Virus record (IMG/VR): IMGVR_UViG_2909309443_000006
Span: 1 to 40,283 of that record
Source: a virus
Lineage: Duplodnaviria; Heunggongvirae; Uroviricota; Caudoviricetes
Length of the DNA stretch: 40,283 nucleotides
Direction: 5' to 3' (one strand)
Part shown: one piece after another, positions 1 through 40,283 of the stretch
How positions within the stretch are numbered: the first letter of the stretch is position 1
Layout: each line of letters starts with the position of its first letter
Made by a program: the position numbers and the translations under genes
The notes under the pieces: generated by a model
The model's database searches: none
The model's input: only the letters and a program-made list of their open reading frames with translations
What the model was told of the DNA's origin: nothing

Positions 1-246
1 ATGTTTAAGGACGACGCAGTCGTTAAACGGATTTATACGGCTGACGAACAGCAACAACAGGCCGAATCACAAAAGGCCGCGTTACTTTCCGAAGCAGAAA
101 GCGTTATTCGGCCGCTGGAACGCGCTGTCAGGCTGAATATGGCAACAGACGAGGAACGCACACGACTGGAAGCATGGGGACGCTACAGTGTTCTGGTCAG
201 CCGTGTGGATACGGCAAATCCTGAATGGCCACAAAAGCCTGAATAA
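1..246 (+). CDS. Tail fibre assembly protein, C-terminal fragment (inverted alternative copy; gene begins upstream of window)
   Basis: 81 aa ORF resembles the C-terminal half of the 177 aa Tfa on the opposite strand ([13 protein letters not shown] vs MFKDGVVIKRTYT); no N-terminal half present, ORF starts at position 1. Confidence 0.6.
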
Positions 247-249
247 AAA

Positions 250-276
250 TTAAGGCCCGCTATCGGGCCTTGTTTC
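250..276. terminator. Bidirectional intrinsic terminator between convergent tfa copies
   Basis: Hairpin AGGCCCG-CTAT-CGGGCCT (253-270) flanked by an A-run on one side and a T-rich stretch on the other. Confidence 0.5.
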
Positions 277-808
277 ATGCTGGTTGTTCTGGAAATGTTA
301 CTGGCAGGCTGGAGGTGTCTGTAGATTCGACTTTCTGCGCATAGAGCATCCACTCGGTTAATTTTTGTTTATTCTCGTCGGAAATGATGCCCAGCCGTAG
401 CTGTGAGTCCCATAGCTGGGTTTTATCCCTGACAAGTTGCAACAGGCTTTGCTTTTCATTTTCCGCTTGTTGCCTCTGCTCTTCCTCGGTATAAGTTCGC
501 TTTATCACTACGCCATCTTTGAACATCCATTTCCCCGAAATATCAGCCCGGCGATTTGCTGTAATATCAGGTAATTCAACGACGCTTGCACCCTCTGGAT
601 TAATTGCTGAAACATCCTTTTCAATACAAATAATAACGCCGTTATGGTCATAGACCATTTTCAAAGTGTCTGGCTGGAAATTCTTTTGTTCCTCATACCA
701 GTTTTTTCCATCATCTGAATAAAGCCATTTGATGTTAAATTGCTTTGTTAGCTGGTATTGCTCTTTTGTTTTAGGGTTGCCAGCAGTAATGTTTTTTAAG
801 TGCATCAT
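275..808 (-). CDS. tfa: Tail fibre assembly protein Tfa
   Basis: 177 aa ORF directly downstream of stf; lambda Tfa-like sequence. Confidence 0.85.
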   Translation of the reverse strand: MMHLKNITAGNPKTKEQYQLTKQFNIKWLYSDDGKNWYEEQKNFQPDTLKMVYDHNGVIICIEKDVSAINPEGASVVELPDITANRRADISGKWMFKDGVVIKRTYTEEEQRQQAENEKQSLLQLVRDKTQLWDSQLRLGIISDENKQKLTEWMLYAQKVESTDTSSLPVTFPEQPA

Positions 809-810
809 CG

Positions 811-3780
811 TTAAATACTCCCCGCGTTATACCACGTCCCATTAATGCAATACTGAATTGGCCTTGCCTGAGTTGTATCAATTAATTCATCACGGTTTCC
901 GTTAACTGAACCCGTAACGACATAACCTGACCTGTCAGACCAGCCGGGGCCTTTCCATGTCTGAACAGATGACAGACCGCCAAGGCGAATACCTGTAATA
1001 AACCTTGAGTTACATTCTGCCTGCGTATATGCACCAACATCCCCCGCAGAGGGTTTGCGTGTTGTGGTGTAAAACTCTGACCAGTTAGCTTCAAAGCCAT
1101 AACCATCACGCGCTGAACGATAAAAAATACCGCCGTTCCTGTAATTCACGCGGAACTGTACAGCAGGGCAACTCCCCGCATTCATATTGAAGTGGAGGAT
1201 TAATGTCGATGCACCACTGATATCTGCATCATAAACACCGCTATTCCAGTTCCAGCCAACAGCTTTATCATTTGCGACCCTGCGTCCTGTTTGCCCTAAA
1301 GCAAATGCAGGCTGCTGGTTTTTCGTGTTGTAGTCTCGTCGCCAGCCAGGAGCGTAAGCATCACCATGATTAATATAAGTGAATTGAGCGTTAGTAATTC
1401 CGCCACCGCTGGACGTGCTCGGCGTAGTAACGCGTATGGTCATTGCGCCGCGAGTGCCAATAACTTCCACCACAGCACCTGCAAGACAAATATTTCCGCA
1501 ACCTGTATCTGTAATGACCTTATTATTTGCATAAGCCCATGAGCCTTTGCACATCCAGTAAGGATGGTTAAATGCCCCCTGACTCTCCAGCCACGAAATA
1601 AATTGCGCGGTTGTCCAGACCTGACTATCGCCACCAATATTCAGCCATGAGCTATATGCGCGGCAGGCACCAATATTTTTGGTGAAGGTATCTTTTCCTG
1701 GAATATCTGCGCCGTTCTGGTTTTTCTGTAATGCGCCAGAAGCCTGACTTACCGTTTCCTGTAAACCGAGGTATTCGATAACAGCGGCAACGGTCGATTT
1801 CGCAAGAATATCCCGCCCGACTTTTGTCAGGGTTGCCAGGCTGGCGACATCATTCCCCGTAAAATACGGAAACCTGTCTGCCGCAGTAGCAAGCCCGGCC
1901 AGCGCCGTCAGGGTGGCATCTTTCGGTTGCTTACCCGCAAGCGCGTTAGTCATGGTGGTCGCAAAATTCGGGTCGTTTCCCAGCGCCGCCGCCAGCTCGT
2001 TCAGCGTATTCAGTGCGTCAGGCGACGAGTCTACAAGTGCGGCAATCGCGGCCATCACATAAGCCGTGCTTGCGATCTGAGTATTATTAGTCCCTTTTGG
2101 CGCAGTTGGCGTTGTTGGCGTTCCGGTCAGCGCAGGACTGTTTAAAGGCGCTTTCTTGTTCGTTTCATCCATTACCGCCTTAACCGCTTTTGGTGTCGCA
2201 GCCAGCGTTTCAGACGGGCTGTTAGTGGCGCTACTGAGCTGAACTATCCCTTTTCGTGCCGTCGTTGCATCCTGAGCGGTATATTTTGCGTTAGCAAGGT
2301 CATATGCTGCCTTTACTGCCTTTGGTGTTGCCGCCAGTGACTCGGAAGTGCTGTTGGTCGCACTGCTGAGCTGAACCACACCTTTTTTCGTCGTGCTCGC
2401 ATCTTCCAGAGATACGGCATCAGCAATATCCTCTGCCCGTTTTGCTGCTGTTTCGGCACGCGTTGCCGCGGATTCAGCAGCAACTTTGCTCTGAGATGCA
2501 GCCGTCGCACTGCCTGCCGCCTCTGATGCTTTCGTTGTTGCTGTCGTGGCACTACCTTTCGCTGCTGACGCTTGTCTGGTCGCCTCATCTTTTGAAGCAG
2601 ACGCAGATGATGCCGATGACGCCGCTGAACCAGCGGACGATGCGGCTGCCGCCTTAGAGGAAGCAGCATTGTCTGCTGAAGTCTTTGCATTTGTTTCAGA
2701 GGTTTTTGCTGCAGAAGCAGACCTCGCTGCTGCAGTGGCTTGCTTAGTGGCTTCGCCAGCCTTCGTTGTGGCTGTTGAAGCGGATGATGCGGCGCTTTCT
2801 GCCGATTTTCCGGCGGCGGTGGCACTGGCTGAGGCCTGCCCGGCACTTGTTGACGCGGCACTGGCCGACGATGCAGCCGCTGTTTTTGAACCTGCCGCAG
2901 CTGAGGCACTCTGTGCTGCTGCCGTTTCAGAAGACTTAGCGTTTGTCTCAGACGTCTTTGCCGCCTTCGCGGAATTTCCTGCCGCCGTTGCCGAGGAAGC
3001 TGCACTACTGGCACTTGATGATGCATTCGTTTCTGATGATTTCGCTGCCTCTTTTGAGGCCGCCGCCCCCCGTGCCGAGGTGGCAGCTTCTGACGCCTTC
3101 GTGGTCGCTGTGGATGCAGAAGTGGCTGCCGATTTTTGTGATGCTGCGGCATTCGTTTCTGACGTTTTCGCGGCACTGGCGCTGGTAGCTGCCGCGCTTT
3201 TTGATGACTCTGCAGCAGCAGCACTTTTCGCTGCTTCACTGGCCTTTGTCGATGCCGTTCCTGCGCTGGAAGACGCTGACTGAGCCGACGACGCGGCCTG
3301 TCCGGCTGACGTGCTGGCTGCGCGTGCTGAGCCTGCAGCATCAGTCGCATGGGTTGCCGCCTCACGGGCTGATGTGCTGGCATCACTGGCTGACTTCTTC
3401 GCGGCTGCCGTGTTCTGTGCCACTGCGGACGCGTTACGCGCCACCTCTTCCACCATCAGTTCAAAACGGCGCAGTGCCTCCGGACGGGCATCATCCTCCG
3501 TCATGGCACCGAGAAAATCATTCAGCGTACCGGGTCGGGAATCTTCATACACGGTGATGGTCCCGGCATGTGACGGCGGGAATCCGTCCACCAACAGAAT
3601 AACGCTGTACTGACCGTACTCAACGTCCATGCTGTAACGCCCGGCTTCATCCGGATTTTCTGAGGCCAGCGTGTTCACCACCACCGTGGTGCTGTTACGT
3701 TTTGCTTTCAGCTGGATTGTGCAGTTCTGTACTGGTTTTCCTGTGCCGTCTTTCAGTACACCTGAAATCTTTACTGCCAT
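811..3780 (-). CDS. stf: Side tail fibre protein Stf
   Basis: N-terminus MAVKISGVLKDGTGKPVQNCTIQLKAK matches lambda Stf; long Ala/Ser/Thr-rich repeat region; ATG at 3780 (ORF track begins 2 codons earlier at a GTG). Confidence 0.9.
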   Translation of the reverse strand: MAVKISGVLKDGTGKPVQNCTIQLKAKRNSTTVVVNTLASENPDEAGRYSMDVEYGQYSVILLVDGFPPSHAGTITVYEDSRPGTLNDFLGAMTEDDARPEALRRFELMVEEVARNASAVAQNTAAAKKSASDASTSAREAATHATDAAGSARAASTSAGQAASSAQSASSSAGTASTKASEAAKSAAAAESSKSAAATSASAAKTSETNAAASQKSAATSASTATTKASEAATSARGAAASKEAAKSSETNASSSASSAASSATAAGNSAKAAKTSETNAKSSETAAAQSASAAAGSKTAAASSASAASTSAGQASASATAAGKSAESAASSASTATTKAGEATKQATAAARSASAAKTSETNAKTSADNAASSKAAAASSAGSAASSASSASASKDEATRQASAAKGSATTATTKASEAAGSATAASQSKVAAESAATRAETAAKRAEDIADAVSLEDASTTKKGVVQLSSATNSTSESLAATPKAVKAAYDLANAKYTAQDATTARKGIVQLSSATNSPSETLAATPKAVKAVMDETNKKAPLNSPALTGTPTTPTAPKGTNNTQIASTAYVMAAIAALVDSSPDALNTLNELAAALGNDPNFATTMTNALAGKQPKDATLTALAGLATAADRFPYFTGNDVASLATLTKVGRDILAKSTVAAVIEYLGLQETVSQASGALQKNQNGADIPGKDTFTKNIGACRAYSSWLNIGGDSQVWTTAQFISWLESQGAFNHPYWMCKGSWAYANNKVITDTGCGNICLAGAVVEVIGTRGAMTIRVTTPSTSSGGGITNAQFTYINHGDAYAPGWRRDYNTKNQQPAFALGQTGRRVANDKAVGWNWNSGVYDADISGASTLILHFNMNAGSCPAVQFRVNYRNGGIFYRSARDGYGFEANWSEFYTTTRKPSAGDVGAYTQAECNSRFITGIRLGGLSSVQTWKGPGWSDRSGYVVTGSVNGNRDELIDTTQARPIQYCINGTWYNAGSI

Positions 3781-3791
3781 ATTCACCCCAC

Positions 3792-3818
3792 AAAAAAGCC
3801 CGCCTGAACCGGCGGGCT
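3792..3818 (-). terminator. Intrinsic terminator downstream of lom
   Basis: 8 bp GC-rich hairpin (3797-3818) followed by T6 on the minus strand. Confidence 0.5.
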
Positions 3819-3844
3819 GTCATAACACTGTGTTACCTGGCTAA

Positions 3845-4444
3845 TCAGAATTTATAACCGACACCCACGATGAACCCGTCAGTGCGCCAGTCACCACTGC
3901 CGGAGCCTTCATAAGCAAGGTCAATGGCCACGGATTCGGTCGGGTTAAACTGCACGCCAGCCCCCCACGCCAGAGACGTGTTGCTGTGGCGACCGTCATC
4001 ACTTCCGGTCAGCACATCGTGCGTTTTCCCCTTGTTGTCAGTTACGCGAAGATAATCCCCGGAGAAAGTCGACACACGGCTGTAAGCCACACCCGCCATC
4101 GCATACGCGCTGAACCATTCATTCACGCGCACAGACGGCCCCGCCATCACGCTGAACCAGCGGTTACGCACGGAATCTTCATGCCAGCGGGTATCGCTGT
4201 AATGCGTTTTTTGCTCATCTTTGGCATTGGCATAACTGAATGACGTCACCAGCCCCAGCGTGTCCGTAAATTCATAACGGTATTTCACGTTAATGCCCTT
4301 CAGGTCATCACTGCCTGGCATATCAGTATGGGTCTGAAGATACCCGGCGCTTAGTGTGGACTGATGCTCTGCTGCGCTCGCTGGCGTACCAGCGGCAACC
4401 AGCCAGACTACTGCGGACAGAATAACAGCACATAATTTACGCAT
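3845..4444 (-). CDS. lom: Lom/Ail family outer membrane protein
   Basis: 199 aa with signal peptide and beta-barrel pattern ending GVGYKF; lies between J and stf as in lambda. Confidence 0.85.
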   Translation of the reverse strand: MRKLCAVILSAVVWLVAAGTPASAAEHQSTLSAGYLQTHTDMPGSDDLKGINVKYRYEFTDTLGLVTSFSYANAKDEQKTHYSDTRWHEDSVRNRWFSVMAGPSVRVNEWFSAYAMAGVAYSRVSTFSGDYLRVTDNKGKTHDVLTGSDDGRHSNTSLAWGAGVQFNPTESVAIDLAYEGSGSGDWRTDGFIVGVGYKF

Positions 4445-4468
4445 AATTACCTCTCGCTTTTCTGCAAT

Positions 4469-4492
4469 AAAAAAGGCACCATTTCTGGTGCC
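4469..4492 (-). terminator. Intrinsic terminator between J and lom
   Basis: Hairpin GGCACC-ATTTCT-GGTGCC followed by T-run on the minus strand. Confidence 0.45.
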
Positions 4493-4511
4493 CGTATCTG
4501 GGTTATAAAAT

Positions 4512-7500
4512 TCAGCTAATCGTGATGCCTGTAGTGGCTTTCTTCATCACCACAACCAGCAAATCGCTGATACTTGCTGTGGGATACCAGTTATTTACCA
4601 GCCATGCTGACACCGAAAACTCCAGTGTCATGTGACCGTGACCGGCAGGCATATCAATAACGCCACTGTAAATCAGCGTATTATCCAGCGCGGTACGGTT
4701 ATAAATTTCAGCACCGTTTTTCCGCACTATCAGACGGCATGAGGAGTAAATATCAGTATGCTCTCTCTCATGCTTAGCGCCACTGAATGCCACCGCCGGA
4801 ATAACAATTTGCCGGTCAAACGGCTGATCGTCATAAACCCTGACGGTAATGGTCCCTGATGGCCACCGCTCCGGTGCACGGGAGTCCCGGGGGAAAGCTT
4901 TGCCCACTGTTTTAACGAGATCGCCTTCAATCTGGTTCGCGGACAGTTTTCCCAGAACCCGGCAGTTCTCGTTAATCGTGACGTTGTTGAGCGTCCCGGA
5001 GTTCGCATTCACACTGCCACTGATATCCGCATTTTTAGCGGTCAGCTTTCCGTCCGGTGTCAGGGAAAATGCCGGAGGATTACCGCCGCTGGTAATGGTG
5101 GGAGCCGTCAGATATTTCAGGAACACTTCGTTCATGAATATCTGATCGCCCTGACCAACAAACATCGGCTTTGTGTTGCCATTCGCAGGATTAATCATCG
5201 CAATCCTGTCTGCCGCCAGCAGCACCTGACTCTGCATGCCTGCTGGCGTATTCTCAATACCGGCACCGATACCCGCGATATAAAGGCGTCCGTCCTGCAT
5301 CTGCTGCAGCTTCACAGCCCACATGCTGTTCAGGTTATTATTTGTATCAACCTGAACCTTCTGTATCTGCTGGATCGCTGCACTCTGGTCTTCCAGTTTC
5401 TTATTGACGGTCTGTGTGATTTCATTGCTGACATCCGTAATGGATGTCCTGATTTCAGCCAGGTCAGGCGCAAGCTGACCGTTATCAATCTGCGTCCACA
5501 GCTCCTGAGCCAGATGGGTTTTCCCTATCTCGCCTTTGAAAAAATCCAGATAGCCGGATGCGTCATCACTCGGCTGACCAACAGCCTCCACGAATGCCGA
5601 TTTGCCAACGGTGTTCACACTGCGAACGTAAAAATAATAATTATGGCCCGGCCTGATATTGATACTGGCGGCTATCCAGTACAGCGCCGTGCCAAGATAG
5701 CGTGCTGTGGTTTCAACCTGCCTGATATCCGCAATCCGCTTTTCCGAGAACCAGAACTCAAACTGTACCGTCGGATCATAAACCGCAAGATGCGGCGTGG
5801 CGGTTATCTGAAAATAGCCCGGCGTCAGCTTAATCCGCGACGGTGCTGCCGGTGCGGCAATCCGGAACGATACCGATGCCGGATCGCCCTGCTGTCCCCA
5901 CGCATTTACCGCCCGGACTGTCAGCCTGTAATTTCCCAGCGCCAGTTGCGTGAAGCGGTATGTGGTTTCCGTCGTCCTGGCTGTGCTGACCAGCCGCTCA
6001 CTGCCGTCATCCGCTGTCACGGTCAGACGGAGCAGGAAACTCACGCCCTTCACCACCTTCGGCGTGTCCCAGCGGGCCAGTACCTGATACTCCCCGCTGT
6101 CTGCGGTGACTTCGGCAGTCAGGTGCTGCACTGCTGGCGGCGTGACACCATTCACCGTGCCGCTCTGGTCGCCGTCAAAGTGCGCCCCGTTATCCACGAT
6201 GGCTTCTTTTTCCGGTACATGCTGCACGGCGGTGATGGCATACGTGCCGTCGTCGTTCTCACGGATACTCACGCAGCGGAACAGGCGCTGGCGCAGCGTC
6301 GGCAGCTTCAGCCCCCATACGCTGTATCCGGCAACGCCGTCAGGAACACGGCTCACTTTTACCTTCACTCCGTCGGTGACGGACTGGACCTCCACGCTGA
6401 CCGGATTGCCACTTCCGTCAACCAGGCTTATCAGCGTGGTACCGGAGGATGGCAGCGTGATTTCACGGTCGAGCGTCAGCGTCCGGGTCTGGCTGTTCAC
6501 CGCCAGCACGCGCCCGCCGGTGCTGATCCCCGCATAGTCATCATCGCAGATTTCAATGACATCGCCCGGCACATGGAGAAGCCCTTCCGCACCCACGCTG
6601 AAGTCCACGGTCTGCGTTTCCAGTAGTTCCGTTTTAATCAGCCACAGCCCGGCGCGGTGCGCCTGCCCCCGGCTGGTACAGCCAAAAGCATCCATCTTCG
6701 TGACGTTACGACCGTAACGGGCAATGGCCTGCGTGTCCTCCACAAGCTCTGTCGCCGTCTCCCAGCCGTTATTCGGGTCAATCCAGTTCACCTCAACGGC
6801 ATTATGGCGGTCCTTCAGGGCGCTGAAGCTGTAGCGGAACGGCGCACCATCATCCGGCATCACCACATTACTGCGGTTATAGGTCCACACCTTATCCGAC
6901 GGTCGGTCCTGCACGAACGTCAGCGTCTGCCCGTTCCATACCGGCATACAGCGCATCGCCGAGCAGAAATCACTGAGAACATCCCACGCCTTGCGCTGTG
7001 TGGTCAGCCAGGCATTACAGGTGATGCGCGGCTCCGTGCCACCAAAGCCATCCGGCACCGACTGGTCGCAATTCTGGCCGATGACATACAGCGCCCATTT
7101 GTCCACATCCGCCGCACCGAGACGCTTCCCCATGCCGTAGCGCGGATGGGTCAGCATATCCCACAGACACCAGGCCATGTTGTTGCTGTATGCCGGTTTA
7201 AACGTTCCGTCCCAGATACCGCTGTATTGCCGCGTCTGCGGGTTATAATTCGACGGCACCTGCAGAATACGCCCGCGCAGATGATAATTACGGCTCACCT
7301 GCTGGCTGCCGAACTGCTCCGAGTCCACCTGCACGCCGACCAGTGCCGTGTTCGGGTAGCACTGTTTCACATCGATGATTTCGGTGTATGACGACCAGAG
7401 CGTTTTGTTCTGCAGCTGGTCTGTGGTGCTGTCCGGCGTCATCCTGCGCATCCGGATACTGAACGGGCGCGGCGGCAGGTTATCCACCACCACCGAGGCC

Positions 7501-7991
7501 AGATACTGTGAGGTGGTTTTTCCCTTAATGGTGATGTCTTTTTCCGTCACCCAGCCACCGTTACGTTGTATCTGAACCAGCAGGCGGACTTCCGACGGAT
7601 TCCGGTCCCCCTTTGAGGTGGTTTCCACCAGTGCCTGCACGCCGAAAGTAAAACGCAGACGGTCAATGTTTGCCGACGTAATGGTGCGGGTGATCGGCGT
7701 GTCGTACTTCACTTCCGTACCCAGTACCGTCTCGGAGCCGGAGGATTCAAATCCCTCCGGCGGAGTCTGCTCCTGCTCACCGGCCCGGAACACCACCGTG
7801 ACGCCGGATATATTGGTATTCCCCTCACTGTCCAGCACCGGCGTACTGTTCAGCAGCACGCTTTTTAATCCATCCACCGGACCTTCAATCGGCCCTTCGC
7901 TGATGGCATCAATCACACTCAACAGCTGCGTGGATTTCAGGTTATCTTTCGCTTCGCGCGGGGTATGCCCCTTACTGCTGCCTTTACCCAT
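4512..7991 (-). CDS. J: Tail tip host-specificity protein J
   Basis: 1159 aa; N-terminus [37 protein letters not shown] is lambda J-like; position after I. Confidence 0.95.
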
Positions 7992-8051
7992 TCGTCATGC
8001 TCCATAAACGACAAAACCGCCCGGAGGCGGTTTCACATAAAACATTTTGCA

Positions 8052-8693
8052 TCAGCGACCAATCACCACAACCTGACCACCATCCCCTTCGTCTGCCGTG
8101 CTGATCTCCTGAGAAACCACGCGTGACCCCACGCGCATTTCACCGTACAGAACAGGCAGAACATTGCCCTGGGCAACCATGTTATCCAGTGAAGAAAAAT
8201 AGGTGTTCTGTTTGCCGTTATCCGTTGTCTGTGTGCGGGGGGTTTTGGGTTTAGGGGCCAGCATCTGTGCAACACCGCCAAGCGTCATACTGGCACCGAG
8301 AGAAAACAGCAGATTACTCGCCATAATTCCTACCCCCGGCATCCATATAGCAACCGCCATAACAGCCGCCCCCAGCACAGCCTGAAACACACCGCCACTT
8401 TTGGCTCCTGCCAGACGCGGCACGATATGGATCACAGCACCATTTGCCAGCGGTTCATTAAGACGGGCTGATAATTCCGTTTCACCTGTATCACGCCCGG
8501 CAATGCGTACCTGATACCAGCCGTCGCTCAGCTTCTGACGAAACGCCGGGATCTGCATGGCCAGCGCCCGGATGGCTTCGGCCCCCGTTTTCACACGCAG
8601 ATCGATGCGGCGGCCAAATCGTTGTAAATCCCCGTAAAGGCAGATACGTGCCATGCCTGGTGACGCCAGAGGGAGTGTGTGCGTCGCTGCCAT
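8052..8693 (-). CDS. I: Tail assembly protein I
   Basis: MAATHTLPLASPGMARICLYGDLQRFGRRIDLRVKTG matches lambda I; C-terminus VVSQEISTADEGDGGQVVVIGR. Confidence 0.9.
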   Translation of the reverse strand: MAATHTLPLASPGMARICLYGDLQRFGRRIDLRVKTGAEAIRALAMQIPAFRQKLSDGWYQVRIAGRDTGETELSARLNEPLANGAVIHIVPRLAGAKSGGVFQAVLGAAVMAVAIWMPGVGIMASNLLFSLGASMTLGGVAQMLAPKPKTPRTQTTDNGKQNTYFSSLDNMVAQGNVLPVLYGEMRVGSRVVSQEISTADEGDGGQVVVIGR

Positions 8694-9334
8694 TTGTCGG
8701 TATACCTCTCTCGTTTGCTCAGTTGTTCAGGAATATGGTGCAGCAGCTCGCCGTCACCACAGTAAATGGCGGCATGATTCGGCACCGATGAACCAAAACA
8801 GCACAGCAGCACATCGCCCGGCTGCGCCGCTGACAACGGCACCTGATACAGCCCTGTGGCCTCCAGATTATCCAGATAGAGATTCTGACCGTGACGCCAC
8901 CAGTCATCCCCGCGATGAAAATCCGGCATCTCAATCCCCGCCAGATGATAAGCATCCCGGAACAGCGTGTAACAGTCCGTCACCCCGTGCTCAAAGCGCC
9001 GCCCGGTAAGATGCGGCACACTGCGGAATTTATGAATCTCACCCCGACAGACCAGCCACCAGGGCAAATCGCTCTGCACCTGCAGCCGCCTGTCAGCCTC
9101 ACTCAGCCAGGGCAGACCACCGGGGTGGCTGTGGACCAGCGCCACAATCTCACCCTGCATCTCTGCCCGCAGCCAGTCCTCCGGCGACATCCGGAAATAC
9201 GCCTCCGGCTCACCGGAGATATTCACGCAGGGAAAATATCTTTCCCCCTCCGGCGTTCTCACCACGAAGCCGCACGATTCCGCTGGCGCACATCGCCGGG
9301 CGTGCGCCAGAATCGCTGATTCTGTCTGTGTCAT
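8591..9334 (-). CDS. K: Tail tip assembly protein K (MPN/JAMM + NlpC/P60 domains)
   Basis: MTQTESAILAHARRCAPAESCGFVV start (ATG at 9334, directly after L stop); HSHPGG motif; overlaps I as in lambda. Confidence 0.85.
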   Translation of the reverse strand: MTQTESAILAHARRCAPAESCGFVVRTPEGERYFPCVNISGEPEAYFRMSPEDWLRAEMQGEIVALVHSHPGGLPWLSEADRRLQVQSDLPWWLVCRGEIHKFRSVPHLTGRRFEHGVTDCYTLFRDAYHLAGIEMPDFHRGDDWWRHGQNLYLDNLEATGLYQVPLSAAQPGDVLLCCFGSSVPNHAAIYCGDGELLHHIPEQLSKRERYTDKWQRRTHSLWRHQAWHVSAFTGIYNDLAAASICV

Positions 9335-9338
9335 GGGA

Positions 9339-10037
9339 TTACTGCGAAAGTTTGTTAATGGAAAGGAAGCCGCCAAAGTTGCCGACGTTATTGCGAAACT
9401 TACAACCACTCAGGCATTTGCTGCATTTATCCTTCGTGATATCGGACGTCGGCTGGTCATATTCATCAGCGACAGCCGGACCGTGATAACCGCACTCATC
9501 GCCGCGATAGGTCCAGGTGCAGGTGTTGGCCAGCATGATGCGCCCCGGAAAAACAGCACCATCCGTTTCCGTCGGTGTGGAGAGCACAAAGGAGGCACTG
9601 ACCGCACTCAGTTCGCTACACTGCTCGATGCGCCAGCGGCTGATCACCTCCTGCTCCGGATCGGCGTCGCTGTTTCCGTTGACGAAGTTCACCGCATCCA
9701 GAAAGCGGGCGTAAACCTTACGCCTGACCACCGTTCCGCCGACCAGACTCTGCAGGTCTTCCGCCATCCCGGTGACCATGCCGTGCAGGTTAGAGACCGT
9801 CAGTGTCGGACGGGCAGCACTGCCCTTACCGTTCAGTTCAAATCCCGTCCCCTGAATGGGGTATGCCTGATACTGCCGCCCCTGCCAGGTGACCGGCTCA
9901 CCTTTTTCGTTCTGCTCATTACAGAAAAAATAACGTTCACCACCGACCTCTGTCAGATCGATTTCCCAGAGCACCACTTGGGCTGACTGAGTAAGGCGTG
10001 TCGTCTCATGATGTGTTTCCTGTGGAATATCCTGCAT
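9339..10037 (-). CDS. L: Minor tail protein L
   Basis: 232 aa lambda L-like ORF with C-terminal Cys cluster; synteny M-L-K-I-J. Confidence 0.9.
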   Translation of the reverse strand: MQDIPQETHHETTRLTQSAQVVLWEIDLTEVGGERYFFCNEQNEKGEPVTWQGRQYQAYPIQGTGFELNGKGSAARPTLTVSNLHGMVTGMAEDLQSLVGGTVVRRKVYARFLDAVNFVNGNSDADPEQEVISRWRIEQCSELSAVSASFVLSTPTETDGAVFPGRIMLANTCTWTYRGDECGYHGPAVADEYDQPTSDITKDKCSKCLSGCKFRNNVGNFGGFLSINKLSQ

Positions 10038-10046
10038 CAGGGCCTC

Positions 10047-10376
10047 CTATGCCACGACCTGTTCAAAATCTGCCGTTATGGTTACCCACAGCGCCCCCAC
10101 GCTTGCCGACCATTTACGACAAACCACCGTGATCGGCTTCCAGTCATAAGGTGGCGTCCACTGAAATGCGCGGACGCCACCGTGCCGTTCCAGAAAGGCT
10201 TTCAAAGATGGGTGTTCACATTTACGAACACGTATCGTCACGCTGTAAGTCGACAACTGGTTATTCAGTCCCGCCGCACGACGCTGTTCATAACCATCGC
10301 CCAGCTTCACTGTCACCACTTTCGGCTCTGATACCACATTCATATCCGGGCGCACTTTCCAGTGAAACGTCTCCAT
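10047..10376 (-). CDS. M: Minor tail protein M
   Basis: 109 aa lambda M-like ORF; start overlaps the tape-measure stop. Confidence 0.9.
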   Translation of the reverse strand: METFHWKVRPDMNVVSEPKVVTVKLGDGYEQRRAAGLNNQLSTYSVTIRVRKCEHPSLKAFLERHGGVRAFQWTPPYDWKPITVVCRKWSASVGALWVTITADFEQVVA

Positions 10377-12820
10377 TACCGATATGCTCCACTTAACCGA
10401 CCACCATCACGGGCCTGCTGTTGCATAAAGTCCGCTGCTGCTTTTTTCCCGAGGTCATAAACCACCTTCAGGGCAGCCGGACCTATCTGCCCGTTCGTAC
10501 CATCGTTATTGATCTCGATGTTGTACTGCGGGGCAAACATCACCATACCTGAACCACCAATATCCGCCACAACACCCAGCTTGCCATCAGCACCACGACG
10601 CAATGGCAGAATGGCTTCAGACCCCGCTTCTCCCATCACACCCGCGCCTTTTGCAAAAGCAAAAAACGTCGGACGGTTAACCACCGTGCCACTGTAGCGA
10701 CTCAAATCAGCAGACTGATAAACACCGCCATCCGCATTTGGCGTCACACTGGCAGCTGCTGCACTCCCCCAGCCAAACGCCGAACCAATCCCCTTCACCG
10801 CCTGCATCATGGCCATCTGCGACATGATTTTTGCCAGATCAGAAAGGAGCGAGGCGGTAAAAGATTTGAAGTTCAGTTTTCCGGTGGTGCAGAACGTCGC
10901 CAGTGCATTACCTGCGCTGTTAAATGCCGCTGTAAACATCTGCTCAGCGGTACCTGCCGCGTTATCCGCACTCTCTGTAAAATTCTGAAACGCCCGCATG
11001 GCACCGTTTTTCCAGTCTGCCTGCATCAGTTCCTGCTCCTGCCAGTAATGTCTGTTTTCGTTCAGTTGCCGGTTAAGACTGTCTGTCAGCATCTGCTCAG
11101 CATCCCGGTATTCATCTGAGCCGTATGTTCCTTTCTGTTTACTGTCACGCTCCAGTTGCTCCATTTGCTGCTGATATTTCTGTTGCAGACTGAACTGTGT
11201 CTGGTACCGCTGACGCTGTTTATCCCCCATCCCTGTTGTGGCGATATCCAGGTCATGTTGCTGACGCAGAGCCCGTTCCTCTTCCGCCAGCTGGCTGGCA
11301 AGCTGAATGGATTTTTTCTTCAGGTCATTCAGCGCCGTCTGCTTCTGCAGCTCCTGCTGTTTTGTATCCAGCAGCGTCAGTGCCTGAATCAACTCATCCT
11401 TATGCGCCAGCACGCTTTTTTCATCTGCTGTCAGCTTTTTACCCGCCAGATCACTGATACGCTGCTGCAGGGCCAGAAGCTGCTTATGCGCCTCTGTCAT
11501 TTTTTCCGTGGTCAGTCCCGCGGACTGTCTGGCGGCGGCAATCTGCCCCTCCACCTGCGCCTGCTGCTGACTGTACTGCAACAGCAACCGGGTGGCTTCA
11601 TCATTGCGGTTTTCAGATGTTTTTTTCTTAATGGCTTTTTTGTAACGTTCATTTTCACGCTGTATCGCTGCGTCCCTGACCGCCTGGTCGGCATACTGCA
11701 TGGCATTGATGCGCGCAATTTCACGTTGATGTCGCGCCGCCTCCGTTTCATTCATCCGGTTCAGCGCAGCATTTTCAGCATTCCGGCGTTTCTGCTGTTC
11801 CTGATAATTTCGTTCAGCCTGCGCTTTTGCATCCTGTAAATCTTTCTGGCGCTTTTTCTCCTGAAGTTCATCAAGGCGCTGCTGGTCGTATTCCACTGTG
11901 GTGGATGCATTTGTCCAGGGCGATTTTTTCGCACGCTGAATTTTTTCCTGCAGCGCCGCAATCTGCGCATCAAGGGAATCATTACGCCCGATATTCATGG
12001 CGGCATCCCAGAACTGCTTCCACCAGTCAGATAAGGTTTGCAGCGTACTGCCCAGCGCATTGAGATTATTATCAATATCAGATGTGCGTTTACCGGTTTC
12101 CTCTGCCAGCGCTGACATGGCGATCCGGGCAGCATCACTGGCACGCCCCTGTTCCCCGAGAACACGGACTTGTTCAAGCTGGGTGGCAGTCAGGAAATGC
12201 AGTTCATTATCCAGCGTCCTGGCTGCATTTACCGGATCATCCTTCAGTCGCTTAAACTGACTTATGGTGTCGCTGACAGACTGCCCCACTGAACGTTCCA
12301 TTTGCGCGGCAGCTTTCGCCACCATGGCGATATCACCTCCACGAAATGCACCACTCCCCACCACCTGAGCCAGCGCACCGGCTGCAGCATGTTGCGTGAT
12401 ACCATTCCCGGAAATAGCACGACTGAGCACCCACAGCTGCCCGGCAGTGACTCCGGCATAATGCCCCGTCAGCGACAGCTGGCGGTTAAATTCTTCCCCC
12501 TCCTTCTGACCGTCATACCAGGCTTTACCCAGACCATAGACGGCCGCGGCAATACCGCCAATAACCCCGCCAAGCATCATGCCTTTCGGTGACATCAGTG
12601 TGTCTATCCATCCGGCACGGTTAGCCAGCGTTATCCCGGATCCCCTCAGCGCCCCTAAATTGCCGCGGGCCAGTTCACCTATCAGAACGCCTATCTCCTG
12701 GCGGGCTGCTGCACTTTTCAGACCCAGCGAATGCGTGGCTTTTCCTGCCCGCTCCATTTTGCGGATATACACTTCTGCAGCACCGCTTACCCCCAGCTGG
12801 GCTGCCCTGGCGCGAAGCAA
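10376..12820 (-). CDS. H: Tail tape measure protein H, apparently 5'-truncated (no ATG or SD at ORF start)
   Basis: C-terminus INNDGTNGQIGPAALKVVYDLGKK...RDGGRLSGAYR matches lambda H; coiled-coil Q/E/R-rich middle; ORF opens with TTG about 48 residues into the lambda H alignment, with an in-frame stop 13 codons upstream. Confidence 0.8.
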   Translation of the reverse strand: MLRARAAQLGVSGAAEVYIRKMERAGKATHSLGLKSAAARQEIGVLIGELARGNLGALRGSGITLANRAGWIDTLMSPKGMMLGGVIGGIAAAVYGLGKAWYDGQKEGEEFNRQLSLTGHYAGVTAGQLWVLSRAISGNGITQHAAAGALAQVVGSGAFRGGDIAMVAKAAAQMERSVGQSVSDTISQFKRLKDDPVNAARTLDNELHFLTATQLEQVRVLGEQGRASDAARIAMSALAEETGKRTSDIDNNLNALGSTLQTLSDWWKQFWDAAMNIGRNDSLDAQIAALQEKIQRAKKSPWTNASTTVEYDQQRLDELQEKKRQKDLQDAKAQAERNYQEQQKRRNAENAALNRMNETEAARHQREIARINAMQYADQAVRDAAIQRENERYKKAIKKKTSENRNDEATRLLLQYSQQQAQVEGQIAAARQSAGLTTEKMTEAHKQLLALQQRISDLAGKKLTADEKSVLAHKDELIQALTLLDTKQQELQKQTALNDLKKKSIQLASQLAEEERALRQQHDLDIATTGMGDKQRQRYQTQFSLQQKYQQQMEQLERDSKQKGTYGSDEYRDAEQMLTDSLNRQLNENRHYWQEQELMQADWKNGAMRAFQNFTESADNAAGTAEQMFTAAFNSAGNALATFCTTGKLNFKSFTASLLSDLAKIMSQMAMMQAVKGIGSAFGWGSAAAASVTPNADGGVYQSADLSRYSGTVVNRPTFFAFAKGAGVMGEAGSEAILPLRRGADGKLGVVADIGGSGMVMFAPQYNIEINNDGTNGQIGPAALKVVYDLGKKAAADFMQQQARDGGRLSGAYR

Positions 12821-14415
12821 CTCAGAAGATGAAAGATTCTGGCGGGTTGGCGGGCTTTATCCAGCGATGCCACGTCCATTGCAGCGCTCTCCAGTACGTT
12901 TGCATGTTTCGCTTTATCGAACAGACTTACATTATCTGTGGAGATTTTCGGGTTAGACGTCAGAATGGCATAAACCAGATCGGCAATAGTGGATTTCGCC
13001 GCACGGCCCAGTTTCATCGGGACATCGGTCAGCATATTCAGATCATCATTGATAATGGCCTGACGGGTGATACTGAACAGCTCGCCATAGGTCGCCAGTG
13101 CAATAGTGGCCTGTTTATCTCCGGTGGTGACGTATTTATATTCCGCCCCTTCACGCACCTGACGCAGAGCACTGAAGCCACCCATACCCACACGATGGGC
13201 AATTTTAAAATCAGACAACTGACCTTTCCGCGTCCACTGTTCATAGGTTTCAGGGGCATCTTCCCAGCCCTGCAGAATGGCTTTGTTCGCAACATCCAGC
13301 AGAATATTACCGAAGTCAGACGTACTGTGTGTGAACGCCGCACCGACCATCTGCATCGGGTTATAACTGGAAACCCCAATACCCCGTTCAGTCAGTGACA
13401 TACGGGCATATTCACGCAGGGTCATCCCGTTGTAGACATTATCACGTTCGGTTTTTTCAAATCCGGCACGCGCCATCAGCGCCTGGCGGATCCCGTCCCC
13501 CACAAAATTACCGTTACCGGCATAAATATGAGCCGGGGTATTTTTATTGGATGGCGTGGACTCGCGCCCCATCTCGTTCAACAGCTTTTCACGGGCCTGC
13601 TCCAGCGAACATTCAGGATCGGCAAGACACTGAGCCTGCAGCGTCTGATAACGCCCGCCAAACATGGCAAACAGATCATTAATACCGTTTACACGCGCTT
13701 TTTGCTCTGCCAGTACCTGCGCACGGATGCTGTTTTCATCCACCACGGGTGCTGCTGCCTGCACTGGCGTCCGGGAGGCTTCAGGTTCATTATCCTGTAC
13801 GCGTGGAGCACTGTTGCGTGGCGGAGTAATCATGTTTCGAATGGATTCCGGCATCTTTTTAAATTCCTCTGTACGTTTTGACTGAATACATGCCATTGCC
13901 TTAACGGCTGGCGTTACCTGATCAGCAAATCCATGTGCCAGGCATTCGGCACCGGACATCCAGGTCTCATCCGCCAGCATGGCAGCAATTTCATCGGTGG
14001 TTTTCCCGGTTTTCTGTGCATAAGCGGGTAACAGAACCGCCTCAACTTTATCGAGCAGGTCGGCATAGGTGCGCATGTCCTCCGCATCACCGCCCGTAAA
14101 GCCAAATGGTTTATGAATCATCATGAAGGTGTTTTCCGGCATAATGACCGGGTTTCCCACCATCGCAATGACCGACGCCATTGACGCCGCCACACCGTCG
14201 ACATAAACGGTAATGGACGCACCATGTGTTTTCAGTGCATTAAAAATGGCGATGCCTTCAAAGACATCGCCACCCGGTGAATTAATATGGAGATTAATGT
14301 GGGTGATATCGCCCAGTGCATTCAGATCACTGATAAACTGCTTCGCTGTAACACCCCAGAAACCAATCTCGTCATAAATATAAATATCCGCGTCACTCTG
14401 GTGACCAGCCTGCAT
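12787..14415 (-). CDS. Prohead protease (ClpP/S14-like) - scaffold - major capsid fusion protein, likely 3'-truncated at a deletion junction
   Basis: ClpP-like N-terminal region (DIYIYDEIGFWG...HINSPGGDVFEG...MASVIAMVG); capsid-like C-terminal region; ATG at 14415 just after portal stop; runs 34 bp into the H reading frame. Confidence 0.6.
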   Translation of the reverse strand: MQAGHQSDADIYIYDEIGFWGVTAKQFISDLNALGDITHINLHINSPGGDVFEGIAIFNALKTHGASITVYVDGVAASMASVIAMVGNPVIMPENTFMMIHKPFGFTGGDAEDMRTYADLLDKVEAVLLPAYAQKTGKTTDEIAAMLADETWMSGAECLAHGFADQVTPAVKAMACIQSKRTEEFKKMPESIRNMITPPRNSAPRVQDNEPEASRTPVQAAAPVVDENSIRAQVLAEQKARVNGINDLFAMFGGRYQTLQAQCLADPECSLEQAREKLLNEMGRESTPSNKNTPAHIYAGNGNFVGDGIRQALMARAGFEKTERDNVYNGMTLREYARMSLTERGIGVSSYNPMQMVGAAFTHSTSDFGNILLDVANKAILQGWEDAPETYEQWTRKGQLSDFKIAHRVGMGGFSALRQVREGAEYKYVTTGDKQATIALATYGELFSITRQAIINDDLNMLTDVPMKLGRAAKSTIADLVYAILTSNPKISTDNVSLFDKAKHANVLESAAMDVASLDKARQPARIFHLLSCFAPGQPSWG

Positions 14416-14428
14416 CCTGAACCAGGAA

Positions 14429-15857
14429 TTATTCTTCGGACTGGTCGTCGGTGTGCTGCGGCTCCTGTCGTTTCGTTGCGGCACTGCTGCCTCCTTTATC
14501 ACTGGCCGGATCGGTATCAAATACCAGATCCAGTTTGCGGTTTTCATCAATTTCGGCCTTGCGCCGACGTTTGACATCATCCGGATTACGACCACCAGCA
14601 CGTACCCAGTCTGATTCTGTCGCCGCTCCACCACGAATCTGGATTTTCCAGGCCTCAGCCTCCTTAACAGGGTCAATCCACGGCATCACCGGTCCGGAAT
14701 ACACCGCGGTATACAGTGAAGAACGGTCAAGATCGCGGGGTAGCCTGATAACACCGGATGCCACAGCCTGTTTCAGCCAGGCACGATACATCGGACGGGT
14801 GACGGCACCAATAAACCAGTCCTGCAGGATCAGGTAGCCATCAGTGGATTCAACCAGCTCCTGACGCTGGGCGCTGTAAGTGCCGTTATAGTTGCGCGCT
14901 GTACTGGAAAAACTCAGACGACTGCCCGCCGCCACGGCACGCAACTGACCATTACGAAAAGTTTCAAGGTTAGGATTGGGGCGATCCGACTTCACCATTC
15001 CGATTTCTTCGCCGGGTTTCAGATCATCGTAAATAATGCCTGGCTGAATGGTAAGCTCGCGTTCCTTATCCTTGCTGCCATTACCATCCGCTTCATAGCT
15101 CTGCCCGTCGCCTTTCCGGATGTACATCCCCAGAGCAGCGGCGATCCTTGCTGCAGTCAGCTCAGAATCTTCATACTCTTTCAGAGCACTGAGGCGGATC
15201 AGCACACCGGACAATAAAGACGTCCCGCGCATCTGGTGCAGACGGCGAACAAATTTAAGATGCAGCATTCGCTCTGCATCCACTTCTTTGGTTTCCATCT
15301 GCCGTCCGGATACGGGACGGCTTTTATACACCAGATATTTTTCGGGACGCCTCCAGCCAGAAATGAACACCGGCAGAAGGCGTCAGGCTGTTTATGCGCC
15401 CGGAAACCATCTGGGCAAACACCTCACCATCGCGCAGCCAGGTACGCAGCATCAGACGTTCCAGCATCGGACGGGTAAACTGCCCGGTGACTTCCGGGCT
15501 GACAGACCATTCACTCCATCGGGTGCGAATCTCCGCAGCCAGATCACGGGCAATGGCCCCATTGCGTAATACCGGATGTGGCTCGACAATAATCCCGTTT
15601 TTCCCCACCACCCGTTCTTCCAGCTTGTCAAATACACCAATGACCAGATCGTGGTTGTTATCAAGGTAACGGGCCTGCTCACGTAACGACACGGCCCCGT
15701 ACTGGCTTAACTGGTCGGCAGTTCGGTTTTCCCGCCGGGCTTTGTGTGTCCGCGTCGTTTTTACGGCCTCATAAGCCTGGATCACCGCCCGGGAACGCAG
15801 CCTTGCCGCTTTCCATCCTGGTGAAAAAACGCCAATCACATCATCAAGAATTGCCAT
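14429..15857 (-). pseudogene. Portal protein, disrupted by a +1 frameshift in an A5 run (plus-strand T-run 15338-15342)
   Basis: Two overlapping ORFs (15324..15929 and 14429..15370) read as one portal if one A is removed; start ATG at 15857 overlaps the upstream stop (TGATG). Confidence 0.75.
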
Positions 15858-16075
15858 CAGAACCTCGCCAGCCGGTACCCGGGATGCCCCCGTCGTCGTG
15901 TAATCAGAGCCGCAAGGCGGCGCTCCCACTCCTGCCGTCCCTGCCGGATCTCAGATAAGTTTTCCATGGTCATCTGCTGACCATTAAAGGTGACGGATTT
16001 TCCGTCCAGCACCGCCATTTCAGCTTCCGTATAACGCTGAATCATGGCTTCGATATCATTCTGGTTCATAACCAT
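15857..16075 (-). CDS. Head-tail joining protein, gpW-like
   Basis: About 70 aa ORF between terminase large subunit and portal, the lambda W position; start may be the ATG at 16069 (ATGA overlap with terminase stop). Confidence 0.55.
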   Translation of the reverse strand: MVMNQNDIEAMIQRYTEAEMAVLDGKSVTFNGQQMTMENLSEIRQGRQEWERRLAALITRRRGHPGYRLARF

Positions 16076-18168
16076 CCTCCGGAAGTCAGCCAGGGGTTAA
16101 CATCGTCAGTTACTGTTTTCTTCCGTTTTTGTTTTTTAACAGGCGTGGATACCGGTTCCGGTGAGGGTGACGGTTCGGTACTGTCCGGGACACACTCCAG
16201 CCAGGTTTCCCGGCTCGCCCACTCCGGTGCATCCGGCCAGCGGATCTTTTCGTATCCATGCAGAATGACCAGAGCCTCGGCATACACCATCAGGTCAAAA
16301 GCTTCGTTGGCACCGCGACCCGGCTTACTCCATTTCCCGTCACTGCTCCGCTCTTCATACGTCAGTTCGTCGTAAAACCAGCTCCCCAGCCAGTCAGGGA
16401 AATGCACATAGCCGGGACCTGGCGAGTCACGCCATAACGCGTTATTCACCCGGTCTTTCAGGGCATCCGTCTGAAGAAGCCAGAGCGGCACATCACCTGC
16501 GGCCTGCGCCCGGCGGCCCGTTCGTCCGGTGTTATCAGGGAATGTACGGCTGATCAGTTTTGCGCGCCGGATGCTGTCACCCTTAAACAGGTAAATACGT
16601 TTACCAAGGCCATCACGACGGCAACGACGCCAGAATTTATAGGCATTATCAGTGACCCCGTCTTCACCGCCGGAGTCCACCGCCATTGCCATCAGTCGCA
16701 TTTGTTGAGAAGGATCGGAGGCCAGCGGCCAGCTTTTATGAAAAACATCCGTCAGCAGGACATCCCAGTCTTCCGGGTAGCTGGCCGGATCAATTCGCTG
16801 GCTCTCCCCGTCGCTGTCACCGCGCAATGACTGCGTGATGTTGTAACGATCAATAATCCAGCGTTCGCCACGGCTGCCATAGCCCGTTACCTGAACCACA
16901 AAACGGCGATGACGTCCCGCCTGCACATCCACTGTCGCCACAAGGAAATTAACGCCATCCGGCACACTGCGGGAAAGAACTGGCTCTGCCCGCTGCTCAA
17001 GCAGTTCACTTTTTCGTTGCTCCATGCTGGCACGGGGAAGATAAGGTAATCCCCAGTCGGTATTGATAACCGTCTTGAGTGTTTCTTCACTTCCGGTTGT
17101 CTCGTATTCCTGTTCTGCAGTAAGCAGTTTGTAAACGAGTTGCGAGAGTGTCTGGTAAGCAGCTGCCGGACCCTCCATCCAGAATGACGCAATACGTGAG
17201 CGTCGGGGATCACCATAACGACTGCCATCCGCATTGATGGATTCACCATCCCGCAACCAGACCCCACGTCCGTTCAGCTCACGTTTTTGTTCAGGCATAA
17301 TCCGTCCTGAACAGGAAGGACACTGAATATAAGCCGCCTCACTTGCCAGCACGGGATCGGCAATATCACGGAAACCAGCAACCACATCGCCGCAGGGCTG
17401 AAAATACTCACCACAGTGTGGACAGGGCCAGTACCAGCGACGGCGATCACCACGGTTATAGAGCGACAGGATCCCCGTGGTTGGTGGAGCCTCATGCGGT
17501 GAAGTCCGTCGCCATTTCACATCCTTCACATCCCTGCCGGGGGAACTCTCCACCAGCGTCATACCACTGGACATAAATGTTGTGGTACGTTTTGAGGCAA
17601 GAGAGAAAGCATCCCCCTCGCCATCAATATCTTCCGGAAAACGGTCATAATCCGTCAGCGCGACGCATTTATAATCTGATGAGGACATGATATTGACTGA
17701 CGGCCAGCCGATTTTCAGGTAGTTACCAGCAAGGAATGTTCTGTCATAAACGTTGTTGTCATTTTTGTTCGGACTCAGGCGACTGACCACTTCCGGGCTG
17801 ACGCGAAACGTTCTGGCAAGTCGTTTTTTGGAGTGTTCGCGGGCTTTTTCCTCCGTCATCTGAATGATCAGCATATCCGCAGGATCGCAAATCACGTTGT
17901 AAATCACCCAGCCGTCAATCAGGCCGATAGTCTTGCCGGTTCGTGCCGGGCCAACAAATATCACTGCGTCGTATTCACGCGAGGCCAGGCAGTTCATCGG
18001 CTCAATAACATACGGTGCCACCAGCGGATCCCACGGGACTGAGTTCCCGGCCCCCATGGGCACCCGCATATATTGAGCAACGGCATCAGCAACCTGCATT
18101 CGTCTCGGTGCGCGAAGGATATAACCTGAATCGGTTCGTGCTGCCTTTGCGGTTTCCTGATTCAGCAT
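16066..18168 (-). CDS. Terminase large subunit (lambda A-like)
   Basis: 700 aa; Walker A-like VGPARTGKT; Zn-ribbon-like CPHCG...CPSC; position after small subunit. Confidence 0.85.
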   Translation of the reverse strand: MLNQETAKAARTDSGYILRAPRRMQVADAVAQYMRVPMGAGNSVPWDPLVAPYVIEPMNCLASREYDAVIFVGPARTGKTIGLIDGWVIYNVICDPADMLIIQMTEEKAREHSKKRLARTFRVSPEVVSRLSPNKNDNNVYDRTFLAGNYLKIGWPSVNIMSSSDYKCVALTDYDRFPEDIDGEGDAFSLASKRTTTFMSSGMTLVESSPGRDVKDVKWRRTSPHEAPPTTGILSLYNRGDRRRWYWPCPHCGEYFQPCGDVVAGFRDIADPVLASEAAYIQCPSCSGRIMPEQKRELNGRGVWLRDGESINADGSRYGDPRRSRIASFWMEGPAAAYQTLSQLVYKLLTAEQEYETTGSEETLKTVINTDWGLPYLPRASMEQRKSELLEQRAEPVLSRSVPDGVNFLVATVDVQAGRHRRFVVQVTGYGSRGERWIIDRYNITQSLRGDSDGESQRIDPASYPEDWDVLLTDVFHKSWPLASDPSQQMRLMAMAVDSGGEDGVTDNAYKFWRRCRRDGLGKRIYLFKGDSIRRAKLISRTFPDNTGRTGRRAQAAGDVPLWLLQTDALKDRVNNALWRDSPGPGYVHFPDWLGSWFYDELTYEERSSDGKWSKPGRGANEAFDLMVYAEALVILHGYEKIRWPDAPEWASRETWLECVPDSTEPSPSPEPVSTPVKKQKRKKTVTDDVNPWLTSGGWL

Positions 18169-18662
18169 TACTCCTCCTGCTGTAATTCCTCCTCATCATC
18201 CGCACCTGCTTCGGTCACCCGCAGGGCTATCTGATCGCGCAGATCATCAATAATGGACTGAACACGGCTCACAGCGGCAGGCTGCAGACCGCAGTCACGT
18301 TCAAGAATATCCGGTAATGTCTCCAGCACCTGCACGACCGCTTTTGCCCAGATGGCAAACTCCCGTCTGACATCACTGGCCGGAATGAGTTGCGCCGTTT
18401 CCTGTTCGAACTTAAGACGCTCACGTTCAGACTGATACCAGGCTTTGCGCTCATGCGCATCCATTTCGCCTTCTGCAACCGGCGGTGGTAATGCCAGAAA
18501 TGCCGACACAATATCAACCACCCGATAAAGCTTGAGGTTGCTTTCATGCCCCCCTGCAACGGGTAGATTTTGCAGCCTTGCCGCAGCAGTCTGGCGATGT
18601 ACACCTGACAATGCCGCCAGTTGACTGATATTCAGCGTCAGATTTTTTAACTCTCGATCCAT
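18168..18662 (-). CDS. Terminase small subunit (Nu1-like)
   Basis: 164 aa with N-terminal HTH-like LNISQLAALSGVHRQTAAARL and acidic C-terminus; immediately upstream of terminase large subunit. Confidence 0.6.
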   Translation of the reverse strand: MDRELKNLTLNISQLAALSGVHRQTAAARLQNLPVAGGHESNLKLYRVVDIVSAFLALPPPVAEGEMDAHERKAWYQSERERLKFEQETAQLIPASDVRREFAIWAKAVVQVLETLPDILERDCGLQPAAVSRVQSIIDDLRDQIALRVTEAGADDEEELQQEE

Positions 18663-18831
18663 ACCCGCTCCAGAATGTTTTAAACATGCATCTTGCGAAC
18701 AACTTTAGGCAAACGGTGTTAGTGATGAACAAAAAACAATCAGAATCGACACCATAAAAATAAAATCACTGTAATATCAATCAATTACAGTGATGGTGAT
18801 GACGAATAAAATTTCAAAAACTAGCCTTTTT

Positions 18832-18857
18832 CCGCGACGCTCCCGCCCCGTGGCAGG
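18832..18857. other. Candidate cos site region
   Basis: GC-rich motif (minus strand GGGGCGGGAGCGTCGCGG) about 170 bp upstream of the Nu1-like gene, reminiscent of lambda cosN GGGCGGCGACCT. Confidence 0.25.
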
Positions 18858-19126
18858 CCACCCCACCGGAAGGACCCGCACAAATGAGAGCTTTTATCAT
18901 TAACATTTACAGATAAGATGACGTACATCATTGAAACGCCATTCAGCCATATACCGGCAGCATTCGTAGTTGCACTCCGTAACCCTGCGACTAAGGTTGA
19001 AAGCATGGCCATCTTTTTGCCACCGGCAAATCTTCAATGGATTTCCCCTGCCGGTTTTTTATTTCTCACATTATCGCAGCCACTCAGTGTGAAGGGCTGC
19101 TGTAATGCCGCAATCTTTTTTAACAT

Positions 19127-19153
19127 GAAAAAGGCCGCAGAGCGGCCTTTATG
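19127..19153. terminator. Intrinsic terminator (bidirectional form) downstream of small cargo genes
   Basis: Hairpin AGGCCG-CAGAG-CGGCCT flanked by A5 and T-rich stretch. Confidence 0.5.
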
Positions 19154-19169
19154 GTTTATTGACAATTGA

Positions 19170-19385
19170 TTAAGACGTGTGGCACTTATTGGCACACCAA
19201 TAGCAACCATTCACCCGGGAATATCCTTTGGCCTTTGCCTCTGTTACCGCCGAAGAACAATCACTATAGTAACCAAGGTAATCGCGGTTAGCTACAGAAG
19301 GAAGATATGAACATTCCTCAGCATGCACCTCATGATCGCCATTGCTCTGAGCATTTTTGTTCACGTAATAGTGTTTAAAAACCAT
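19170..19385 (-). CDS. Hypothetical small Cys-containing protein
   Basis: 71 aa ORF with ATG and GGAG Shine-Dalgarno; C-terminal CYWCANKCH. Confidence 0.5.
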   Translation of the reverse strand: MVFKHYYVNKNAQSNGDHEVHAEECSYLPSVANRDYLGYYSDCSSAVTEAKAKGYSRVNGCYWCANKCHTS

Positions 19386-19508
19386 TGTATAACTCCATGT
19401 TGACGCTGATATTCAGCATTAACATGCTATATCACCAATTACACAAACATAAGCTTGTTATTTCAATTAGTTGATAACGATCACCACTGAACTTTGGACT
19501 TGCGAAAT

Positions 19509-19718
19509 TCAAATGTTTTTCTGACTATTATTGGGCCGATAAACAGATATTATTTGAGCGTTTTGGTTCATTACATAAGCAATATCTCCATCTTTCAGAA
19601 TGACTTTCCCATCCTTTCCCGATACGGCAATACTCCGCTGCTCTGGATGATAGCCAATGCTACGCCCGCAATGGAGCTCTTCCCCACCATTTTGAGACAT
19701 GACTTTTACAGTTAACAT
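19509..19718 (-). CDS. Hypothetical small protein
   Basis: 69 aa ORF with strong SD (AGGAG) upstream of ATG at 19718. Confidence 0.5.
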   Translation of the reverse strand: MLTVKVMSQNGGEELHCGRSIGYHPEQRSIAVSGKDGKVILKDGDIAYVMNQNAQIISVYRPNNSQKNI

Positions 19719-19805
19719 TTTTCTGCTCCTATTTAGATGCCCTTTCCATCCGGGCCACTGTTCAAAGTAAATTTAGATTCAACAATATTCTGCTCTTACA
19801 GGCGA

Positions 19806-19988
19806 TCAGTTCTGCATACACTGCCTGGCACTTTCGACAATTTCGCAGACCTGCGAGGCCGTATCGAAAAGCTGGCGCACCTTATCCAGGCTAACGCATC
19901 CCACCAGGAAAAAAGGCACCAGTATCGCTACCAGTGCCCATTTCGCCGCCGTTCGCGGCATTCTGTGTGTCCAGTGTTTTCGGCTCAT
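19806..19988 (-). CDS. Small lipoprotein (possible Rz1/o-spanin-like lysis accessory)
   Basis: ATG at 19988 with AGGTGG SD; signal peptide with lipobox FLVGC; mature part about 30 aa; directly downstream of endolysin. Confidence 0.45.
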   Translation of the reverse strand: MSRKHWTHRMPRTAAKWALVAILVPFFLVGCVSLDKVRQLFDTASQVCEIVESARQCMQN

Positions 19989-20002
19989 AAACCACCTGGT
20001 TA

Positions 20003-20380
20003 TTAGCGCTTCAACTGAAAGTGAGGCCCGTCTTTCAGTGTTTTCCAGTCCCCGCCCCATTCGATGGCAGTTCCCAGCTCTGCGGCAGCCTGCTTAAATG
20101 CCTGCGCGATTTTCTCGTACAGAGGCCAGTCCCATGACACCTGGCTACCAATGTAGGCCACAACATCCACCGCATCACCGGTCAGGTGGCGGCTGTTCAT
20201 GGTCTGGCTTTTCCCTTCCGCGACCAGCTGCTTCTGGCGATACTTACTGCGCAGGCCTTCCGTAATACCGAAGTCAACCTCCGTCAGCTCCAGCGCACGG
20301 CGAACAACAGCAACCAGCTGTGGTTTGACGCCCTCCAGATTTTTCTCACTTCGACGACTGAATCTGAATTTACCGGGCAT
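20003..20380 (-). CDS. Endolysin, peptidase M15 family (L-alanyl-D-glutamate peptidase type)
   Basis: SRHLTGDAVDV (H-x6-D) and C-terminal GGDWKTLKDGPHFQL motifs; ATG at 20380 with GGAGGTGA SD. Confidence 0.75.
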   Translation of the reverse strand: MPGKFRFSRRSEKNLEGVKPQLVAVVRRALELTEVDFGITEGLRSKYRQKQLVAEGKSQTMNSRHLTGDAVDVVAYIGSQVSWDWPLYEKIAQAFKQAAAELGTAIEWGGDWKTLKDGPHFQLKR

Positions 20381-20382
20381 AC

Positions 20383-20658
20383 TCACCTCCGTAATGAAAG
20401 GATTTTTGATACGTTCCCGCGTGCTCGTATCACCAGCACGCAGAACACCAGGTTAATCAGGACGACCAGCCAGTTACCGGGTGGAAAGCGACCACACAGA
20501 TAACAAAGTGGCGCAAAGGCATACAGCAGCATCAGCAGCCAGGCCAGCCACGACATCAGCGGTTTATGTCTGGAATCACCACGACGATAAAAAAAGAGCG
20601 TCAGCACGATAACCGTGCTTAACACCACATTCAGTAATCCGGGAAGGTTACTTAACAT
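20383..20658 (-). CDS. Holin-like membrane protein (three predicted TM segments)
   Basis: 91 aa from ATG at 20658 (GGAGG SD); hydrophobic segments; sits between holin and endolysin. Confidence 0.55.
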   Translation of the reverse strand: MLSNLPGLLNVVLSTVIVLTLFFYRRGDSRHKPLMSWLAWLLMLLYAFAPLCYLCGRFPPGNWLVVLINLVFCVLVIRARGNVSKILSLRR

Positions 20659-21037
20659 TACCGCCTCCACCCCGCAGACGGGAGAACACACCGGACACCA
20701 GCGATGCAATATCCTGCTGGTGGATGAACGACAGAATCTTCACCGACACCACCGATACCAGCACCGCACACAGCGCATCTGCCGATGTACCGTCATACCC
20801 TGTTTTTGATGCAATCCAGGCTGACAGCACGCGCGCCCCCAGCACGCCGACGATAAACGACACCAAAAAATGCGCCACCACACGCCAGACTGAAAGCGCC
20901 TGCGGCATCGTTGCCACAAATAACGCCCCGGCGAACGCACCAAACACAATCCCGAAATCCGTTCCGGTAAACAGCCCGAATACCGTCGCCCCACCGAGCG
21001 CCGCAGCCGTGCCGGAACCAGATAAGGGTTCAGACAT
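20648..21037 (-). CDS. Putative holin (Gly-rich multi-TM membrane protein)
   Basis: 129 aa from ATG at 21037 (AGGAGA SD); several Gly/Ala-rich hydrophobic segments; first gene of lysis cassette. Confidence 0.55.
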   Translation of the reverse strand: MSEPLSGSGTAAALGGATVFGLFTGTDFGIVFGAFAGALFVATMPQALSVWRVVAHFLVSFIVGVLGARVLSAWIASKTGYDGTSADALCAVLVSVVSVKILSFIHQQDIASLVSGVFSRLRGGGGNVK

Positions 21038-21201
21038 ACGTTTTTCTCCTGTAAATAAAAAAGGGCCACCAGCGGCCCGTAAAAACACCCCGTCAAAGGC
21101 GCCCGCAGATGCCTTTTGCGCGGCGTTATTTGATGTGATATGCGCCGGGTGTGGCGAGGATATGAAAAAGGCCGCCGTAGCGAGCCATGAAAAAAATGAA
21201 T

Positions 21202-21227
21202 AAAAAAAACCGCCTGGTGCGGCGGTT
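21202..21227 (-). terminator. Intrinsic terminator between tRNA cluster and lysis genes
   Basis: 7 bp hairpin AACCGCC/GGCGGTT followed on the minus strand by T8. Confidence 0.6.
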
Positions 21228-21501
21228 AAGGATGTATTTCCAAGTTTTGCTTAGTACGCGATTAATCTCAACGTTATTCTGAGCGATGCTTACAACATCA
21301 GAATGATGCATTACCGACCCTGCCAGGAAATACAAAATCTCCACCGATAATGCACCATTCTGCTGTCGTAAAAAAAATCAGCACTGAGGCTAACCTGGCC
21401 TCAAATCATAGCCAGAGAACAGAATGTCTCTTAAAACAACCTGCTCCCACGTAATAAAAAATACGCCAGTGCTGCAATACAATAAGGCTTATTTCAAATG
21501 C

Positions 21502-21576
<75 letters not shown>

Positions 21577-21579
21577 ATA

Positions 21580-21655
<76 letters not shown>

Positions 21656-21657
21656 AC

Positions 21658-21734
21658 TGGCCCGCCACCGAGGACTCGAACCTCGCACACTCAACTTAAA
21701 GGGTTGACGCTCTTTCCTGATGAACTGGTGACGG
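21658..21734 (-). tRNA. tRNA-like gene with non-canonical anticodon loop (CCUUUAA, C at position 33); possibly degenerate tRNA-Lys
   Basis: 77 nt cloverleaf foldable (acceptor with one G-U, T-stem CGAGG/CCUCG, T-loop UUCGAGU, CCA encoded) but position 8 is C and U33 is replaced by C. Confidence 0.45.
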
Positions 21735-21735
21735 T

Positions 21736-21811
21736 TGGTGGCCCTTGCTGGATTTGAACCAGCGACCTGGCGATTATGAGTCGCTCGCTCTCACCACTGA
21801 GCTAAAGGGCC
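21736..21811 (-). tRNA. tRNA with CAU anticodon, ileX/ileZ-like (tRNA-Ile2; Met not excluded)
   Basis: 76 nt; GGCCCUUUAGCUCAGUGGUGAGAGC...CUCAUAA...GGUUCAAAUCC...CCA; resembles E. coli ileX as remembered. Confidence 0.8.
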
Positions 21812-21860
21812 GGGAGCAGAATAATAATGGTGCGTAATTAATTCTGCAATCTCATCCGTT

Positions 21861-22910
21861 TCAAACGATTAAATCCTGAACTTCCCTGACTGTCTGTTCA
21901 AAACGTCCTGTCTCCAGCTCAACACCAATCGCACAACGCCCCAGTGCCATCGCCGCTTTTACCGTTGAACCTGAACCCATAAAAAAATCTGCAACCAGGT
22001 CTCCCGGACGACTGCTCGCGTTGATTATCTGCTGCAGCATTTCTGCCGGTTTTTCGCACGGATGTTTCCCTGGATAGTACTGCACCGGTTTATGCGTCCA
22101 GACATCGGTGTACGGAACCTGCGCCGTCACACCGAAATACCGCCGCAAATTTTTATATTCACTCAGCAATTCCGTATACTGCCGGTTCAGCTCACTGTAT
22201 GTGCTGACCAGCTGGTGGTGTGGTTTTTCCAGTTCCCCGCGCTGATGTTTTTCTGCCGCAACACGCGCAAACAACGCCTGCAATTTGTTGTAATCACCCT
22301 CGTTCGGTAACTGCCACTGACTGGTACCAAACCAGTGCGAAGCCATGTTTTTCTTTCCGGTGGCTTCCGCTATCTGTTTTGACGTTATTCCCAGTGATTT
22401 ACGCGCATCACGAAAGTAAGAAATCAGCGGGGCCATGACGTGCTGTTTTAGCTCGCGCCCCTGTGCCACATAGCCATCATCTTTCGGGCGATACGGTCCC
22501 TGATAATGTTCTGCAAACAGAATGCGCTCTGTTGCCGGAAAATACGCCCGCAGACTTTCCTTATTGCACCCGTTCCAGCGTCCGGACGGCTTCGCCCAGA
22601 TAATGTGGTTCAGCACATTAAAGCGCTCACGCATCATGATTTCGGTGTCAGATGCCAGGCGATGACCACAGAACAGGTAAAGACTTCCGGCAGGCTTCAG
22701 TACCCGCCAGAACTGCGCCAGACACTGGTCCAGCCATTTCAGGTAATCATCGTCGCCCTCCCACTGGTTATCCCAGCCCTCGGGCTTCACTTTAAAGTAT
22801 GGCGGGTCTGTGACTATCAGATCGACAGAGTTTTCCGGTAAGGTCTGGATAAATTTCAGGCAATCAGCGTTGATTAACTCACAACTGGATATTTTTACAG
22901 TATTAGTCAT
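21861..22910 (-). CDS. Orphan DNA methyltransferase (beta-class N6A/N4C amino-MTase)
   Basis: 349 aa; DPPY motif (LIVTDPPYF) near N-terminus and AdoMet-binding FMGSGST near C-terminus; no adjacent restriction gene. Confidence 0.8.
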   Translation of the reverse strand: MTNTVKISSCELINADCLKFIQTLPENSVDLIVTDPPYFKVKPEGWDNQWEGDDDYLKWLDQCLAQFWRVLKPAGSLYLFCGHRLASDTEIMMRERFNVLNHIIWAKPSGRWNGCNKESLRAYFPATERILFAEHYQGPYRPKDDGYVAQGRELKQHVMAPLISYFRDARKSLGITSKQIAEATGKKNMASHWFGTSQWQLPNEGDYNKLQALFARVAAEKHQRGELEKPHHQLVSTYSELNRQYTELLSEYKNLRRYFGVTAQVPYTDVWTHKPVQYYPGKHPCEKPAEMLQQIINASSRPGDLVADFFMGSGSTVKAAMALGRCAIGVELETGRFEQTVREVQDLIV

Positions 22911-23060
22911 AGATCAATAAGCACTTCTCTGATAGGCTCATACTGCTTTTGCGCAAAGCAGATGGGCCTGAGGTTTGCTTGTGACCCCAACGCATGAGCA
23001 GATGGCTGGCAGGTGCCGCTAACACCCACCAGCCGCCCATTACCACAAATTAAAAAGCCT

Positions 23061-23258
23061 TCACTGCAGAAGGCGTCTGTAACAACCGAACTGATAATCT
23101 GCCAGACCCGCCATAACAAGCTGGGTCAGGATTAACTGGCAGCGTTCGCGTGAAAGGTAAGTATTCTGCGCAATTTCCCCGACGGTCGCCGGTTCGGTGA
23201 CGCTTAATTCATTAAACACCACTCTGGCGGTTTCGGTCATATCCTGCTGTTTTAGCAT
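23061..23258 (-). CDS. Small putative DNA-binding (winged-helix-like) protein
   Basis: 65 aa from ATG at 23258; segment TVGEIAQNTYLSRERCQLILTQLVMAGL looks HTH-like; start uncertain (ORF track extends to a GTG at 23345). Confidence 0.4.
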   Translation of the reverse strand: MLKQQDMTETARVVFNELSVTEPATVGEIAQNTYLSRERCQLILTQLVMAGLADYQFGCYRRLLQ

Positions 23259-23477
23259 GTCTTTTTCCCTTTTCTGGTTAACGTGACATACCAATAACTC
23301 TTGTCTAAAAAGCCAGCAAGCTGAAAGACCGGTATTCGCAACCACCAGCGCGTTTAACGTACTGCATCAATTTTCGAGCATAAAAAGACCGCCTGAGGGC
23401 AGCCTTTTTACATTAAAATTAAGTTTTCTTTAACTATGTTGTATGTGAAATTAGCATTCCCTACTGAGTTTATACAA

Positions 23478-24221
23478 CTAATCTGACGTCACACGCACCA
23501 TTATACTTACTAAAGAAAAGTCATCATCAGGTCCGGCTCTCTCTATACGACGCAAAATGCCATTAGAAAACTTCTGACTATTACTCATCGTATTTGATGT
23601 AAATCTGGGGCGTTTTTCCCAAACGTTATGAACCCCATCAGACATGATACACAGATGATATACCCCGTTAATACTAGGTAAATCTTTCCATGTGATAAAA
23701 TCACAGTCGTATTCCATATCAACATTTGAGGCTATAGCCGTCGTTAAGATATTTTTGCCCGGTTTATCCTTCAAATCTCTGGGTTTAAAAATATTCTGAT
23801 CAATTAGCATCTGATGCCTGGTATCGTCCTTCGTCAATTGGTATGCTTTCTTCTCTCCAATGCAATACAAACGACAATCACCAATATGACCAATAATAAT
23901 TCCGCTATCACAAACATAACAAAACGTAAGTGTAGTAGCAGCTTTATCGAACTCATCATTAACATCAGCTAACGACATAACCTTTCGCTTAACTTCATCA
24001 AATACATCCGGAACTGTGTCAAAAGATAAGCTTGTCAATGCTGAAAGTTCAGCAATTGCCATTGATGAAGCCTGACTGGCACCAGTGTATGAACCTACAC
24101 CATCAGCTACGGCAAATAAGATGCCATCCCCTACAATTTTGGGAGGAAGCAATGAATCTTCGTTGACCCTACCTGGTTCTTTTGGATACGAGAATGATGA
24201 AGTCGCTATCAGCTGAATCAT
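23478..24221 (-). CDS. PP2C-family (PPM) Ser/Thr protein phosphatase
   Basis: 247 aa; motifs NEDS, FAVADGVGS, GHIGDCR, MSDGV, acidic C-terminal DDDFSLVSIM; AAGGAG SD; start ATG overlaps kinase stop (ATGA at 24218-24221). Confidence 0.8.
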   Translation of the reverse strand: MIQLIATSSFSYPKEPGRVNEDSLLPPKIVGDGILFAVADGVGSYTGASQASSMAIAELSALTSLSFDTVPDVFDEVKRKVMSLADVNDEFDKAATTLTFCYVCDSGIIIGHIGDCRLYCIGEKKAYQLTKDDTRHQMLIDQNIFKPRDLKDKPGKNILTTAIASNVDMEYDCDFITWKDLPSINGVYHLCIMSDGVHNVWEKRPRFTSNTMSNSQKFSNGILRRIERAGPDDDFSLVSIMVRVTSD

Positions 24222-24982
24222 GACTCACTCCTTAAAAAAGAATGCACAAAATCAAACGCCACATCATCTATTGTCTGATATCTATCATCTTTATCCATCC
24301 TGGTACACTTCGCTATGATAGGCTTTATTTTTTTATCATCTAAATTTAAGTCCTCAATTAACCGCCCCACCGCATAAACATCAGTCTTAACTGAATACTC
24401 GGCATTATATAAAATCTCGGGAGCCATATATCTTGTACTTCCCATACGGGTACCGATCTCGGTCAATTTAGTGGTATCCCCTTCGGGATTTGTATCTTTT
24501 ACCAGACCAAAATCAGACACCTTGTATGTTCCGTCGCTAAATCGCAAGACATTAAATGGTTTTATATCTCTGTGTAAATAGCCTTTCGCATGGATGTGAG
24601 CTACACCATCTAATACCATTTTCACTATTGAAATTTTTTGATCTGTTGTAAGAAGGTTGTTCGTTATTTCGTGCTCAAGATCACATTCTGCTTTATCCAT
24701 AATGAACCATGGATTCTCGGCAAACAAATCGCACAAATAAATAGGAACAATATTGCTATGTACGCAATGTGATTGATACACGACCTCCCTTTTAAAACGC
24801 CTTCTAAACTGCTCTATTTGCGCCAAAAGCTCTGGTTTTTCGGGGGCTAAAACCTTTCTAGCATAATCCCCACATTCACCCTTGTTGAGGTTGTAAACCT
24901 TAACGTGTTCAACAAAGCCAAATGCACCCCTTCCAATCAACTGAATTCGTTTTATAAAGTAATTACCGTGCTGTTCTTCCAT
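24218..24982 (-). CDS. Hanks-type (eukaryotic-like) Ser/Thr protein kinase
   Basis: 254 aa from ATG at 24982; Gly-loop GRGAFGFV, Lys in YARKVL, catalytic loop HRDIKPFN, DFG (VSDFGL), APE (YMAPE). Confidence 0.85.
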   Translation of the reverse strand: MEEQHGNYFIKRIQLIGRGAFGFVEHVKVYNLNKGECGDYARKVLAPEKPELLAQIEQFRRRFKREVVYQSHCVHSNIVPIYLCDLFAENPWFIMDKAECDLEHEITNNLLTTDQKISIVKMVLDGVAHIHAKGYLHRDIKPFNVLRFSDGTYKVSDFGLVKDTNPEGDTTKLTEIGTRMGSTRYMAPEILYNAEYSVKTDVYAVGRLIEDLNLDDKKIKPIIAKCTRMDKDDRYQTIDDVAFDFVHSFLRSES

Positions 24983-25054
24983 TAAGCTCACCGACCTAAA
25001 TTGTAAGAATATCCATATCTTACAACTACAGATAAAAAGGTCCACAGAGTTAAG

Positions 25055-25078
25055 CAAAAAACCCGCATTTAAGCGGGT
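25055..25078 (-). terminator. Intrinsic terminator immediately downstream of the Q-like gene (tR'-like)
   Basis: Hairpin ACCCGC-ATTTAA-GCGGGT followed by T6 on the minus strand, about 50 nt after the Q-like stop. Confidence 0.55.
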
Positions 25079-25114
25079 TTACACACTATACGGCAAAATA
25101 TCACATTTACATAA

Positions 25115-25143
25115 AATGTATGCGATTTAATTGACTTTTGCAA
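25115..25143 (-). promoter_or_regulatory. Candidate PR'-like late promoter overlapping the 3' end of the Q-like gene
   Basis: Minus strand TTGCAA - 17 nt - TACATT, about 25-40 nt upstream of the terminator hairpin. Confidence 0.3.
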
Positions 25144-25822
25144 TATCTCGTCGTGAAAAGGTCGCTTTTTGTTGCGATCTCATTTTCACGGTGCAAATCA
25201 AGGATTCTGTATCGAGTTTCTTAAAAATGTCGCACATCTCACGCCAGTAGTTCGCATAATTATGGCTCCAGTTGTCAGGCTTAACTCCACACAGTCTGGC
25301 AAGTTCCTGTCGCTGGTAGACGTCACGCCCAGTAATCCTCCCCCTGACATCCTGCGCCGCCAGCCAGATTAATTTCTTCAGACGCTCAAGCGTTTTCCCT
25401 GTAATTTTTCTGGTGCCAAAATGCACCTGAAACTTATCCCACGCCCATTTCGCAATGACCACCTGATAATCCCAACTCGGATTTTCACTGTATACCCACA
25501 GCACCCACGCCTTCTGATGCTCTTCAAGAGACAGAACGGCGCGTCGCCATGATGATGTCGAAAACTCAACCGGACTGACCAGGGCAATTGATGAACCTTT
25601 CGCCAGCGATTGCTTTCCCGGGATTGGTGGATTATCCCGCGTTATCATTTTTCCAGTCACTTCATCGCGGTACCGGATTTTTTTTCGCCTGTAACGCCCT
25701 GTATCGAACATGGCATTCTCCTGCCAGGCTTCAAGCTGCCCTTTTGTTGATCCACTCAAATCGGCGGTGGCAATCATGAGTTGCTCACGAACAAACTGTA
25801 AATACTGGTTATTCATGCGCAC
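25127..25822 (-). CDS. Putative late-gene antiterminator (Q-like), assigned mainly by position
   Basis: 231 aa ORF directly after rusA and directly before a promoter-like element plus terminator; no motif recognised. Confidence 0.45.
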   Translation of the reverse strand: MRMNNQYLQFVREQLMIATADLSGSTKGQLEAWQENAMFDTGRYRRKKIRYRDEVTGKMITRDNPPIPGKQSLAKGSSIALVSPVEFSTSSWRRAVLSLEEHQKAWVLWVYSENPSWDYQVVIAKWAWDKFQVHFGTRKITGKTLERLKKLIWLAAQDVRGRITGRDVYQRQELARLCGVKPDNWSHNYANYWREMCDIFKKLDTESLICTVKMRSQQKATFSRRDIAKVN

Positions 25823-26172
25823 TCCAGTTCTGTGATTTTTATCCCCAACCGCCCACCAGGAACAAGCTGACCGCGCACAATATTAATTTCATCAAACTGC
25901 TCGTCGTCGATAAGCAACCCCGCATGTGTCAGTGCATCCAGTGGTGCTTTCAGGATATTGTCCAGGTCACGACGACGTTTATCCGGTGGCTCTGCAATCA
26001 CCTTTATCGCCAGCCTTCCGGACAGGTTTAATTTCAGCCGCTGCTGGCGAACAATAAGCGCCACAGCCCGGCGATAACGCTTTCCCTCCTCCGAGATAAA
26101 ATATGTGCTGCCACGGCGTCGCCAGTAAGTGTTCACCGTCGGCGGGTAAGGTAAAACCAAATCTATGAGCAT
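25813..26172 (-). CDS. rusA: Holliday junction resolvase RusA
   Basis: 119 aa; LPYPPTVNTYW, RRRDLDN, VPGGRLGI motifs, RusA-like. Confidence 0.85.
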   Translation of the reverse strand: MLIDLVLPYPPTVNTYWRRRGSTYFISEEGKRYRRAVALIVRQQRLKLNLSGRLAIKVIAEPPDKRRRDLDNILKAPLDALTHAGLLIDDEQFDEINIVRGQLVPGGRLGIKITELECA

Positions 26173-26184
26173 CAGTCACCTCTT

Positions 26185-27306
26185 TTACCCAAGCACGCCA
26201 GTTGCAAAGGCGTGATCAAGAAAACGAAAAATTAAATCAACCTGAGAACCATGCTTTTCTTCGAACGCCAGCGGATCCGCATGAAGCTCGTTGTGATGCC
26301 CCCGACACAGCGGTAGCGTGAAAATATCGTGAGATTTTGTCCCCATTCCGCCCTGACCATGACCAATCAGGTGATGGGGATCGTCGGCTGGCTTACCACA
26401 ACACGCACACGGCTGTGTCTTCACCCAGCGTGTGTATTTCTCGTTAACCCAGCGGCGACGTTTAGGTCGTTTCATGAAAGATTCCGGAGACTCAGGATCA
26501 ACGGCAATGCTGACCACCGTCTTTTCCTGTGGTGGGTTCTGTTGCTGGTGGGCGTGAGGCAGCGGCGCAAGATTTTTTGTGCGCTGCTTCAGCATGCTGG
26601 TGGCGGTCTGCTCTCCCGGCACGATGTCGCTCTCGCGGTATACTGAGCGAATTTTTTCCGCACGTAACCCCAGAGAACGACGTAATGCTGCCTCTGGTAG
26701 CGCGTCCGCCACCTGATTGCAGACCGCCCACCAGGATAATTCAGCCAGCGATAATTCCCGCTCCTGCGTGCCATTCATTGCGTGGCGGATGACATCAATC
26801 ATCCATGCTGACAGGTTTTGGTGAGCAAGCTGCCCGAGTGATTCAGAAGTCTGGTCACGCAGCTGGTTGTCGCAGTACCAGCACAACACCATTGCGCCAG
26901 TACCATAACGGTGAATAACGGTTTCACTGTGATGATAGTCACCATGAGGCCACTGGCAGGATTTAACGTGGCGTAACAGCCAGTCAGACAATGCACCAGC
27001 ACCACCAGCAGCACGAATCACCCGCTCATCGCTGAAAAATGGCAGTAATGATTTATCCTCCGCCAGCGGCTGGCGAACAGCAGGAACGACTCCGGACGGC
27101 AGACCATGCATGCTTTTCGGTTCCGGCTCCACCAGAACTCGAGGGTTATGAAATACCTGCATGGATTCACGGCCCGGTTTTAGCACCACCAGCCCAAGTT
27201 CCGGTACCGGAACAGGTCGAAGTAATACCCGCACGTTACCTCCAGATGCGTTGCTGGAATGTGCGGGACGGACGCGGTGGGCGTTCGGAATAAGGGAGCC
27301 TGACAT
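26185..27306 (-). CDS. DUF968-like nin-region protein with C-terminal HNH-like Cys/His motif
   Basis: 373 aa ORF; C-terminus TQPCACCGKPADDPHHLIGHG...CRGHHNELH; true start uncertain (several in-frame Met). Confidence 0.55.
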   Translation of the reverse strand: MSGSLIPNAHRVRPAHSSNASGGNVRVLLRPVPVPELGLVVLKPGRESMQVFHNPRVLVEPEPKSMHGLPSGVVPAVRQPLAEDKSLLPFFSDERVIRAAGGAGALSDWLLRHVKSCQWPHGDYHHSETVIHRYGTGAMVLCWYCDNQLRDQTSESLGQLAHQNLSAWMIDVIRHAMNGTQERELSLAELSWWAVCNQVADALPEAALRRSLGLRAEKIRSVYRESDIVPGEQTATSMLKQRTKNLAPLPHAHQQQNPPQEKTVVSIAVDPESPESFMKRPKRRRWVNEKYTRWVKTQPCACCGKPADDPHHLIGHGQGGMGTKSHDIFTLPLCRGHHNELHADPLAFEEKHGSQVDLIFRFLDHAFATGVLG

Positions 27307-27508
27307 AGATTATCCAGTGACGATAATCGAGGCTGAGGGCTTTCTTAACCTCGTATCCGCGCCTGCGGTAGTTATGAATTAGCCATTCGGCCTGTTCTTC
27401 AGTACATGGTGGGTGTTGGTACCAGTCGGTTTTAAATGCGTGTGAACGCCGCCCGTGCCGGATGGCAAGGTCGGTATCAGAATTGTGAAATTTGTTTTTG
27501 TGCGCCAT
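27236..27508 (-). CDS. Hypothetical protein
   Basis: 90 aa from ATG at 27508, weak SD; overlaps the annotated start region of the downstream gene. Confidence 0.3.
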   Translation of the reverse strand: MAHKNKFHNSDTDLAIRHGRRSHAFKTDWYQHPPCTEEQAEWLIHNYRRRGYEVKKALSLDYRHWIIYVRLPYSERPPRPSRTFQQRIWR

Positions 27509-27582
27509 CGGTTGTCTCTGCTGGCGCAGCAGGTGCCAGTTGTTCAGGCTGGCGTGCGAATTGTAAACCAGAATGCCAGGAA

Positions 27583-27609
27583 AAAACAAAACCCGCCGAA
27601 GCGGGTTTT
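27583..27609. terminator. Intrinsic terminator downstream of the Doc-family gene
   Basis: Hairpin AAACCCGC-CGAA-GCGGGTTT with T-runs on both strands. Confidence 0.55.
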
Positions 27610-27623
27610 CATTGGAAGCACCT

Positions 27624-28109
27624 TTAGTTTTGCTGTTCTATTTTAAGCTTGATAGTTTCATACAAAACAATAGTTGCGCCTGTTTTACATAATTCCCGGC
27701 TGTCATACGCGCGAGACCAATAACACAACCAGTTCTCGAGATCTTCTCGAGTATAGGTTTTGCAGGCCAGTCCCTCTGCCATTTCCACGATTTCATCGCC
27801 TGGTGCTGTTAACTCATAGCCATTCAACAACAAGAAGACGTAACCAGCCATCATAGCTGTTCGTTTGTTCGCATTAGCAAACGGATGATTCTGAATCAGA
27901 CTTTCAATCAATACCGATGCCAGTACAAACATGTCATTAGTCTGTTCATACCATCGAACCATGCTGGGACGGGCCTGAGAAGAACTTAAGTTATCTGGAC
28001 TCAGAACACCAACGGGCTCATCTGGCGTCTGTAATTCAATTAGGGAACGATTGATTTCAACAAGATCATCAACCGTAAGGTAATGCACTCCTTCAACAAT
28101 CTCAGCCAT
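27624..28109 (-). CDS. Fic/Doc-family protein (Doc-like toxin)
   Basis: 161 aa from ATG at 28109; motif HPFANANKRTA fits the Doc signature H-x-F-x-(D/N)-(A/G)-N-K-R. Confidence 0.7.
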   Translation of the reverse strand: MAEIVEGVHYLTVDDLVEINRSLIELQTPDEPVGVLSPDNLSSSQARPSMVRWYEQTNDMFVLASVLIESLIQNHPFANANKRTAMMAGYVFLLLNGYELTAPGDEIVEMAEGLACKTYTREDLENWLCYWSRAYDSRELCKTGATIVLYETIKLKIEQQN

Positions 28110-28127
28110 AGAGCACAATACCCATCA

Positions 28128-28307
28128 TTACACTTTTGAAAGTTCTTCCATGGCTTTCTCATAACGAGAAAAACCGAAATCAAAAGCATTTTTCACTTGT
28201 TCACGATGTGCGCAGTTTTCATCAATCGCTGGGCGAGGGACTGCCACAACGCTTTTATCGCGAGGCGGAATACTCAACCGCGTGTGTTTTTTGAGTGGGC
28301 AGCTCAT
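28128..28307 (-). CDS. Small protein upstream of Doc, putative cognate antitoxin
   Basis: 59 aa from ATG at 28307 with AAGGA SD; ends 19 nt upstream of the Doc start; no family recognised. Confidence 0.45.
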   Translation of the reverse strand: MSCPLKKHTRLSIPPRDKSVVAVPRPAIDENCAHREQVKNAFDFGFSRYEKAMEELSKV

Positions 28308-28432
28308 ACTAATGAGTCCTTTTGTTTTCCGATTATTGGCAAAGCCATGCACCAAATTTGATGCAAAATAGATCTGTTTGAGATCCTTAGGATAGTCTAA
28401 TGGTAGCTAAAATTACAACCTCATTATGCGAC

Positions 28433-28454
28433 GAAAAACCCGCCGAAGCGGGTT
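28433..28454 (-). terminator. Intrinsic terminator downstream of hok
   Basis: Hairpin AACCCGC-CGAA-GCGGGTT followed by a T-run on the minus strand; same stem sequence as the Doc terminator. Confidence 0.5.
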
Positions 28455-28522
28455 AAGTGCGGGTGCGTTGAGGATGCCTGACACATCAGAGGTGGCGAGG
28501 GATTTCTCCCTCGCCTGGTCTC

Positions 28523-28678
28523 TTACTCCTCAGGTTCGTAAGCTGTGAAGACAGCGACCTCCGTCTGGCCGGTTCGGATTCGTACCTCGCAGAGGTCTTT
28601 CCTCGTTACCAGTGCCGTCACTATGACGGTTAAACAGATGACGATAAGGGCGATTAACATCGCCTTTTGCTGCTTCAT
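28523..28678 (-). CDS. hok: Hok/Gef family type I toxin (HokD/RelF-like)
   Basis: 51 aa MKQQKAMLIALIVICLTVIVTALVTRKDLCEVRIRTGQTEVAVFTAYEPEE; AAGGAG SD. Confidence 0.85.
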   Translation of the reverse strand: MKQQKAMLIALIVICLTVIVTALVTRKDLCEVRIRTGQTEVAVFTAYEPEE

Positions 28679-28735
28679 AGCCTGCTTCTCCTTGCCTTTC
28701 GGCACGTAAGAGGCTAACCTACATTTGTGAGACAT
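28523..28735 (-). CDS. mok: Mok (overlapping reading frame that couples hok translation)
   Basis: 70 aa ORF from ATG at 28735 in frame with and containing hok, as in hok/sok loci. Confidence 0.5.
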   Translation of the reverse strand: MSHKCRLASYVPKGKEKQAMKQQKAMLIALIVICLTVIVTALVTRKDLCEVRIRTGQTEVAVFTAYEPEE

Positions 28736-28969
28736 AGATTGAGCCTCAGATTAATGTTAAGCGTCTTGCAGGACGCGTAATGTTAACTGGGGCTTTTCTC
28801 TATCTGCCTTTTGGTGTTCATGCCTGAGGCAGATAGCCTCAAGCACCCGCAGCAATTCTACTTAACTCCCCTTTCACTGCAAACCGTTTTTATCCCCAGC
28901 GGCAAATCGAATACACAACAAGTGCTGCCGCCATTGCAATTCCTGTCGTTGTGAATGCCTCCGGCCAGG

Positions 28970-29392
28970 TCATCGTAAAACATCCTCCGCGCTTATCAGC
29001 CCATTCCGCTCCAGATACCCCATCGCCATATCCGGTAATTTGCAATCTGGTTTCGCTTTTTTCAACTGACTTACCAATTGTTTAACCAGCATTGTCAACT
29101 CTTCCTCATGTGAAAGTGATGCCGGTTGCGCAGCGTACAGGGGTTTTGGCGCAATGGCTGAGTGTTTTGCGTATGCCGCAACAGATTCAGCATTGAACAA
29201 AACCATATTGTGAGCACAGGACCATGCAACTGGCATTGCTTCAAGTGAGGCAAGCGCAATACGGGCAAGCGCAAGATCCATTTCAATGGCAACTCTTGAA
29301 GTCTTAAACACGGTCTGTCGCGCAGCAAATTTCATGGATTTCACACTTTCATTAGCATGAGCAATCAATTGCTCTCTGGTAAATTTCGTCAT
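28970..29392 (-). CDS. Hypothetical nin-region protein
   Basis: 140 aa from ATG at 29392 (ORF track extends to a TTG at 29443). Confidence 0.45.
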   Translation of the reverse strand: MTKFTREQLIAHANESVKSMKFAARQTVFKTSRVAIEMDLALARIALASLEAMPVAWSCAHNMVLFNAESVAAYAKHSAIAPKPLYAAQPASLSHEEELTMLVKQLVSQLKKAKPDCKLPDMAMGYLERNGLISAEDVLR

Positions 29393-29499
29393 ATTTTTCT
29401 CATCCAGTCCTGTCGCTATGCCTGCGCAACCATTACCCCACAATTACATCACAGGGGGTAATGGTTGCAATTCAGTGGCCACCGCGAGATTCACATCAT

Positions 29500-29913
29500 T
29501 CACAATAAATCATAAAAATACACGCAATCACAGACCATAATAAAAGAACTGTTTCGGCCACAATCACAAGACCTTCCCACATTTCTTTTTCCCACACCTC
29601 CTGAAACCAGAGAATCGGCATATCGCCCCCTCTGAAAAACAACCACATGCCCTAGCTTCTCCGCCAGAGCCAGTTCCGCTTTAGCGCCTGCTGACCGCTG
29701 CCAGCCTTGCAGCATGTAAATCGCATCCACGCAACGAATCATCGCCATGCAGATATCCATGTAGTGTGGCTGTGTCAGCCCGTCCGGAAGTACTGCCGGG
29801 TTCAAGACTGTATGCCCTTCCCGTTTCAGTTCCTCTTCCGCCTTGTGGAACGCCTCACGGTTGAAATTTTTATACCCGGTCATCGGACCAGCGATATAAA
29901 CCCTCACCCTCAC
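29500..29913 (-). CDS. DUF4406-like protein (nucleoside 2-deoxyribosyltransferase-like fold)
   Basis: N-terminus MRVRVYIAGPMTGYKNFNREAFHKAEEELK; GTG start with AGGAGGTGA SD overlapping upstream stop. Confidence 0.5.
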   Translation of the reverse strand: MRVRVYIAGPMTGYKNFNREAFHKAEEELKREGHTVLNPAVLPDGLTQPHYMDICMAMIRCVDAIYMLQGWQRSAGAKAELALAEKLGHVVVFQRGRYADSLVSGGVGKRNVGRSCDCGRNSSFIMVCDCVYFYDLL

Positions 29914-30332
29914 GCCATCACCTCCTGAAAATTACCCTGATAAAACGCCAGCACTCGCTGCATAACCTCACTCTTCCGGCACTCGCGACAGATTATGTTC
30001 AGACGCCTGTCGTAACGACGTATTTCTCCGTCGGGTAATGACCAGATAAGGTCAGGATCAACCACAACCGGTTTCTTCACCTTTGCCCTTGATAGTTTTT
30101 TACGGGCATTTTGCCAGTCCTTACGCGCCTGTTCAGACGGGAATAACCCGTAACCAGAGTTGTATACATCGCCGCTGGCAACCAGCTCTCTTGCGAGAAC
30201 GCTCATCAGATATCTTGTCGCACCTGTCTTGACTTCCAGTTGCCGTAACGTCTCACGCCCACTCTGGCGTACGAGTTCAACAACCTGCCCTTTAATTTTT
30301 TCTCGCTCTTCTTGTGTAAAAACTTTTGCCAT
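29910..30332 (-). CDS. Hypothetical protein
   Basis: 140 aa from ATG at 30332 (GGGGAGGG SD); C-terminal CxxC. Confidence 0.45.
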   Translation of the reverse strand: MAKVFTQEEREKIKGQVVELVRQSGRETLRQLEVKTGATRYLMSVLARELVASGDVYNSGYGLFPSEQARKDWQNARKKLSRAKVKKPVVVDPDLIWSLPDGEIRRYDRRLNIICRECRKSEVMQRVLAFYQGNFQEVMA

Positions 30333-30348
30333 AAGCCCTCCCCAGGAA

Positions 30349-31110
30349 TCACTTTTCCGACACAATATGACTGGAGGAATCGAAAATATGTCGAACAATA
30401 TCCCGGTGCTTGTTCAGCTCCCGCAGCGCGGCGCAGACTCGTTCCCACTTCTGGGCATGACTTTTCGCCCGACGCAGTTCGCGGTTTGCCATATGCAGCG
30501 ATGGTAAAACCAGGTCATCCGCTCGCGTTTCAGTAAACGATGGCAGCGACTGCACAATGTCCGCCACAGTTTCTGTTTTAATATCTTCCTGTGTTGCAGC
30601 CTCCTGTACTGGTAACGCAACACATGCAGGCTGAGGAAAGGCTTTACCATCAGTTTCCGCTACCGATGCTGCTTTCGGCTCTGCTGGTAAATTATCGCCC
30701 GGCATGCAGTAACGAAATTTACCGTCCTGATTTGCACGAATCAGGCGTCCTTTGCTGATTGCCATTGCCAGCGTTGAAGCCACTTTGCGTGATGTGGTAC
30801 CAAACAATGTAGCCAGCTCATCAGCCGTTTGTGGTCCGTGTTGTTCAATCGTCGCGGTTAAATCGCACTCTGAGATTTTCGCTACTGTCGCCGTGGAGGT
30901 TTCTTCCGGCAGTTCTGCCTGCGCTGGCTGTTCCTGCTGAACGTTGTTATCAGCCACACGCCAGGTGTACGCGCTTTTATCAACGAAACCAGCCTTTTTC
31001 AGTTCCCATAGTTCGTTCAGCACTTCTTCACGACTGATATCAAGTCGCGCAGCAAGTTCTATGGATGTGGCTTTTCCCATTGCTTTCAGTGCGTCAAAAA
31101 CGGTTTCCAT
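30349..31110 (-). CDS. Hypothetical protein with N-terminal winged-helix-like segment
   Basis: 253 aa; ATG with GGAGGA SD; N-terminal [29 protein letters not shown]. Confidence 0.5.
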
Positions 31111-31131
31111 TAAAATTTCCTCCGGACAAAA

Positions 31132-31878
31132 TTACTTCACAACCCTCAGGTGCCTGACATTCGAACGCCAGCTCTCCCAGTTAAAATTCACCCAGCGACC
31201 ACCGTTCATGACCATGCGGTCCATTACACGCTCACCAAGAAGCGTACTCATCGCTACGTGGTTCAGGTTTGTCAGCATTCCGACACTGCGCATCGAAGCC
31301 GTTCTGCGGTCGACTATCTGGTTCAGCGTGACCTGCTCGTTGCGCGTATCCCGCTGCATTCCGATTTCATCCAGGACAAGCAGGTCAACATCACACAACC
31401 CCTGTAAAAATTTTTCGCCTGAGTTTTTGTTGTCGTAGCTGTTGTGTAACGCCAGCATCACATCAGCCACCGTTATCACAATCACGCTGCGACCTTTCGC
31501 CAGAAGATGATTACCAATGGCGGCTGCAAGGTGGTTCTTTCCGGTACCCGGCTTACCGCTGAACACAAAATTCGTGCACCCGGTCATCAGTTCGTCAGCG
31601 ATGGATTTTGCCTGGCTCAGCGCGTGTTTTTGCCCGTCATTCTGCACCTGATAATTCGCAAACGAGCATTTGCTGTGCAGAGGCTGGATGCCCGAACGAT
31701 TCAGGATTTTTTCCACCCGCAACTGGCGATTCTGGCGGTTGATTTCCTCGCTACGTTTTCGCCCTTCTGCTAGTTGCCACTCGCGCCACTCGTCCACTGT
31801 CCGGTACGGCGCGATTACATGCTGTGGGGCCAGCTTACGGATACGCTCAAGAACACCACCTGCCGCAATGTTTTTCAT
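31132..31878 (-). CDS. Replication protein, DnaC/IstB-like AAA+ helicase loader
   Basis: 248 aa; Walker A GKPGTGKNHLAAAIG, Walker B LLVLDEIG. Confidence 0.85.
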   Translation of the reverse strand: MKNIAAGGVLERIRKLAPQHVIAPYRTVDEWREWQLAEGRKRSEEINRQNRQLRVEKILNRSGIQPLHSKCSFANYQVQNDGQKHALSQAKSIADELMTGCTNFVFSGKPGTGKNHLAAAIGNHLLAKGRSVIVITVADVMLALHNSYDNKNSGEKFLQGLCDVDLLVLDEIGMQRDTRNEQVTLNQIVDRRTASMRSVGMLTNLNHVAMSTLLGERVMDRMVMNGGRWVNFNWESWRSNVRHLRVVK

Positions 31879-31884
31879 GACACG

Positions 31885-32832
31885 TCACCCCCTGAATCCC
31901 GGCGGAATTTCGGTATCCGGCTCAGAAATATGATTCACACAACGCTGTACAGACGAACGCCCCAGGCGGATAACCAGTTCATCCCATTTTTCGCGAAGCT
32001 TTGACGGACTCATGATATTTTTTACCCAAAATGGATCCCGCTGCACCCGACCAAACATTTCACAAATTTGTCTGTGAGTTCTGCCATCCAGCATCCGCAT
32101 TGTGCGCACGTCGTTGGCCCATGCGGTCCAGTTGGGTTCTTTCGGTCGCGAAATCTCGCCATCATCGCTGGCGGCCTGCTCGTAAAGACTCACGATTCGC
32201 CCCCAGATCCACTGCGCACACGCTAAATCTTCCTGGCTACCCCACTGGCGTTTTTTCGCACTGAACACAACCGCGTCAGGGTGTCGGGTTAAAAAATCCT
32301 GTTCAGCCGTCTGCATGTCCGGTTGCGAAGCTTCCGGACGAAAAGATCTTTTATCTGACGGATCAGGTTTTAATACTGACGGATCGGGGCCAACCATCGC
32401 CCCCCTATCCGACTGTTTTTTATCAACGGTTGATCCATCAAAATTTGATGGGTTAACCGTTGAGGGGGCAATATTTGACGGGTCATTTTTTGCCTGGCTA
32501 ATTTTTCTTTTCGGTTTATATGCCTCACGCGCCGCCGCTGCTGCTGCTTCGAGTTTTTCCACATTAAGACGGTAGATATTGCTTTCATTACGCCCACCGA
32601 CCTTACGTTCCTCCTTCGTCAGCCAGCCGTTCTTTTCCAGTTCTGCTATCGCAGCTTTAACCGTTGATTCACTCTTTGCCCCAATCTGACGACGAATGGT
32701 CTCCACTGCAGGCCATGACACACCTTCGTCATTGCTGTAATCTGCAAGGCGAGCCATAACTGCCACCCTGGATAAGATCATGCCGGTGAAGGCACACCCT
32801 TCCCAGACAAGACCATGAAGCTTGCTGCTCAT
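31885..32832 (-). CDS. Replication initiation protein (O-like / YdaU-like)
   Basis: 315 aa immediately upstream of the DnaC-like gene; N-terminal HTH-like region; low-complexity linker. Confidence 0.65.
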   Translation of the reverse strand: MSSKLHGLVWEGCAFTGMILSRVAVMARLADYSNDEGVSWPAVETIRRQIGAKSESTVKAAIAELEKNGWLTKEERKVGGRNESNIYRLNVEKLEAAAAAAREAYKPKRKISQAKNDPSNIAPSTVNPSNFDGSTVDKKQSDRGAMVGPDPSVLKPDPSDKRSFRPEASQPDMQTAEQDFLTRHPDAVVFSAKKRQWGSQEDLACAQWIWGRIVSLYEQAASDDGEISRPKEPNWTAWANDVRTMRMLDGRTHRQICEMFGRVQRDPFWVKNIMSPSKLREKWDELVIRLGRSSVQRCVNHISEPDTEIPPGFRG

Positions 32833-32855
32833 AAAAAACTCCGAACACCGTGCTT

Positions 32856-33281
32856 TTAGTGCATCACCAAGGCATTTCCTGCCGGGCCACCACGATTCAT
32901 CTGATTGAAACCAGCGATCGCCACTGCGACAAAATCATCAGCGTCTCTCACCAGTCGTTCCCGCGTCTCCACCAGCTCCCGAAAATAAGCTGAACTGTGG
33001 CTGCGCATTCTGGCCACCAGCAAAGGTGGCATTGCCTTTTCGATCGCTGGTAACAACGCCTGAATTTTTTCAACTGCATCAGGGGTGTCTTTCTCTACCC
33101 AGCGGAAAATTTTCTGGGTATTACGAGCCAGGGCTTCCGGATGGCTGTCGTCATACAGTTCTGGGAACGTCATACCCAACTCAAAATAAGCCTGGGTTAT
33201 TCCAGCTGCTGGAACTTTTTCGCCATCAGGACGCGCCCAGGCATTCATCGCCATGCGGATGTGTTCATGCTTGATTTTCAT
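32856..33281 (-). CDS. YdaT-like protein (putative CII-type regulator position)
   Basis: 141 aa ORF directly downstream of the cro-like gene, stop/start overlap. Confidence 0.5.
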   Translation of the reverse strand: MKIKHEHIRMAMNAWARPDGEKVPAAGITQAYFELGMTFPELYDDSHPEALARNTQKIFRWVEKDTPDAVEKIQALLPAIEKAMPPLLVARMRSHSSAYFRELVETRERLVRDADDFVAVAIAGFNQMNRGGPAGNALVMH

Positions 33282-33493
33282 GAATCATTCTTTCCTTCGT
33301 TCGAGGTGCTATCCTGCTTCTTGTAAAGTTCTGGGTTGTATTTCAATTCACCGTTAGTAATTTCATCCAGTTCCATTGCGCGAAGTTTGGGAATAACTGC
33401 TTTCCACCGCACAACAGCCACATGTGAAATTCCAAGAGCCTCAGCTACTAGTCGCTTTTTTTTGAAATAGCGCAGAACATCATCTTTGAACAT
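33278..33493 (-). CDS. Cro/DicC-like small repressor
   Basis: 71 aa, AGGAGAG SD, divergent from the repressor gene across an operator-bearing intergenic region; HTH-like AEALGISHVAVVRWK. Confidence 0.75.
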   Translation of the reverse strand: MFKDDVLRYFKKKRLVAEALGISHVAVVRWKAVIPKLRAMELDEITNGELKYNPELYKKQDSTSNEGKNDS

Positions 33494-33522
33494 AAAACTC
33501 TCCTGTTATTTCGAGCAGGAGG

Positions 33523-33536
33523 GTAACAATAGTTAC
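33523..33536. promoter_or_regulatory. Operator half-site pair GTAAC-N4-GTTAC (OR-type)
   Basis: Inverted repeat gtaacaatagttac in the repressor/cro intergenic region. Confidence 0.5.
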
Positions 33537-33570
33537 ATTACAATGTCAACCATAGCAACATCACTTGGTA

Positions 33571-33584
33571 GTAACATTGGTTAC
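33571..33584. promoter_or_regulatory. Operator half-site pair GTAAC-N4-GTTAC (OR-type), abutting the repressor ATG
   Basis: Inverted repeat gtaacattggttac ending one base before ATG 33585. Confidence 0.5.
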
Positions 33585-34259
33585 ATGAAAAACACTATCA
33601 GCGAACGTATTCGGAATCGTCGAAAAGACGTTGGATTAACCCAACAGCAGGTTGCGAAAGCAATCGGCATATCTCGTGTATCCGTAACAAAATGGGAAAA
33701 TGGCTCTTCAAAACCTGACGGTGAGAATTTGCATCTACTGTCAAAATTGCTTTCCAAATCTCCTGAATGGATTCTTTATGGAAAGGACGGTCACGATAAA
33801 ACCGATGATCTGCGTCTGAATCAGTACCTTTACATTAGTGACAACATCGCCCGGTTGCCCGTTTTAACGTGGGAACAGGCTGGTTATTGGGATATGAGTT
33901 GTCCAGTAACCGAGATTCCTGGTATTAAGAATTGGGTTGATGTCATGACAAAAACCGCTGAAAACTCTTTTTTATTGCATGTTGAGGGAGATGCGATGAC
34001 AAACTCTAACGGCCTCCCAACCATCCCCGACGGATCTACCGTGCTGATCACACCATGCTCAAGTAACATTAGAGAACTGGTGGGAAAAATAATCTTAATC
34101 CAATTGGAAGGAACGCCAAACGTAACACTAAAAAAAGTTGCGATTGACGGACCAAACATCTATCTGTTGTCACTGAATCCGCTTTACAAACCCATCGAAC
34201 TGAATGGTGGTTACACCATTAAAGGTAAAGTTTCACAAATACATCAATACTTAGACTGA
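33585..34259 (+). CDS. CI-like prophage repressor (HTH_XRE + S24/LexA-type peptidase domain)
   Basis: N-terminal HTH (LTQQQVAKAIGISRVSVTKWENG); C-terminal S24 motifs (VEGDAMTNSNG, KKV); start uncertain (ATG 33585 or 33543; ORF track starts at TTG 33486). Confidence 0.8.
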   Translation: MKNTISERIRNRRKDVGLTQQQVAKAIGISRVSVTKWENGSSKPDGENLHLLSKLLSKSPEWILYGKDGHDKTDDLRLNQYLYISDNIARLPVLTWEQAGYWDMSCPVTEIPGIKNWVDVMTKTAENSFLLHVEGDAMTNSNGLPTIPDGSTVLITPCSSNIRELVGKIILIQLEGTPNVTLKKVAIDGPNIYLLSLNPLYKPIELNGGYTIKGKVSQIHQYLD

Positions 34260-34266
34260 GTCATAA

Positions 34267-34288
34267 CCCGCATTCATTGCGGGTTTTT
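34267..34288 (+). terminator. Intrinsic terminator after the repressor gene
   Basis: Hairpin CCCGCA-TTCAT-TGCGGG followed by T5. Confidence 0.6.
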
Positions 34289-34321
34289 CACGCCCTCAAA
34301 TGTACTTTTTGCAACATTGCA

Positions 34322-34350
34322 TTGACTCGAAAGGTAACACTTGTTACCTT
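34322..34350 (+). promoter_or_regulatory. Candidate PL-like promoter with embedded operator (GGTAACACTTGTTACC at 34333-34348)
   Basis: TTGACT - 17 nt - TACCTT; spacer and -10 overlap a third copy of the GTAAC-N4-GTTAC motif. Confidence 0.45.
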
Positions 34351-34541
34351 AACAACATACCAACCCACCCCGCCCCACAGAATGCAGGGCAATACTTCGA
34401 GTTACCAGGCAGTGGTCAGGGGGTAAGTAGCCAGCCCGAGGCGTAAGAACATGACGGCAGGGTTCAACTTTAATAACTATGCAGCAGGTTTTTGTTCCGC
34501 CACCCCGGCGTTAAGGGGAAACAGCACCGCGAGGAATCAGT

Positions 34542-34760
34542 ATGCAGAAACGAGAACCCGTCATCATCGCGCCAGACTATACCGATGATGAACTTTATGA
34601 GTGGATGCGCCAGAAAATTAATGCAGCGCAGGATCTGAAATGGGCCAATGAAGCCAGGGCTAAGCAGGCTGAAAATCTGTCCGCTCTGGAGCAGGATATC
34701 ACCAGGCTGGAAAAAGCAGCGGCATTAAGCATTGCCAGAATGATTACATACCCACGTTAA
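34542..34760 (+). CDS. Hypothetical small protein (first gene of dicB-type operon)
   Basis: 72 aa with GAGGAA SD. Confidence 0.5.
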   Translation: MQKREPVIIAPDYTDDELYEWMRQKINAAQDLKWANEARAKQAENLSALEQDITRLEKAAALSIARMITYPR

Positions 34761-34782
34761 TAGCTAACCAACGAGGCTAATA

Positions 34783-35157
34783 ATGGAATTTAAAGATTTA
34801 CCAATGCAATTCCAGGAAATGGCAGCGAATATAGTTCGTTTCCAACTGGCGACTCTTGACCTGAGTACCGTAGAAAAAGAAACCATCGATACTATATCCG
34901 GTAACGTGCGTCGTGCCTTTATCGGTCTGTACGAAGAGAAGCGGCTCTCTGATAGCCAGGATTTACATGAAAAATACTTCCTGGAATTAATGGATATCAT
35001 TGATAAGGGGTTTGGCTTGTTAATGAAAAAGAAAGGGATTCGGATAGAACCCCTTAAGAACCATTTTACTGAGTGCGGCATTAATCCCAGCGATTTAAAC
35101 CATCCCGCCACAGATGGGAGGGTTACAGTTAGCCATGAAATTTCGATTAATCATTAA
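34783..35157 (+). CDS. Hypothetical protein
   Basis: 124 aa ORF with ATG start, same operon orientation. Confidence 0.5.
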   Translation: MEFKDLPMQFQEMAANIVRFQLATLDLSTVEKETIDTISGNVRRAFIGLYEEKRLSDSQDLHEKYFLELMDIIDKGFGLLMKKKGIRIEPLKNHFTECGINPSDLNHPATDGRVTVSHEISINH

Positions 35158-35368
35158 AATCAATTGCACTTTCAATAAGTGATGCCATCTCATTGCATTT
35201 TGTTGAATTCATCTTACGCAATGAGTCACAAATTTCCGCTGGCTTTGATGACGCAGGCAACTTAGCAGCAAGTAGCATAATTGCCGTTTTTATAGCGGTG
35301 AGATCATCCGCAAGTCCAGCAGGAGAAACATCGTGGTTAAACTGGATATTTACATTTTTACTAGTCAT
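35147..35368 (-). CDS. Hypothetical small protein, antisense to the dicB-type operon
   Basis: 73 aa from ATG at 35368 with strong SD (AGGAGGGTGAA); ORF track extends further upstream without a start. Confidence 0.45.
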   Translation of the reverse strand: MTSKNVNIQFNHDVSPAGLADDLTAIKTAIMLLAAKLPASSKPAEICDSLRKMNSTKCNEMASLIESAIDFND

Positions 35369-35700
35369 TTCACCCTCCTGAGGGTTGGTAATTAAGGGGT
35401 TCTCCACGGGTGAGGTGGAGTGCGTGCGCCGGACACGGGTGAGCATCCGGCACTGACAGTTTACTGAAAGGGCATTTTCCTGAAAAGTCAGGGCATAACG
35501 CGAAAGCGCACGGCGAGGTAGTTGGTTCATAGATAGCCTGTCGTTAAATTTTCGTCGACCGTGCGCTTCCGGTTGTGGCACTCCGCGAAATGGCGCGGCG
35601 GTAAGTATGGCGGGGTTATTCCTCCCCCATTGAGACACCGGGTTGTCAGGTTGACCATGCGCTTAAGTGACAACCCCGCTGCAACGCCCTCTGTTATCAA

Positions 35701-35759
35701 TTTTCTGGTGGCGTTTGGCGGTATCAGTTTTACTCCGTGACTGCTCTGCCGTCCTTTTT
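35701..35759 (+). ncRNA. dicF: DicF-like small RNA (antisense regulator of ftsZ in Qin-type prophages)
   Basis: uuucuggugg cguuuggcgg uaucaguuuu acuccgugac ugcucugccg uccuuuuu, ending in a U-run, about 160 nt upstream of dicB; matches K-12 DicF as remembered. Confidence 0.65.
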
Positions 35760-35764
35760 AAAGT

Positions 35765-35902
35765 GAATTTTGTGATGCGGTGAATGCGGCTAAGCGCACG
35801 CGGAACAGTTAAAACCAAGTTATGGGTGGGGTTCTGTATCCGGCGTTAATTGTTAACTGGTTAACGTCACCTGGAGGCACCAGGCACCGCATCACAAAAT
35901 TC
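35765..35902. repeat. Perfect 18 bp inverted repeat pair (35765-35782 and 35885-35902) bracketing a 102 nt spacer between dicF and dicB
   Basis: GAATTTTGTGATGCGGTG and its exact reverse complement; right arm ends 8 nt before the dicB SD. Confidence 0.8.
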
Positions 35903-35920
35903 ATTGTTGAGGGTGCGATA

Positions 35921-36109
35921 ATGAAAACGTTATTACCAAACGTTAATACGTCTGAAGGTTGTTTTGAAATTGGTGTCAAAATCAGTAACCCAGTATTTAC
36001 TGAAGATGCCATTAATAAGAGAAAACACGAACGGGAGTTATTAAATCAAATATGCATTGTTTCGATGCTGGCCCGTTTACGTCTGATGCAAAAAGGATAC
36101 TGGCAATGA
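35921..36109 (+). CDS. dicB: Cell division inhibitor DicB
   Basis: 62 aa MKTLLPNVNTSEGCFEIGVKISNPVFTEDAINKRKHERELLNQICIVSMLARLRLMQKGYWQ; GAGGGTG SD. Confidence 0.8.
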   Translation: MKTLLPNVNTSEGCFEIGVKISNPVFTEDAINKRKHERELLNQICIVSMLARLRLMQKGYWQ

Positions 36110-36309
36110 ATATCACATTTGCACTTGTTCTGACGGTTTTTCTTGTTTCCGGTGAACCGGTTGACATGGTTACTGGCGTATACGGCTCAATGAAAGAATG
36201 CATGGTTGCCGCAGTGGAGCAGAAAATTCCCGGTAACTGTTATCCGGTCGATAAAGTTATTCACCAGGATAATAACGAAATCCCGGCAGGACTTAAAACA
36301 GCACCGTAA
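36106..36309 (+). CDS. Small protein with N-terminal hydrophobic segment (YdfD-like position)
   Basis: 67 aa; ATG overlaps dicB stop (ATGA); hydrophobic N-terminus ITFALVLTVFLV. Confidence 0.5.
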   Translation: MNITFALVLTVFLVSGEPVDMVTGVYGSMKECMVAAVEQKIPGNCYPVDKVIHQDNNEIPAGLKTAP

Positions 36310-36389
36310 TTAATATCCGGTTTCATTTTTATATGCCAGCAATGGCAGGGATTTGTTCATCCTTAAATCTGTAATGAGGTTAAAACAAA

Positions 36390-38861
36390 ATGAGTAAAGT
36401 CTTTATTTGCGCCGCCATTCCGGACGAACAGGCAATAAAGGAAGAAGGTGCAGTCGCTGTAGCCACTGCCATTGAAGCTGGTGATGAACGTCGCGCCCGC
36501 GCAAAATTTCACTGGCAATTCCTGGAACATTATCCGGCTGCTCAGGACTGCGCTTATAAATTTCTTGTTTGCGAGGATAAACCCGGTATACCCCGCCCTG
36601 CTATCGACTCCTGGGATACCGAATATATGCAGGAAAACCGCTGGGATGAGGAGTCTGCTTCCTTTGTCCCGGTTGAGACTGAATCAGATCCGATGAACGT
36701 CACTTTTGACAAGCTGGCCCCTGAAGTACAGAACGCTGTCATGGTTAAGTTCGACACATGTGAAAATATCACCGTTGATATGGTGATTAGCGCGCAGGAA
36801 TTGTTGCAGGAAGACATGGCAACATTCGACGGACATATCGTTGAAGCGTTGATGAAAATGCCAGAAGTTAACGCCATGTATCCGGAGCTTAAGCTGCATG
36901 CCATCGGGTGGGTTAAGCATAAATGTAAGCCTGGTGCCAAATGGCCCGAAATTCAGGCAGAGATGCGCATCTGGAAAAAACGTCGCGAAGGTGAACGCAA
37001 GGAAACCGGAAAATACACGTCTGTTGTTGATCTCGCCCGCGCCAGAGCCAATCAACAGAACACTGAAAATTCAACAGGAAAAATCAACCCGGCCATTGCT
37101 GCCACTCATCGCGAATACAAGCAGACATGGAAAACACTGGATGATGAACTGGCCTACGCTCTGTGGCCTGGTGACATTGATGCCGGAAACATTGACGGCA
37201 GCATCCATCGCTGGGCAAAAAATGAAGTTATCAACAACGACCGCGAAGACTGGAAGCGTATCTCGGCATCAATGCGCAAACAGCCTGATACCCTTCGCTA
37301 CGACCGCCAGACTATTTTTGGCCTTGTTCGTGAACGTCCGATCGACATTCACAAAGACCCTGTGGCACTGAACAAATACATTACTGAATACCTGACTACA
37401 AAGGGCGTGTTTGAAGATGAAGGAACAAATCAGAGCGCAACTGATACTCTCTCGTCGCCAGTACCAGAAACTGATGCAGTGGAAACGGCAATTCCGGACA
37501 ACGAAAAAACCGAATGCAAAGTGGAAGTCGAACCATCTGTAGAGCGTGAGGGGCCGTTCTACTTCCTCTTCACCGACAAGGATGGCGAAAAATACGGTCG
37601 CGCAAACAAACTTTCTGGTCTGGATAAGGCGCTGGCTGCCGGGGCTACTGAAATCACGAAAGAAGAATATTTCGCCCGCAAAAACAGTACATGCTCAGGT
37701 TCACAACAAAATACTGGTGCATCTGACACGACCGCACAGCCAGAACCGGTAAAAGTTACCGCTGACGAAGTAAACAAAATTATGCAGGCAGCCAATATCA
37801 GCCAGCCTGACGCCGATAAGTTGCTTGCTGCATCACGTGGTGAATTTATTGAAGGGATTAGCGACCCGAATGATCCGAAATGGGTGAAGGGGATTGAAAC
37901 CCGCGATTCTGTGAACCAGAACCAGCAAGAAACGGAACAGAACGACCAGAAAGCGGAACAAAACAGCCCAAATACGCAACAAAACGAGCCAGAAACGAAA
38001 CAACCTGAACCAGTAGCGCAACAGGAACCGGAAAAAGCCTGCACCGCCTGTGGTCAGAGCGGTGGCGGCAACTGCCCTGATTGTGGCGCGGTGATGGGCG
38101 ACGCAACATACCAGGAAACATTCGATGAAGAGAATCAGGTTGAAGTTCAGGAAAACGATCCGGAGGAAATGGAAGGCGCTGAACATCCACACAAGGAGAA
38201 TGCTGGCAGCGCTCAGGACCACGCCAGCGATAATGCAACTGGCGAGGCGGCAGATCACTCAATTAAGGTGAACGGTCATCACGAAATCACATCCACCAGC
38301 AGGACGTGTGGCCATCTAATGATCGACCTCGAAACCATGGGAAAAAATCCTGATGCCCCGATTATCTCAATAGGTGCAATATTTTTCGATCCGCAAACCG
38401 GAGATATGGGACCGGAATTTAGTAAGACTATCGATCTGGAAACTGCTGGCGGAGTCATTGATCGGGACACCATTAAATGGTGGCTGAAGCAATCACGCGA
38501 AGCGCAATCTGCCATTATGACTGATGAAATCCCGTTAGATGATGCTCTGTTACAATTGCGAGAATTTATCGACGAAAACTCCGGTGAGTTTTTTGTTCAG
38601 GTCTGGGGAAATGGAGCCAACTTCGACAACACGATTTTGCGCCGTTCATACGAGCGGCAGGGGATCCCCTGCCCGTGGCGTTACTACAACGATCGCGATG
38701 TACGCACAATCGTTGAGCTGGGGAAAGCCATAGGCTTCGATGCCAGAACGGCTATTCCATTCGAAGGTGAGCGCCATAATGCACTTGATGACGCCCGTTA
38801 CCAGGCAAAATACGTTTCAGCTATCTGGCAAAAACTGATCCCGAGTCAGGCTGATTTTTAA
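36390..38861 (+). CDS. Large prophage exonuclease: C-terminal DnaQ-like DEDDh 3'-5' exonuclease domain, central Zn-ribbon and acidic/Gln-rich linker
   Basis: 823 aa; exo motifs LMIDLETMG, GNGANFDNTIL, HNALDDARYQAKY in the last 190 residues; CTACGQSGGGNCPDCG ribbon; sits in the exo position upstream of xis-int. Confidence 0.7.
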   Translation: MSKVFICAAIPDEQAIKEEGAVAVATAIEAGDERRARAKFHWQFLEHYPAAQDCAYKFLVCEDKPGIPRPAIDSWDTEYMQENRWDEESASFVPVETESDPMNVTFDKLAPEVQNAVMVKFDTCENITVDMVISAQELLQEDMATFDGHIVEALMKMPEVNAMYPELKLHAIGWVKHKCKPGAKWPEIQAEMRIWKKRREGERKETGKYTSVVDLARARANQQNTENSTGKINPAIAATHREYKQTWKTLDDELAYALWPGDIDAGNIDGSIHRWAKNEVINNDREDWKRISASMRKQPDTLRYDRQTIFGLVRERPIDIHKDPVALNKYITEYLTTKGVFEDEGTNQSATDTLSSPVPETDAVETAIPDNEKTECKVEVEPSVEREGPFYFLFTDKDGEKYGRANKLSGLDKALAAGATEITKEEYFARKNSTCSGSQQNTGASDTTAQPEPVKVTADEVNKIMQAANISQPDADKLLAASRGEFIEGISDPNDPKWVKGIETRDSVNQNQQETEQNDQKAEQNSPNTQQNEPETKQPEPVAQQEPEKACTACGQSGGGNCPDCGAVMGDATYQETFDEENQVEVQENDPEEMEGAEHPHKENAGSAQDHASDNATGEAADHSIKVNGHHEITSTSRTCGHLMIDLETMGKNPDAPIISIGAIFFDPQTGDMGPEFSKTIDLETAGGVIDRDTIKWWLKQSREAQSAIMTDEIPLDDALLQLREFIDENSGEFFVQVWGNGANFDNTILRRSYERQGIPCPWRYYNDRDVRTIVELGKAIGFDARTAIPFEGERHNALDDARYQAKYVSAIWQKLIPSQADF

Positions 38862-38925
38862 TGTTCAACCCCGGTCGTCGCCCACCAGCTATAGTGGCGA
38901 CGACCATGATTAGCGAACGACGCTC

Positions 38926-39174
38926 ATGGCAAGACTTATTCTGCTCACTGAGTGGGCAAAAGAGGAATTCAGCGATCCGGTCCCTACTCCGGGCACGTTA
39001 AGTAAATACGCTAAAGCCGGAATGATATTTCCTCTTCCCAAAAAAGTTGGGAGACACTGGCGAGTGGATCCGCGAGCTCGCTTTGTCGGAATGGTAAACA
39101 AGCCGGAGGTGATCGCTACAGATCACCCAGCCTTGAAGAGGATACTGGAAGATGGCGCGCCCGCGAAAATATAA
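38926..39174 (+). CDS. xis: Excisionase (Xis)
   Basis: 82 aa lambda Xis-like; overlaps int start by 23 bp. Confidence 0.75.
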   Translation: MARLILLTEWAKEEFSDPVPTPGTLSKYAKAGMIFPLPKKVGRHWRVDPRARFVGMVNKPEVIATDHPALKRILEDGAPAKI

Positions 39175-40283
39175 AACTGATGTTCCGGGATTATCTCCGT
39201 ATTTTGACAAAAGAAATAACAAAGTTTACTGGCGTTACAGGCATCCCATAACAGGCAAAAATCACGGTCTCGGCAGTATTGACCAGAAACTGGCAGAAAC
39301 TATTGCAGCAGAAGCGAACAGCCGTCTTGCCAGGCAGCAAATGAAACAAATGCTCAGTCTGCAGGAGAAAATTATTAATGATACCGGCGGTTCATCAACC
39401 GTTTCCATTTTTCTGAATAATTACAGAAAAATTCAACAGGAAAGATATGAAAACGGAGAGATCAAACTCAACACGCTGAAACAAAAAGCGGCCCCTCTCA
39501 GGGTATTTGATGAACGTTTTGGCACCAGACCGTTAGATGCCATAACCGTAAAAGATGTGGTATCGGTGCTGGAAGAGTACAAGGCCAGAGGACATAACAG
39601 AATGGGACAAATTTTCAGGAAGGTACTGATCGATGTTTTCCGGGAAGCCCAGCAAACAGGCGATGTTCCGCCAGGCTTTAACCCTGCAGAATCGGCAAAA
39701 AAAACCGCAGGTGCGGATATCAAGGCAGCGACTGACTTTTGATGAGTGGATGATGATTTATAACGCAGCGGAAAAGGATGGTTACTTTTTACAGCGCGGC
39801 ATGCTGCTGGCACTGATGACAGGCCAGCGCCTTTCAGATATTTGCAAAATGCAATTTTCGGATATCCGGGATGGTTATCTTCATGTCGAACAGCAAAAAA
39901 CAGGAACCCGGATTGCCATCCCTCTTGCTCTGCGTTGCAATAAATTAAATCTCACCCTGGATGATGTGGCGTCATCCTGTCGCGATTGCGTTCTTAGTCC
40001 GTGGCTATTGCACCACCATCATGCGAAAGGGACAGCCAAGCGCGGCGGGATGGTTAAGCCAGCAACGTTAACAGTTGCATTTAAAAAAGCGCGGGACTCT
40101 GTAGATTACAACTGGTGCGCTAATGGTACCCCACCCTCTTTCCATGAACAGCGATCATTGTCGGAGCGTTTGTTCAGGGAGCAAGGGATCGACACCCAAA
40201 TTTTGCTTGGCCATTCGAATCAAAAAATGACCGATATTTACAACGATGCACGTGGTAAGGAGTGGAAAAAACTGGTCATTTGA
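39152..40283 (+). pseudogene. int: Tyrosine integrase (lambda Int family), disrupted by a +1 frameshift in an A8 run (39697-39704)
   Basis: ORF 39152..39742 has N-terminal Int domains and ends NPAESAKK...; ORF 39633..40283 continues in the -1 frame with RLTFDEWMMIYNAAE and catalytic-domain motifs (HEQRSLSERL, LLGH, Y); lambda Int alignment spans the junction. Confidence 0.8.

Follow-up and report, generated by a model that had tools for sequence, protein, structure and literature searches.

A lambdoid prophage in the E. coli chromosome CP024266.1 (the window, meaning the whole 40,283-nucleotide stretch analysed) carries in its late operon what is very probably (about 0.92) the scar of one illegitimate deletion, intramolecular and independent of homology, that removed 4,173 bp as measured against relatives. 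The capsid and tape-measure genes are fused there out of frame. Both genes, like the portal, terminase and distal tail genes discussed below, lie on the minus strand. Upstream of the lesions, the DUF1441 (small-terminase-like) and large terminase genes (16066..18662) are intact, as indicated by full-length tblastn matches of 99.4% identity for both and by Pfam domains GpA_ATPase and GpA_nuclease. Downstream of the tape-measure remnant, the distal tail genes M, L, K (C40 peptidase), I and J (4512..10376) are likewise intact, with full-length tblastn matches for M, L, K and I and with gene calls and Pfam domains that include J.

The position of the junction was determined by base-level three-way alignment to the intact prophage L001 of E. 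coli E200086. In this alignment the window lacks one segment of 4,173 bp (L001 coordinates 7231 to 11403) as a single clean gap between collinear flanks, an exact length and content that are read from relatives rather than from the true parent; the best relative on the tape-measure side is only 95% identical. The breakpoint maps to window 12848/12849 (minus strand; junction sequence GATAAAGCCCGCCAACCCGCCAGAATC), with capsid-derived sequence from 12850 upward, tape-measure-derived sequence up to 12847, and between them a 2-bp microhomology, CA, that is common to the capsid-side and tape-measure-side parents. Capsid matches of 100% identity in many genomes stop exactly at 12848. The gap removes the last 129 capsid codons (547-675), tape-measure codons 1-198 and seven whole genes, DUF2190, FII-like, Z, U, V, G and T, all of which are annotated in the L001 interval; genes for head completion, for joining head to tail and for the tail terminator, tube and chaperones are thereby lost. 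The sequence-only reading had already remarked on the absence of the genes between capsid and tape measure, and tblastn with the seven proteins from intact relatives indeed returned no match anywhere within the 40-kb window. Its proposal that one deletion took the capsid 3' end and the tail-shaft module also agrees with the L001 gap, although the 40-50 codons that it assigned to the loss from the tape-measure gene are too few, the gap comprising 198.

On the capsid side, a truncated gene for a ClpP-like prohead protease/major capsid fusion remains (12787..14484, identified by translation, Pfam and tblastn). Homology supports GTG 14484, which follows AAAGGAGG, as its start; from there the reading frame encodes 565 residues, compared with 675 in the intact gene. 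The length of 543 residues given earlier is that of a reading from ATG 14415, which in fact yields 542. After the native residues 1-546 come 19 foreign ones (PARIFHLLSCFAPGQPSWG), which are tape-measure DNA read in the wrong frame, and then the TAA at 12789-12787. The protease domain (CLP_protease, PF00574) is complete (residues 31-191, E = 2e-36). The capsid domain (Phage_capsid_4, PF25209), in contrast, covers profile positions 7-142 of 262, compared with 7-261 in an intact relative. The protein thus retains 546 of 675 residues and is without about half of its capsid domain and a complete C-terminal domain, which bears out the C-terminal truncation suspected from the sequence.

On the other side of the junction, the lambda H-like tape-measure gene persists as a remnant (10376..12849) that tblastn maps to codons 199-1021 of a 1,021-codon gene. 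These 823 codons contain no internal stop. The domains TMP_2, TMP_4 and Tape_meas_lam_C are kept (Pfam E-values 2e-48, 7e-18 and 6e-24), and TMP_2 begins at residue 21 here as opposed to residue 228 in the intact protein. The native translation start and the N-terminal 198 residues are missing, as are the upstream G and T genes, so that the protein has no complete N-terminus. Two candidate starts, TTG 12820 (814 aa) and ATG 12757 (793 aa, the gene caller's choice), are both internal codons. Neither is preceded by a Shine-Dalgarno motif (upstream of the TTG, CCGCCAGAATCTTTCATCTTCTGAG; upstream of the ATG, CTGCAGAAGTGTATATCCGCAAA), as had been noted for the frame opening with TTG. From TTG 12820 to the capsid stop the two frames overlap by 34 bp (12787-12820), and a TAA lies in frame 13 codons upstream of the TTG (12857..12859, minus strand; sequence and translation), within capsid-derived DNA read out of frame; both features match the first description of the locus. 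Intact relatives encode tape-measure proteins of 1,010-1,021 aa (1,021 in L001). Lambda gpH (NP_040595) is 26% identical to the tape-measure protein over nearly its whole length and ends in the same C-terminal motif, although the intact ancestor type (1,021 aa) has a longer coiled-coil N-terminal part than lambda H (853 aa). Residue 82 of the tape-measure ORF aligns to lambda H residue 122, and residue 1 therefore extrapolates to about lambda residue 41. The earlier placement of the ORF start near lambda residue 50 and the estimate of 40-50 lost codons thus hold in lambda H numbering only. A segment similar to lambda H 3-57 is found in the intact relative only, since the window copy is without residues 1-198.

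We also considered whether the arrangement could be native, that is, whether a functional phage lineage exists without the tail-shaft module and with a tape measure starting at this point. The sole feature in favour is the uninterrupted 814-codon open frame. Against it stand a capsid domain cut in half, a tape-measure ORF with internal start codons and no ribosome-binding site, and a frameshifted portal gene. Related phages that natively share the capsid/tape-measure adjacency would have told for such a lineage, and the junction is absent from all 5,426 complete E. coli genomes, from the GTDB species representatives (searched with 51-nt and 27-nt patterns) and from the contigs of the scanned metagenomes (27-nt pattern). 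The complete interval, in contrast, is the rule: about 1,780 complete E. coli genomes match a 10-kb query over at least 80% of its length, and all top matches listed include the additional 4.2 kb. With an unshared junction, a cut capsid domain and genes truncated on both sides in tblastn, a native compact arrangement is refuted, and we assign it a negligible probability.

Because the chimeric product and its junction are known from one assembled contig, CP024266.1, the only entry in the public assembly collection for which the exact 565-aa protein is recorded, an assembly artefact was also considered, in which the strain still has the 4.2-kb segment and lost it during long-read chromosome assembly. 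The absence of the junction from all other E. coli genomes, GTDB representatives and metagenomes searched is compatible with this, and an integrase frameshift in the window (see below), as a possible long-read error, is a reminder that the assembly may contain errors. However, repeats are where sequences get joined wrongly, and 2 bp is all the homology that the two breakpoint regions have in common. Moreover, the record is a closed 4.88-Mb chromosome, a sister strain has a larger deletion in the same prophage, and analogous deletions exist in several independent complete genomes, one of them (E166) represented by two separate assemblies. An artefact is therefore highly unlikely.

The two breakpoint regions were also compared for homology and for a cryptic repeat that has since diverged. 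Their top local match spans 9 bp, which does not exceed what shuffled sequences give, and there was no enrichment on the 4.1-4.2-kb diagonals. An 8-mer, CCCGCCAG, is present at both breakpoints, and both copies are retained, which does not fit a simple slipped-strand deletion; slippage between these copies was rejected on that ground. A join between two co-resident lambdoid prophages, or a larger chromosomal rearrangement, was weighed in light of the identity profile. Identity to L001 is 99.3% immediately left of the junction and 95% immediately right of it, rising again to 98-99% over most of M and L, and a divergent patch of 79-83% identity lies inside the tape-measure remnant, 600-1,200 bp in. 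This fall from 99% to 95% and the divergent patch could reflect a second parent, and several similar lambdoid prophages are common in E. coli strains (median 2 places per genome; PMC2669165). Nevertheless, both flanks are collinear with one reference prophage, the proteins of the flanking genes (terminase, portal and capsid on one side, M, L and K on the other) being 97-100% identical to it by tblastn, and the patch is internal to the tape-measure gene and away from the junction, as in ordinary mosaicism. L007 (MB06234; 95.1%) was tried as a closer tape-measure-side parent, but at the junction itself L001 matched better. Furthermore, a join through 2 bp of homology between prophages would invert or delete large chromosomal segments, whereas an internal deletion is one event. 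We consider an inter-prophage origin very unlikely. For the preferred single internal deletion, two ends sharing only CA would have been joined, placing capsid codon 546 beside tape-measure codon 199 in different frames.

Of the roughly 1,850 genomes that have the module, those of only five other strains show a deletion in the same interval. Mapping covered four of these (E166, SWYH.B349aT, S115 and MS10495), with O157:H7 DEC4E left out. Like the window, these four prophages have the same head/tail module and a deletion (2.2-4.5 kb) that ends inside the tape-measure gene; it starts in the capsid gene in two of the four, and the junction overlaps are 2-7 bp. The resulting fragments are annotated by NCBI as pseudogenes, 'partial in the middle of a contig'. 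In L001 coordinates the breakpoints are 7143 to 11243 in E166, 6767 to 10926 in SWYH.B349aT, 9180 to 11380 in S115 and 8347 to 12854 in MS10495, compared with 7231 to 11403 here. All of them differ, which indicates events separate from that in the window. A common hotspot or a shared ancestral scar was rejected given these differing breakpoints and the small number of affected strains. Three of the events are nearly equal in length (4,173 bp in the window, 4,102 bp in E166 and about 4,162 bp in SWYH.B349aT), with both endpoints shifting in parallel. That capsid-to-tape-measure deletions in this prophage family are non-random, through a distance-constrained mechanism or selection for removing exactly the tail-shaft module, seems very improbable.

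The portal gene (14429..15857) is also disrupted, as seen in the L001 alignment and by Pfam and tblastn. An 80-bp frameshifting deletion splits it into fragments at 15857-15324 and 15370-14429, which cover Pfam profile positions 3-127 and 159-354 of 354. The deletion junction has a 4-bp microhomology, GGCG, at 15348-15351, within a 10/12 imperfect direct repeat, and the extra 80 bp are present in all best E. coli matches (99.8%). A single additional A at about 39697-39704 breaks the integrase gene (39152..40283, plus strand) into two ORFs. This was established from translation, the ORF list and a base-by-base comparison with the sister strain E. coli O6:H16 2014EL-1346-6, which has A7 where the window has A8; the frameshift could be a long-read homopolymer error. 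The sister strain harbors an almost identical copy of the prophage, integrated at ompW and 99.95-100% identical to the window, with deletions that span window positions 20735 to 5736 and 4659 to 3582. The larger of the two removes 15 kb across the same region, and the sister strain has already lost the stretch from holin to J.

Although genes for both heads and tails are lost or truncated, the capsid/tape-measure deletion is not the sole reason that no particles would be made, since the portal deletion and the integrase frameshift are prior or additional defects. The earlier suggestion that the deletion leaves the prophage unable to build particles is supported in this weaker form: we infer that, on its own, the element can build neither heads nor tails. 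Late-promoter transcripts would continue across the junction, and the remnant could be translated, at best weakly, from its internal TTG or ATG. Nothing indicates a new function for it. The stop-free 823-codon remnant, the private junction and the further private lesions in portal and integrase suggest that the deletion is recent and strain-specific. The prophage retains its modules for regulation, replication, lysis and the distal tail as well as the terminase, which places the decay at an early to middle stage.

The feature is thus a known one, ordinary prophage decay, and not a new system. Cryptic prophages of K-12 are likewise defective E. coli lambdoid prophages. Among the lambdoid prophage pools of E. 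coli, it is usual for morphogenesis genes to carry deletions and frameshifts (PMC2669165). Defective prophages of the O157 Sakai Sp pool resemble the present one in a gene order like that of lambda and in portal, head and tail genes damaged by deletions and frameshifts, although the window junction is private to one strain; such defects may be complemented in trans by co-resident prophages (PMC2669165). The consequence is mainly one for annotation: both junction ORFs are fragments of pseudogenes, neither a new pair of overlapping genes nor a shorter version of the tape measure, and the prophage should be scored as defective. The finding opens no new biological question. The private lesions and the larger deletion in the sister strain together look like progressive prophage decay and, since the O6:H16 strain has a near-identical prophage, they provide a small, well-resolved snapshot of its stepwise course in one E. 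coli lineage.

The capsid/tape-measure junction was mapped with a 10-kb query around the site, searched against complete E. coli genomes with matches to at least 80% of the query length required. About 1,780 genomes match, and among the best hits listed all matches span about 14.2 kb, indicating that the window lacks about 4.2 kb. In the best relative, an intact prophage in E. coli E200086 (L001), seven genes separate capsid from tape measure: a DUF2190 gene, an FII-like gene that bears the annotation 'DNA breaking-rejoining protein', and genes for a Z-like tail protein, U (tail terminator), a V-like tail tube protein, G and T. Breakpoints were placed by BLASTN and base-level three-way alignment to L001. 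The left flank stops at L001 7231 and the right flank restarts at L001 11403, with a 2-bp overlap (CA) at window 12849-12848; the missing segment is L001 7232-11404, or 4,173 bp. By tblastn, none of the seven missing proteins has a match within the 40-kb window, which bears out the claim of an earlier sequence-only reading that the genes normally found in this interval are absent.

Both genes at the junction are truncated. Of the 675 residues of the capsid gene, 1-546 remain; tape-measure DNA in another frame then adds 19 foreign residues. Pfam finds the ClpP protease domain intact, and the PF25209 capsid domain is covered at profile positions 7-142 of 262, compared with 7-261 in the intact protein, in support of the proposed loss of the capsid 3' end. 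The tape-measure gene retains codons 199-1021 (tblastn), and its TMP_2 domain (Pfam) starts at residue 21, compared with residue 228 of the intact protein. Residue 82 of the H-like ORF aligns with lambda H residue 122 (BLASTP), which by extrapolation places the ORF start at about lambda residue 41, not far from the residue 50 suggested from sequence. The accompanying estimate of 40-50 lost codons does not hold. The ancestor-type tape measure is a 1,021-aa protein whose residues 2-56 resemble lambda H 3-57 but which has about 170 extra residues ahead of the TMP_2 domain, which puts the actual loss at 198 codons.

On the minus strand, the protease/capsid ORF ends at a TAA stop (12789-12787) and the longest H-like ORF opens with TTG at 12820, giving a 34-bp overlap; an in-frame TAA (12859-12857) lies 13 codons upstream of this TTG. 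A Shine-Dalgarno motif is absent both before TTG 12820 and before ATG 12757, the gene-caller start. This arrangement is as first described. The 543-aa capsid-fusion protein reported with it matches the alternative start ATG 14415, but the start supported by homology, GTG 14484 with AAAGGAGG upstream, gives a product of 565 aa.

Nucleotide identity to L001 is 99.3% directly left of the junction and 95% directly right of it. Within the tape measure, a mosaic patch (about window 12250-11650) falls to 79-83% identity to the reference prophage between flanks of 93-98%; across the full tape-measure remnant, 95.1% is the highest identity reached by any E. coli genome in the collection. M and L return to 98-99% over most of their length, and at the protein level terminase, portal, capsid, M, L and K match their L001 counterparts with 97-100% identity. 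Since the backbone is collinear on both sides of one 4,173-bp gap, the junction would most economically be explained by a single intramolecular deletion that took the capsid 3' end, the tail-shaft module and the start of the tape measure, as originally proposed. Apart from the 2 bp, no homology links the two breakpoint regions: their longest local match, 9 bp, does not outdo shuffled controls, and diagonals near a 4.1-4.2-kb offset between them are not enriched. This points to illegitimate recombination at the level of microhomology. An 8-mer, CCCGCCAG, adjoins both parental breakpoints, and slippage between its copies was considered as the origin of the join. Both copies still lie in window 12840-12859, where they read AAAGCCCGCCA-ACCCGCCAG, or GCCCGCCA-ACCCGCCAG, and simple slippage was rejected because both survive.

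The scar belongs to this strain alone. With a 401-bp query that had the junction at its centre, coverage of at least 80% was reached in 0 of 5,426 complete E. coli genomes, and exact junction patterns were absent from 185,579 species-representative genomes and a metagenome collection. The 565-aa chimeric capsid product is on record for one public contig only, the 4.88-Mb E. coli chromosome CP024266.1 (assembly GCA_002741515.1), whose locus is 100% identical to window 2787-24484.

Comparable deletions were sought with 4-kb and 6-kb queries, sized so that the flanks join into one match only when the interval is shortened. Five further strains with a shortened interval were found among about 1,850 carrying the module. 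Four were mapped in L001 coordinates; O157:H7 DEC4E, with an IS1203 transposase annotated inside the match, was left out. Like the deletion in the window (L001 7231 to 11403; 4,173 bp), those in E166 (7143 to 11243; 4,102 bp) and SWYH.B349aT (6767 to 10926; about 4,162 bp) run from capsid to tape measure, while S115 lost 2,201 bp from U to tape measure (9180 to 11380) and MS10495 lost 4,513 bp from after the FII-like gene to tape measure (8347 to 12854). The mapped breakpoints are all different, with junction overlaps of 2-7 bp, and the NCBI pipeline labels the fragments in those strains as pseudogenes, 'partial in the middle of a contig'. Per genome, scars of this kind are thus rare, but they form a recognised and ordinary class. 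This agrees with the defective lambdoid prophage pools of E. coli, in which morphogenesis-gene deletions and frameshifts are typical and co-resident prophages can complement (PMC2669165). Among the three capsid-to-tape-measure deletions, endpoints vary by as much as about 470 bp, lengths by only 71 bp. A naive, post hoc simulation on these three events, with a crude null model of uniform endpoints within the search detection limits, puts the probability that three of five sizes agree to within 72 bp at about 0.005. No repeat or homology was found behind the near-equal lengths, which are probably a coincidence.

The element is a lambdoid prophage with its late genes on the minus strand, and the window edge coincides exactly with the end of the integrase gene. 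Read along the minus strand, integrase, excisionase and exonuclease genes are followed by a cI-like repressor and cro, replication genes and the Q antiterminator. A Ser/Thr kinase, PP2C phosphatase and DNA methyltransferase (window 21861-25057, minus) come next, and then four tRNA genes (21502-21811, minus: Met-CAT, two Lys-TTT and Gly-TCC), the last about 465 bp from the holin gene. After the holins and endolysin lie DUF1441 (small-terminase-like), large terminase, portal, the protease-capsid fusion, tape measure, M, L, K, I, J, lom, tail fibre and tail-fibre assembly genes. A sister strain, E. coli O6:H16 2014EL-1346-6 (NZ_CP024232.1), carries the same prophage at ompW, with shared parts 99.95-100% identical; its record annotates three tRNAs (Ile, Lys, Gly) at the cluster. 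The annotation of its prophage locus (L005) at L005 16370-18659, corresponding to the early region at window 26185-29443 (minus), includes a hokD-type toxin gene, a toxin gene of the death-on-curing (Doc) family and a DUF4406 pseudogene, which is truncated. These cargo and addiction-type genes might help a defective element to be kept.

Two further lesions were found in the window. The portal gene (14429-15857, minus) has an 80-bp frameshifting deletion (window 15348-15370) whose junction is a 4-bp microhomology, GGCG (15348-15351), within an imperfect direct repeat that matches at 10/12 positions. The two resulting portal fragments lie in different frames and correspond to Pfam profile positions 3-127 and 159-354, or residues 1-170 and 190-502 by tblastn. 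The closest E. coli matches (99.8%) all have the extra 80 bp. A single additional A in a homopolymer at about 39697-39704 (A8 here versus A7 in the sister strain) breaks the integrase gene (39152-40283, plus) into ORFs of 196 and 216 aa; it is either a genuine frameshift or a homopolymer error of long-read sequencing. Two deletions mark the sister strain, one of 15 kb that reaches from holin to J (window 20735 to 5736) and one of 1.08 kb that reaches from J to the tail fibre gene (4659 to 3582). As the larger deletion engulfs the capsid/tape-measure junction, the order of events is not readable from this strain. The sister strain does show the same element further along in its decay, with erosion continuing within the lineage.

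The element has no head-completion proteins, tail chaperones, tail terminator or tail tube. Its portal is broken, half of its capsid domain is gone and its tape measure is missing the N-terminal fifth; alone, the element would be unable to assemble virions. The sequence-only reading had attributed this block to the deletion, which is not the sole lesion, given the split portal; overall, its interpretation is supported with corrected numbers. The 823-codon tape-measure remnant contains zero internal stops, which, together with three strain-private lesions, speaks for recent events. There is no sign of a function gained by the fusion, and the junction represents an ordinary deletion scar, confined to this strain, in a prophage undergoing decay. 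The terminase appears intact, as do the genes for regulation, replication and lysis, and induction of the prophage could still harm the cell. Such harm is a plausible pressure behind the holin-to-J deletion in the sister lineage.

Follow-up and report, generated by a model that had tools for sequence, protein, structure and literature searches.

A two-gene cassette in a lambdoid E. coli prophage pairs a Hanks-type Ser/Thr protein kinase with a PP2C (PPM) Ser/Thr phosphatase, and the two form a fixed, obligate unit. The window is the whole stretch of viral DNA that was analysed, 40,283 nucleotides of IMG/VR record IMGVR_UViG_2909309443_000006. The pair is a mobile cassette that would act as a co-translated phospho-switch, and its most likely role is prophage-carried abortive infection or exclusion, which we assign tentatively and at somewhat less than an even chance. 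The features of the region are as follows, from the Q end of the cassette onward:

25127..25822: Q (PF06323, E = 5e-84)
23391..25090, minus strand: inserted cassette, ~1.7 kb, GC 0.384, bounded by blastn breakpoints against L177, L178 and L179
25056..25080, minus strand: intrinsic-terminator hairpin between Q and the kinase gene, AAACCCGC-TTAAAT-GCGGGTTT followed by a T run (terminator scan, 25080..25059; RNA fold)
24999..25027, minus strand: stem-loop in the 76-nt kinase leader, with a 10-bp stem and a 9-nt loop, ~17 nt upstream of the kinase ATG
24218..24982, minus strand: Hanks-type Ser/Thr kinase gene, an ORF of 254 aa that is kinase domain only, RD-type, with the catalytic loop HRDIKPFN
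24218..24221, minus strand: ATGA overlap of the kinase stop and the PP2C start (the plus strand reads tcat)
23478..24221, minus strand: PP2C (PPM) Ser/Thr phosphatase gene, an ORF of 247 aa that is catalytic domain only
23378..23411, minus strand: intrinsic-terminator hairpin 3' of the PP2C gene, ~70 nt past its stop (RNA fold z = -2.8)
21861..22910: N6/N4 methyltransferase gene, a neighbour of the pair
21502-21811: tRNAs, neighbours of the pair

The kinase ORF is listed as 24218..25057 from a TTG, and the ATG at 24982 gives the 254-aa protein that begins MEEQHG; the RefSeq annotation holds an identical 765-nt gene. An earlier, sequence-only reading of this DNA had described a complete Hanks-kinase motif set in the ORF, and GRGAFGFV, YARKVL, HRDIKPFN, DFG and APE can all be read in the translation. 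Pkinase (PF00069) is the sole Pfam match, spanning residues 12-212 of 254 with an E-value of 2e-33 and 116.4 bits against a cutoff of 31.7. The score above the cutoff, the full motif set, and the kinase fold place the protein in PF00069. Across 32 homologues, the residues G17xG19, K43, E66, H137-R138-D139, N144, D157-F158-G159, APE, and R234 are invariant or nearly so, and the homologue alignment also shows a nearly invariant Thr174 in the activation loop. RD-type Hanks kinases normally require phosphorylation of the activation loop. The AlphaFold2 model is confident (pLDDT 89.4), with a disordered activation loop at residues 168-177, and it matches PknB, Stk1, and eukaryotic kinases in the PDB at TM 0.72-0.80.

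The phosphatase carries the PP2C motifs FAVADGVGS, GDCR, and SDGV, and its assignment as a 247-aa PP2C-type enzyme is upheld by a match to Pfam PP2C_2 (PF13672) at E = 2.1e-14 and 54 bits, with a cutoff of 24. Its place in PF13672 follows from that score together with the metal-binding aspartates D22, D40, D195, and D233/D234 of motifs 1, 2, 8, and 11. The residues D22, D40-G41, G114-D115, D132, S194-D195-G196, and D233-D234 are invariant in 29 homologues. Its AlphaFold2 model (pLDDT 92.5) matches PstP, Stp1, tPphA, and PppA at TM 0.75-0.79, so that structure prediction, proposed earlier as a check, gave confident models of both proteins that resemble known kinases and phosphatases. Because the catalytic residues are invariant across the family, both enzymes look active. 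Neither protein contains a sensor domain.

The stop codon of the kinase and the start codon of the PP2C share the four bases ATGA, as had been read on the minus strand. This overlap is kept in 60/79 related viral loci, and most of the others have the two genes within a few bases of each other. Such an arrangement implies that the two proteins are probably translationally coupled, in line with what the overlap had first suggested. In IMG/VR viral contigs, the PP2C gene lies directly downstream in 79/80 kinase-anchored loci, the lone exception being a contig end, and a full kinase gene lies upstream in 73/78 PP2C-anchored loci. None of these 78 PP2C-anchored loci has a PP2C gene without any trace of a kinase. 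The two proteins also diverge together (r = 0.815; Mantel test, 0/2000 permutations), and the pair is kept as a co-evolving unit across Gammaproteobacteria. When genome contigs were scanned with the kinase alignment, the universal HRD and DFG motifs served as patterns, and for that reason only generic kinases of unrelated phyla were recovered, at 25-35% identity; these loci (L005-L083) have no bearing on the family.

Decay within the family falls on one side. Five to six independent lesions disrupt the kinase and leave the PP2C intact, while lesions of the PP2C only number 0. The kinase lesions include a 10-nt deletion in E. coli, a frameshift allele present in 5 E. coli genomes, and lesions in the loci L128 and L156 and in L253/L254 and L256. 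The asymmetry has a one-sided binomial p of 0.017-0.033, based on 5-6 events of which some are possibly assembly errors. This pattern agrees with a toxic kinase that would be restrained by its phosphatase.

The cassette entered the prophage as foreign DNA. Related E. coli prophages (L177 and L179) carry the empty site, with breakpoints at 25091 and 23390-23409, and therefore the ~1.7-kb segment is an insertion just after Q. Both genes are AT-richer than the phage genes around them, as first noted from the letters: GC is 0.383 for the kinase and 0.394 for the PP2C, compared with 0.48 for Q, 0.507 for the methyltransferase, and 0.508 for the whole window. For the cassette it is 0.384 vs 0.513, and the foreign composition and the empty site are both those of a moron. 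Horizontal acquisition, which the sequence-only reading had proposed, is thus supported by the empty site in relatives and by a GC of 38%.

Two terminator hairpins bracket the cassette and differ in origin. The hairpin between Q and the kinase lies within the segment missing from the empty-site prophages and thus belongs to the insert. The hairpin 3' of the PP2C is homologous to the sole post-Q terminator of those prophages, and homology to L177 and L179 resumes at 23390-23409; in the window it is the resident terminator of the phage. The leader stem-loop is predicted in both MFE and centroid folds and could be an operator or an RNA element. No Rfam family was found within the cassette.

The pair follows directly after Q and lies upstream of the resident terminator, a small ORF, the methyltransferase gene, and the tRNAs, and the mapped positions of Q, the hairpin, the methyltransferase, and the tRNAs confirm its placement between the Q and terminator side and the methyltransferase and tRNA block. 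The small ORF (23061..23345) is TrmB-like and was rejected as a third component: it adjoins the pair in close E. coli relatives only, other phages have it at different positions, and prophages with the empty site carry it too. A hok/sok system and a Fic/DOC protein are also encoded in this prophage. In Stx phages, stx is found between the tRNAs and nanS-p, downstream of the former, and a layout of tRNAs followed by a SASA esterase gene is seen in L002 and L179. The pair had been likened to cargo in the stx slot; it is in the same Q-to-lysis cargo region as stx, but at a different insertion point, immediately after Q.

The cassette is present in ~1% of complete E. coli genomes, and its carriers span many pathotypes of this species, including ETEC, EAEC 55989, APEC, and urinary isolates. 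Among 50,697 phage records, the family occurs in 2, both of lambdoid layout, and it is confined to temperate phages, with none in virulent phages. A survey of other prophages, suggested at the outset, found that the pair recurs there in several accessory slots: after Q, between lysis and terminase genes, and behind the cI repressor gene. Most phage contexts fall within the late operon, in the order Q, pair, lysis or lysis, pair, terminase. In five clusters, the pair lies directly behind a CI-like repressor gene, co-oriented and with no terminator between them, which is the arrangement of lambda rexAB and the 933W kinase (PMC3564112). Other loci are solitary chromosomal islets or transposon-rich islands, or adjoin NACHT and SymE genes. 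A terminator lies at most 130 nt from the PP2C stop in 26/39 representative loci, compared with 90/937 control ORFs (Fisher p = 1e-16). Elsewhere the slot is occupied by other cargo, a 237-aa protein in ETEC4073 and proteins of 178 and 221 aa in Enterobacter phages. None of these matches a Pfam or PADLOC model, so they offer no guilt by association for a defence hotspot.

It is proposed that the kinase would autophosphorylate and then phosphorylate proteins of the cell, an activity that would damage the cell unless restrained. Coupled translation of the shared mRNA would supply the PP2C alongside it, and this phosphatase would remove the phosphates continuously, serving as an enzymatic antidote like that of a type VII toxin-antitoxin system. 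An antidote of this kind is suggested by the RD-type kinase, its nearly invariant Thr174, and the coupled PP2C. Infection by another phage would upset this equilibrium, for instance through inhibition of the phosphatase, as happens to PfpC of the KKP system when T4 Gp59 is present, and the unrestrained kinase would then arrest the cell and the infection with it. We infer the toxicity of the kinase, the antidote role of the phosphatase, the trigger, and the role in defence from these features. On the side of a defence switch we count the intact enzymes, obligate pairing, coupling, co-divergence, kinase-only decay, and the RD kinase with Thr174, along with the accessory, cI, and islet contexts, the temperate-only family, the PADLOC matches to defence kinases, and the KKP precedent. 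On the other side we count the terminator upstream with no promoter, the mostly late-operon contexts, the absence of a sensor domain, PADLOC matches limited to the kinase core, the unannotated slot cargo, and a decay asymmetry built on 5-6 events.

A serious rival to the defence role, which we hold to be unlikely while granting it a real minority of our belief, is that the pair provides a late-expressed function of benefit to its carrier phage, made from the Q-dependent late promoter just before the lysis and structural genes. The kinase would modify host proteins such as immune sensors of capsid, portal, or terminase, and the PP2C would either contain unintended damage or undo immunity based on host kinases. 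The regulatory signals of the window bear directly on this. The promoter scan of the window found no sigma-70-like promoter in the 76-nt kinase leader, and promoter-like sites occur upstream of the kinase in 11/36 loci, not enriched over the 8.5 expected from shuffles in a consensus scan that can miss weak or regulated promoters. With a terminator upstream and no detectable promoter of its own, the sequence in the window favours Q-dependent late expression, an expression pattern that counts against a role in lysogen defence here and leaves room for one that benefits the phage. This rival is favoured by the placement of the pair, which has Q and a further terminator ahead of it and the resident terminator after it, and by the prevalence of late-operon contexts; the T7 kinase provides a precedent for broad counter-defence by phage kinases (bioRxiv 10.1101/2024.12.20.629319). 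Against it, the family is absent from virulent phages among the 50,697 records, lies behind cI in five clusters, and occurs in islets and transposon-rich islands that have no phage late operon. Late expression would also be late for counter-defence, a conserved 3' terminator has no bearing on transcription that is antiterminated, and this model does not predict that the kinase should be lost while the PP2C is kept. A specific form of counter-defence, distinctly unlikely in our judgement, would make the pair a two-enzyme unit of temperate phages rather than host immunity, one that Q would activate where the late operon begins or immediately ahead of the genes for terminase, portal, and capsid. 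In that form, the kinase would phosphorylate host sensors of late structural proteins in advance and so blind them, and the PP2C would strip the phosphates added by host Abi kinases and spare phage proteins.

The pair might instead be a lysogenic-conversion or regulatory module that sets the phosphorylation of host regulators such as nucleoid proteins and thereby tunes prophage silencing, induction, or host physiology, which we consider improbable. The model is KKP, which controls activation of the Pf prophage through phosphorylation of the H-NS-family protein MvaU (PMC11341870), and it suits a cassette that is AT-rich foreign DNA in prophages, with some cI-linked relatives and carriers in many E. 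coli pathotypes. Its difficulties are that there is no known target, that the kinase is without the CSD and FHA domains needed by the KKP kinases, that placement in the window argues against steady expression in the lysogen, and that the pair is not tied to any pathotype or phenotype. Very improbable is a purely selfish addiction module whose post-segregational killing stabilises the cassette or prophage and which serves neither defence nor the host. Tight coupling of two genes and asymmetric decay are typical of toxin-antitoxin modules, and the prophage already has the hok/sok and Fic/DOC genes mentioned above. Addiction, however, needs an unstable antidote, and the PP2C gives no sign of lability; chromosomal prophages would gain little from it, and many similar toxin-antitoxin modules have proved to be defence systems (discussion in PMC11341870).

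Phosphorylation-based conflict between phages and their hosts has been recognised only recently, with Stk2, 933W Stk, PD-T4-6, KKP, and the T7 kinase as its examples, and the present family would be the smallest such unit, with two bare catalytic domains and no sensor, scaffold, or second kinase. If the preferred defence switch is correct, with the kinase as toxin and the PP2C as antidote, the pair would be a tractable model both for how an enzymatic antitoxin senses infection and for what a promiscuous kinase has to target before a cell or a phage is stopped. A late phage function, if true, would show temperate phages using kinase/phosphatase pairs to counter host immunity, and the specific counter-defence form would provide the first phage-borne phosphatase to serve as an anti-immune effector. 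For annotation, kinase-only models may label the kinase as PD-T4-6 and overlook its PP2C partner.

Among PADLOC models, the kinase best matches those of defence kinases: mad6 at 1e-39, PD-T4-6 at 1.1e-34, and Stk2 at 4.8e-28. These matches are confined to the generic kinase domain (for PD-T4-6, profile positions 11-201 of 327), and a generic PknB model scores similarly (8e-30). PD-T4-6 was rejected as an identity of the pair: it and Stk2 are single, longer proteins, and the kinase described here has an obligate PP2C partner (79/80 loci). For the PP2C, no PADLOC model gives an E-value below 0.007. The PADLOC check proposed in the earlier reading accordingly returned generic-core matches for the kinase and no real match for the PP2C, and the pair fits none of the characterised systems compared here.

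933W Stk is a prophage kinase of a Stx phage that aborts HK97 infection (Friedman et al. 2011, cited in PMC3564112). Like the kinase of the pair, it is a eukaryotic-like kinase in a lambdoid prophage, and five family clusters share its position behind cI. Their alignment covers 68% of the kinase, with 25.7% identity (E = 5e-7). The 933W stk gene stands alone, without a partner gene for a phosphatase, and its product is reported to be a tyrosine kinase. Membership in a 933W Stk-type class of exclusion kinases was rejected, as relatedness does not extend beyond the generic core and the pair lies after Q, outside the immunity region.

The housekeeping pairs PknB/PstP, Stk1/Stp1, PrkC/PrpC, and PpkA/PppA are the best structural matches, with the same chemistry and adjacent, often overlapping genes. 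In these operons, the phosphatase gene is usually first. Housekeeping kinases are encoded in the core genome and combine the catalytic domain with transmembrane domains and sensor domains such as PASTA, whereas the kinase of the pair has no extra domain. An Stk1/Stp1-type identity was rejected by the NCBIfam equivalogs, which score 104.4 against a cutoff of 450 for the kinase and 93.5 against 230 for Stp1_PP2C. Lambda rexAB and other lambdoid morons occupy the same classes of slot as the pair (behind cI, after Q, and between Rz and terminase), and they also share its foreign composition and its own 3' terminator across the family. Their proteins are unrelated to the pair. Morons are defined in part by having a promoter of their own, and none was detected for the pair.

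The TerY-P triad consists of the vWA protein TerY, a Ser/Thr/Tyr kinase, and a PP2C (PMC4978471, PMC7699616). It resembles the pair in its kinase/PP2C gene pair, and it is a defence system. Membership of the pair was rejected, with no TerY or vWA gene adjoining it or among the annotated neighbours of related loci. No functional study was found in the literature on the two-gene system, its RefSeq protein accessions, or phiES15, and the DefensePredictor paper contains no such two-gene system. The sequence-only reading knew of no named system with exactly this architecture; this stands insofar as neither KKP nor TerY-P fits, but it had missed both as precedents. No published account of the two-gene form was found.

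KKP is the closest known system, and the pair is not a member of it. KKP comprises the PfkA and PfkB kinases and the PP2C PfpC in Pf6 and other prophages; its kinases are the toxin, and its PP2C is the antitoxin that a phage protein, T4 Gp59, inhibits (Guo et al. 2024, PMC11341870). It has two kinases rather than one, in the order PP2C, kinase, kinase rather than kinase and then PP2C, and its genes measure 900-1300 bp compared with ~750 bp here. The KKP kinases require CSD and FHA domains for toxicity, and Pfam finds neither in the kinase of the pair. KKP resides mainly in P2/P4, Mu-like, and Pf prophages, and the pair occupies lambdoid slots. The pair is set apart from PfkA, PfkB, and PfpC on the described features of KKP. 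What the two have in common is a Hanks-type kinase and a PP2C_2 phosphatase borne by prophages of Gram-negative hosts, and the pair, in its lambdoid prophage and in the related IMG/VR loci, shares the temperate prophage or mobile-element setting of KKP. In both, the phosphatase is proposed as an enzymatic antidote to a toxic kinase, and a role in defence is plausible.

The two open reading frames that the sequence-only reading had assigned to a kinase and a PP2C phosphatase are real, both lie on the minus strand, and every motif quoted for them is found in the translations. The genes share an ATGA overlap of the kinase TGA and the PP2C ATG (tcat on the plus strand at 24218-24221). Pfam identifies a Pkinase domain (E = 2e-33) and a PP2C_2 domain (E = 2.1e-14), each above its curated cutoff. 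The kinase reading frame extends to a TTG at 25057, and the RefSeq annotation is a 765-nt gene. The pair is also AT-richer than its flanks, as had been noticed, with GC contents of 0.383 (kinase) and 0.394 (PP2C) compared with 0.48 in Q, 0.507 in the methyltransferase gene, and 0.508 in the window.

Features of the locus in coding direction, Q first and lysis genes last (kinase and PP2C genes from the ORF listing)
25127..25822, same coding direction as the pair: Q (PF06323, E = 5e-84)
25080..25059: strong hairpin terminator 5' of the pair, between Q and the kinase leader
76 nt from the 5' terminator to the kinase ATG: kinase leader
25027..24999, minus strand: leader hairpin with a perfect 10-bp stem and 9-nt loop, just upstream of the ribosome-binding site
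24982 (ATG) to 24218 (stop), minus strand: kinase gene, 254 aa
24221 to 23478, minus strand: PP2C gene, 247 aa
~70 nt between the PP2C stop and the second terminator: PP2C trailer
23411..23378: second terminator hairpin, 3' of the pair
23061..23345: small TrmB-like ORF, downstream of the second terminator
23074..23057: third terminator
21861..22910: N6/N4 DNA methyltransferase gene, downstream of the third terminator
21502-21811, minus strand: tRNA block, after the methyltransferase gene and before the lysis genes

AlphaFold2 models built from family alignments are confident for both the kinase (pLDDT 89.4) and the PP2C (pLDDT 92.5). The kinase model resembles PknB, Stk1, and eukaryotic kinases (TM 0.72-0.80), with the activation loop (residues 168-177) as its sole disordered part, and the PP2C model resembles PstP, Stp1, tPphA, and PppA (TM 0.75-0.79). 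All catalytic residues of both enzymes are invariant in the family alignments. The kinase is of the RD type (H137-R138-D139), and Thr-174 in its activation loop is nearly invariant. Because activation-loop phosphorylation typically switches RD kinases on, the kinase itself would be the obvious first substrate of the PP2C.

The two genes behave as one unit. In 79 of 80 kinase-anchored IMG/VR loci the PP2C gene is next on the same strand, the exception being a contig end, and 60 of the 79 have the identical ATGA overlap. A PP2C-anchored scan of IMG/VR gave 80 loci, 78 of them with room upstream; directly upstream of the PP2C gene, 73 carry a full-length kinase, five a damaged kinase, and none lacks a kinase trace. 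The loci form 41 clusters at 90% PP2C identity. Pairwise kinase and PP2C distances across the same loci are correlated (r = 0.815, reached by 0 of 2000 Mantel permutations), and mean divergence is alike (0.55 and 0.53, respectively). The small TrmB-like ORF was considered as a third component and is excluded from the unit.

A promoter scan of the stretch from the 5' terminator to the kinase ATG found nothing. With a terminator upstream, transcription of the pair in the window therefore most plausibly requires read-through, either by Q antitermination after induction or by leakage. The leader hairpin may serve as an operator or in translational control. Across the family, promoter-like sites 5' of the kinase show no enrichment (11 of 36 loci against 8.5 expected). 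At the 3' end of the pair, 26 of 39 loci have a terminator-like hairpin no more than 130 nt from the PP2C stop, compared with 90 of 937 control ORFs (Fisher p = 1e-16).

Horizontal acquisition, proposed earlier from base composition, is borne out by that low GC content together with an empty site in related E. coli prophages. Two of these (L177, L179) carry the same Q, small ORF, and methyltransferase gene with nothing between, the small ORF starting ~210 nt after Q. In blastn alignments the breakpoints fall at 25091 next to Q and at 23390-23409 on the far side, so the inserted segment is ~1.7 kb and comprises the 5' hairpin, the leader, and the kinase and PP2C genes. The lone terminator after Q in the empty-site phages is the homologue of the 3' hairpin. 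Conserved DNA just upstream of the breakpoint contains a possible extended -10 element (TGTGATATT), which would place the insertion at the start of the late transcript. At the matching place after Q, the E. coli prophage ETEC4073 (L178) instead holds a 237-aa protein (1334-2047, minus strand), and two further loci of related phages carry proteins of 178 aa (L172, 4259-4795, plus strand) and 221 aa (L173, 2332-2997, plus strand); none of the three has a Pfam or PADLOC match. Such varied contents indicate a variable cargo site with several accessory genes. The suggestion that this is the slot of stx is correct as to the shared Q-to-lysis cargo region, but stx has its place further downstream, between the tRNAs and nanS-p; the arrangement of tRNAs with a SASA esterase behind them is seen in L002 and L179.

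The remainder of the window is apparently a complete lambdoid prophage, with tail, head, terminase, RusA, DUF968, and replication genes, a gene for a YdaT-like protein, and a cI-like HTH+S24 repressor gene. In the tRNA block, ARAGORN calls four tRNAs (Gly-TCC, Lys-TTT twice, Met-CAT), and Rfam at the gathering score accepts only three, the one at 21658-21734 failing. The block varies between near-identical prophages, since the annotation of the close relative E24377A lists three tRNAs, for Gly, Thr, and Ile. The nin region encodes a 164-aa Fic/DOC-family protein (27624-28118, minus strand; Pfam Fic E = 6.9e-12, motif HPFANANKRT). Doc-type proteins are kinases of EF-Tu, so the prophage may carry a second phosphorylating toxin unrelated to the pair; no obvious antitoxin for it was identified in the prophage. 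A hok/sok type I toxin-antitoxin locus is recognizable from its sok antitoxin RNA (28673-28848, minus strand, Rfam 121.6 bits), and hokD is annotated at the matching place in E24377A and ML35. The early-left region contains a DicF antisense sRNA (35703-35754, plus strand, Rfam 70.8 bits), as it does in prophages of the Qin/Kim type.

The exact cassette occurs at 95.7-100% identity in 50 of 5,426 complete E. coli genomes, always on the chromosome, and adjoins Q in the loci inspected (E24377A, ML35, and short loci of strains 510016, 118UI, and 755). Carriers include ETEC (E24377A, O6:H16), EAEC 55989, APEC BEN2908, and urinary isolates. There is no DNA-level match in 50,697 phage records. At the protein level, the pair recurs in two cultured temperate phages: Cronobacter phage phiES15, in the order Q, kinase, PP2C, lysis (40% kinase and 42% PP2C identity), and Escherichia phage Flotzy, in the order lysis, kinase, PP2C, terminase (45% and 41%), whose PP2C is annotated as hypothetical. 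Protein searches recovered 285 kinase clusters and 210 PP2C clusters, alike in size (~245-260 aa); named matches are all from Gammaproteobacteria, and kinase and PP2C often share contigs. The PP2C profile search, covering 1.84 billion representatives, delimits a compact family of ~20 clusters (50% identity) beyond 1e-60, followed by a sharp fall to generic PP2Cs.

Genomic slots were assigned by PHROG annotation of three genes on each side in 40 representative loci and from called-gene tables of other genomes. In the window, phiES15, and one further locus (L099), the pair follows Q and RusA and precedes holin/endolysin. It separates endolysin or spanin from the small terminase in Flotzy, in Serratia, and in two Enterobacter phages whose terminases differ. 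In five clusters (L110, L143, L154, L105, L126) it is directly behind a CI-like repressor and co-oriented with it, with divergent genes beyond and no terminator in the repressor-to-pair gap. Lambda rexAB and the 933W kinase have this layout; both share a transcript with cI and abort superinfection (PMC3564112). Outside phages, the pair is found on an island rich in transposons and integrases in P. putida and, in Aeromonas and Pseudomonas, as a two-gene islet standing alone. In V. vulnificus (L170), it abuts small unannotated genes (9738-16753) including one for a P2_N/P2_C double-jelly-roll capsid protein; this block appears to be a PM2-like (corticovirus) prophage with the pair at its edge, and the cassette would therefore not be confined to tailed phages. 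In Xanthomonas arboricola (L171), it adjoins a 654-aa NACHT/nSTAND3 protein (9682-11646, minus strand), with only weak P-loop matches in PADLOC, near a SymE toxin (6148-6501, minus strand), a defence-island-like neighbourhood.

Loci with a lesion in the kinase only
E. coli strain 510016: 10-nt deletion leaving a 187-aa kinase; same event in L098 and L188
Five complete genomes, also L097 and L196: frameshift allele of 218 aa, then a 103-nt gap
L128: kinase split
L156: C-terminal truncation
L253/L254 and L256: last 83-91 kinase residues alone left

Decay of the pair is asymmetric: no locus combines an intact kinase with a damaged PP2C. Five or six kinase-only lesions against zero PP2C-only lesions give a one-sided binomial p of 0.033-0.017 in a small sample, and some kinase lesions could be assembly errors. 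Both genes are lost or scrambled at H116 (IS1 and IS3 insertion) and L159. At L159 (1-2534), kinase fragments whose profile ranges overlap accompany an internally duplicated 366-aa PP2C, through either rearrangement of the locus or misassembly. At L256, a second, longer kinase-like ORF (338 aa, 236-1252) lies ~2.5 kb upstream of the kinase remnant and intact PP2C.

A kinase that does harm in the absence of its phosphatase would be expected to decay in this one-sided way. The original observation is solid, and its interpretation as a defence, toxin-antitoxin-like, or host-manipulating pair is a reasonable hypothesis. On the best-supported reading, which is tentative, the pair would be a piece of accessory cargo acting as a type VII-like toxin/antidote phospho-switch, with abortive infection or exclusion as its likely role; an invader that upsets the kinase/phosphatase balance would trigger the response. 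The main rival, a late function benefiting the carrier phage, is rather unlikely. It would fit the window, where a terminator and no promoter precede the kinase, the majority of phage contexts, which fall in the late operon, and the precedent of the T7 kinase (bioRxiv 10.1101/2024.12.20.629319), but it sits poorly with a family confined to temperate phages, with the loci that follow cI or stand as solitary islets, and with the asymmetry of decay. A module that regulates the host or the prophage, as the MvaU arm of the kinase-kinase-PP2C (KKP) module does, is improbable, and a purely selfish addiction module very improbable.

The pair belongs among the kinase/PP2C modules of mobile elements. 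Among known systems it works most like KKP of Pf6 and other prophages, in which two kinases are jointly the toxin and a PP2C, PfpC, serves as antitoxin; PfpC is bound and inhibited by T4 Gp59, and KKP protects against T4 and T-odd phages (PMC11341870). KKP is the worked precedent for the toxin/antidote reading. The pair is not itself KKP, whose defining features are absent: it has one kinase rather than two, that kinase lacks the CSD or FHA domain of the KKP kinases, the gene order is reversed, and the genes are smaller. TerY-P is ruled out because there is no vWA gene, and identity with Stk1 and Stp1 is rejected by scores far below the NCBIfam equivalog cutoffs. In PADLOC, kinase matches to mad6, PD-T4-6, and Stk2 are limited to the generic kinase core, and the PP2C has no meaningful match among the models. 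The 933W Stk is only 26% identical to the kinase. Literature searches gave no paper on the two-gene form. After KKP, Stk, and PD-T4-6, the pair is not startling, yet it is widespread, unusually minimal, and easily tested.

Follow-up and report, generated by a model that had tools for sequence, protein, structure and literature searches.

The cassette and its place in the prophage

Can a protein of only 59 amino acids, which falls into no annotated antitoxin family, be the antitoxin of a Doc (death-on-curing) toxin, and by which of its parts would it act? This question is raised by a two-gene cassette, with the small gene first, on the minus strand of an E. coli lambda-like (Qin/lambda-like) prophage, which was analysed within a window of 40,283 nucleotides (IMG/VR record IMGVR_UViG_2909309443_000006, positions 1 to 40,283). 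The cassette is probably a mobile type II Doc toxin-antitoxin moron, in which the C-terminal helix of a minimal 59-aa antitoxin would neutralise Doc by binding it; this reading is drawn from sequence comparison and structure prediction.

The candidate antitoxin gene occupies 28307..28128 (28128..28307, minus strand, from the ATG and with the stop codon counted in), and the RefSeq entry of its product, WP_001277774.1, is named "hypothetical protein". Its Shine-Dalgarno sequence AAGGA can be read at 28321..28317, 9 nt before the ATG, and 13 other genera have GAGG or AGG at the matching place. Started from an in-frame TTG at 28355, the Open Reading Frame (ORF) would reach 75 aa; the ATG was taken as the start because conservation across genera begins there. 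The Doc gene (161 aa; 28109..27624, i.e. 27624..28109, minus strand, stop codon counted in; RefSeq WP_000818167.1) follows after an intergenic spacer of 18 nt (28110..28127) in which Doc has no strong ribosome-binding site; other genera have spacers of 3–10 nt, and there the likely Doc ribosome-binding site is AAGGT within the last codons of the small gene. An intrinsic terminator with a 9-bp stem, a UUCG loop and then a U-tract (GUUUUGUUUUUU; 27609..27588, minus strand) closes the cassette. The elements described in an earlier note, namely a 161-aa ORF, an upstream 59-aa ORF with a good Shine-Dalgarno sequence, a hairpin terminator and an AT-rich composition (GC 0.41–0.45, compared with 0.50–0.57 in the flanks), are all present on the minus strand, and only its intergenic distance of 19 nt had to be corrected to the 18 nt measured.

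The leader or promoter region of the cassette (28308..28436, minus strand) contains palindromes at 28348–28365 and 28366–28379 (inverted repeats I3 and I7), and a consensus sigma-70 promoter was not found in it. Homologues in Providencia and Morganella have a TTGACT-N17-CATTAT promoter, with a 20-bp near-perfect palindrome in its spacer.

In the gene order of the prophage, the cassette follows hokD and precedes the gene in the rem position. Alignment showed that the site is empty in phage Evi and that the same slot holds alternative cargo in phage 689R5, so the cassette was rightly described before as an insertion relative to related phages. Its terminator hairpin is identical to the hok terminator hairpin at the empty site. 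The hairpin therefore stands in two copies, of which the terminator above is the left one, and the second (AACCCGCCGAAGCGGGTT; 28437..28454, minus strand) is the hokD terminator and, by the empty-site alignment, the right boundary of the inserted segment. Thus an insertion compared with related phages, a deviant GC content and a terminator of its own come together, as in a moron. The cassette occurs in several temperate phages, and chromosomal copies exist outside prophages as well. The earlier note had placed it where K-12 Qin carries relBE. The neighbourhood is indeed shared; the slot is a different one, on the other side of hokD, since the K-12 Qin gene order relB-relE-hokD-rem-ydfU-Q puts relBE upstream of hokD.

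The second gene encodes a Doc-type Fic protein

The 161-aa protein is a clear Doc-type Fic protein, as had been claimed from its motif and as RefSeq already names it. It scores 128.5 bits with the TIGR01550 profile (cutoff 38.65) and 46.6 bits with PF02661 (6.6e-12; cutoff 24), matches PHROG 577 "Doc-like toxin" over its full length (1.8e-51), and finds 9vzc_A (4.7e-13) and P1 Doc 3k33 (5.6e-5) among PDB sequences. The motif HPFANANKRTA at residues 75–85 (27887..27855, minus strand) fits the Doc definition HxFx(D/N)(A/G)NKR (quoted from PMC13034048). This Fic motif (HPFANANKR, residues 75–83) is invariant across 32 homologues, and the protein has Lys where AMPylating Fic proteins have Gly. The AF2 model of Doc, built on a shallow alignment of 32 close homologues, is of low confidence (pLDDT 50), so that its binding groove is uninspectable. 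Foldseek of this model against PDB returned only noise, and its matches are meaningless at that pLDDT. A literature search by the accessions WP_001277774 and WP_000818167 found no paper.

The first gene belongs to a small, conserved family

Against Pfam and NCBIfam (both at E<=1), PADLOC and PDB, the 59-aa protein has no match, which bears out the earlier remark that the partner fits no recognised antitoxin family. Its sole match is PHROG 2208 ("unknown function"), at 6.9e-41 and over the full length. The class I Fic antitoxins (FicA/YhfG) were reportedly defined as a family by Engel et al. in 2012 through the helix motif [ST]xxxE[GN], and by direct reading this inhibitory motif is absent from the 59-aa sequence. 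In a profile search of 1.84 billion representative proteins, 38 matches to the small family were found, nearly all of 47–62 aa. About 2% of complete E. coli genomes (125 of 5426) encode the WP_001277774-type protein, as do many other Enterobacterales.

Purifying selection marks the small ORF as a real gene. In 12 genera-level comparisons, pN is 0.15–0.26 while pS is 0.68–0.90, differences at codon positions 1/2/3 number 200/117/415, and dN/dS comes to about 0.1, the synonymous sites being saturated. The Doc HMM score of 128.5 bits, together with pN/pS and the codon-position bias of the small ORF, indicates that the cassette is more than a chance arrangement.

The two genes travel together

When loci were searched from the antitoxin side, with patterns from a 12-sequence subset because the 41-sequence family alignment is too diverse for patterns, the Doc clade was found 3–10 nt downstream of the small gene in 13 of 13 species loci from 10 genera. 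Doc also follows two members of the small family whose identity is only about 45%. Searching from the toxin, a member of the 59-aa family stands upstream in all 4 of 4 loci, and the phage records with either gene (3 of 3) carry both, adjacent. The two genes thus make up a conserved module headed by the small gene, as had been supposed; they are small, adjacent and co-directional, and are conserved and move as a pair, as in type II toxin-antitoxin systems. The contexts of the pair are unrelated and include a lambdoid early region, a Mu-like tail module, a position adjoining cas3 and a place among housekeeping genes. In two loci Doc is frameshifted with the small gene intact, and the reverse was never seen.

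The small family is not strictly tied to Doc, as orphan P0031, a clear member (E=2e-8), lies in a prophage early operon without Doc, and the three weakest matches likewise do not adjoin Doc. In complete E. coli genomes, no match to the orphan small gene was found.

A single conserved helix in the 59-aa protein

According to AF2, the N-terminal half of the 59-aa protein is unstructured and residues 34–57 form a single helix, with pLDDT 94–96 in the last two 10-residue blocks and about 80 over residues 11–30, where no secondary structure is assigned. This C-terminal helix is the most conserved part of the small family. The N-terminal 33 residues are proline-rich and carry a conserved RLxIPxRDK motif, in which I13, P14 and R16 are nearly invariant.

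The predicted Doc-binding segment (codons 34–59 plus stop, HREQVKNAFDFGFSRYEKAMEELSKV; 28128..28208, minus strand) is delimited by AF2, family conservation and hhalign. Comparing the 59-aa family with the EFPhd family, hhalign aligned 26 gapless columns, C-terminus to C-terminus (P=0.0041; HHsuite probability 8%), and 0 of 300 shuffled controls reached this score. In this alignment the C-terminal 26 residues of the 59-aa family are set against EFPhd His54-Lys79, at 15% identity, with the conserved His of the 59-aa family lined up with EFPhd His54. In crystal structure 9VZC, the helix bound to Doc is formed by EFPhd residues 52–79 (PMC13034048). The alignment weakly suggests a likeness of the 59-aa helix to the C-terminal helix with which AbrB-type antitoxins are known to neutralise Doc. 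With P1 Phd, hhalign gave no significant match (P=0.059 over 8 columns), and a C-terminal alignment to P1 Phd made by eye (FASLFDTLDSTNKELVNR) was dropped as unsupported by hhalign.

No recognisable DNA-binding domain was found in the 59-aa protein by Pfam/NCBIfam or AF2, with no match to PF04014, PF02604 or ribbon-helix-helix, and hhalign to the AbrB-type (EFPhd) family aligned nothing N-terminal of residue 28. Type II antitoxins usually, though not always, have such a domain and autoregulate their operon with it. A fold search against BFVD found nothing below E=5, as expected for a protein that is a single helix. The suggestion of the earlier note that the antitoxin may be a new fold finds no support in one helix that follows an unstructured half and resembles a known Doc-binding helix; the 59-aa protein is predicted to represent a new, minimal antitoxin family instead.

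Another candidate was a pseudosubstrate role, in which RDKSVVA of the small protein would mimic the EF-Tu loop, whose sequence we take to be GGRTVGA. It was set aside as low-probability speculation, with Ser19 not conserved in the small family.

Proposed mechanism

The cassette is best pictured as a self-contained and horizontally mobile moron of a Qin/lambda-like prophage of E. coli, which would have inserted at the hokD terminator hairpin and so left this hairpin duplicated on both sides. Its second gene would supply a Doc-type Fic kinase, expected from family membership to arrest translation through EF-Tu phosphorylation. The first gene would supply a minimal antitoxin of 59 residues, whose C-terminal 26 residues are predicted to fold on the toxin as an amphipathic helix. 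This helix would correspond to the Doc-binding "Phd-C" helix that Phd and the AbrB-type Doc antitoxins have, and neutralisation would come from its direct binding. The most likely task of the N-terminal 33 residues is to stabilise or enlarge the contact with Doc, or else to govern protein turnover. The tight gene spacing, with the putative Doc ribosome-binding site lying inside the final codons of the antitoxin gene, may keep the antitoxin in excess.

More speculatively, RLxIPxRDK may be a second conserved motif with a function of its own beside the free-standing Doc-neutralising helix, and the orphans may be anti-Doc factors; we regard this extension as doubtful. The motif might extend into the active site of Doc or the EF-Tu-binding surface, or else work as a degron or sensor through which phage infection sets Doc free. 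If this reading is true, the Doc-less orphan copies in early operons of other prophages would be phage-encoded and would disarm Doc-based host defence.

Alternative explanations

The alternative that survives best is about biological role and can stand beside the antitoxin-helix mechanism. It holds that the pair serves chiefly to defend the lysogen against other phages by abortive infection, in which an infecting phage triggers the release of Doc, and not chiefly to maintain the prophage, and that the orphans are anti-Doc counter-defence. The cargo slot with its polymorphism of presence/absence and alternative cargo, the distribution of the cassette over several temperate phages and the orphan copy within a phage early operon are all consistent with it, and toxin-antitoxin systems are increasingly tied to phage defence (PMC10440598). 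Since PADLOC gave no match above noise and chromosomal copies also lie outside prophages, we consider this role possible but rather unlikely.

Autoregulation is the next candidate and appears unlikely. Here the 59-aa protein would be a complete antitoxin, in which RLxIPxRDK-VVAV forms a small beta-ribbon DNA-binding element on dimerisation or Doc binding and represses the cassette promoter at a palindrome upstream. The near invariance of I13, P14 and R16 and the pLDDT of about 80 over residues 11–30, despite the unassigned secondary structure, speak for this reading, and R-[LI]-x-I-P presumably recalls the "RIP/RLP" strand of AbrB/MazE antitoxins. Palindromes stand upstream of the small gene, and in Providencia and Morganella inside the promoter itself, where repression would parallel that by Phd and EFPhd. 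However, these upstream palindromes are wholly different between genera though the N-terminal motif is conserved, every known DNA-binding fold of antitoxins needs more than 33 residues, searches for PF04014, PF02604 and ribbon-helix-helix gave no match, and only the C-terminal helix was aligned to the AbrB-type family by hhalign.

That the small protein is only a co-transcribed accessory factor (regulator, chaperone or trigger sensor), with Doc harmless or otherwise controlled, is very improbable. Such a role would agree with the lack of a match to any antitoxin family and with the orphan member without Doc, but it sits poorly with the tight adjacency and fixed order in at least 14 genera and unrelated contexts with no third conserved gene, with the helix likeness to a known Doc-binding helix, with decayed loci that have lost an intact toxin but not the small gene, and with a Doc catalytic motif that is intact and invariant.

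A chance reading frame in the doc leader, which could be argued from a short gene often omitted by gene callers (15 protein clusters compared with at least 240 for the toxin), is already refuted by the purifying selection (dN/dS of about 0.1, saturated synonymous sites), the fixed length, the conserved ribosome-binding site and the 38 same-size family members, and has practically no probability left.

Significance

A minimal antitoxin that acts through its C-terminal helix, the reading we prefer, gives a candidate function to a protein that is "hypothetical" in RefSeq and of "unknown function" in PHROGs. If true, it would be a natural case of an antitoxin reduced to its neutralising element, would back the "linear neutralisation motif" model, in which antitoxins evolve in a modular way, and would offer a compact natural template of 26 residues for Doc inhibitors. 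Knowledge of Doc toxins is unchanged, and the toxin was already correctly annotated.

Comparison with known systems

Within its prophage, the cassette can be compared with relBE-hokD of K-12 Qin, which is likewise a type II toxin-antitoxin cassette, adjoins hokD and belongs to the early-right region of a Qin-like prophage. RelE is an RNase, whereas the toxin here is a Doc kinase, and the two cassettes lie on opposite sides of hokD.

P1 Phd-Doc, like the P1-like Phd-Doc of Salmonella Typhimurium, is also a two-gene operon with the antitoxin first that is borne by a temperate phage, and its toxin is likewise a Doc-type Fic protein with HxFx(D/N)(A/G)NKR. P1 Doc is a distant match to the 161-aa toxin (E=5.6e-5 over 66 residues), which is 35 residues longer. 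The Phd/YefM N-terminal DNA-binding domain of P1 Phd is missing from the 59-aa partner (no PF02604 match). The C-terminal helix of Phd neutralises Doc, and its 22-residue peptide alone is enough in vitro and in vivo (PMC9207808); a counterpart is predicted in the 59-aa protein. The Salmonella Typhimurium Phd-Doc (PMC9207808) was also considered as a member of the small family and rejected, as it has a P1-like Phd of 73 aa.

The AbrB/MazE-type Doc antitoxins are represented by EFPhd-EFDoc of E. faecalis (9VZC), TasA-TasB ("MazE-Doc") and a pair in a Staphylococcus SPbeta-like phage. EFDoc is the toxin of solved structure closest to the 161-aa Doc (4.7e-13), and the Doc-bound helix of EFPhd gives the gapless alignment with the last 26 residues of the 59-aa family, a weak one (15% identity, P=0.004). 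The AbrB swapped-hairpin domain (PF04014) of EFPhd and TasA is absent from the 59-aa protein, which shows no match to it; in place of about 51 folded residues, it has an N-terminal part of 33 proline-rich residues.

The same concept is known from PanA Phd-C and NetFlax, where a short helical Doc-neutralising element is joined to varied N-terminal domains or to none, and where Phd-C was described as a modular neutralising element and antitoxins with the neutralisation domain only were reported (PMC10440598). The isolated Phd-C of NetFlax failed to neutralise unless stabilised by a SUMO tag (PMC10440598), whereas the Phd-C-like element predicted in the 59-aa protein would be naturally free-standing, behind its own conserved and short N-terminal motif. 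The PHROG library assigns no function to PHROG 2208, and the link to Doc proposed here is not among its entries.

Cassette layout and the Doc toxin

The cassette is encoded on the minus strand, where a 59-codon ORF (28307 to 28128), with AAGGA 9 nt upstream of its ATG, is separated by 18 nt, and not by the 19 nt given in the earlier note, from a 161-codon ORF (28109 to 27624) containing HPFANANKRTA at residues 75–85. A terminator with a 9-bp G+C-rich stem, a UUCG loop and a U-tract (27609..27588, minus strand) follows 14 nt past the stop codon. All elements described in that note (both ORFs, the motif, the Shine-Dalgarno sequence and the terminator) are present, and the region is AT-rich as claimed, with a GC content of 0.41–0.45 in the cassette vs 0.50–0.57 in both flanks. 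On the opposite strand, RefSeq annotates a 63-aa “hypothetical protein” (27455-27646, plus strand) that crosses the terminator hairpin into the 3′ end of doc; its homologue in related phages is labelled “Mobile element protein”, and the ORF is probably a spurious call.

By its profile matches the 161-aa protein is unambiguously assigned to Doc. The Doc/Fic identity first read from the motif was borne out by TIGR01550 (128.5 bits; cutoff 38.65), PF02661 (6.6e-12) and PHROG 577 “Doc-like toxin” (1.8e-51), and RefSeq names the protein “death-on-curing family toxin”. The nearest solved relative is Enterococcus faecalis Doc (EFDoc; PDB 9VZC; 4.7e-13), while P1 Doc is a distant match (5.6e-5). The Fic motif, with the Lys-Arg found in Doc kinases, does not vary among 32 homologues. 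At 90% identity this Doc clade falls into at least 240 clusters; the best 120 of them are all at least 64% identical and mostly 150–166 aa (a few are partial), and the source-named entries among these 120 are all from Enterobacterales. The Doc structure model built from a shallow alignment reached a pLDDT of only 50, and the Foldseek output was noise. The toxin itself is an ordinary, already annotated Doc.

About 20 residues at the C-terminus (about 140–161; window 27624-27690) form a tail of poorly conserved sequence, whose end in most genera of the clade has an alternating hydrophobic pattern (IKLKIE, IRII, VKVTIE, IKINID) that suggests a beta-strand; P1 Doc and EFDoc are without such a tail. 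On one metagenomic contig (L017, 1192-1920), a second Fic-domain protein of 242 aa is encoded 50 nt past the Doc gene, and its N-terminal part is 31% identical to the window Doc.

The small partner gene and its family

The substitution pattern marks the 59-aa ORF as a real gene. Compared with 12 orthologues of other genera, its non-synonymous divergence is 0.15–0.26 and its synonymous divergence 0.68–0.90 (saturated), dN/dS is 0.10–0.15 where computable, and 200/117/415 differences fall at codon positions 1/2/3. Upstream conservation starts only at the 59-aa ATG and its ribosome-binding site, therefore the 59-aa reading is right; a 75-aa reading of the small ORF was ruled out on this ground.

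The earlier note recognised no antitoxin family in this partner, and the profile check agrees, as searches of Pfam, NCBIfam, PADLOC and PDB sequences gave no match. The whole protein is covered by a match to PHROG 2208 (“unknown function”), and RefSeq labels it hypothetical. Its family has very few members: a word-indexed search gave 15 clusters, and when 1.84 billion representative proteins were searched exhaustively with a profile, 38 matched at E<=1e-3, nearly all of 47–62 aa, with the consensus MxxAxxKxxRLxIPxRDKxxVAxPxPAxG..HxxQVxNAFxxGFxRYEKAxEELSKV.

Pairing of the small gene with Doc

A one-genome-per-species scan with the small protein found 13 loci (Kluyvera, Serratia, Citrobacter, Hafnia, Rosenbergiella, Proteus, Morganella, Yersinia, Providencia and Xenorhabdus), and in 13 of 13 a Doc gene begins 3–10 nt past the small gene, its product being 64–74% identical to the window Doc. 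Two metagenomic members, about 45% identical to the small protein, are both followed 5 nt later by Doc (52–55% identical). Searching from the toxin side, a member of the 59-aa family lies 0–10 nt upstream of Doc in 4 of 4 cases (Lonsdalea, Arsenophonus, Rahnella and Salmonella). Exactly three records of the phage collection contain the small gene, namely Salmonella phage SW-37 and Pseudomonas phages Sirocco and LPPA56; the same three match this Doc best (~60% identity), and in all of them the two genes lie next to each other. No third gene accompanies the pair across the loci compared.

The pair is mobile, and its contexts are unrelated: a lambdoid early region, a Mu-like tail module, a site beside cas3, and a gap between PAP2 phosphatase and formate-nitrite transporter genes. 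In the tail module of a Mu-like prophage of Lonsdalea quercina (L028, 1312-1968), the two-gene cassette is flanked by the genes for tape-measure (PhageMin_Tail) and DNA circulation, an unusual site for a moron.

In two loci Doc is broken and the small gene intact: Proteus penneri ATCC 33519, where a frameshift splits Doc into 97 + 71 aa (L009, 3184-3671), and Providencia sp. Me31A, with a 1-nt deletion (L012, about 585-590). A toxin and its antidote would be expected to decay in this direction, though in these draft assemblies sequencing error is possible.

One clear family member, P0031 (50 aa, E=2e-8), is an orphan with Doc absent nearby. Its gene (L021/L022, 2501-2653) overlaps the upstream DUF1187 gene by ATGA in the early operon of a lambdoid prophage, with a terminator directly after it and TM2 and Hok genes on the opposite strand; a search of complete E. 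coli genomes gave no match to it. The three weakest family matches are not adjacent to Doc either. These Doc-less members could represent remnants or false positives, or else anti-Doc factors encoded by phages.

Genomic neighbourhood and insertion slot

Across the cassette kilobase the window is 100% identical to ETEC-type E. coli chromosomes, e.g. O6:H16 strain 2014EL-1346-6, and 125 of 5426 complete E. coli genomes contain the whole cassette. The minus-strand order is hokD, 59-aa gene, Doc, a small hypothetical gene, DUF968 (ydfU-like), RusA and Q, followed by a Ser/Thr kinase and a PP2C phosphatase, which is a Qin/lambda-like early-right region. An Rfam scan of the window found sok (121.6 bits; 28673-28848, minus strand) adjoining hokD (28523-28678, minus strand). 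The two lie directly upstream of the cassette, therefore a type I and a putative type II toxin-antitoxin system stand side by side. The scan also found DicF (70.8 bits; 35703-35754, plus strand) and three tRNA genes (21505-21811, minus strand), which fits a Qin-like lambdoid prophage.

At the cassette position, phage Evi has an empty site with a single hairpin and no cargo, and phage vB_EcoS-689R5 has a different 393-nt gene (L002, 2501-2654; L003, 2501-3319). The cargo lies between two copies of the terminator hairpin of hok, AACCCGCCGAAGCGGGTT, both in the latter phage and in the window (27590-27607 and 28437-28454). The empty site, the alternative cargo and the bracketing hairpins thus define an 847-bp unit as a moron in a reusable cargo slot, which looks like a recombination hotspot for morons. 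The cassette had been placed where K-12 Qin carries relBE; the neighbourhood is right but the slot is not, since the Qin order is relB-relE-hokD-rem-ydfU-Q and relBE therefore lies on the opposite side of hokD.

Expression and regulation

In most genera the end of the small gene (…AAG GTx TAA) supplies an AAGGT ribosome-binding site for Doc, an arrangement that fits translational coupling. As this site lies inside the last codons, the invariant C-terminal Lys-Val is perhaps doubly constrained, and part of the Ser-Lys-Val invariance may be explained in this way. Comparing the last codons (28128-28136) with the homologous positions in the 13 species loci (L004-L016), the Lys codon in the window is AAA, and Doc is without a good ribosome-binding site.

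The 129-nt cassette leader of the window contains two palindromes and no consensus promoter. Upstream of the Providencia and Morganella homologues lies the promoter TTGACT-N17-CATTAT, and its spacer contains a nearly perfect 20-bp palindrome, AATGTAACTTAACTTACATT (L014, 2904-2932; also L010, L012, L013 and L016), as a candidate operator. The palindromes found at this upstream position in other genera are unrelated. Palindromes that vary between genera beside a constant N-terminal motif argue against this motif reading DNA.

Predicted structure and proposed mechanism

AlphaFold2, run with a 41-sequence family alignment, gave the 59-aa protein a mean pLDDT of 82, with residues 1–33 devoid of secondary structure and a single helix at 34–57 (confidence 94–96). 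The new fold once suggested for the antitoxin is not what this model gives; the predicted anatomy is that of an intrinsically disordered antitoxin which folds on its toxin.

For comparison, two AbrB-type Doc antitoxins were taken from phage records, namely EFPhd of E. faecalis (79 aa; numbering checked by His54/Lys56/Lys57) and a Staphylococcus SPbeta-like “addiction module antitoxin”. In the 9VZC crystal, EFPhd is ordered only at residues 52–79, a bent helix inserting into Doc (PMC13034048). The stretch of the 59-aa protein that starts with the nearly invariant His34 and ends at the C-terminus is 26 residues long, the same count as from His54 to Lys79 in EFPhd. Profile-profile comparison of the two families aligned residues 28–56 with 52–77 without gaps (P=0.0041). 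The score of 19.9 was reached by 0 of 300 shuffles of the EFPhd alignment columns (mean 9.4, sd 2.0, maximum 18.8), and the reversed alignment scored 11.5. At 15% identity and an HHsuite probability of 8%, this similarity is weak; it suggests, short of proof, a Doc-binding helix that is either homologous or convergent.

A peptide of 22 residues from the C-terminus of Phd binds Salmonella Doc at picomolar affinity and rescues growth (PMC9207808), and the Phd-C element of a PanA antitoxin, joined to SUMO and nothing else, neutralises its Doc (PMC10440598); antitoxins made of a neutralisation domain alone exist, according to the latter study. A short helix therefore suffices to neutralise Doc, and on this published basis the 59-aa protein is proposed to be a minimal antitoxin. 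Its C-terminal helix would bind and inactivate Doc, and the N-terminal RLxIPxRDK segment might steady an otherwise labile helix, add contacts or govern turnover. The analysis shows the gene pair with its conservation and mobility, and the helix prediction; binding and neutralisation of Doc, phosphorylation of EF-Tu and the biological role are inferred from these and from the published systems.

Comparison with known systems

In a literature search, no paper naming WP_001277774 (the small protein) or WP_000818167 (Doc) was found. The value of the system lies in annotation and in a putative natural minimal Doc inhibitor; its interest is modest and for specialists, as the concept is unsurprising.

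Its genes point to a type II toxin-antitoxin module like Phd-Doc. The family of the partner is uncharacterised, and the partner is a member neither of Phd/YefM, with no significant similarity to P1 Phd in profile comparison, nor of the AbrB-type antitoxins, and Pfam and NCBIfam searches found no AbrB, YefM or ribbon-helix-helix domain. What is new here is a Doc module with a free-standing predicted antitoxin in which a DNA-binding domain is undetected, and which apparently has in common with AbrB-type antitoxins a C-terminal Doc-binding helix.

Follow-up and report, generated by a model that had tools for sequence, protein, structure and literature searches.

The interval between dicF and dicB in this prophage probably belongs, with both of its flanking genes, to a single early-operon arrangement of a Qin-type lambdoid prophage, in which the small RNA DicF is followed by an RNase III-cut RNA element and then by the leader of dicB. 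Both DicF and DicB block division of the host cell and are textbook examples of prophage-encoded inhibitors. [quoted passage not shown] 1990; Balasubramanian et al. 2016; Ragunathan et al. 2023). K-12 Qin and the window share the gene order ydfC, dicF, spacer, dicB, ydfD, exonuclease, and a long helix lies between dicF and dicB in both. Their identity is 91.4% over positions 35400-36400 of the window, and the mean column identity of the dicF-dicB interval alone is 97%. A comparison with K-12 Qin had been suggested in an earlier reading of the sequence alone (hereafter the sequence-only reading).

The DicF gene (35703-35759, + strand) consists of a single-stranded 5' part, a terminator-like 3' hairpin and a U-run, and is flanked by ydfC and dicB in the annotation of the identical record. 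The Rfam DicF covariance model (RF00039), the check proposed in the sequence-only reading, aligns end to end (model positions 1-52 of 52) with 35703-35754 (+), scoring 70.8 bits against a curated threshold of 48, and the TTTTT run at 35755-35759 follows directly, confirming the DicF-like sequence ending in a U-run that had been placed at 35701-35759. Two substitutions separate this DicF from that of K-12. A terminator scan misses the DicF terminator, the loop of which is above the limit of the tool, and a degenerate DicF pattern applied to genome contigs returned mostly chance matches in unrelated phyla, together with a few Escherichia/Shigella loci. In K-12, the 5' end of DicF is made by RNase E, and the RNA represses ftsZ translation (PMC10448788; PMC5069750). 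The main, 53-nt form is produced by intrinsic termination and RNase E (PMC10448788), its 3' end being that of the intrinsic terminator (PMC5069750; PMC9438474).

Downstream of DicF, two 19-nt arms at 35764-35782 (TGAATTTTGTGATGCGGTG) and 35885-35903 (CACCGCATCACAAAATTCA) on the + strand are 100% complementary and 102 nt apart. The repeat had previously been described as an exact inverted repeat of 18 bp; its perfection and the 102-nt spacing stand, and its length is corrected to 19 bp. In RNA, the helix reaches 20-21 bp by way of the additional pairs G35763-U35904 and A35762-U35905. This is the sole perfect inverted repeat of at least 15 nt within 300 nt in the whole 40,283-nt window, and our own arithmetic (40,283 positions x 200 spacings x 4^-19) gives a chance expectation of ~3e-5 for a 19-bp repeat. 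The RNA-folding check that had been recommended supports the + strand, with 35762-35905 folding at -65.1 kcal/mol on the + strand (z -6.9) and at -55.7 on the - strand, and with a pair probability of ~1.0 for the closing helix in the read-through RNA (RNAfold, 35703-35950). The core enclosed by the helix (35783-35884, +) contains four hairpins, at 35786-35801, 35802-35841 (variable), 35842-35868 and 35870-35884 (CCUGG-AGGCA-CCAGG), as indicated by the fold, by covariation, and by the sub-threshold STnc100 match and reciprocal model described below.

Conservation of the helix was assessed at two depths. In 113 dicF-dicB loci drawn from viral and genome collections, most of the polymorphisms in the stem are C-to-U changes opposite G, and one stem position is found as C-G, U-G or U-A; the departures from pairing are an A-C mismatch (9 loci), a C-A mismatch (1 locus) and a single locus (L107) with two mismatches. 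The C-to-U changes opposite G leave the arms paired in + strand RNA alone. The K-12 helix itself differs from the perfect 19-bp helix of the window by two G-U pairs that replace two G-C pairs. In a MAFFT alignment of 30 diverse copies, including kilR-type copies, copies before other ORFs, and copies from phage P7 and a Klebsiella phage, 92.6% of cells are paired, as against 33-41% with slid partners, and 15 pairs change on both sides, where shuffling gives 4.6 +/- 1.7 (none of 500 shuffles reaches 15); the compensatory changes fall in the closing helix and the two 3' hairpins. The 'unpaired' cells of kilR-type copies in the outer half of the closing helix stem from a one-nt bulge that was left ungapped by MAFFT. 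When sequences are folded one by one, the closing helix of dicB-type copies is 18-20 bp and mostly uninterrupted, and that of kilR-type and most other lambdoid copies is 18-19 bp with one or two small interruptions; every lambdoid early-operon copy but L186 (3 bp) has a closing helix of 18-20 bp, interrupted no more than twice and by one nt each time. Elsewhere, the Klebsiella phage copy has a 16-bp helix that contains two bulges, and the helix of the phage P7 copy is 9 bp. The identities of the flanking features, the helix, its conservation and covariation, and the homology of the fold to STnc100/PasD are shown by the analysis itself.

Double-cleavage substrates of E. coli RNase III are characterized by an intramolecular helix in the transcribed strand that makes about two turns (~20 bp), and the read-through transcript of this locus contains such a helix, with 19 Watson-Crick pairs and 2 further ones, conserved with compensatory and G-U changes. 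RNase III processing on the 3' side of DicF is documented for K-12 Qin, in PMC5069750 and PMC9438474 and in Gordon et al. 2017. According to PMC5069750 and PMC9438474, which cite Faubladier et al. 1990, the full-length dicBF mRNA is cut by RNase III to give a 72-nt DicF. Counting from the annotated K-12 5' end (window position 35702) along an ungapped alignment, with an uncertainty of ~5 nt, would place the 3' end of this 72-nt form at ~35773, or at up to 35778 if the 53-nt form includes the U-run, in either case inside the left arm. Table S1 of Gordon et al. 2017 lists MG1655 position 1649470 as 'intergenic dicF-dicB' and flags it as a known site, with 0 and 0 reads in two wild-type replicates and 26 in the rnc deletion. 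This position, which is a coverage-ratio peak of 26 reads without nucleotide resolution, maps to ~35790 of the window, inside the repeat-bounded element, and the zero wild-type coverage fits excision and decay of the element core. Since RNase III cuts leave a 2-nt 3' overhang (PMC6212723), a partner cut in the right arm is predicted at ~35891-35896, assuming a 2-nt stagger, and would leave dicB with a leader of 25-30 nt. The proposal in the sequence-only reading that the stem is an RNase III substrate thus agrees with the 72-nt DicF and with the rnc-dependent site of K-12. The RNase III dependence and the approximate cut position would hold for the window by analogy, having been carried over from the literature on the K-12 orthologue. 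The interpretation is supported, largely because it rediscovers a processing event that goes back to a 1990 description and reappeared in RNA-seq data of 2017; the dicF-dicB locus and, as judged from the K-12 orthologue, RNase III processing between the two genes are already known biology.

The sequence-only reading had also held that DicF is released from the dicB operon transcript by RNases III and E. Processing 3' of DicF is upheld, with two qualifications. The 53-nt DicF is a product of termination and RNase E, and the best-mapped K-12 RNase III cut lies upstream, where it gives a 190-nt DicF species its 5' end (PMC10448788), which makes the stem a second, downstream site. Therefore, the stem is a downstream RNase III site and not the release route of most DicF. 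A candidate for the upstream site is an irregular long hairpin at 35494-35577 (+), built on an inverted repeat at 35501-35513 and 35559-35571 (13 nt, 92% complementary), with a fold of -46.3 kcal/mol for 35485-35600 (z -2.7). A 190-nt species ending at the DicF terminator would begin at ~35566-35570, on the 3' side of this hairpin, making the hairpin a candidate RNase III site for the 5' end of the 190-nt precursor.

On the other side of the element, the identification of DicB in the sequence-only reading is borne out by PF05358 (130.5 bits, cut-off 27), which covers residues 1-62 of the 62-aa cell division inhibitor encoded at 35921-36109 (+), in accordance with the RefSeq annotation of the identical record. 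Its ATG (35921-35923) is preceded by the Shine-Dalgarno sequence GAGGG (35909-35913, +), which five nt separate from the right arm. Downstream, dicB is followed by a ydfD-like DUF1482 gene (36106-36309, +; PF07358, 81.6 bits), the start of which overlaps the dicB stop by four bases, and then by an exonuclease with an Rv2179c-like domain. A 95-aa ORF at 35822-36109 (+), in frame with dicB and beginning at an ATG in the variable hairpin, was considered as a longer form of DicB and is probably not real; it exists solely owing to a one-nt deletion in the window allele relative to K-12, where, by our reading, a stop follows the same ATG after 11 codons.

Folding predicts a further connection between the DicF terminator and dicB. 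In the modelled read-through RNA (RNAfold, 35703-35950), the helix is followed by a small internal loop and then by pairing of CCUUU at the 3' edge of the DicF terminator (35753-35757, +) with the GAGGG of the dicB Shine-Dalgarno sequence. The predicted unpaired probability of the Shine-Dalgarno sequence in the window is 0.01 in the read-through RNA and 0.75 after the predicted cut, and the corresponding predictions in the dicB-type loci tested are 0.01-0.06 uncleaved against ~0.75 cut; after the predicted cut, the dicB AUG would be part of a weak local hairpin. Of 108 natural dicF-dicB loci, 107 are predicted to be masked in this way, a figure to be read with the nature of the masking helix, which has 4-5 weak pairs of a pyrimidine against a purine tract and is of low information. 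No covariation was seen in the masking helix. The predicted masking offers a simple explanation of how read-through past the DicF terminator yields no DicB.

Taken together, the following sequence of events is proposed. DicF transcripts would end at their own intrinsic terminator, and read-through would carry the polymerase into a multi-hairpin element of ~140 nt (35762-35905), the closing helix of which (19-21 bp, formed by the inverted repeat) would be cut by RNase III on both strands. The left-arm cut would produce the 72-nt DicF isoform, the staggered right-arm cut would produce a dicB-ydfD mRNA with the short 25-30-nt leader, and the excised core would then be degraded. In uncleaved RNA, the helix would hold the pyrimidine tail of the DicF terminator on the dicB Shine-Dalgarno sequence, and cleavage would permit translation. 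If true, one cleavage event both sets the DicF isoform and permits toxin synthesis. As a prediction from folding, the proposal that RNase III cleavage unmasks the Shine-Dalgarno sequence and so permits dicB translation is a tentative one, and the opposite outcome, faster decay of dicB mRNA after cleavage, is about as likely.

According to that opposite account, cleavage of the stem would silence dicB by leaving a 5'-monophosphate on an unstructured leader, open to rapid RNase E decay, and would thereby keep the toxin low. DicB is toxic, 10 of the 18 putative RNase III sites highlighted by Gordon et al. 2017 destabilised the downstream mRNA, and the 1,608-nt ydfABC-dicFB-ydfD transcript accumulates solely upon inactivation of RNase E (PMC10448788), all of which speak for silencing. 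Against it, in the predicted folds the transcript is masked from translation even before cleavage, in which case further silencing by cleavage would be redundant. Silencing by cleavage is accordingly rated as possible but somewhat doubtful.

The spacer also appears to have relatives outside the dicF-dicB context. At the gathering threshold of 47 bits, no match to the Rfam STnc100 model (RF02076) is present anywhere in the window. A sensitive scan of 751 nt detects one at 35752-35937 with 38.3 bits and E = 1e-6, which extends over the full length of the model (positions 1-206 of 206) and places the consensus closing helix on the inverted repeat; at 38.3 bits against 47, the window copy lies outside Rfam's own definition of STnc100 membership, and canonical copies score 57-165 bits on the same model. 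In the reverse direction, a covariance model (R1) built solely from dicB/kilR-type (leader-type) copies finds canonical, Rfam-positive STnc100 copies, up to those with 165 bits on Rfam's own model, with 26.6-58 bits (E 1e-14 to 3e-5) over all or most of the length of R1. R1 finds one copy in the window; a further match on the - strand (32 bits) was rejected as a palindromic echo of the + strand element. A 20-base motif common to the window and the STnc100 consensus (TCACCNGGAGGCACCNGGCACC) matched more than 120 prophage contigs, and among the motif-bearing contigs the helix beside the invariant GGUG/CACC covaries, with the arm pairs GCAUGGUG/CACCAUGC, UGAUGCGGUG/CACCGCAUCA and ACUACGGUG/CACCGUAGU, such that family branches differ in arm sequence and keep the pairing.

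In architecture, STnc100/PasD and the window element share a multi-hairpin fold and a closing helix starting GGUG...CACC, and STnc100 and the window element further share GGUGAAU after the left arm and a hairpin CCNGG-AGGCA-CCNGG before the right arm. The reciprocal detection, together with the shared motif and architecture, indicates that the spacer is a diverged relative of STnc100, and its homology to STnc100/PasD is very probable. PasD is a northern-validated sRNA from Hfq RIL-seq that was reported to be related to STnc100 (bioRxiv 10.64898/2026.05.13.724894). The window element differs from canonical STnc100 copies in its closing helix, which is 19-21 bp and uninterrupted as against 6-10 bp, and in its setting, in that it lies in an early operon, directly upstream of a start codon and without a terminator of its own, whereas the canonical copies examined adjoin tRNA genes, some of them as tandem arrays. 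The P1-type c4 antisense RNA was considered for the matches in P7/D6 and rejected, the P7 copy being located upstream of terB, between tRNA genes and ban; the Rfam C4 model gives no match covering the region in the window.

The element is found also without DicF or without dicB, and always just upstream of a start codon, which may be that of dicB, of kilR, of a 283-aa ORF, of a 94-aa ORF or, in P7, of terB, with a fixed distance from the motif to the ATG of 32 nt for dicB and 37 nt for kilR. Two further accounts of the element bear on these observations. One is that it is mainly a gene for a trans-acting Hfq-type sRNA, as are STnc100 and PasD, that the inverted repeat is no more than the stem closing this RNA, and that its cleavage by RNase III is incidental turnover. 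The STnc100 homology (38.3 bits over the full model, with reciprocal detection) and the status of PasD as a northern-validated RNA recovered by Hfq RIL-seq are in its favour. However, a sigma-70-like promoter was not found in 35300-36400, no terminator follows the right arm, and the dicB start occupies the position of the 3' hairpin of the Rfam model; the spacing of element and ATG is fixed, and in K-12 the core has zero wild-type coverage and is visible only without RNase III (Gordon et al. 2017). A primary role as a trans-acting sRNA is therefore considered unlikely.

The other account is that the inverted repeat acts as DNA, either as a protein-binding palindrome or by forming the terminal repeats of a small module that moves or recombines. 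The portability of the element would suit such a module, in that it occurs before genes as different as dicB, kilR, the 283-aa and 94-aa ORFs and P7 terB, with or without DicF. But most stem polymorphisms are G-U-compatible on the + strand only and would be mismatches in DNA or in - strand RNA, compensatory changes occur in two internal hairpins as well as in the closing helix, and from one family branch to another the arms change in sequence and still pair. Miniature inverted-repeat mobile elements are recognized by sequence-conserved terminal repeats and target-site duplications, and the window element has neither, its flanks being AAAG and TTGTTG without a target-site duplication. A function of the repeat at the DNA level is thus very improbable, and the preferred reading remains that of an RNA element cut by RNase III ahead of dicB. 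The broader proposal, in which the spacer is a diverged STnc100/PasD RNA, recruited into lambdoid early operons, that serves as an RNase III-cleavable cassette immediately before division-inhibitor toxin genes (dicB in Qin-type and kilR in Rac-type prophages), with DicB made solely from cut transcripts, is speculative when all of its parts are taken jointly, the translational switch being the part that makes it less probable.

The clearest parallel is in the Rac prophage of K-12 (locus L281, NC_000913.3 1417500-2420000 region; element at 751-903 and KilS at 906-1003 of the locus, - strand). There, a terminator hairpin like that of DicF, with its U-run, forms the end of the annotated sRNA KilS, the U-run lies five nt before a long-stem element (131 bits with model R1), and the element ends ~20 nt before kilR, which encodes an FtsZ-directed division inhibitor. 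In Rac, a one-nt bulge interrupts the 19-bp closing helix, kilR takes the place of dicB downstream, and, unlike in dicB-type loci, no masking of the Shine-Dalgarno sequence is predicted in Rac or other kilR-type copies. In the scanned Rac-SA53 locus, the upstream sRNA is not reported at the Rfam DicF threshold. In the kilR-sieB interval, Gordon et al. 2017 report an rnc-dependent site (1418510) without flagging it as known; because they required a spacing of at least 400 bp between sites, it is not assignable to the Rac stem. The same order of sRNA terminator, long-stem element and division inhibitor recurs in Rac. With DicF, element and dicB in Qin matched by KilS, element and kilR in Rac, the two layouts suggest a cassette that can be reused for post-transcriptional control of prophage toxins. 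In the lambda N leader, T7 R1.1 and cIII, a long helix in a polycistronic early transcript is cut by RNase III on both strands, and the cuts separate functional RNAs and change downstream translation or stability. The likeness of these systems to the window is functional, with no sequence relationship.

The kinship of the spacer with STnc100/PasD, the parallel layout of Qin and Rac, and the masking of the Shine-Dalgarno sequence were not found described in the literature searched, and constitute modest, partly inferential additions to what was known of the locus. The identification of the spacer as a diverged copy of the widespread prophage RNA fold STnc100/PasD may be new. For STnc100/PasD-type RNAs, which are without established function, it would mean that one branch gains a role as an RNase III-cut leader before toxic genes, in a system whose processing is already mapped.

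Several minor observations concern the element and its relatives. The central hairpin (35802-35841, +) is a hypervariable cassette, the distance between the arms being 102, 110, 119 or 123 nt as a result of unrelated inserts in otherwise near-identical dicF-dicB loci. The window's variable hairpin lacks 8 nt, with arms 102 nt apart as against the usual 110, and among the 113 loci sampled this 102-nt allele occurs twice, each time in this strain. Tandem arrays of STnc100 were encountered in IMG/VR prophage contigs, one (L182) having five copies in ~1.1 kb (2265-3380) and another (L231) having five clustered at 4349-5513 and one further copy at 8357-8555; tRNA genes adjoin the arrays in L182, L175, L185 and L204. 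The window has a cluster of four tRNA genes at 21502-21811 (-), namely Gly-tcc, two Lys-ttt and Met-cat, of which the Rfam tRNA model detects three, and, unlike in other prophage contigs examined, no STnc100 copy adjoins it. E. coli-type dicF-dicB or element sequences with 87-93% identity also occur in records of unrelated hosts, including Aeromonas phage AP1 (H39; MT713136.1 249906-250147), Actinobacillus phage vB_Apl-pPE4 (H55) and a Veillonella parvula MAG (L038), and likely reflect contamination, chimeric assembly or mis-binning.

Elsewhere in the window, the immunity region upstream of the dicBF-type operon differs from that of K-12 Qin in encoding an HTH repressor of the LexA/S24-peptidase type (33543-34259, +) where K-12 has DicA. 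DicA of K-12 is reported to lack RecA-mediated cleavage, and the presence of a LexA/S24-type repressor in its place suggests that this prophage may be SOS-inducible. At 28673-28848 (-), Rfam RF01794 identifies a sok antitoxin RNA with 121.6 bits, implying a hok/sok-type toxin-antitoxin locus in the same prophage, and sok is also found near the DicF locus in two other scanned contigs (L099 and L041).

Follow-up and report, generated by a model that had tools for sequence, protein, structure and literature searches.

The window (the whole 40,283-nucleotide stretch of phage DNA analysed here) encodes an 823-residue protein in which a RecE-like scaffold is joined to a DEDDh exonuclease domain and for which no annealase partner is encoded; it is not one half of a RecET/Red-type exonuclease–annealase pair. 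It is an early modular protein of a lambdoid (Qin/PPompW/mEp460-type) prophage: the first ~620 residues form a RecE-type non-catalytic scaffold (the folded units D1, D2 and D3 followed by an acidic, disordered Q/E linker with a Cys4 ribbon), and the last ~180 residues a DexA/Rv2179c-type DEDDh exonuclease in place of the PD-(D/E)XK nuclease of RecE. Judged from these homologies, its most likely function would be scaffold-delivered trimming of 3' DNA ends in prophage induction, not RecET-style annealing, a proposal on which our confidence is evenly poised.

The gene, its operon and its distribution

An earlier note on this DNA had described an 823-residue reading frame in a dicB operon context, and both descriptions hold: the frame is in the ORF list, and DicF (by Rfam), dicB, the DUF1482 gene ydfD and xis were all located (Table 1). 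No gene lies between the exonuclease gene and xis, and no convincing promoter or terminator was found before position 36390. The K-12 operon is transcribed as ydfABC-dicF-dicB-ydfDE under repression by DicA, and DicF, DicB and YdfD are the only products of this operon listed as characterised in a 2023 paper (PMC10448788). The window gene would most likely be co-transcribed with dicF-dicB-ydfD from a repressor-controlled PL-like promoter, so that the protein would be made on induction or derepression. Synteny with Rac (kilR...recE-recT...xis-int) shows that it occupies the recE slot, as the earlier placement in the exo/recE position of lambdoid phages had it. The window prophage itself is defective, with a split portal, a head–tail deletion and a broken int.

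Table 1 Features of the exonuclease gene and its surroundings in the window
Feature	Position	Strand	Basis or remark
Upstream genes of the same early-left (dicBF-type) operon	34542..36309	+	RefSeq, Rfam
ydfC	34542..34760	+	RefSeq annotation of identical DNA
124-aa ORF	34783..35157	+	RefSeq annotation of identical DNA
DicF sRNA	35703..35754	+	Rfam, 70.8 bits
dicB	35921..36109	+	RefSeq annotation of identical DNA
ydfD/DUF1482	36106..36309	+	RefSeq annotation of identical DNA
Shine-Dalgarno-like GAGG	36376..36379	+	10 nt upstream of ATG; sequence read
Complete gene, intact orthologue of K-12 ydfE (scaffold plus DEDDh exonuclease)	36390..38861	+	ATG start, 823 aa (ORF list)
D1, aa 1-205, alpha/beta plus helical N-terminal domain	36390..37004	+	AF2 pLDDT about 90; Pfam YdfE_N by inference
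D2, aa 240-343, all-alpha scaffold core	37107..37418	+	AF2 pLDDT about 90; Pfam YdfE_C by inference
D3, aa 386-435, small beta-hairpin/helix unit	37545..37694	+	AF2 pLDDT 81-87
Q/E-rich acidic linker with embedded Cys4 ribbon, aa 474-622	37809..38255	+	RecE similarity, composition
CxxC-x7-CxxC (C551, C554, C562, C565), putative zinc ribbon or knuckle	38040..38084	+	Sequence positions
DEDDh 3'-5' exonuclease domain (Rv2179c/DexA type), aa 642-813	38313..38828	+	PF16473, Foldseek
D646	38325-38327	+	Catalytic residue
E648	38331-38333	+	Catalytic residue
D746	38625-38627	+	Catalytic residue
H796	38775-38777	+	Catalytic residue
D801	38790-38792	+	Catalytic residue
xis	38926..39174	+	RefSeq annotation
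Integrase	39152..40283	+	Broken by a single extra A near 39697

The protein is 100% identical to RefSeq WP_001763171.1 ('3'-5' exonuclease') and is spanned over residues 1–823 of 823 by the PHROG 2082 profile. It is orthologous to YdfE of the K-12 Qin prophage (pseudogene b1577): the operon order dicF-dicB-ydfD-ydfE-int is identical, and residues 1–255 share 96% identity with the K-12 sequence that precedes the IS2E insertion (255 residues compared). The K-12 copy, however, is cut by IS2E and is without linker, ribbon and exonuclease domain; the gene was overlooked probably because the reference strain has this truncated pseudogene, which does not reveal the full architecture. Pfam PF27430 (YdfE_N) and PF27432 (YdfE_C) on cluster representatives 90–98% identical to the query place it in the YdfE family, both calls resting, for the window protein, on precomputed hits for near-identical proteins.

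The window gene is not rare. It is a very common prophage gene that is already catalogued (as the K-12 ydfE pseudogene, as PHROG 2082, under Pfam YdfE_N/YdfE_C and by its RefSeq name), with matches in 4801 of 5426 complete E. coli genomes (median 2, maximum 10 places per genome) and copies of at least 80% coverage in 3533 genomes, and its DEDDh version ranks among the most widespread E. coli prophage genes. Viable, plaque-forming phages such as mEp460 also carry it. Reading frames of at least 809 residues are present in 73 of 80 related copies, and the dN/dS ratios (0.15 for D1, 0.20 for residues 245–470 comprising D2 and D3, 0.32 for the linker and 0.17 for the DEDDh domain) indicate purifying selection on all modules. 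A full-length search of a 5.8-billion-protein database returned near-identical E. coli copies only, as did a scan of IMG/VR with the scaffold; the diversity among relatives described below came only from a search of representatives clustered at 50% identity. The literature on ydfE, on RecE with DEDDh domains and on Rv2179c in phages yielded nothing on the window protein, and the ISG20-like 'TONDO' exonucleases of a 2026 preprint belong to another DEDDh clade.

A DEDDh exonuclease domain at the C terminus

Three DEDDh motifs had been noted in the C-terminal part (IDLET at residue 645, GNGANFD at 740 and HNALDDA at 796), and they are no chance occurrence: the corresponding fold is found by profile and structure searches, and the catalytic residues are borne out by alignment. 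PF16473 (Rv2179c-like 3'-5' exoribonuclease domain) matches with E=9.4e-68 and 227.8 bits against a cut-off of 27, over model positions 2–177 of 177. When the window domain is aligned with T4 DexA, EcD and six phage homologues, D646/E648, D746 and H796/D801 coincide with D7/E9, D119 and H186/D191 of DexA and are invariant in all nine sequences. DexA was also found by a sequence search of the PDB (8kel, E=1.6e-6), and Foldseek of the AF2 model against the PDB placed T4 DexA (8KEL) at the top, followed by RNase T, Orn, ERI1 and REXO2, each with probability 1.00; there were 49 matches at E<=1e-3, and the top 50 listed were all DEDDh exonucleases. The pLDDT of the domain is mixed (50–90). Family membership suggests a 3'-5' polarity.

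Like EcD, T4 DexA (exonuclease A) belongs to the same Rv2179c-like DEDDh subfamily, the five catalytic residues and a WW..QS motif being kept. Whereas DexA (227 aa) and EcD (189 aa) are stand-alone domains, the window domain is the C terminus of an 823-residue scaffold protein, and its identity to DexA is only 24%. The difference from RecE is one of enzyme class, as had been proposed together with the idea of a swapped catalytic domain: RecE (exodeoxyribonuclease VIII of Rac) ends in a PD-(D/E)XK 5'-3' double-stranded DNA exonuclease (PF12684; RecE residues 564–866, PMC11611040), and the window protein in PF16473. Neither PF12684 nor any other PDDEXK family matched the window protein in Pfam, and the RecE nuclease domain had no BLAST match in it and no tblastn match in related loci.

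A scaffold shared with RecE

Upstream of the exonuclease domain, profile–profile alignment (hhalign) with Rac RecE is colinear over residues 8–549 against RecE 36–539 (probability 100%, E=8e-65), with the caveat that some profile rows have RecE-type N termini, so that D1 is matched less securely than D2 and the linker. The NCBIfam RecE model NF007259 matches residues 235–625 (E=4e-82), its 276.7 bits lying below the equivalog cut-off of 1269 and the match covering model positions 258–602 of 877. The segment most similar to true RecE is the linker (76% amino acid identity between residues 474–621 and Rac-SA53 RecE 471–611 by BLASTP; 82% DNA identity over window positions 37809–38256), which also forms the mosaic's 3' recombination boundary. 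Together, these comparisons support the RecE-like scaffold that had been surmised. Like RecE, the window gene stands at the end of an early-left operon before xis/int and encodes the same non-catalytic scaffold; it differs in that its N-terminal domain is of the YdfE_N type and not PF06630, in that D3 is extra, and in that no recT follows.

The D1 region is matched by PHROG 5943 (residues 1–257), and PF27430 is among the precomputed hits of cluster representatives 98% identical to the window protein; in some relatives PF06630, the RecE N-terminal domain, stands in place of D1. As the precomputed hits carry no coordinates, the assignment of YdfE_N to D1 and of YdfE_C to D2 is a probable one, the former being drawn from which domains co-vary among relatives. 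D2 is common to authentic RecE (hhalign to RecE ~279–378; BLASTP over 262–336, E=3e-4), and PF27432 is found on PD-(D/E)XK, DEDDh and Rad52-type relatives alike. D3 carries a motif, GPFYF..GRANK..EIT.EEY.ARK, that is kept in the alignment consensus of YdfE-type relatives; the unit is missing from Rac RecE, which is gapped at this place in the alignment. The long Gln/Glu-rich linker and the CxxC...CxxC ribbon of the earlier note are both present, the former as an acidic tract at about residues 505–600 (Q+E 25–33% per 40-residue block), the latter at 551–554 and 562–565. The linker is predicted to be mostly disordered (AF2 pLDDT <50). All four cysteines also occur in RecE; the ribbon, which lies in a low-confidence part of the AF2 model, may bind a metal.

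A search of PDB sequences with the scaffold profile gave noise only, with no solved relatives of D1, D2 or D3, and a local Pfam search of the whole protein gave PF16473 and no further hits. The AF2 model consists of four folded units joined by linkers with pLDDT <50, a predicted beads-on-a-string layout that would be compatible with a tethered effector.

Modular relatives

Among 48 long scaffold relatives, N termini of the YdfE or the RecE type are combined with DEDDh, PD-(D/E)XK or a third C-terminal class, and hybrids of every N-/C-terminal combination exist. These comparisons show the scaffold to be modular, its C terminus being a PD-(D/E)XK nuclease, a Rad52-family annealase domain or a DEDDh domain. 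The third class is represented by the scaffold–Rad52 fusions (PHROG 2489; for example P0129 and P0183), which share the YdfE_N/YdfE_C scaffold, D3 and the slot before xis/int with the window protein, but end in a Rad52/Rad22-family annealase-like domain with no nuclease; the next gene there is of the Sipho_Gp157 family, and a Gam-like gene precedes one example.

The DEDDh domain also exists on its own. In other lambdoid phages (E. coli PhiR47_1, Salmonella 118970_sal3 and Yersinia PY54, gene 51), stand-alone '3'-5' exoribonuclease' genes of 190 codons encode domains 54–60% identical to that of the window protein (58–60% for the versions of 118970_sal3 and PhiR47_1), without the scaffold and with no annealase adjacent. 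In 118970_sal3 the gene is in the same slot, directly before xis, and in PhiR47_1 it ends the same early-left string of genes, as the last exonuclease gene on that cI-proximal string. The nuclease is therefore an independent module of this slot, and the window gene looks like such a stand-alone module fused to the RecE/YdfE scaffold.

Comparison with the anti-phage nuclease EcD

The T4 enzyme DexA digests DNA exonucleolytically in the 3'-5' direction and takes part in intron homing and in the scavenging of host DNA (PMC12153337). Its E. coli homologue EcD ('HREX') attacks 5hmC-DNA, leaves unmodified DNA intact and confers protection against T4, for which leaky expression is enough (Kang et al. 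2025, PMC12153337). The candidate for EcD used here is a 189-residue prophage protein that has the exact forward primer, a 3' end matching the reverse primer except for a 1-nt indel, and Ala78; the exact reverse primer is absent from IMG/VR, the gene having been recovered through the forward primer. It is 38–39% identical to the window domain (E=4e-38).

An anti-phage or superinfection-exclusion nuclease of the DexA/EcD type, in which the DEDDh domain would selectively degrade incoming, possibly base-modified phage DNA from its 3' ends while the scaffold targets DNA ends, is a rather unlikely reading, yet the main rival of end trimming and one with several points in its favour. The window domain is DexA-homologous with its catalytic residues intact, DexA is its top structural match, and a benefit to the lysogen would explain the survival of an intact gene under purifying selection in decaying prophages such as this one. 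DicB, encoded next to it in the operon, shields E. coli against infecting phages (PMC6832061), and a subpopulation of cells shows spontaneous firing of dicBp (PMC10448788). Against this, the DexA residues that Kang et al. implicate in recognising 5hmC are replaced (W152 by Tyr765 and D169 by Ala780, the alignment being gapped around D169 with a possible error of one or two positions), and the DexA tetramer residue D90, which is Ala78 in EcD, is kept as D718; DexA S87 aligns with Pro715. EcD is a stand-alone protein in a different context, adjoining a DNA methyltransferase, and the window gene sits in a repressed lytic operon, in the same position as in viable phages. No PADLOC 2.0 model matches the window protein, so that a known defence-system component is not supported.

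No annealase accompanies the exonuclease

That no annealase gene lies between the dicB operon and xis had been noted before, and this absence extends to the whole window: among the other 51 non-overlapping ORFs of 60 residues or more, none matched a RecT-, Redbeta-, Erf-, Sak-, Sak4-, Rad52- or Gp2.5-type PHROG, and RefSeq annotates no annealase in identical or near-identical records. Near-identical copies of the neighbourhood, namely L001 (a locus 99.9% identical over window positions 34363–40283 and 100% identical across the gene) and the phage loci L002 and L005, gave no tblastn match to either of two RecT proteins or to a Rad52-like domain. An annealase hidden elsewhere in the window is rejected by these three checks. 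An annealase domain within the 823-residue protein is likewise rejected, the Rad52-like sibling domain being unmatched in the same three loci and no SSAP family being found on the protein by Pfam or PHROG.

RecT and PD-(D/E)XK are both absent from all 80 related IMG/VR loci, and no linked annealase was found in any of about 90 loci examined. RecT follows all three PD-(D/E)XK versions with examined contexts (Rac, P0205 and P0132), whereas the DEDDh versions examined run directly into xis/int or int (window, L001, mEp460, L005, P0122 and, in two places, P0141). The two features of a two-component recombinase are thus both lacking: no adjacent co-encoded SSAP was found in the window, the 80 loci or the other DEDDh-type contexts, and the catalytic domain belongs to a 3'-5' family, its own polarity probably being likewise 3'-5' and not that of a 5'-3' double-stranded DNA exonuclease which makes 3' tails. 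Exonuclease–annealase pairs are normally co-encoded and interact specifically (PMC11611040; PMC13048471), and deletion of the host 3'-5' single-stranded DNA exonuclease ExoI raises RecET/Red assembly 65–70-fold (PMC13048471); a 3'-5' nuclease therefore cannot substitute for RecE. Recombineering with a supplied annealase would likely give a negative result.

These data bear directly on the view that the protein is a true recombination exonuclease, an opposite-polarity analogue of RecE served in trans by a RecT- or Rad52-like annealase of another prophage. The recE slot and the RecE scaffold agree with it, as do the siblings with a Rad52-family annealase on the same scaffold, which make the scaffold clearly a component of recombination modules. 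Many E. coli genomes contain several lambdoid prophages, and the several places matching the gene in one genome would fit as well. We nonetheless consider it improbable, given the absence of any linked annealase, the normal co-encoding of such pairs, the ExoI result and the fact that SSAP pathways require the 3' tails that a 3'-5' exonuclease destroys.

Activity on RNA is an improbable reading too. The domain would then be an Rv2179c-like 3'-5' exoribonuclease that processes or degrades transcripts (for example host mRNAs or sRNAs) during induction, or would degrade short oligonucleotides or signalling nucleotides as anti-defence. The M. tuberculosis exoribonuclease Rv2179c gave the Pfam family its name, and many copies are called '3'-5' exoribonuclease' by NCBI; RNase T, Orn, REXO2 and ERI1, which are structural neighbours, act as RNases or oligonucleotidases, and the same operon encodes the sRNA DicF. 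However, the solved protein that comes closest in both sequence and structure is DexA, an exonuclease of DNA, the scaffold is otherwise joined only to DNA-recombination modules, and there is no RNA-binding domain. A decaying, functionless recE remnant in a cryptic prophage, a reading for which the IS2E-cut K-12 pseudogene and the defective window prophage might speak, is most improbable, being already contradicted by the intact 2.5-kb reading frame, the 73 full-length copies, the low dN/dS, the 3533 genomes, the plaque-forming carriers and the retention of every catalytic residue.

Proposed function and meaning

For 3'-end trimming, the reading that we favour, the scaffold would conjecturally position the enzyme on a partner or substrate, and the DEDDh domain would strip nucleotides from 3' ends by two-metal hydrolysis with D646, E648, D746 and D801, H796 probably acting as general base. 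DexA-like trimming or degradation of 3' DNA ends in phage DNA metabolism would be its most likely job, and strand exchange and resolution would be left to host RecA/RecBCD and phage RusA. Several points count against this proposal: the Pfam/NCBI exoribonuclease name, taken from Rv2179c, leaves RNA possible as a substrate; an intact gene in a clearly defective prophage suits a role that benefits the host no less well than a phage-lytic one; and EcD, the closest experimentally tested bacterial homologue, is a defence nuclease.

This analysis shows the N-terminal region of RecE to be a portable scaffold, conserved and under selection, that is found joined to any of three alternative C-terminal recombination modules; its function can therefore be approached experimentally through shared binding partners and domain swaps. 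The ~560 N-terminal residues of RecE are dispensable for basic recombineering and boost linear–linear recombination (PMC11611040); binding partners of the scaffold would also explain this dispensable domain, a question that is decades old. More tentatively, and possible rather than probable, the N-terminal ~600 residues common to RecE and YdfE may be a portable recombination hub with three alternative DNA-end enzymes (an exonuclease of the 5'-3' PD-(D/E)XK type, one of the 3'-5' DEDDh type, or an annealase of the Rad52 family), the DEDDh version representing an unrecognised, annealase-independent phage pathway. If so, that version might remove 3' tails and so steer broken ends away from competing annealing and RecA pathways, or might instead bring a nuclease of the DexA type to invading DNA ends. 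Were it only an accessory for DNA scavenging or end trimming, the gain would mainly be a better annotation of a very common gene. EcD, a stand-alone relative, was recently shown to restrict T4; the form with the scaffold could therefore have a bearing on phage resistance and phage therapy, and it may be a source of new 3'-end-processing tools.

Architecture of the window protein

The window gene, whose ATG is preceded by a GAGG Shine-Dalgarno sequence 10 nt upstream, encodes a protein in which the features read by the earlier note are all present: three DEDDh motifs (IDLET at residue 645, GNGANFD at 740 and HNALDDA at 796), a CxxC...CxxC ribbon (pairs at residues 551–554 and 562–565) and a Gln/Glu-rich acidic linker (~505 to 600). 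The C-terminal motifs are not due to chance, because the Rv2179c-like 3'-5' exoribonuclease domain of Pfam (PF16473) matches residues 642–813 end to end (E = 9.4e-68); RNase_T (PF00929) gives a weak match. Among proteins of known structure, a sequence search detects only 8KEL and 8KEN, T4 exonuclease A (DexA) and its S87A/D90A mutant. A Foldseek search of the PDB with an AlphaFold2 (AF2) model of the whole protein ranks DexA at the top, ahead of RNase T, oligoribonuclease, ERI1 and REXO2 (all probability 1.00). Five catalytic residues (D646, E648, D746, H796 and D801) are invariant across the window protein, DexA, its stand-alone E. coli homologue EcD ('HREX') and six phage homologues. Profile, structure and catalytic residues thus agree, and the C-terminal DEDDh fold is upheld.

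The preceding part of the protein resembles RecE. The NCBIfam RecE model matches residues 235–625 (E = 4e-82), with a score of 277 bits against a cut-off of 1269. In the RecE of Rac-SA53 (1048 aa), an N-terminal PF06630 and a C-terminal PF12684 (PDDEXK) domain are present and recT follows; residues 474–621 of the window protein, comprising the acidic linker and Cys4 ribbon, are 76% identical to this protein, and the DNA is 82% identical to the RecE gene over window positions 37809–38256. Comparison of a 25-sequence scaffold alignment with RecE by hhalign (probability 100%, E = 8e-65) is colinear between window residues 8–549 and RecE 36–539, with the folded unit D2 as the clearest block; the equivalence of D1 is less certain, as some rows of that alignment carry RecE-type N termini. 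The AF2 model (mean pLDDT 67) contains four folded units and long linkers of pLDDT <50. Since the scaffold is homologous to RecE, and the nuclease part of RecE comprises only residues 564–866 (review, PMC11611040), the data support the idea that a RecE-like scaffold has had its catalytic domain exchanged. The likeness to RecE resides in the scaffold, whereas a DEDDh domain takes the place of PD-(D/E)XK, and a RecE-family domain-swap variant with a DexA-type nuclease is the description that suits the protein best.

Features of the window (nucleotide positions) and folded units of the window protein (residues)
Feature	Position	Strand	Remark
Tape-measure ORF	10376..12820	-	
Protease/capsid ORF	12787..14676	-	
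Portal, two frames	15324..15929 and 14429..15370	-	
Three tRNA genes (Gly, Lys, Ile)	21505..21811	-	RefSeq annotation of homologous record
DNA methyltransferase	21861..22910	-	Between Q antiterminator and lysis genes
PP2C phosphatase	23478..24221	-	Adjoins kinase
Ser/Thr protein kinase	24218..25057	-	Adjoins phosphatase
RusA resolvase	25813..26172	-	PHROGs scan
DUF968/HNH protein	26185..27306	-	PHROGs scan
Doc-like toxin	27624..28118	-	Early-right region
hokD/mokW-type toxin	28523..28735	-	Early-right region
sok antisense RNA of hokD/mokW-type toxin	28673..28848		Rfam RF01794, 121.6 bits
Repressor	33486..34259	+	LexA/S24-type, CI-like, ~238 aa
Antisense ORF	35147..35638	-	Between 124-aa ORF and dicF
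DicF	35703..35754		Upstream of window gene; Rfam
dicB	35921..36109		Upstream of window gene
ydfD/DUF1482	36106..36309		Upstream of window gene
Window gene	36390..38861	+	823 aa; ORF calling
xis	38926..39174		Directly downstream of window gene
Integrase	39152..40283	+	Disrupted
D1	residues 1-205		pLDDT ~90; AF2
D2	residues 240-343		pLDDT ~90; AF2
D3	residues 386-435		pLDDT ~85; AF2
DEDDh domain	residues 641-820		AF2

An intact and conserved ydfE

The window gene is an intact orthologue of the pseudogene ydfE in the Qin prophage of K-12: the operon order (dicA, ydfABC, dicF, dicB, ydfD, ydfE, intQ) is identical, the two proteins share 96% identity over their first 255 residues, and IS2E interrupts the copy in K-12. 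A match is found in 4801 of 5426 complete E. coli genomes, and in 3533 of the 5426 a copy spans 80% or more of the gene. The gene also occurs in the plaque-forming lambdoid phages mEp460, Tritos, Evi, HannyBb and PhiR42_1 and in the 'PPompW' prophages of EHEC; the window is itself a PPompW-type prophage, with ompW as insertion site. RefSeq names the product 'exonuclease' or '3'-5' exonuclease', PHROG 2082 matches the full-length protein, and near-identical database copies have precomputed Pfam matches to PF27430 (YdfE_N), PF16473 and PF27432 (YdfE_C). The family is therefore catalogued and extremely common; no study of YdfE was found in the literature, and the enzymatic function of the window protein is a prediction.

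Among 80 related loci, 73 have an ORF of at least 809 aa. Mean dN/dS relative to the window gene, as pairwise values that are phylogenetically non-independent, is 0.15 for D1, 0.20 for residues 245–470, 0.32 for linker and ribbon, and 0.17 for the DEDDh domain. The gene is maintained although the window prophage is defective.

Two regions of the window show the defects, 10376..15929 (-) and 39152..40283 (+). The portal is broken up over two frames, and the protease/capsid ORF abuts a tape-measure ORF that begins only at position 224 of the 1151 in its PHROG profile, implying deletion of head-tail and major-tail genes. A single additional A in a poly-A run (A8 versus A7, ~39697) disrupts the integrase; it may be a genuine frameshift or a sequencing error in the homopolymer. 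Elsewhere, the kinase/phosphatase pair and the methyltransferase look like a moron or defence-like cassette, the tRNA genes are part of the region of late-gene regulation, immediately upstream of the gene for the methyltransferase, and the early-right region (27624..28848, -) holds two toxin systems.

Operon context and absence of an annealase

No convincing promoter or terminator was seen between ydfD and the window gene. The dicBF transcript comprises ydfABC-dicF-dicB-ydfDE and starts from a PL-like promoter repressed by DicA; DicF, DicB and YdfD are its only characterised products (2023 study, PMC10448788). The repressor of the window should be cleavable, whereas K-12 Qin and the TW10690 prophage have a short, DicA-type repressor (~135–140 aa). 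As TW10690 is otherwise 99.9% identical, the immunity region has been exchanged and the dicBF-ydfE operon left unchanged. Within the antisense ORF, RefSeq calls a 73-aa hypothetical protein (35147..35368) that matches PHROG 7249 and lies opposite the region just upstream of DicF.

The lack of a neighbouring annealase gene, claimed by the earlier note, extends to the whole window: when 52 non-overlapping ORFs of at least 60 aa were called and the 51 other than the window gene were scanned against PHROGs, the RecT, Redbeta, Erf, Sak, Sak4, Rad52 and Gp2.5 types were absent, and the RefSeq annotation of identical or near-identical DNA lists none. Besides xis and int, RusA and the DUF968/HNH protein are the sole DNA-recombining or DNA-cutting functions in the window.

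Modularity of the scaffold and its partner genes

When residues 1–630 were searched exhaustively against 1.84 billion representative proteins, only 252 scaffold relatives were returned. Every combination of N- and C-terminal types is present among the 48 of at least 450 aa: a YdfE-type N terminus with DEDDh (the window protein and relatives P0121 and P0122) or with PD-(D/E)XK (P0132, P0205 and P0226), and a RecE-type N terminus with DEDDh (P0128, P0141, P0239 and a protein of phage vB_EcoS-689R5) or with PD-(D/E)XK (true RecE and others).

Thirteen further representatives share a third C-terminal domain of ~300 aa, which is probably an annealase domain of the Rad52/Rad22 family. PF04098 (Rad52_Rad22) is its sole consistent Pfam match (six of seven members, below threshold, best E = 0.003), and hhalign against human RAD52 1-212 (sequence checked against 1KN0) is colinear across the Rad52 core, at E = 0.019 and a probability of only 2.5%. 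Stand-alone homologues of ~243 aa (profile search, E ~1e-62) are named 'Rad52/Rad22 family DNA repair protein' by NCBI and UniRef and, in one case, 'RAD52 pathway protein' by JGI; two have precomputed PF04098 matches. The PHROGs (2489 and 7838) of these scaffold-Rad52 siblings (P0129, P0133, P0137, P0154, P0164, P0183 and others; loci L090:5650-7986 and L097:5001-7148) are labelled merely 'exonuclease', which looks like an annotation mis-transfer.

Positions 256–285 of PHROG 20376, the same Cys-ribbon segment as in the window protein and RecE, match the C-terminal tail (residues 292–321) of a DNA methyltransferase encoded beside EcD (L118:4468-5445, -). The occurrence of this segment in all three proteins suggests that the small ribbon is a mobile mini-module.

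The C-terminal type is accompanied by a characteristic following gene. RecT comes next in three of three contexts of PD-(D/E)XK versions (Rac, P0205 and P0132), and xis/int or int directly follows in every DEDDh context examined (window, TW10690, mEp460, vB_EcoS-689R5, P0122 and two P0141 contigs). RecT, PD-(D/E)XK and the RecE N-terminal domain are absent from 80 of 80 IMG/VR loci. Downstream of the Rad52-type versions comes a Sipho_Gp157 gene, with xis/int after it, and one of these versions is preceded by a Gam-like gene. Stand-alone 190-aa DEDDh genes, 58–60% identical to the window domain, occupy the same early-left operon end in PhiR47_1 and Salmonella 118970_sal3, again without an adjacent annealase; in this slot the DEDDh unit is thus a module in its own right, which in the window is fused to the scaffold.

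Possible function

Beyond the architecture, homologies, catalytic residues, context and selection observed here, we infer a mechanism in which derepression of the PL-like promoter would yield a Mg2+-dependent 3'-5' exonuclease, tethered by its flexible acidic linker to the RecE-type scaffold. Such a protein cannot replace RecE in strand annealing, because 3'-5' degradation strips the 3' tails that an annealase requires, and hosts deleted for ExoI, a 3'-5' exonuclease, show 65- to 70-fold more assembly by RecET and Red (PMC13048471). We favour, at about an even chance, a role in trimming or degrading 3' DNA ends in phage DNA metabolism, since DexA, the relative that has been characterised, functions in intron homing and in the scavenging of host DNA (PMC12153337).

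A role in defence or exclusion is plausible, especially because DicB, the product of a neighbouring gene, protects against phage (PMC6832061), and EcD, which cleaves 5hmC-DNA only, protects against T4 (Kang et al. 2025, PMC12153337); as the main alternative it is nevertheless the less likely of the two. PADLOC gave no match for the window protein, and in the alignment W152 and D169 of DexA stand opposite Tyr765 and Ala780, with D90 kept as D718. The 5hmC specificity of EcD cannot be transferred to it. A 189-aa prophage protein (MIDTETLGNGPDAAIF...TTPFLNI; L118:5682-6248, -, also in loci L100, L105, L115, L116 and L121), 38–39% identical to the window domain, was recovered with the published EcD primers (Kang et al. 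2025). Given an exact match to the forward primer, a 3' end that differs from the reverse primer only by a 1-nt indel, and Ala at residue 78, this protein is consistent with EcD or a near-identical allele. It is encoded in the early operon of a prophage, and a DNA methyltransferase gene is two genes away.

What the analysis adds is the three-way modularity of the scaffold, the rule linking C-terminal type to partner gene, and the connection to K-12 ydfE and EcD. Known biology is not overturned, and the old question of what the N-terminal region of RecE does becomes testable.

Follow-up and report, generated by a model that had tools for sequence, protein, structure and literature searches.

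The integrase gene (int) of an ompW prophage is split into two reading frames at a run of eight adenines, and removal of a single A from this tract yields one open reading frame (ORF) of 376 amino acids identical to WP_001394170.1, the annotated integrase of sister genomes. Since the change of frame falls exactly on the A run and the repaired product agrees with a known protein at every residue, the split is not a chance arrangement. The analyzed sequence, referred to here as the window, is the 40,283-nt IMG/VR record IMGVR_UViG_2909309443_000006, and as written it holds either an int pseudogene or a miscalled int rather than a functional member of the family. These two readings, a real mutation or a consensus miscall, were rated about even.

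The window is a lambdoid prophage of an ETEC lineage-2-like genome, where it occupies the 3′ end of ompW. The source record was absent from the RefSeq complete E. coli genomes, the phage records, and the IMG/VR contigs searched and was identified by exact-protein look-up as CP024266.1 (GCA_002741515.1). This genome matches the window with 100% identity over 11.1 kb, and in it ompW starts 45 bp beyond the int stop codon. The window begins ∼0.5 kb inside the left prophage end and finishes at the int stop codon, with both att sites lying outside it. Many IMG/VR proviruses of the ompW prophage family likewise end at the int stop codon (position 40283 in the window). The nearest complete genomes, 2014EL-1346-6 (CP024232), E1316, E1739, isolate L1_E925 (LR883050), and TW10690, are all ETEC, and int is intact (1,131 nt) in all five. 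In a sister genome, ∼101 bp of the ompW 3′ end are duplicated at both prophage ends (locus positions 17741 to 17841 and 42633 to 42733), indicating that the ompW 3′ end is replaced by one carried on the phage.

The features discussed are collected in Table 1. The excisionase gene preceding int is annotated in sister genomes as WP_000113182.1. The exonuclease has a long acidic, low-complexity middle and is intact and conserved in the sisters, and the kinase, phosphatase, and methyltransferase genes form accessory cargo kept in all sister copies. PGAP annotated three tRNAs only (Gly, Lys, and Ile) in the sister genomes; the second Lys tRNA called in the window may be spurious or degenerate.

Table 1. 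Coordinates of features within the window, numbered from its first base
Feature	Position	Strand	Details
4,160-bp deletion junction	12848..12849		AH19K002 prophage locus positions 4841-9000 missing from the window
Portal C-terminal fragment, 289 aa as called	14429..15298	-	PF05136 profile positions 159-354
Portal N-terminal fragment, 177 aa, with out-of-frame tail	15324..15857	-	PF05136 profile positions 3-127
80-bp portal deletion junction	15348..15356		One copy of a 9-bp direct repeat remains; alignment to AH19K002
Second singleton one-base indel	21171..21172		Intergenic, holin to tRNA region; CC here, CCC in 21/21 complete genomes
tRNA cluster	21502-21811	-	ARAGORN: Gly(UCC), Lys(UUU), second Lys(UUU), CAU-anticodon tRNA
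DNA methyltransferase	21861-22910		After the kinase/phosphatase pair
PP2C phosphatase	23478-24221	-	Downstream of Q antiterminator
Ser/Thr protein kinase	24218-24982	-	Adjacent to the PP2C phosphatase gene; downstream of Q antiterminator
Exonuclease, 823 aa	36390-38861	+	YdfE_N, YdfE_C, and C-terminal Rv2179c-like 3′-5′ exonuclease domain
xis, 82 aa, intact	38926..39174	+	PF07825, E = 4.4e-7; overlaps int start by 23 nt
int upstream ORF, 196 aa	39152..39742	+	ATG 39152, stop TGA 39740-39742
A8 homopolymer	39697..39704	+	Upstream-frame reading GCA AAA AAA A; read directly
int native linker end and catalytic domain, restored residues 185-376	39705..40283	+	+1 frame

The upstream int ORF comprises native residues 1 to 184, which contain the arm-binding and core-binding domains; it then continues out of frame for 12 residues (TAGADIKAATDF) before reaching a stop codon. 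The initial annotation had likewise ended it at 39742. That annotation had also attributed the interruption to one added A in an A8 run and proposed that A7 would restore a single frame, and both proposals agree with the sequences compared here. The tract, flanked as GCAGAATCGGC-A(n)-CC, has one A more than in every close relative, where A7 codes for Ala-Lys-Lys-Pro, and deletion of one A gives the 376-amino-acid WP_001394170.1. The catalytic ORF had been placed in the −1 frame, which is incorrect; it lies in the +1 frame, as the upstream codons are phased on 39704 and the downstream codons on 39705, and the shift needed to reach it is +1 or −2. This second ORF is open from 39633 to 40283, the final base of the window. 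The gene caller started a 176-amino-acid downstream product at the ATG at 39753. Another in-frame ATG at 39750 lies 7 nt past the upstream stop, where the Shine-Dalgarno-like sequence that can be read is weak, and a product begun there would miss the first nine residues of the catalytic domain.

Domain searches were performed with the restored protein. Pfam identified Arm-DNA-bind_1 (PF09003) at residues 2 to 71 (E value, 4.5e−22, over the curated cut-off), Phage_int_M (PF22022) at residues 120 to 170 (24.5 bits, slightly below the 27-bit curated cut-off), and Phage_integrase (PF00589) at residues 193 to 367 (E value, 1.7e−16). Residues 86 to 188 aligned with the structure of the lambda core-binding domain, 2OXO (E value, 1e−4), within a full-length alignment to lambda Int (E value, 4e−55) that runs straight through the junction. 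The earlier statement that the lambda alignment spans the junction is therefore correct, with the exception that the NPAE motif quoted as lambda sequence belongs to the window integrase; lambda Int has ...RAAKSEVRRSRLTADEY at this position. The tract encodes Lys183-Lys184, corresponding to lambda residues 171 and 172, and the break falls at the equivalent of lambda residues 171 to 173, in the linker that joins the region of the core-binding construct 2OXO to that of the catalytic construct 1AE9. The downstream ORF retains all six active-site residues (R226, K249, H331, R334, H354, and Y363). The window thus carries every sequence feature that defines a lambda-type integrase except for the single uninterrupted frame, which its A7 relatives have.

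The length of the tract was compared across genomes and metagenomes. A7 was found in all five of the nearest complete genomes. A 71-nt query carrying A8 gave no match of ≥99% identity among complete Escherichia coli genomes, none of the 1,707 complete E. coli genomes matching a 38-nt A8 query reached ≥99%, and 1,443 E. coli records aligned to the 38-nt site with one single-base gap, as A7 would give; as an A8 copy carrying one SNP scores like A7 in such identity bands, these values exclude A8 only on the same 38- or 71-nt haplotype. In IMG/VR, A7 was counted in at least 120 contigs and A6 in one, at 29 bases from the contig end, while A8 and A9 tracts were not found there. Several short, non-partial C-terminal Int proteins (P0022, P0025, and P0026) were considered as frameshift alleles and rejected as contig-start artifacts.

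An exact match to the 196-amino-acid truncated product was present in only two contigs among 153 billion gene positions, CP024266.1 and a Logan contig of run SRR24884213. The latter (5.8 kb) has A8 and the two int ORFs seen in the window, with 34 positions at which it departs from the source genome. One int SNP and ∼25 flanking SNPs place it with TW10690, which has A7, whereas the window groups at these positions with CP024232, E1316, and LR883050, all of which also have A7; the strain of SRR24884213 is therefore different from that of the window. Compared with TW10690, its nearest complete genome, the extra A is the only indel in the 5.8 kb, and the contig is therefore accurate. A6 was found in a 90%-identical ompW integrase from the draft genome GCA_013630675.1 and the Logan runs SRR12109247 and ERR4616331 (with the IMG/VR contig, loci L116 1832-1893, L117, L118, and L127 5933-5951). 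Together, the A6 and A8 alleles indicate that the tract truly changes length in nature, in both directions but rarely, length variants amounting to a handful of sequences (<1% overall). An additional A8 tract in CYGL01000217.1 was rejected as independent support because this metagenome contig shows, over 1.5 kb, six insertions of a single base without any deletion, several of these insertions lying outside homopolymers. Its int copy (reverse strand, 1 to 1540) is 95% identical and carries A8 plus five further single-base insertions, which points to a noisy assembly or else to a copy in advanced decay.

The extra A was given an even chance of being a real mutation in the DNA of the strain. A somewhat lower probability, just short of even, was assigned to a miscall, by which the strain would have A7 and an intact WP_001394170.1, and both the extra A and the missing C at 21171 would be homopolymer-length errors of a long-read-only assembly. 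Several observations speak for the miscall. Across 39,156 compared bases (24.2 kb of prophage, 9.5 kb of right flank, and 5.5 kb of left flank), the private differences of the source assembly were one substitution and two one-base indels, those just named, and the sister genomes together had about 14 private substitutions and no indels; if indels were placed at random among the changes, both would fall in the source genome with p ∼0.02 (hypergeometric). Within the 24 kb of shared prophage, the source has no private substitutions and two private indels, whereas only substitutions are private to the sisters. Among 1,707 complete genomes for the extra A and 21 for the missing C, neither indel occurs outside this assembly, and there is no other decay within int. 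A passage of PMC13212926 credits the neighboring accessions CP024232 and CP024260 to Smith et al. 2018 as “generated with PacBio sequencing.” The source assembly is probably from the same PacBio-only project, judging from these accession numbers, which would favor a miscall, and CYGL01000217.1 provides an example of A8 arising among evident insertion errors. A portal fragment and a J protein that are peculiar to this prophage matched CP024266.1 and no other indexed sample, so the strain has no second indexed read set.

Against a miscall stands the identical A8 allele in SRR24884213, a clean independent assembly of a different strain. The 15-kb chromosomal flank of the source assembly has no indels relative to the sisters, and thus the assembly is not grossly error-prone; likewise, ∼6 kb of head genes compared with AH19K002 contain no single-base indels, only one of the nine other A/T runs of at least 7 bases in the compared DNA differs, and a sister assembly from the same project is free of private indels. 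A real mutation is also consistent with the location of both singleton indels in prophage DNA, where selection would tolerate them, and with the ongoing decay seen in the two undoubted deletions of this prophage and the further large deletions of its sisters.

A purposeful use of the tract was considered very improbable. By this account, the tract would be either a recoding site, where slippage in transcription or +1 frameshifting by the ribosome sets a low level of full-length Int, or an A7/A8/A6 switch for phase-variable excision. Variants both longer and shorter than A7 do exist, on no fewer than three haplotypes (two for A8 and one for A6), AAA AAA A as read from the sequence lets tRNA-Lys re-pair in the +1 frame, and A runs of about 8 to 9 slip during transcription in E. 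coli. However, homologues do not share the split form: a single-ORF A7 gene is consistent with at least 1,443 genome records and at least 120 IMG/VR contigs, A8 is confined to the source of the window, one Logan contig, and one noisy contig, and every variant lies in an otherwise unchanged gene, as for sporadic recent mutations. No stimulatory RNA structure stands out beside the tract, as the segment from 39680 to 39760 folds with −15.9 kcal/mol (z = −0.05 versus shuffled sequences). Given the lack of both conservation and structure, programmed recoding was rejected. For phase variation, A7 is short for a contingency locus, and frequent length polymorphism was not found among close relatives, with the five nearest all carrying A7 and variants making up <1% overall. 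Very little credit was also given to the A7 tract of ompW-prophage integrases being a recurrent target at which changes to A8 or A6 repeatedly lock defective prophages in the chromosome, perhaps under selection and perhaps leakily, by slippage on the longer run.

The status of the prophage as a whole can be separated from that of int. Using the intact prophage of strain AH19K002 as the reference for alignment, the portal lesion, for which the initial annotation had left open a homopolymer sequencing error, was found to be an 80-bp deletion between 9-bp direct repeats and thus cannot be such an error; it looks like a slipped-strand or microhomology-mediated deletion. The capsid-to-H deletion noted in the same annotation was confirmed as a loss of 4,160 bp from capsid to tape measure. 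It fuses the ClpP-protease/capsid gene to the tape-measure gene, removing the last ∼130 codons of the former (itself a fusion gene) and the first ∼197 of the latter together with the head-completion, tail-shaft (tail tube), G, and T genes, and the capsid Pfam match ends at profile position 142 of 262. The description of the prophage as cryptic stands on the split portal and this deletion, with no need for the A run. As both lesions are rearrangements rather than homopolymer slips, the predicted particle defect stands regardless of A8, and from its gene content the prophage is judged unable to make particles whatever the status of int. The sister ETEC genomes compared here (loci L001, L002, and L003) lack window positions 3583 to 4658 (1.1 kb; lom and the end of J) and 5737 to 20734 (15 kb; J through the lysis genes). 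Being near-identical elsewhere but carrying other deletions, they indicate that one and the same prophage takes different routes of decay within a single clonal lineage.

If the extra A is a real mutation, replication slippage would have added one A to A7 at Lys183-Lys184, in the stretch that links the core-binding domain to the catalytic one. Translation of int would now halt 12 codons past the tract and give a 196-amino-acid fragment without the catalytic domain, while the catalytic domain, its six active-site residues kept, would be stranded in the +1 frame and untranslated or poorly translated. Because the remainder of int is identical to the functional allele, the change would be very recent. 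Excision that depends on Int should fail or persist only as a trickle, and any residual excision would come from occasional slippage on A8 or weak re-initiation at the ATG at 39750 or 39753. Low-level full-length Int may be produced through slippage of RNA polymerase or the ribosome on A8, where dropping one A from the transcript, or a slip of the ribosome by +1 on AAA AAA A, would bring back the wild-type protein exactly. The non-excisable state proposed in the initial annotation is a prediction, xis being intact and every catalytic residue being kept in the downstream ORF. As the prophage was already particle-defective by two deletions, the frameshift would be a further stage in the erosion of a cryptic prophage and would serve no designed purpose.

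The significance of the lesion extends little beyond annotation. If it is real, the ompW prophage of this ETEC strain is int-null and particle-defective and is expected to stay fixed in the chromosome, and this would provide a dated example of the speed of prophage decay within one clonal lineage, in which sister copies have lost 15 to 16 kb of structural genes and kept int intact. If it is a miscall, the element has intact int and xis genes and should be able to excise, as its sisters are expected to, yet remain particle-defective; in that case, one-base homopolymer frameshifts in long-read-only assemblies need read support before they are given a biological reading.

Compared with known systems, the window int shares the arm-binding, core-binding, and catalytic layout of lambda Int (PDB 5J0N, 1Z1G, and 1Z1B; 2OXO and 1AE9), with lambda R212, K235, H308, R311, H333, and Y342 corresponding to R226, K249, H331, R334, H354, and Y363, and lambda also has xis upstream of and overlapping int. 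The restored window protein is 376 amino acids against 356 for lambda Int, and the integration site is the ompW 3′ end rather than the attB between gal and bio used by lambda. The closest counterparts are integrases of other ompW prophages (PPompW of EHEC, annotated intE, and the ETEC proteins WP_001394170.1 and WP_000113689.1), which represent the same gene at the same insertion site. These prophages have in common with the window the order exonuclease, xis, int, with ompW 45 bp downstream, and their int copies share 92 to 99.9% DNA identity with that of the window, but are single ORFs with A7 where the window has A8. In EHEC, PPompW sits in tandem with Stx2a phages in records of ∼90 kb (LC567818, LC567820, and others), and PPompW records share only ∼33% of the right half of the window, at 92% identity.

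Transcriptional slippage at poly(A) tracts is known to rescue frameshifted genes, and recoding sites are found in IS elements and dnaX. As in those systems, an A-rich slippery run lies at the frame junction in the window, and an mRNA with one A fewer would encode the wild-type protein. Unlike them, the frameshifted form is not conserved in homologues and has no stimulatory structure, and efficient slippage is usually reported for tracts longer than the A8 run. Homopolymer frameshifts in genes of defective prophages and homopolymer miscalls in long reads are both familiar, and the split int is ordinary gene decay or a sequencing miscall, neither of which calls for a new mechanism. The defective prophages of E. 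coli K-12 and O157 Sakai have been eroded by deletions between short repeats and by frameshifts while retaining regulatory, toxin-antitoxin, and accessory genes. The window prophage shares this piecemeal decay and does not differ from them in kind, its int lesion being set apart from those cases as so recent that the rest of int is unchanged.
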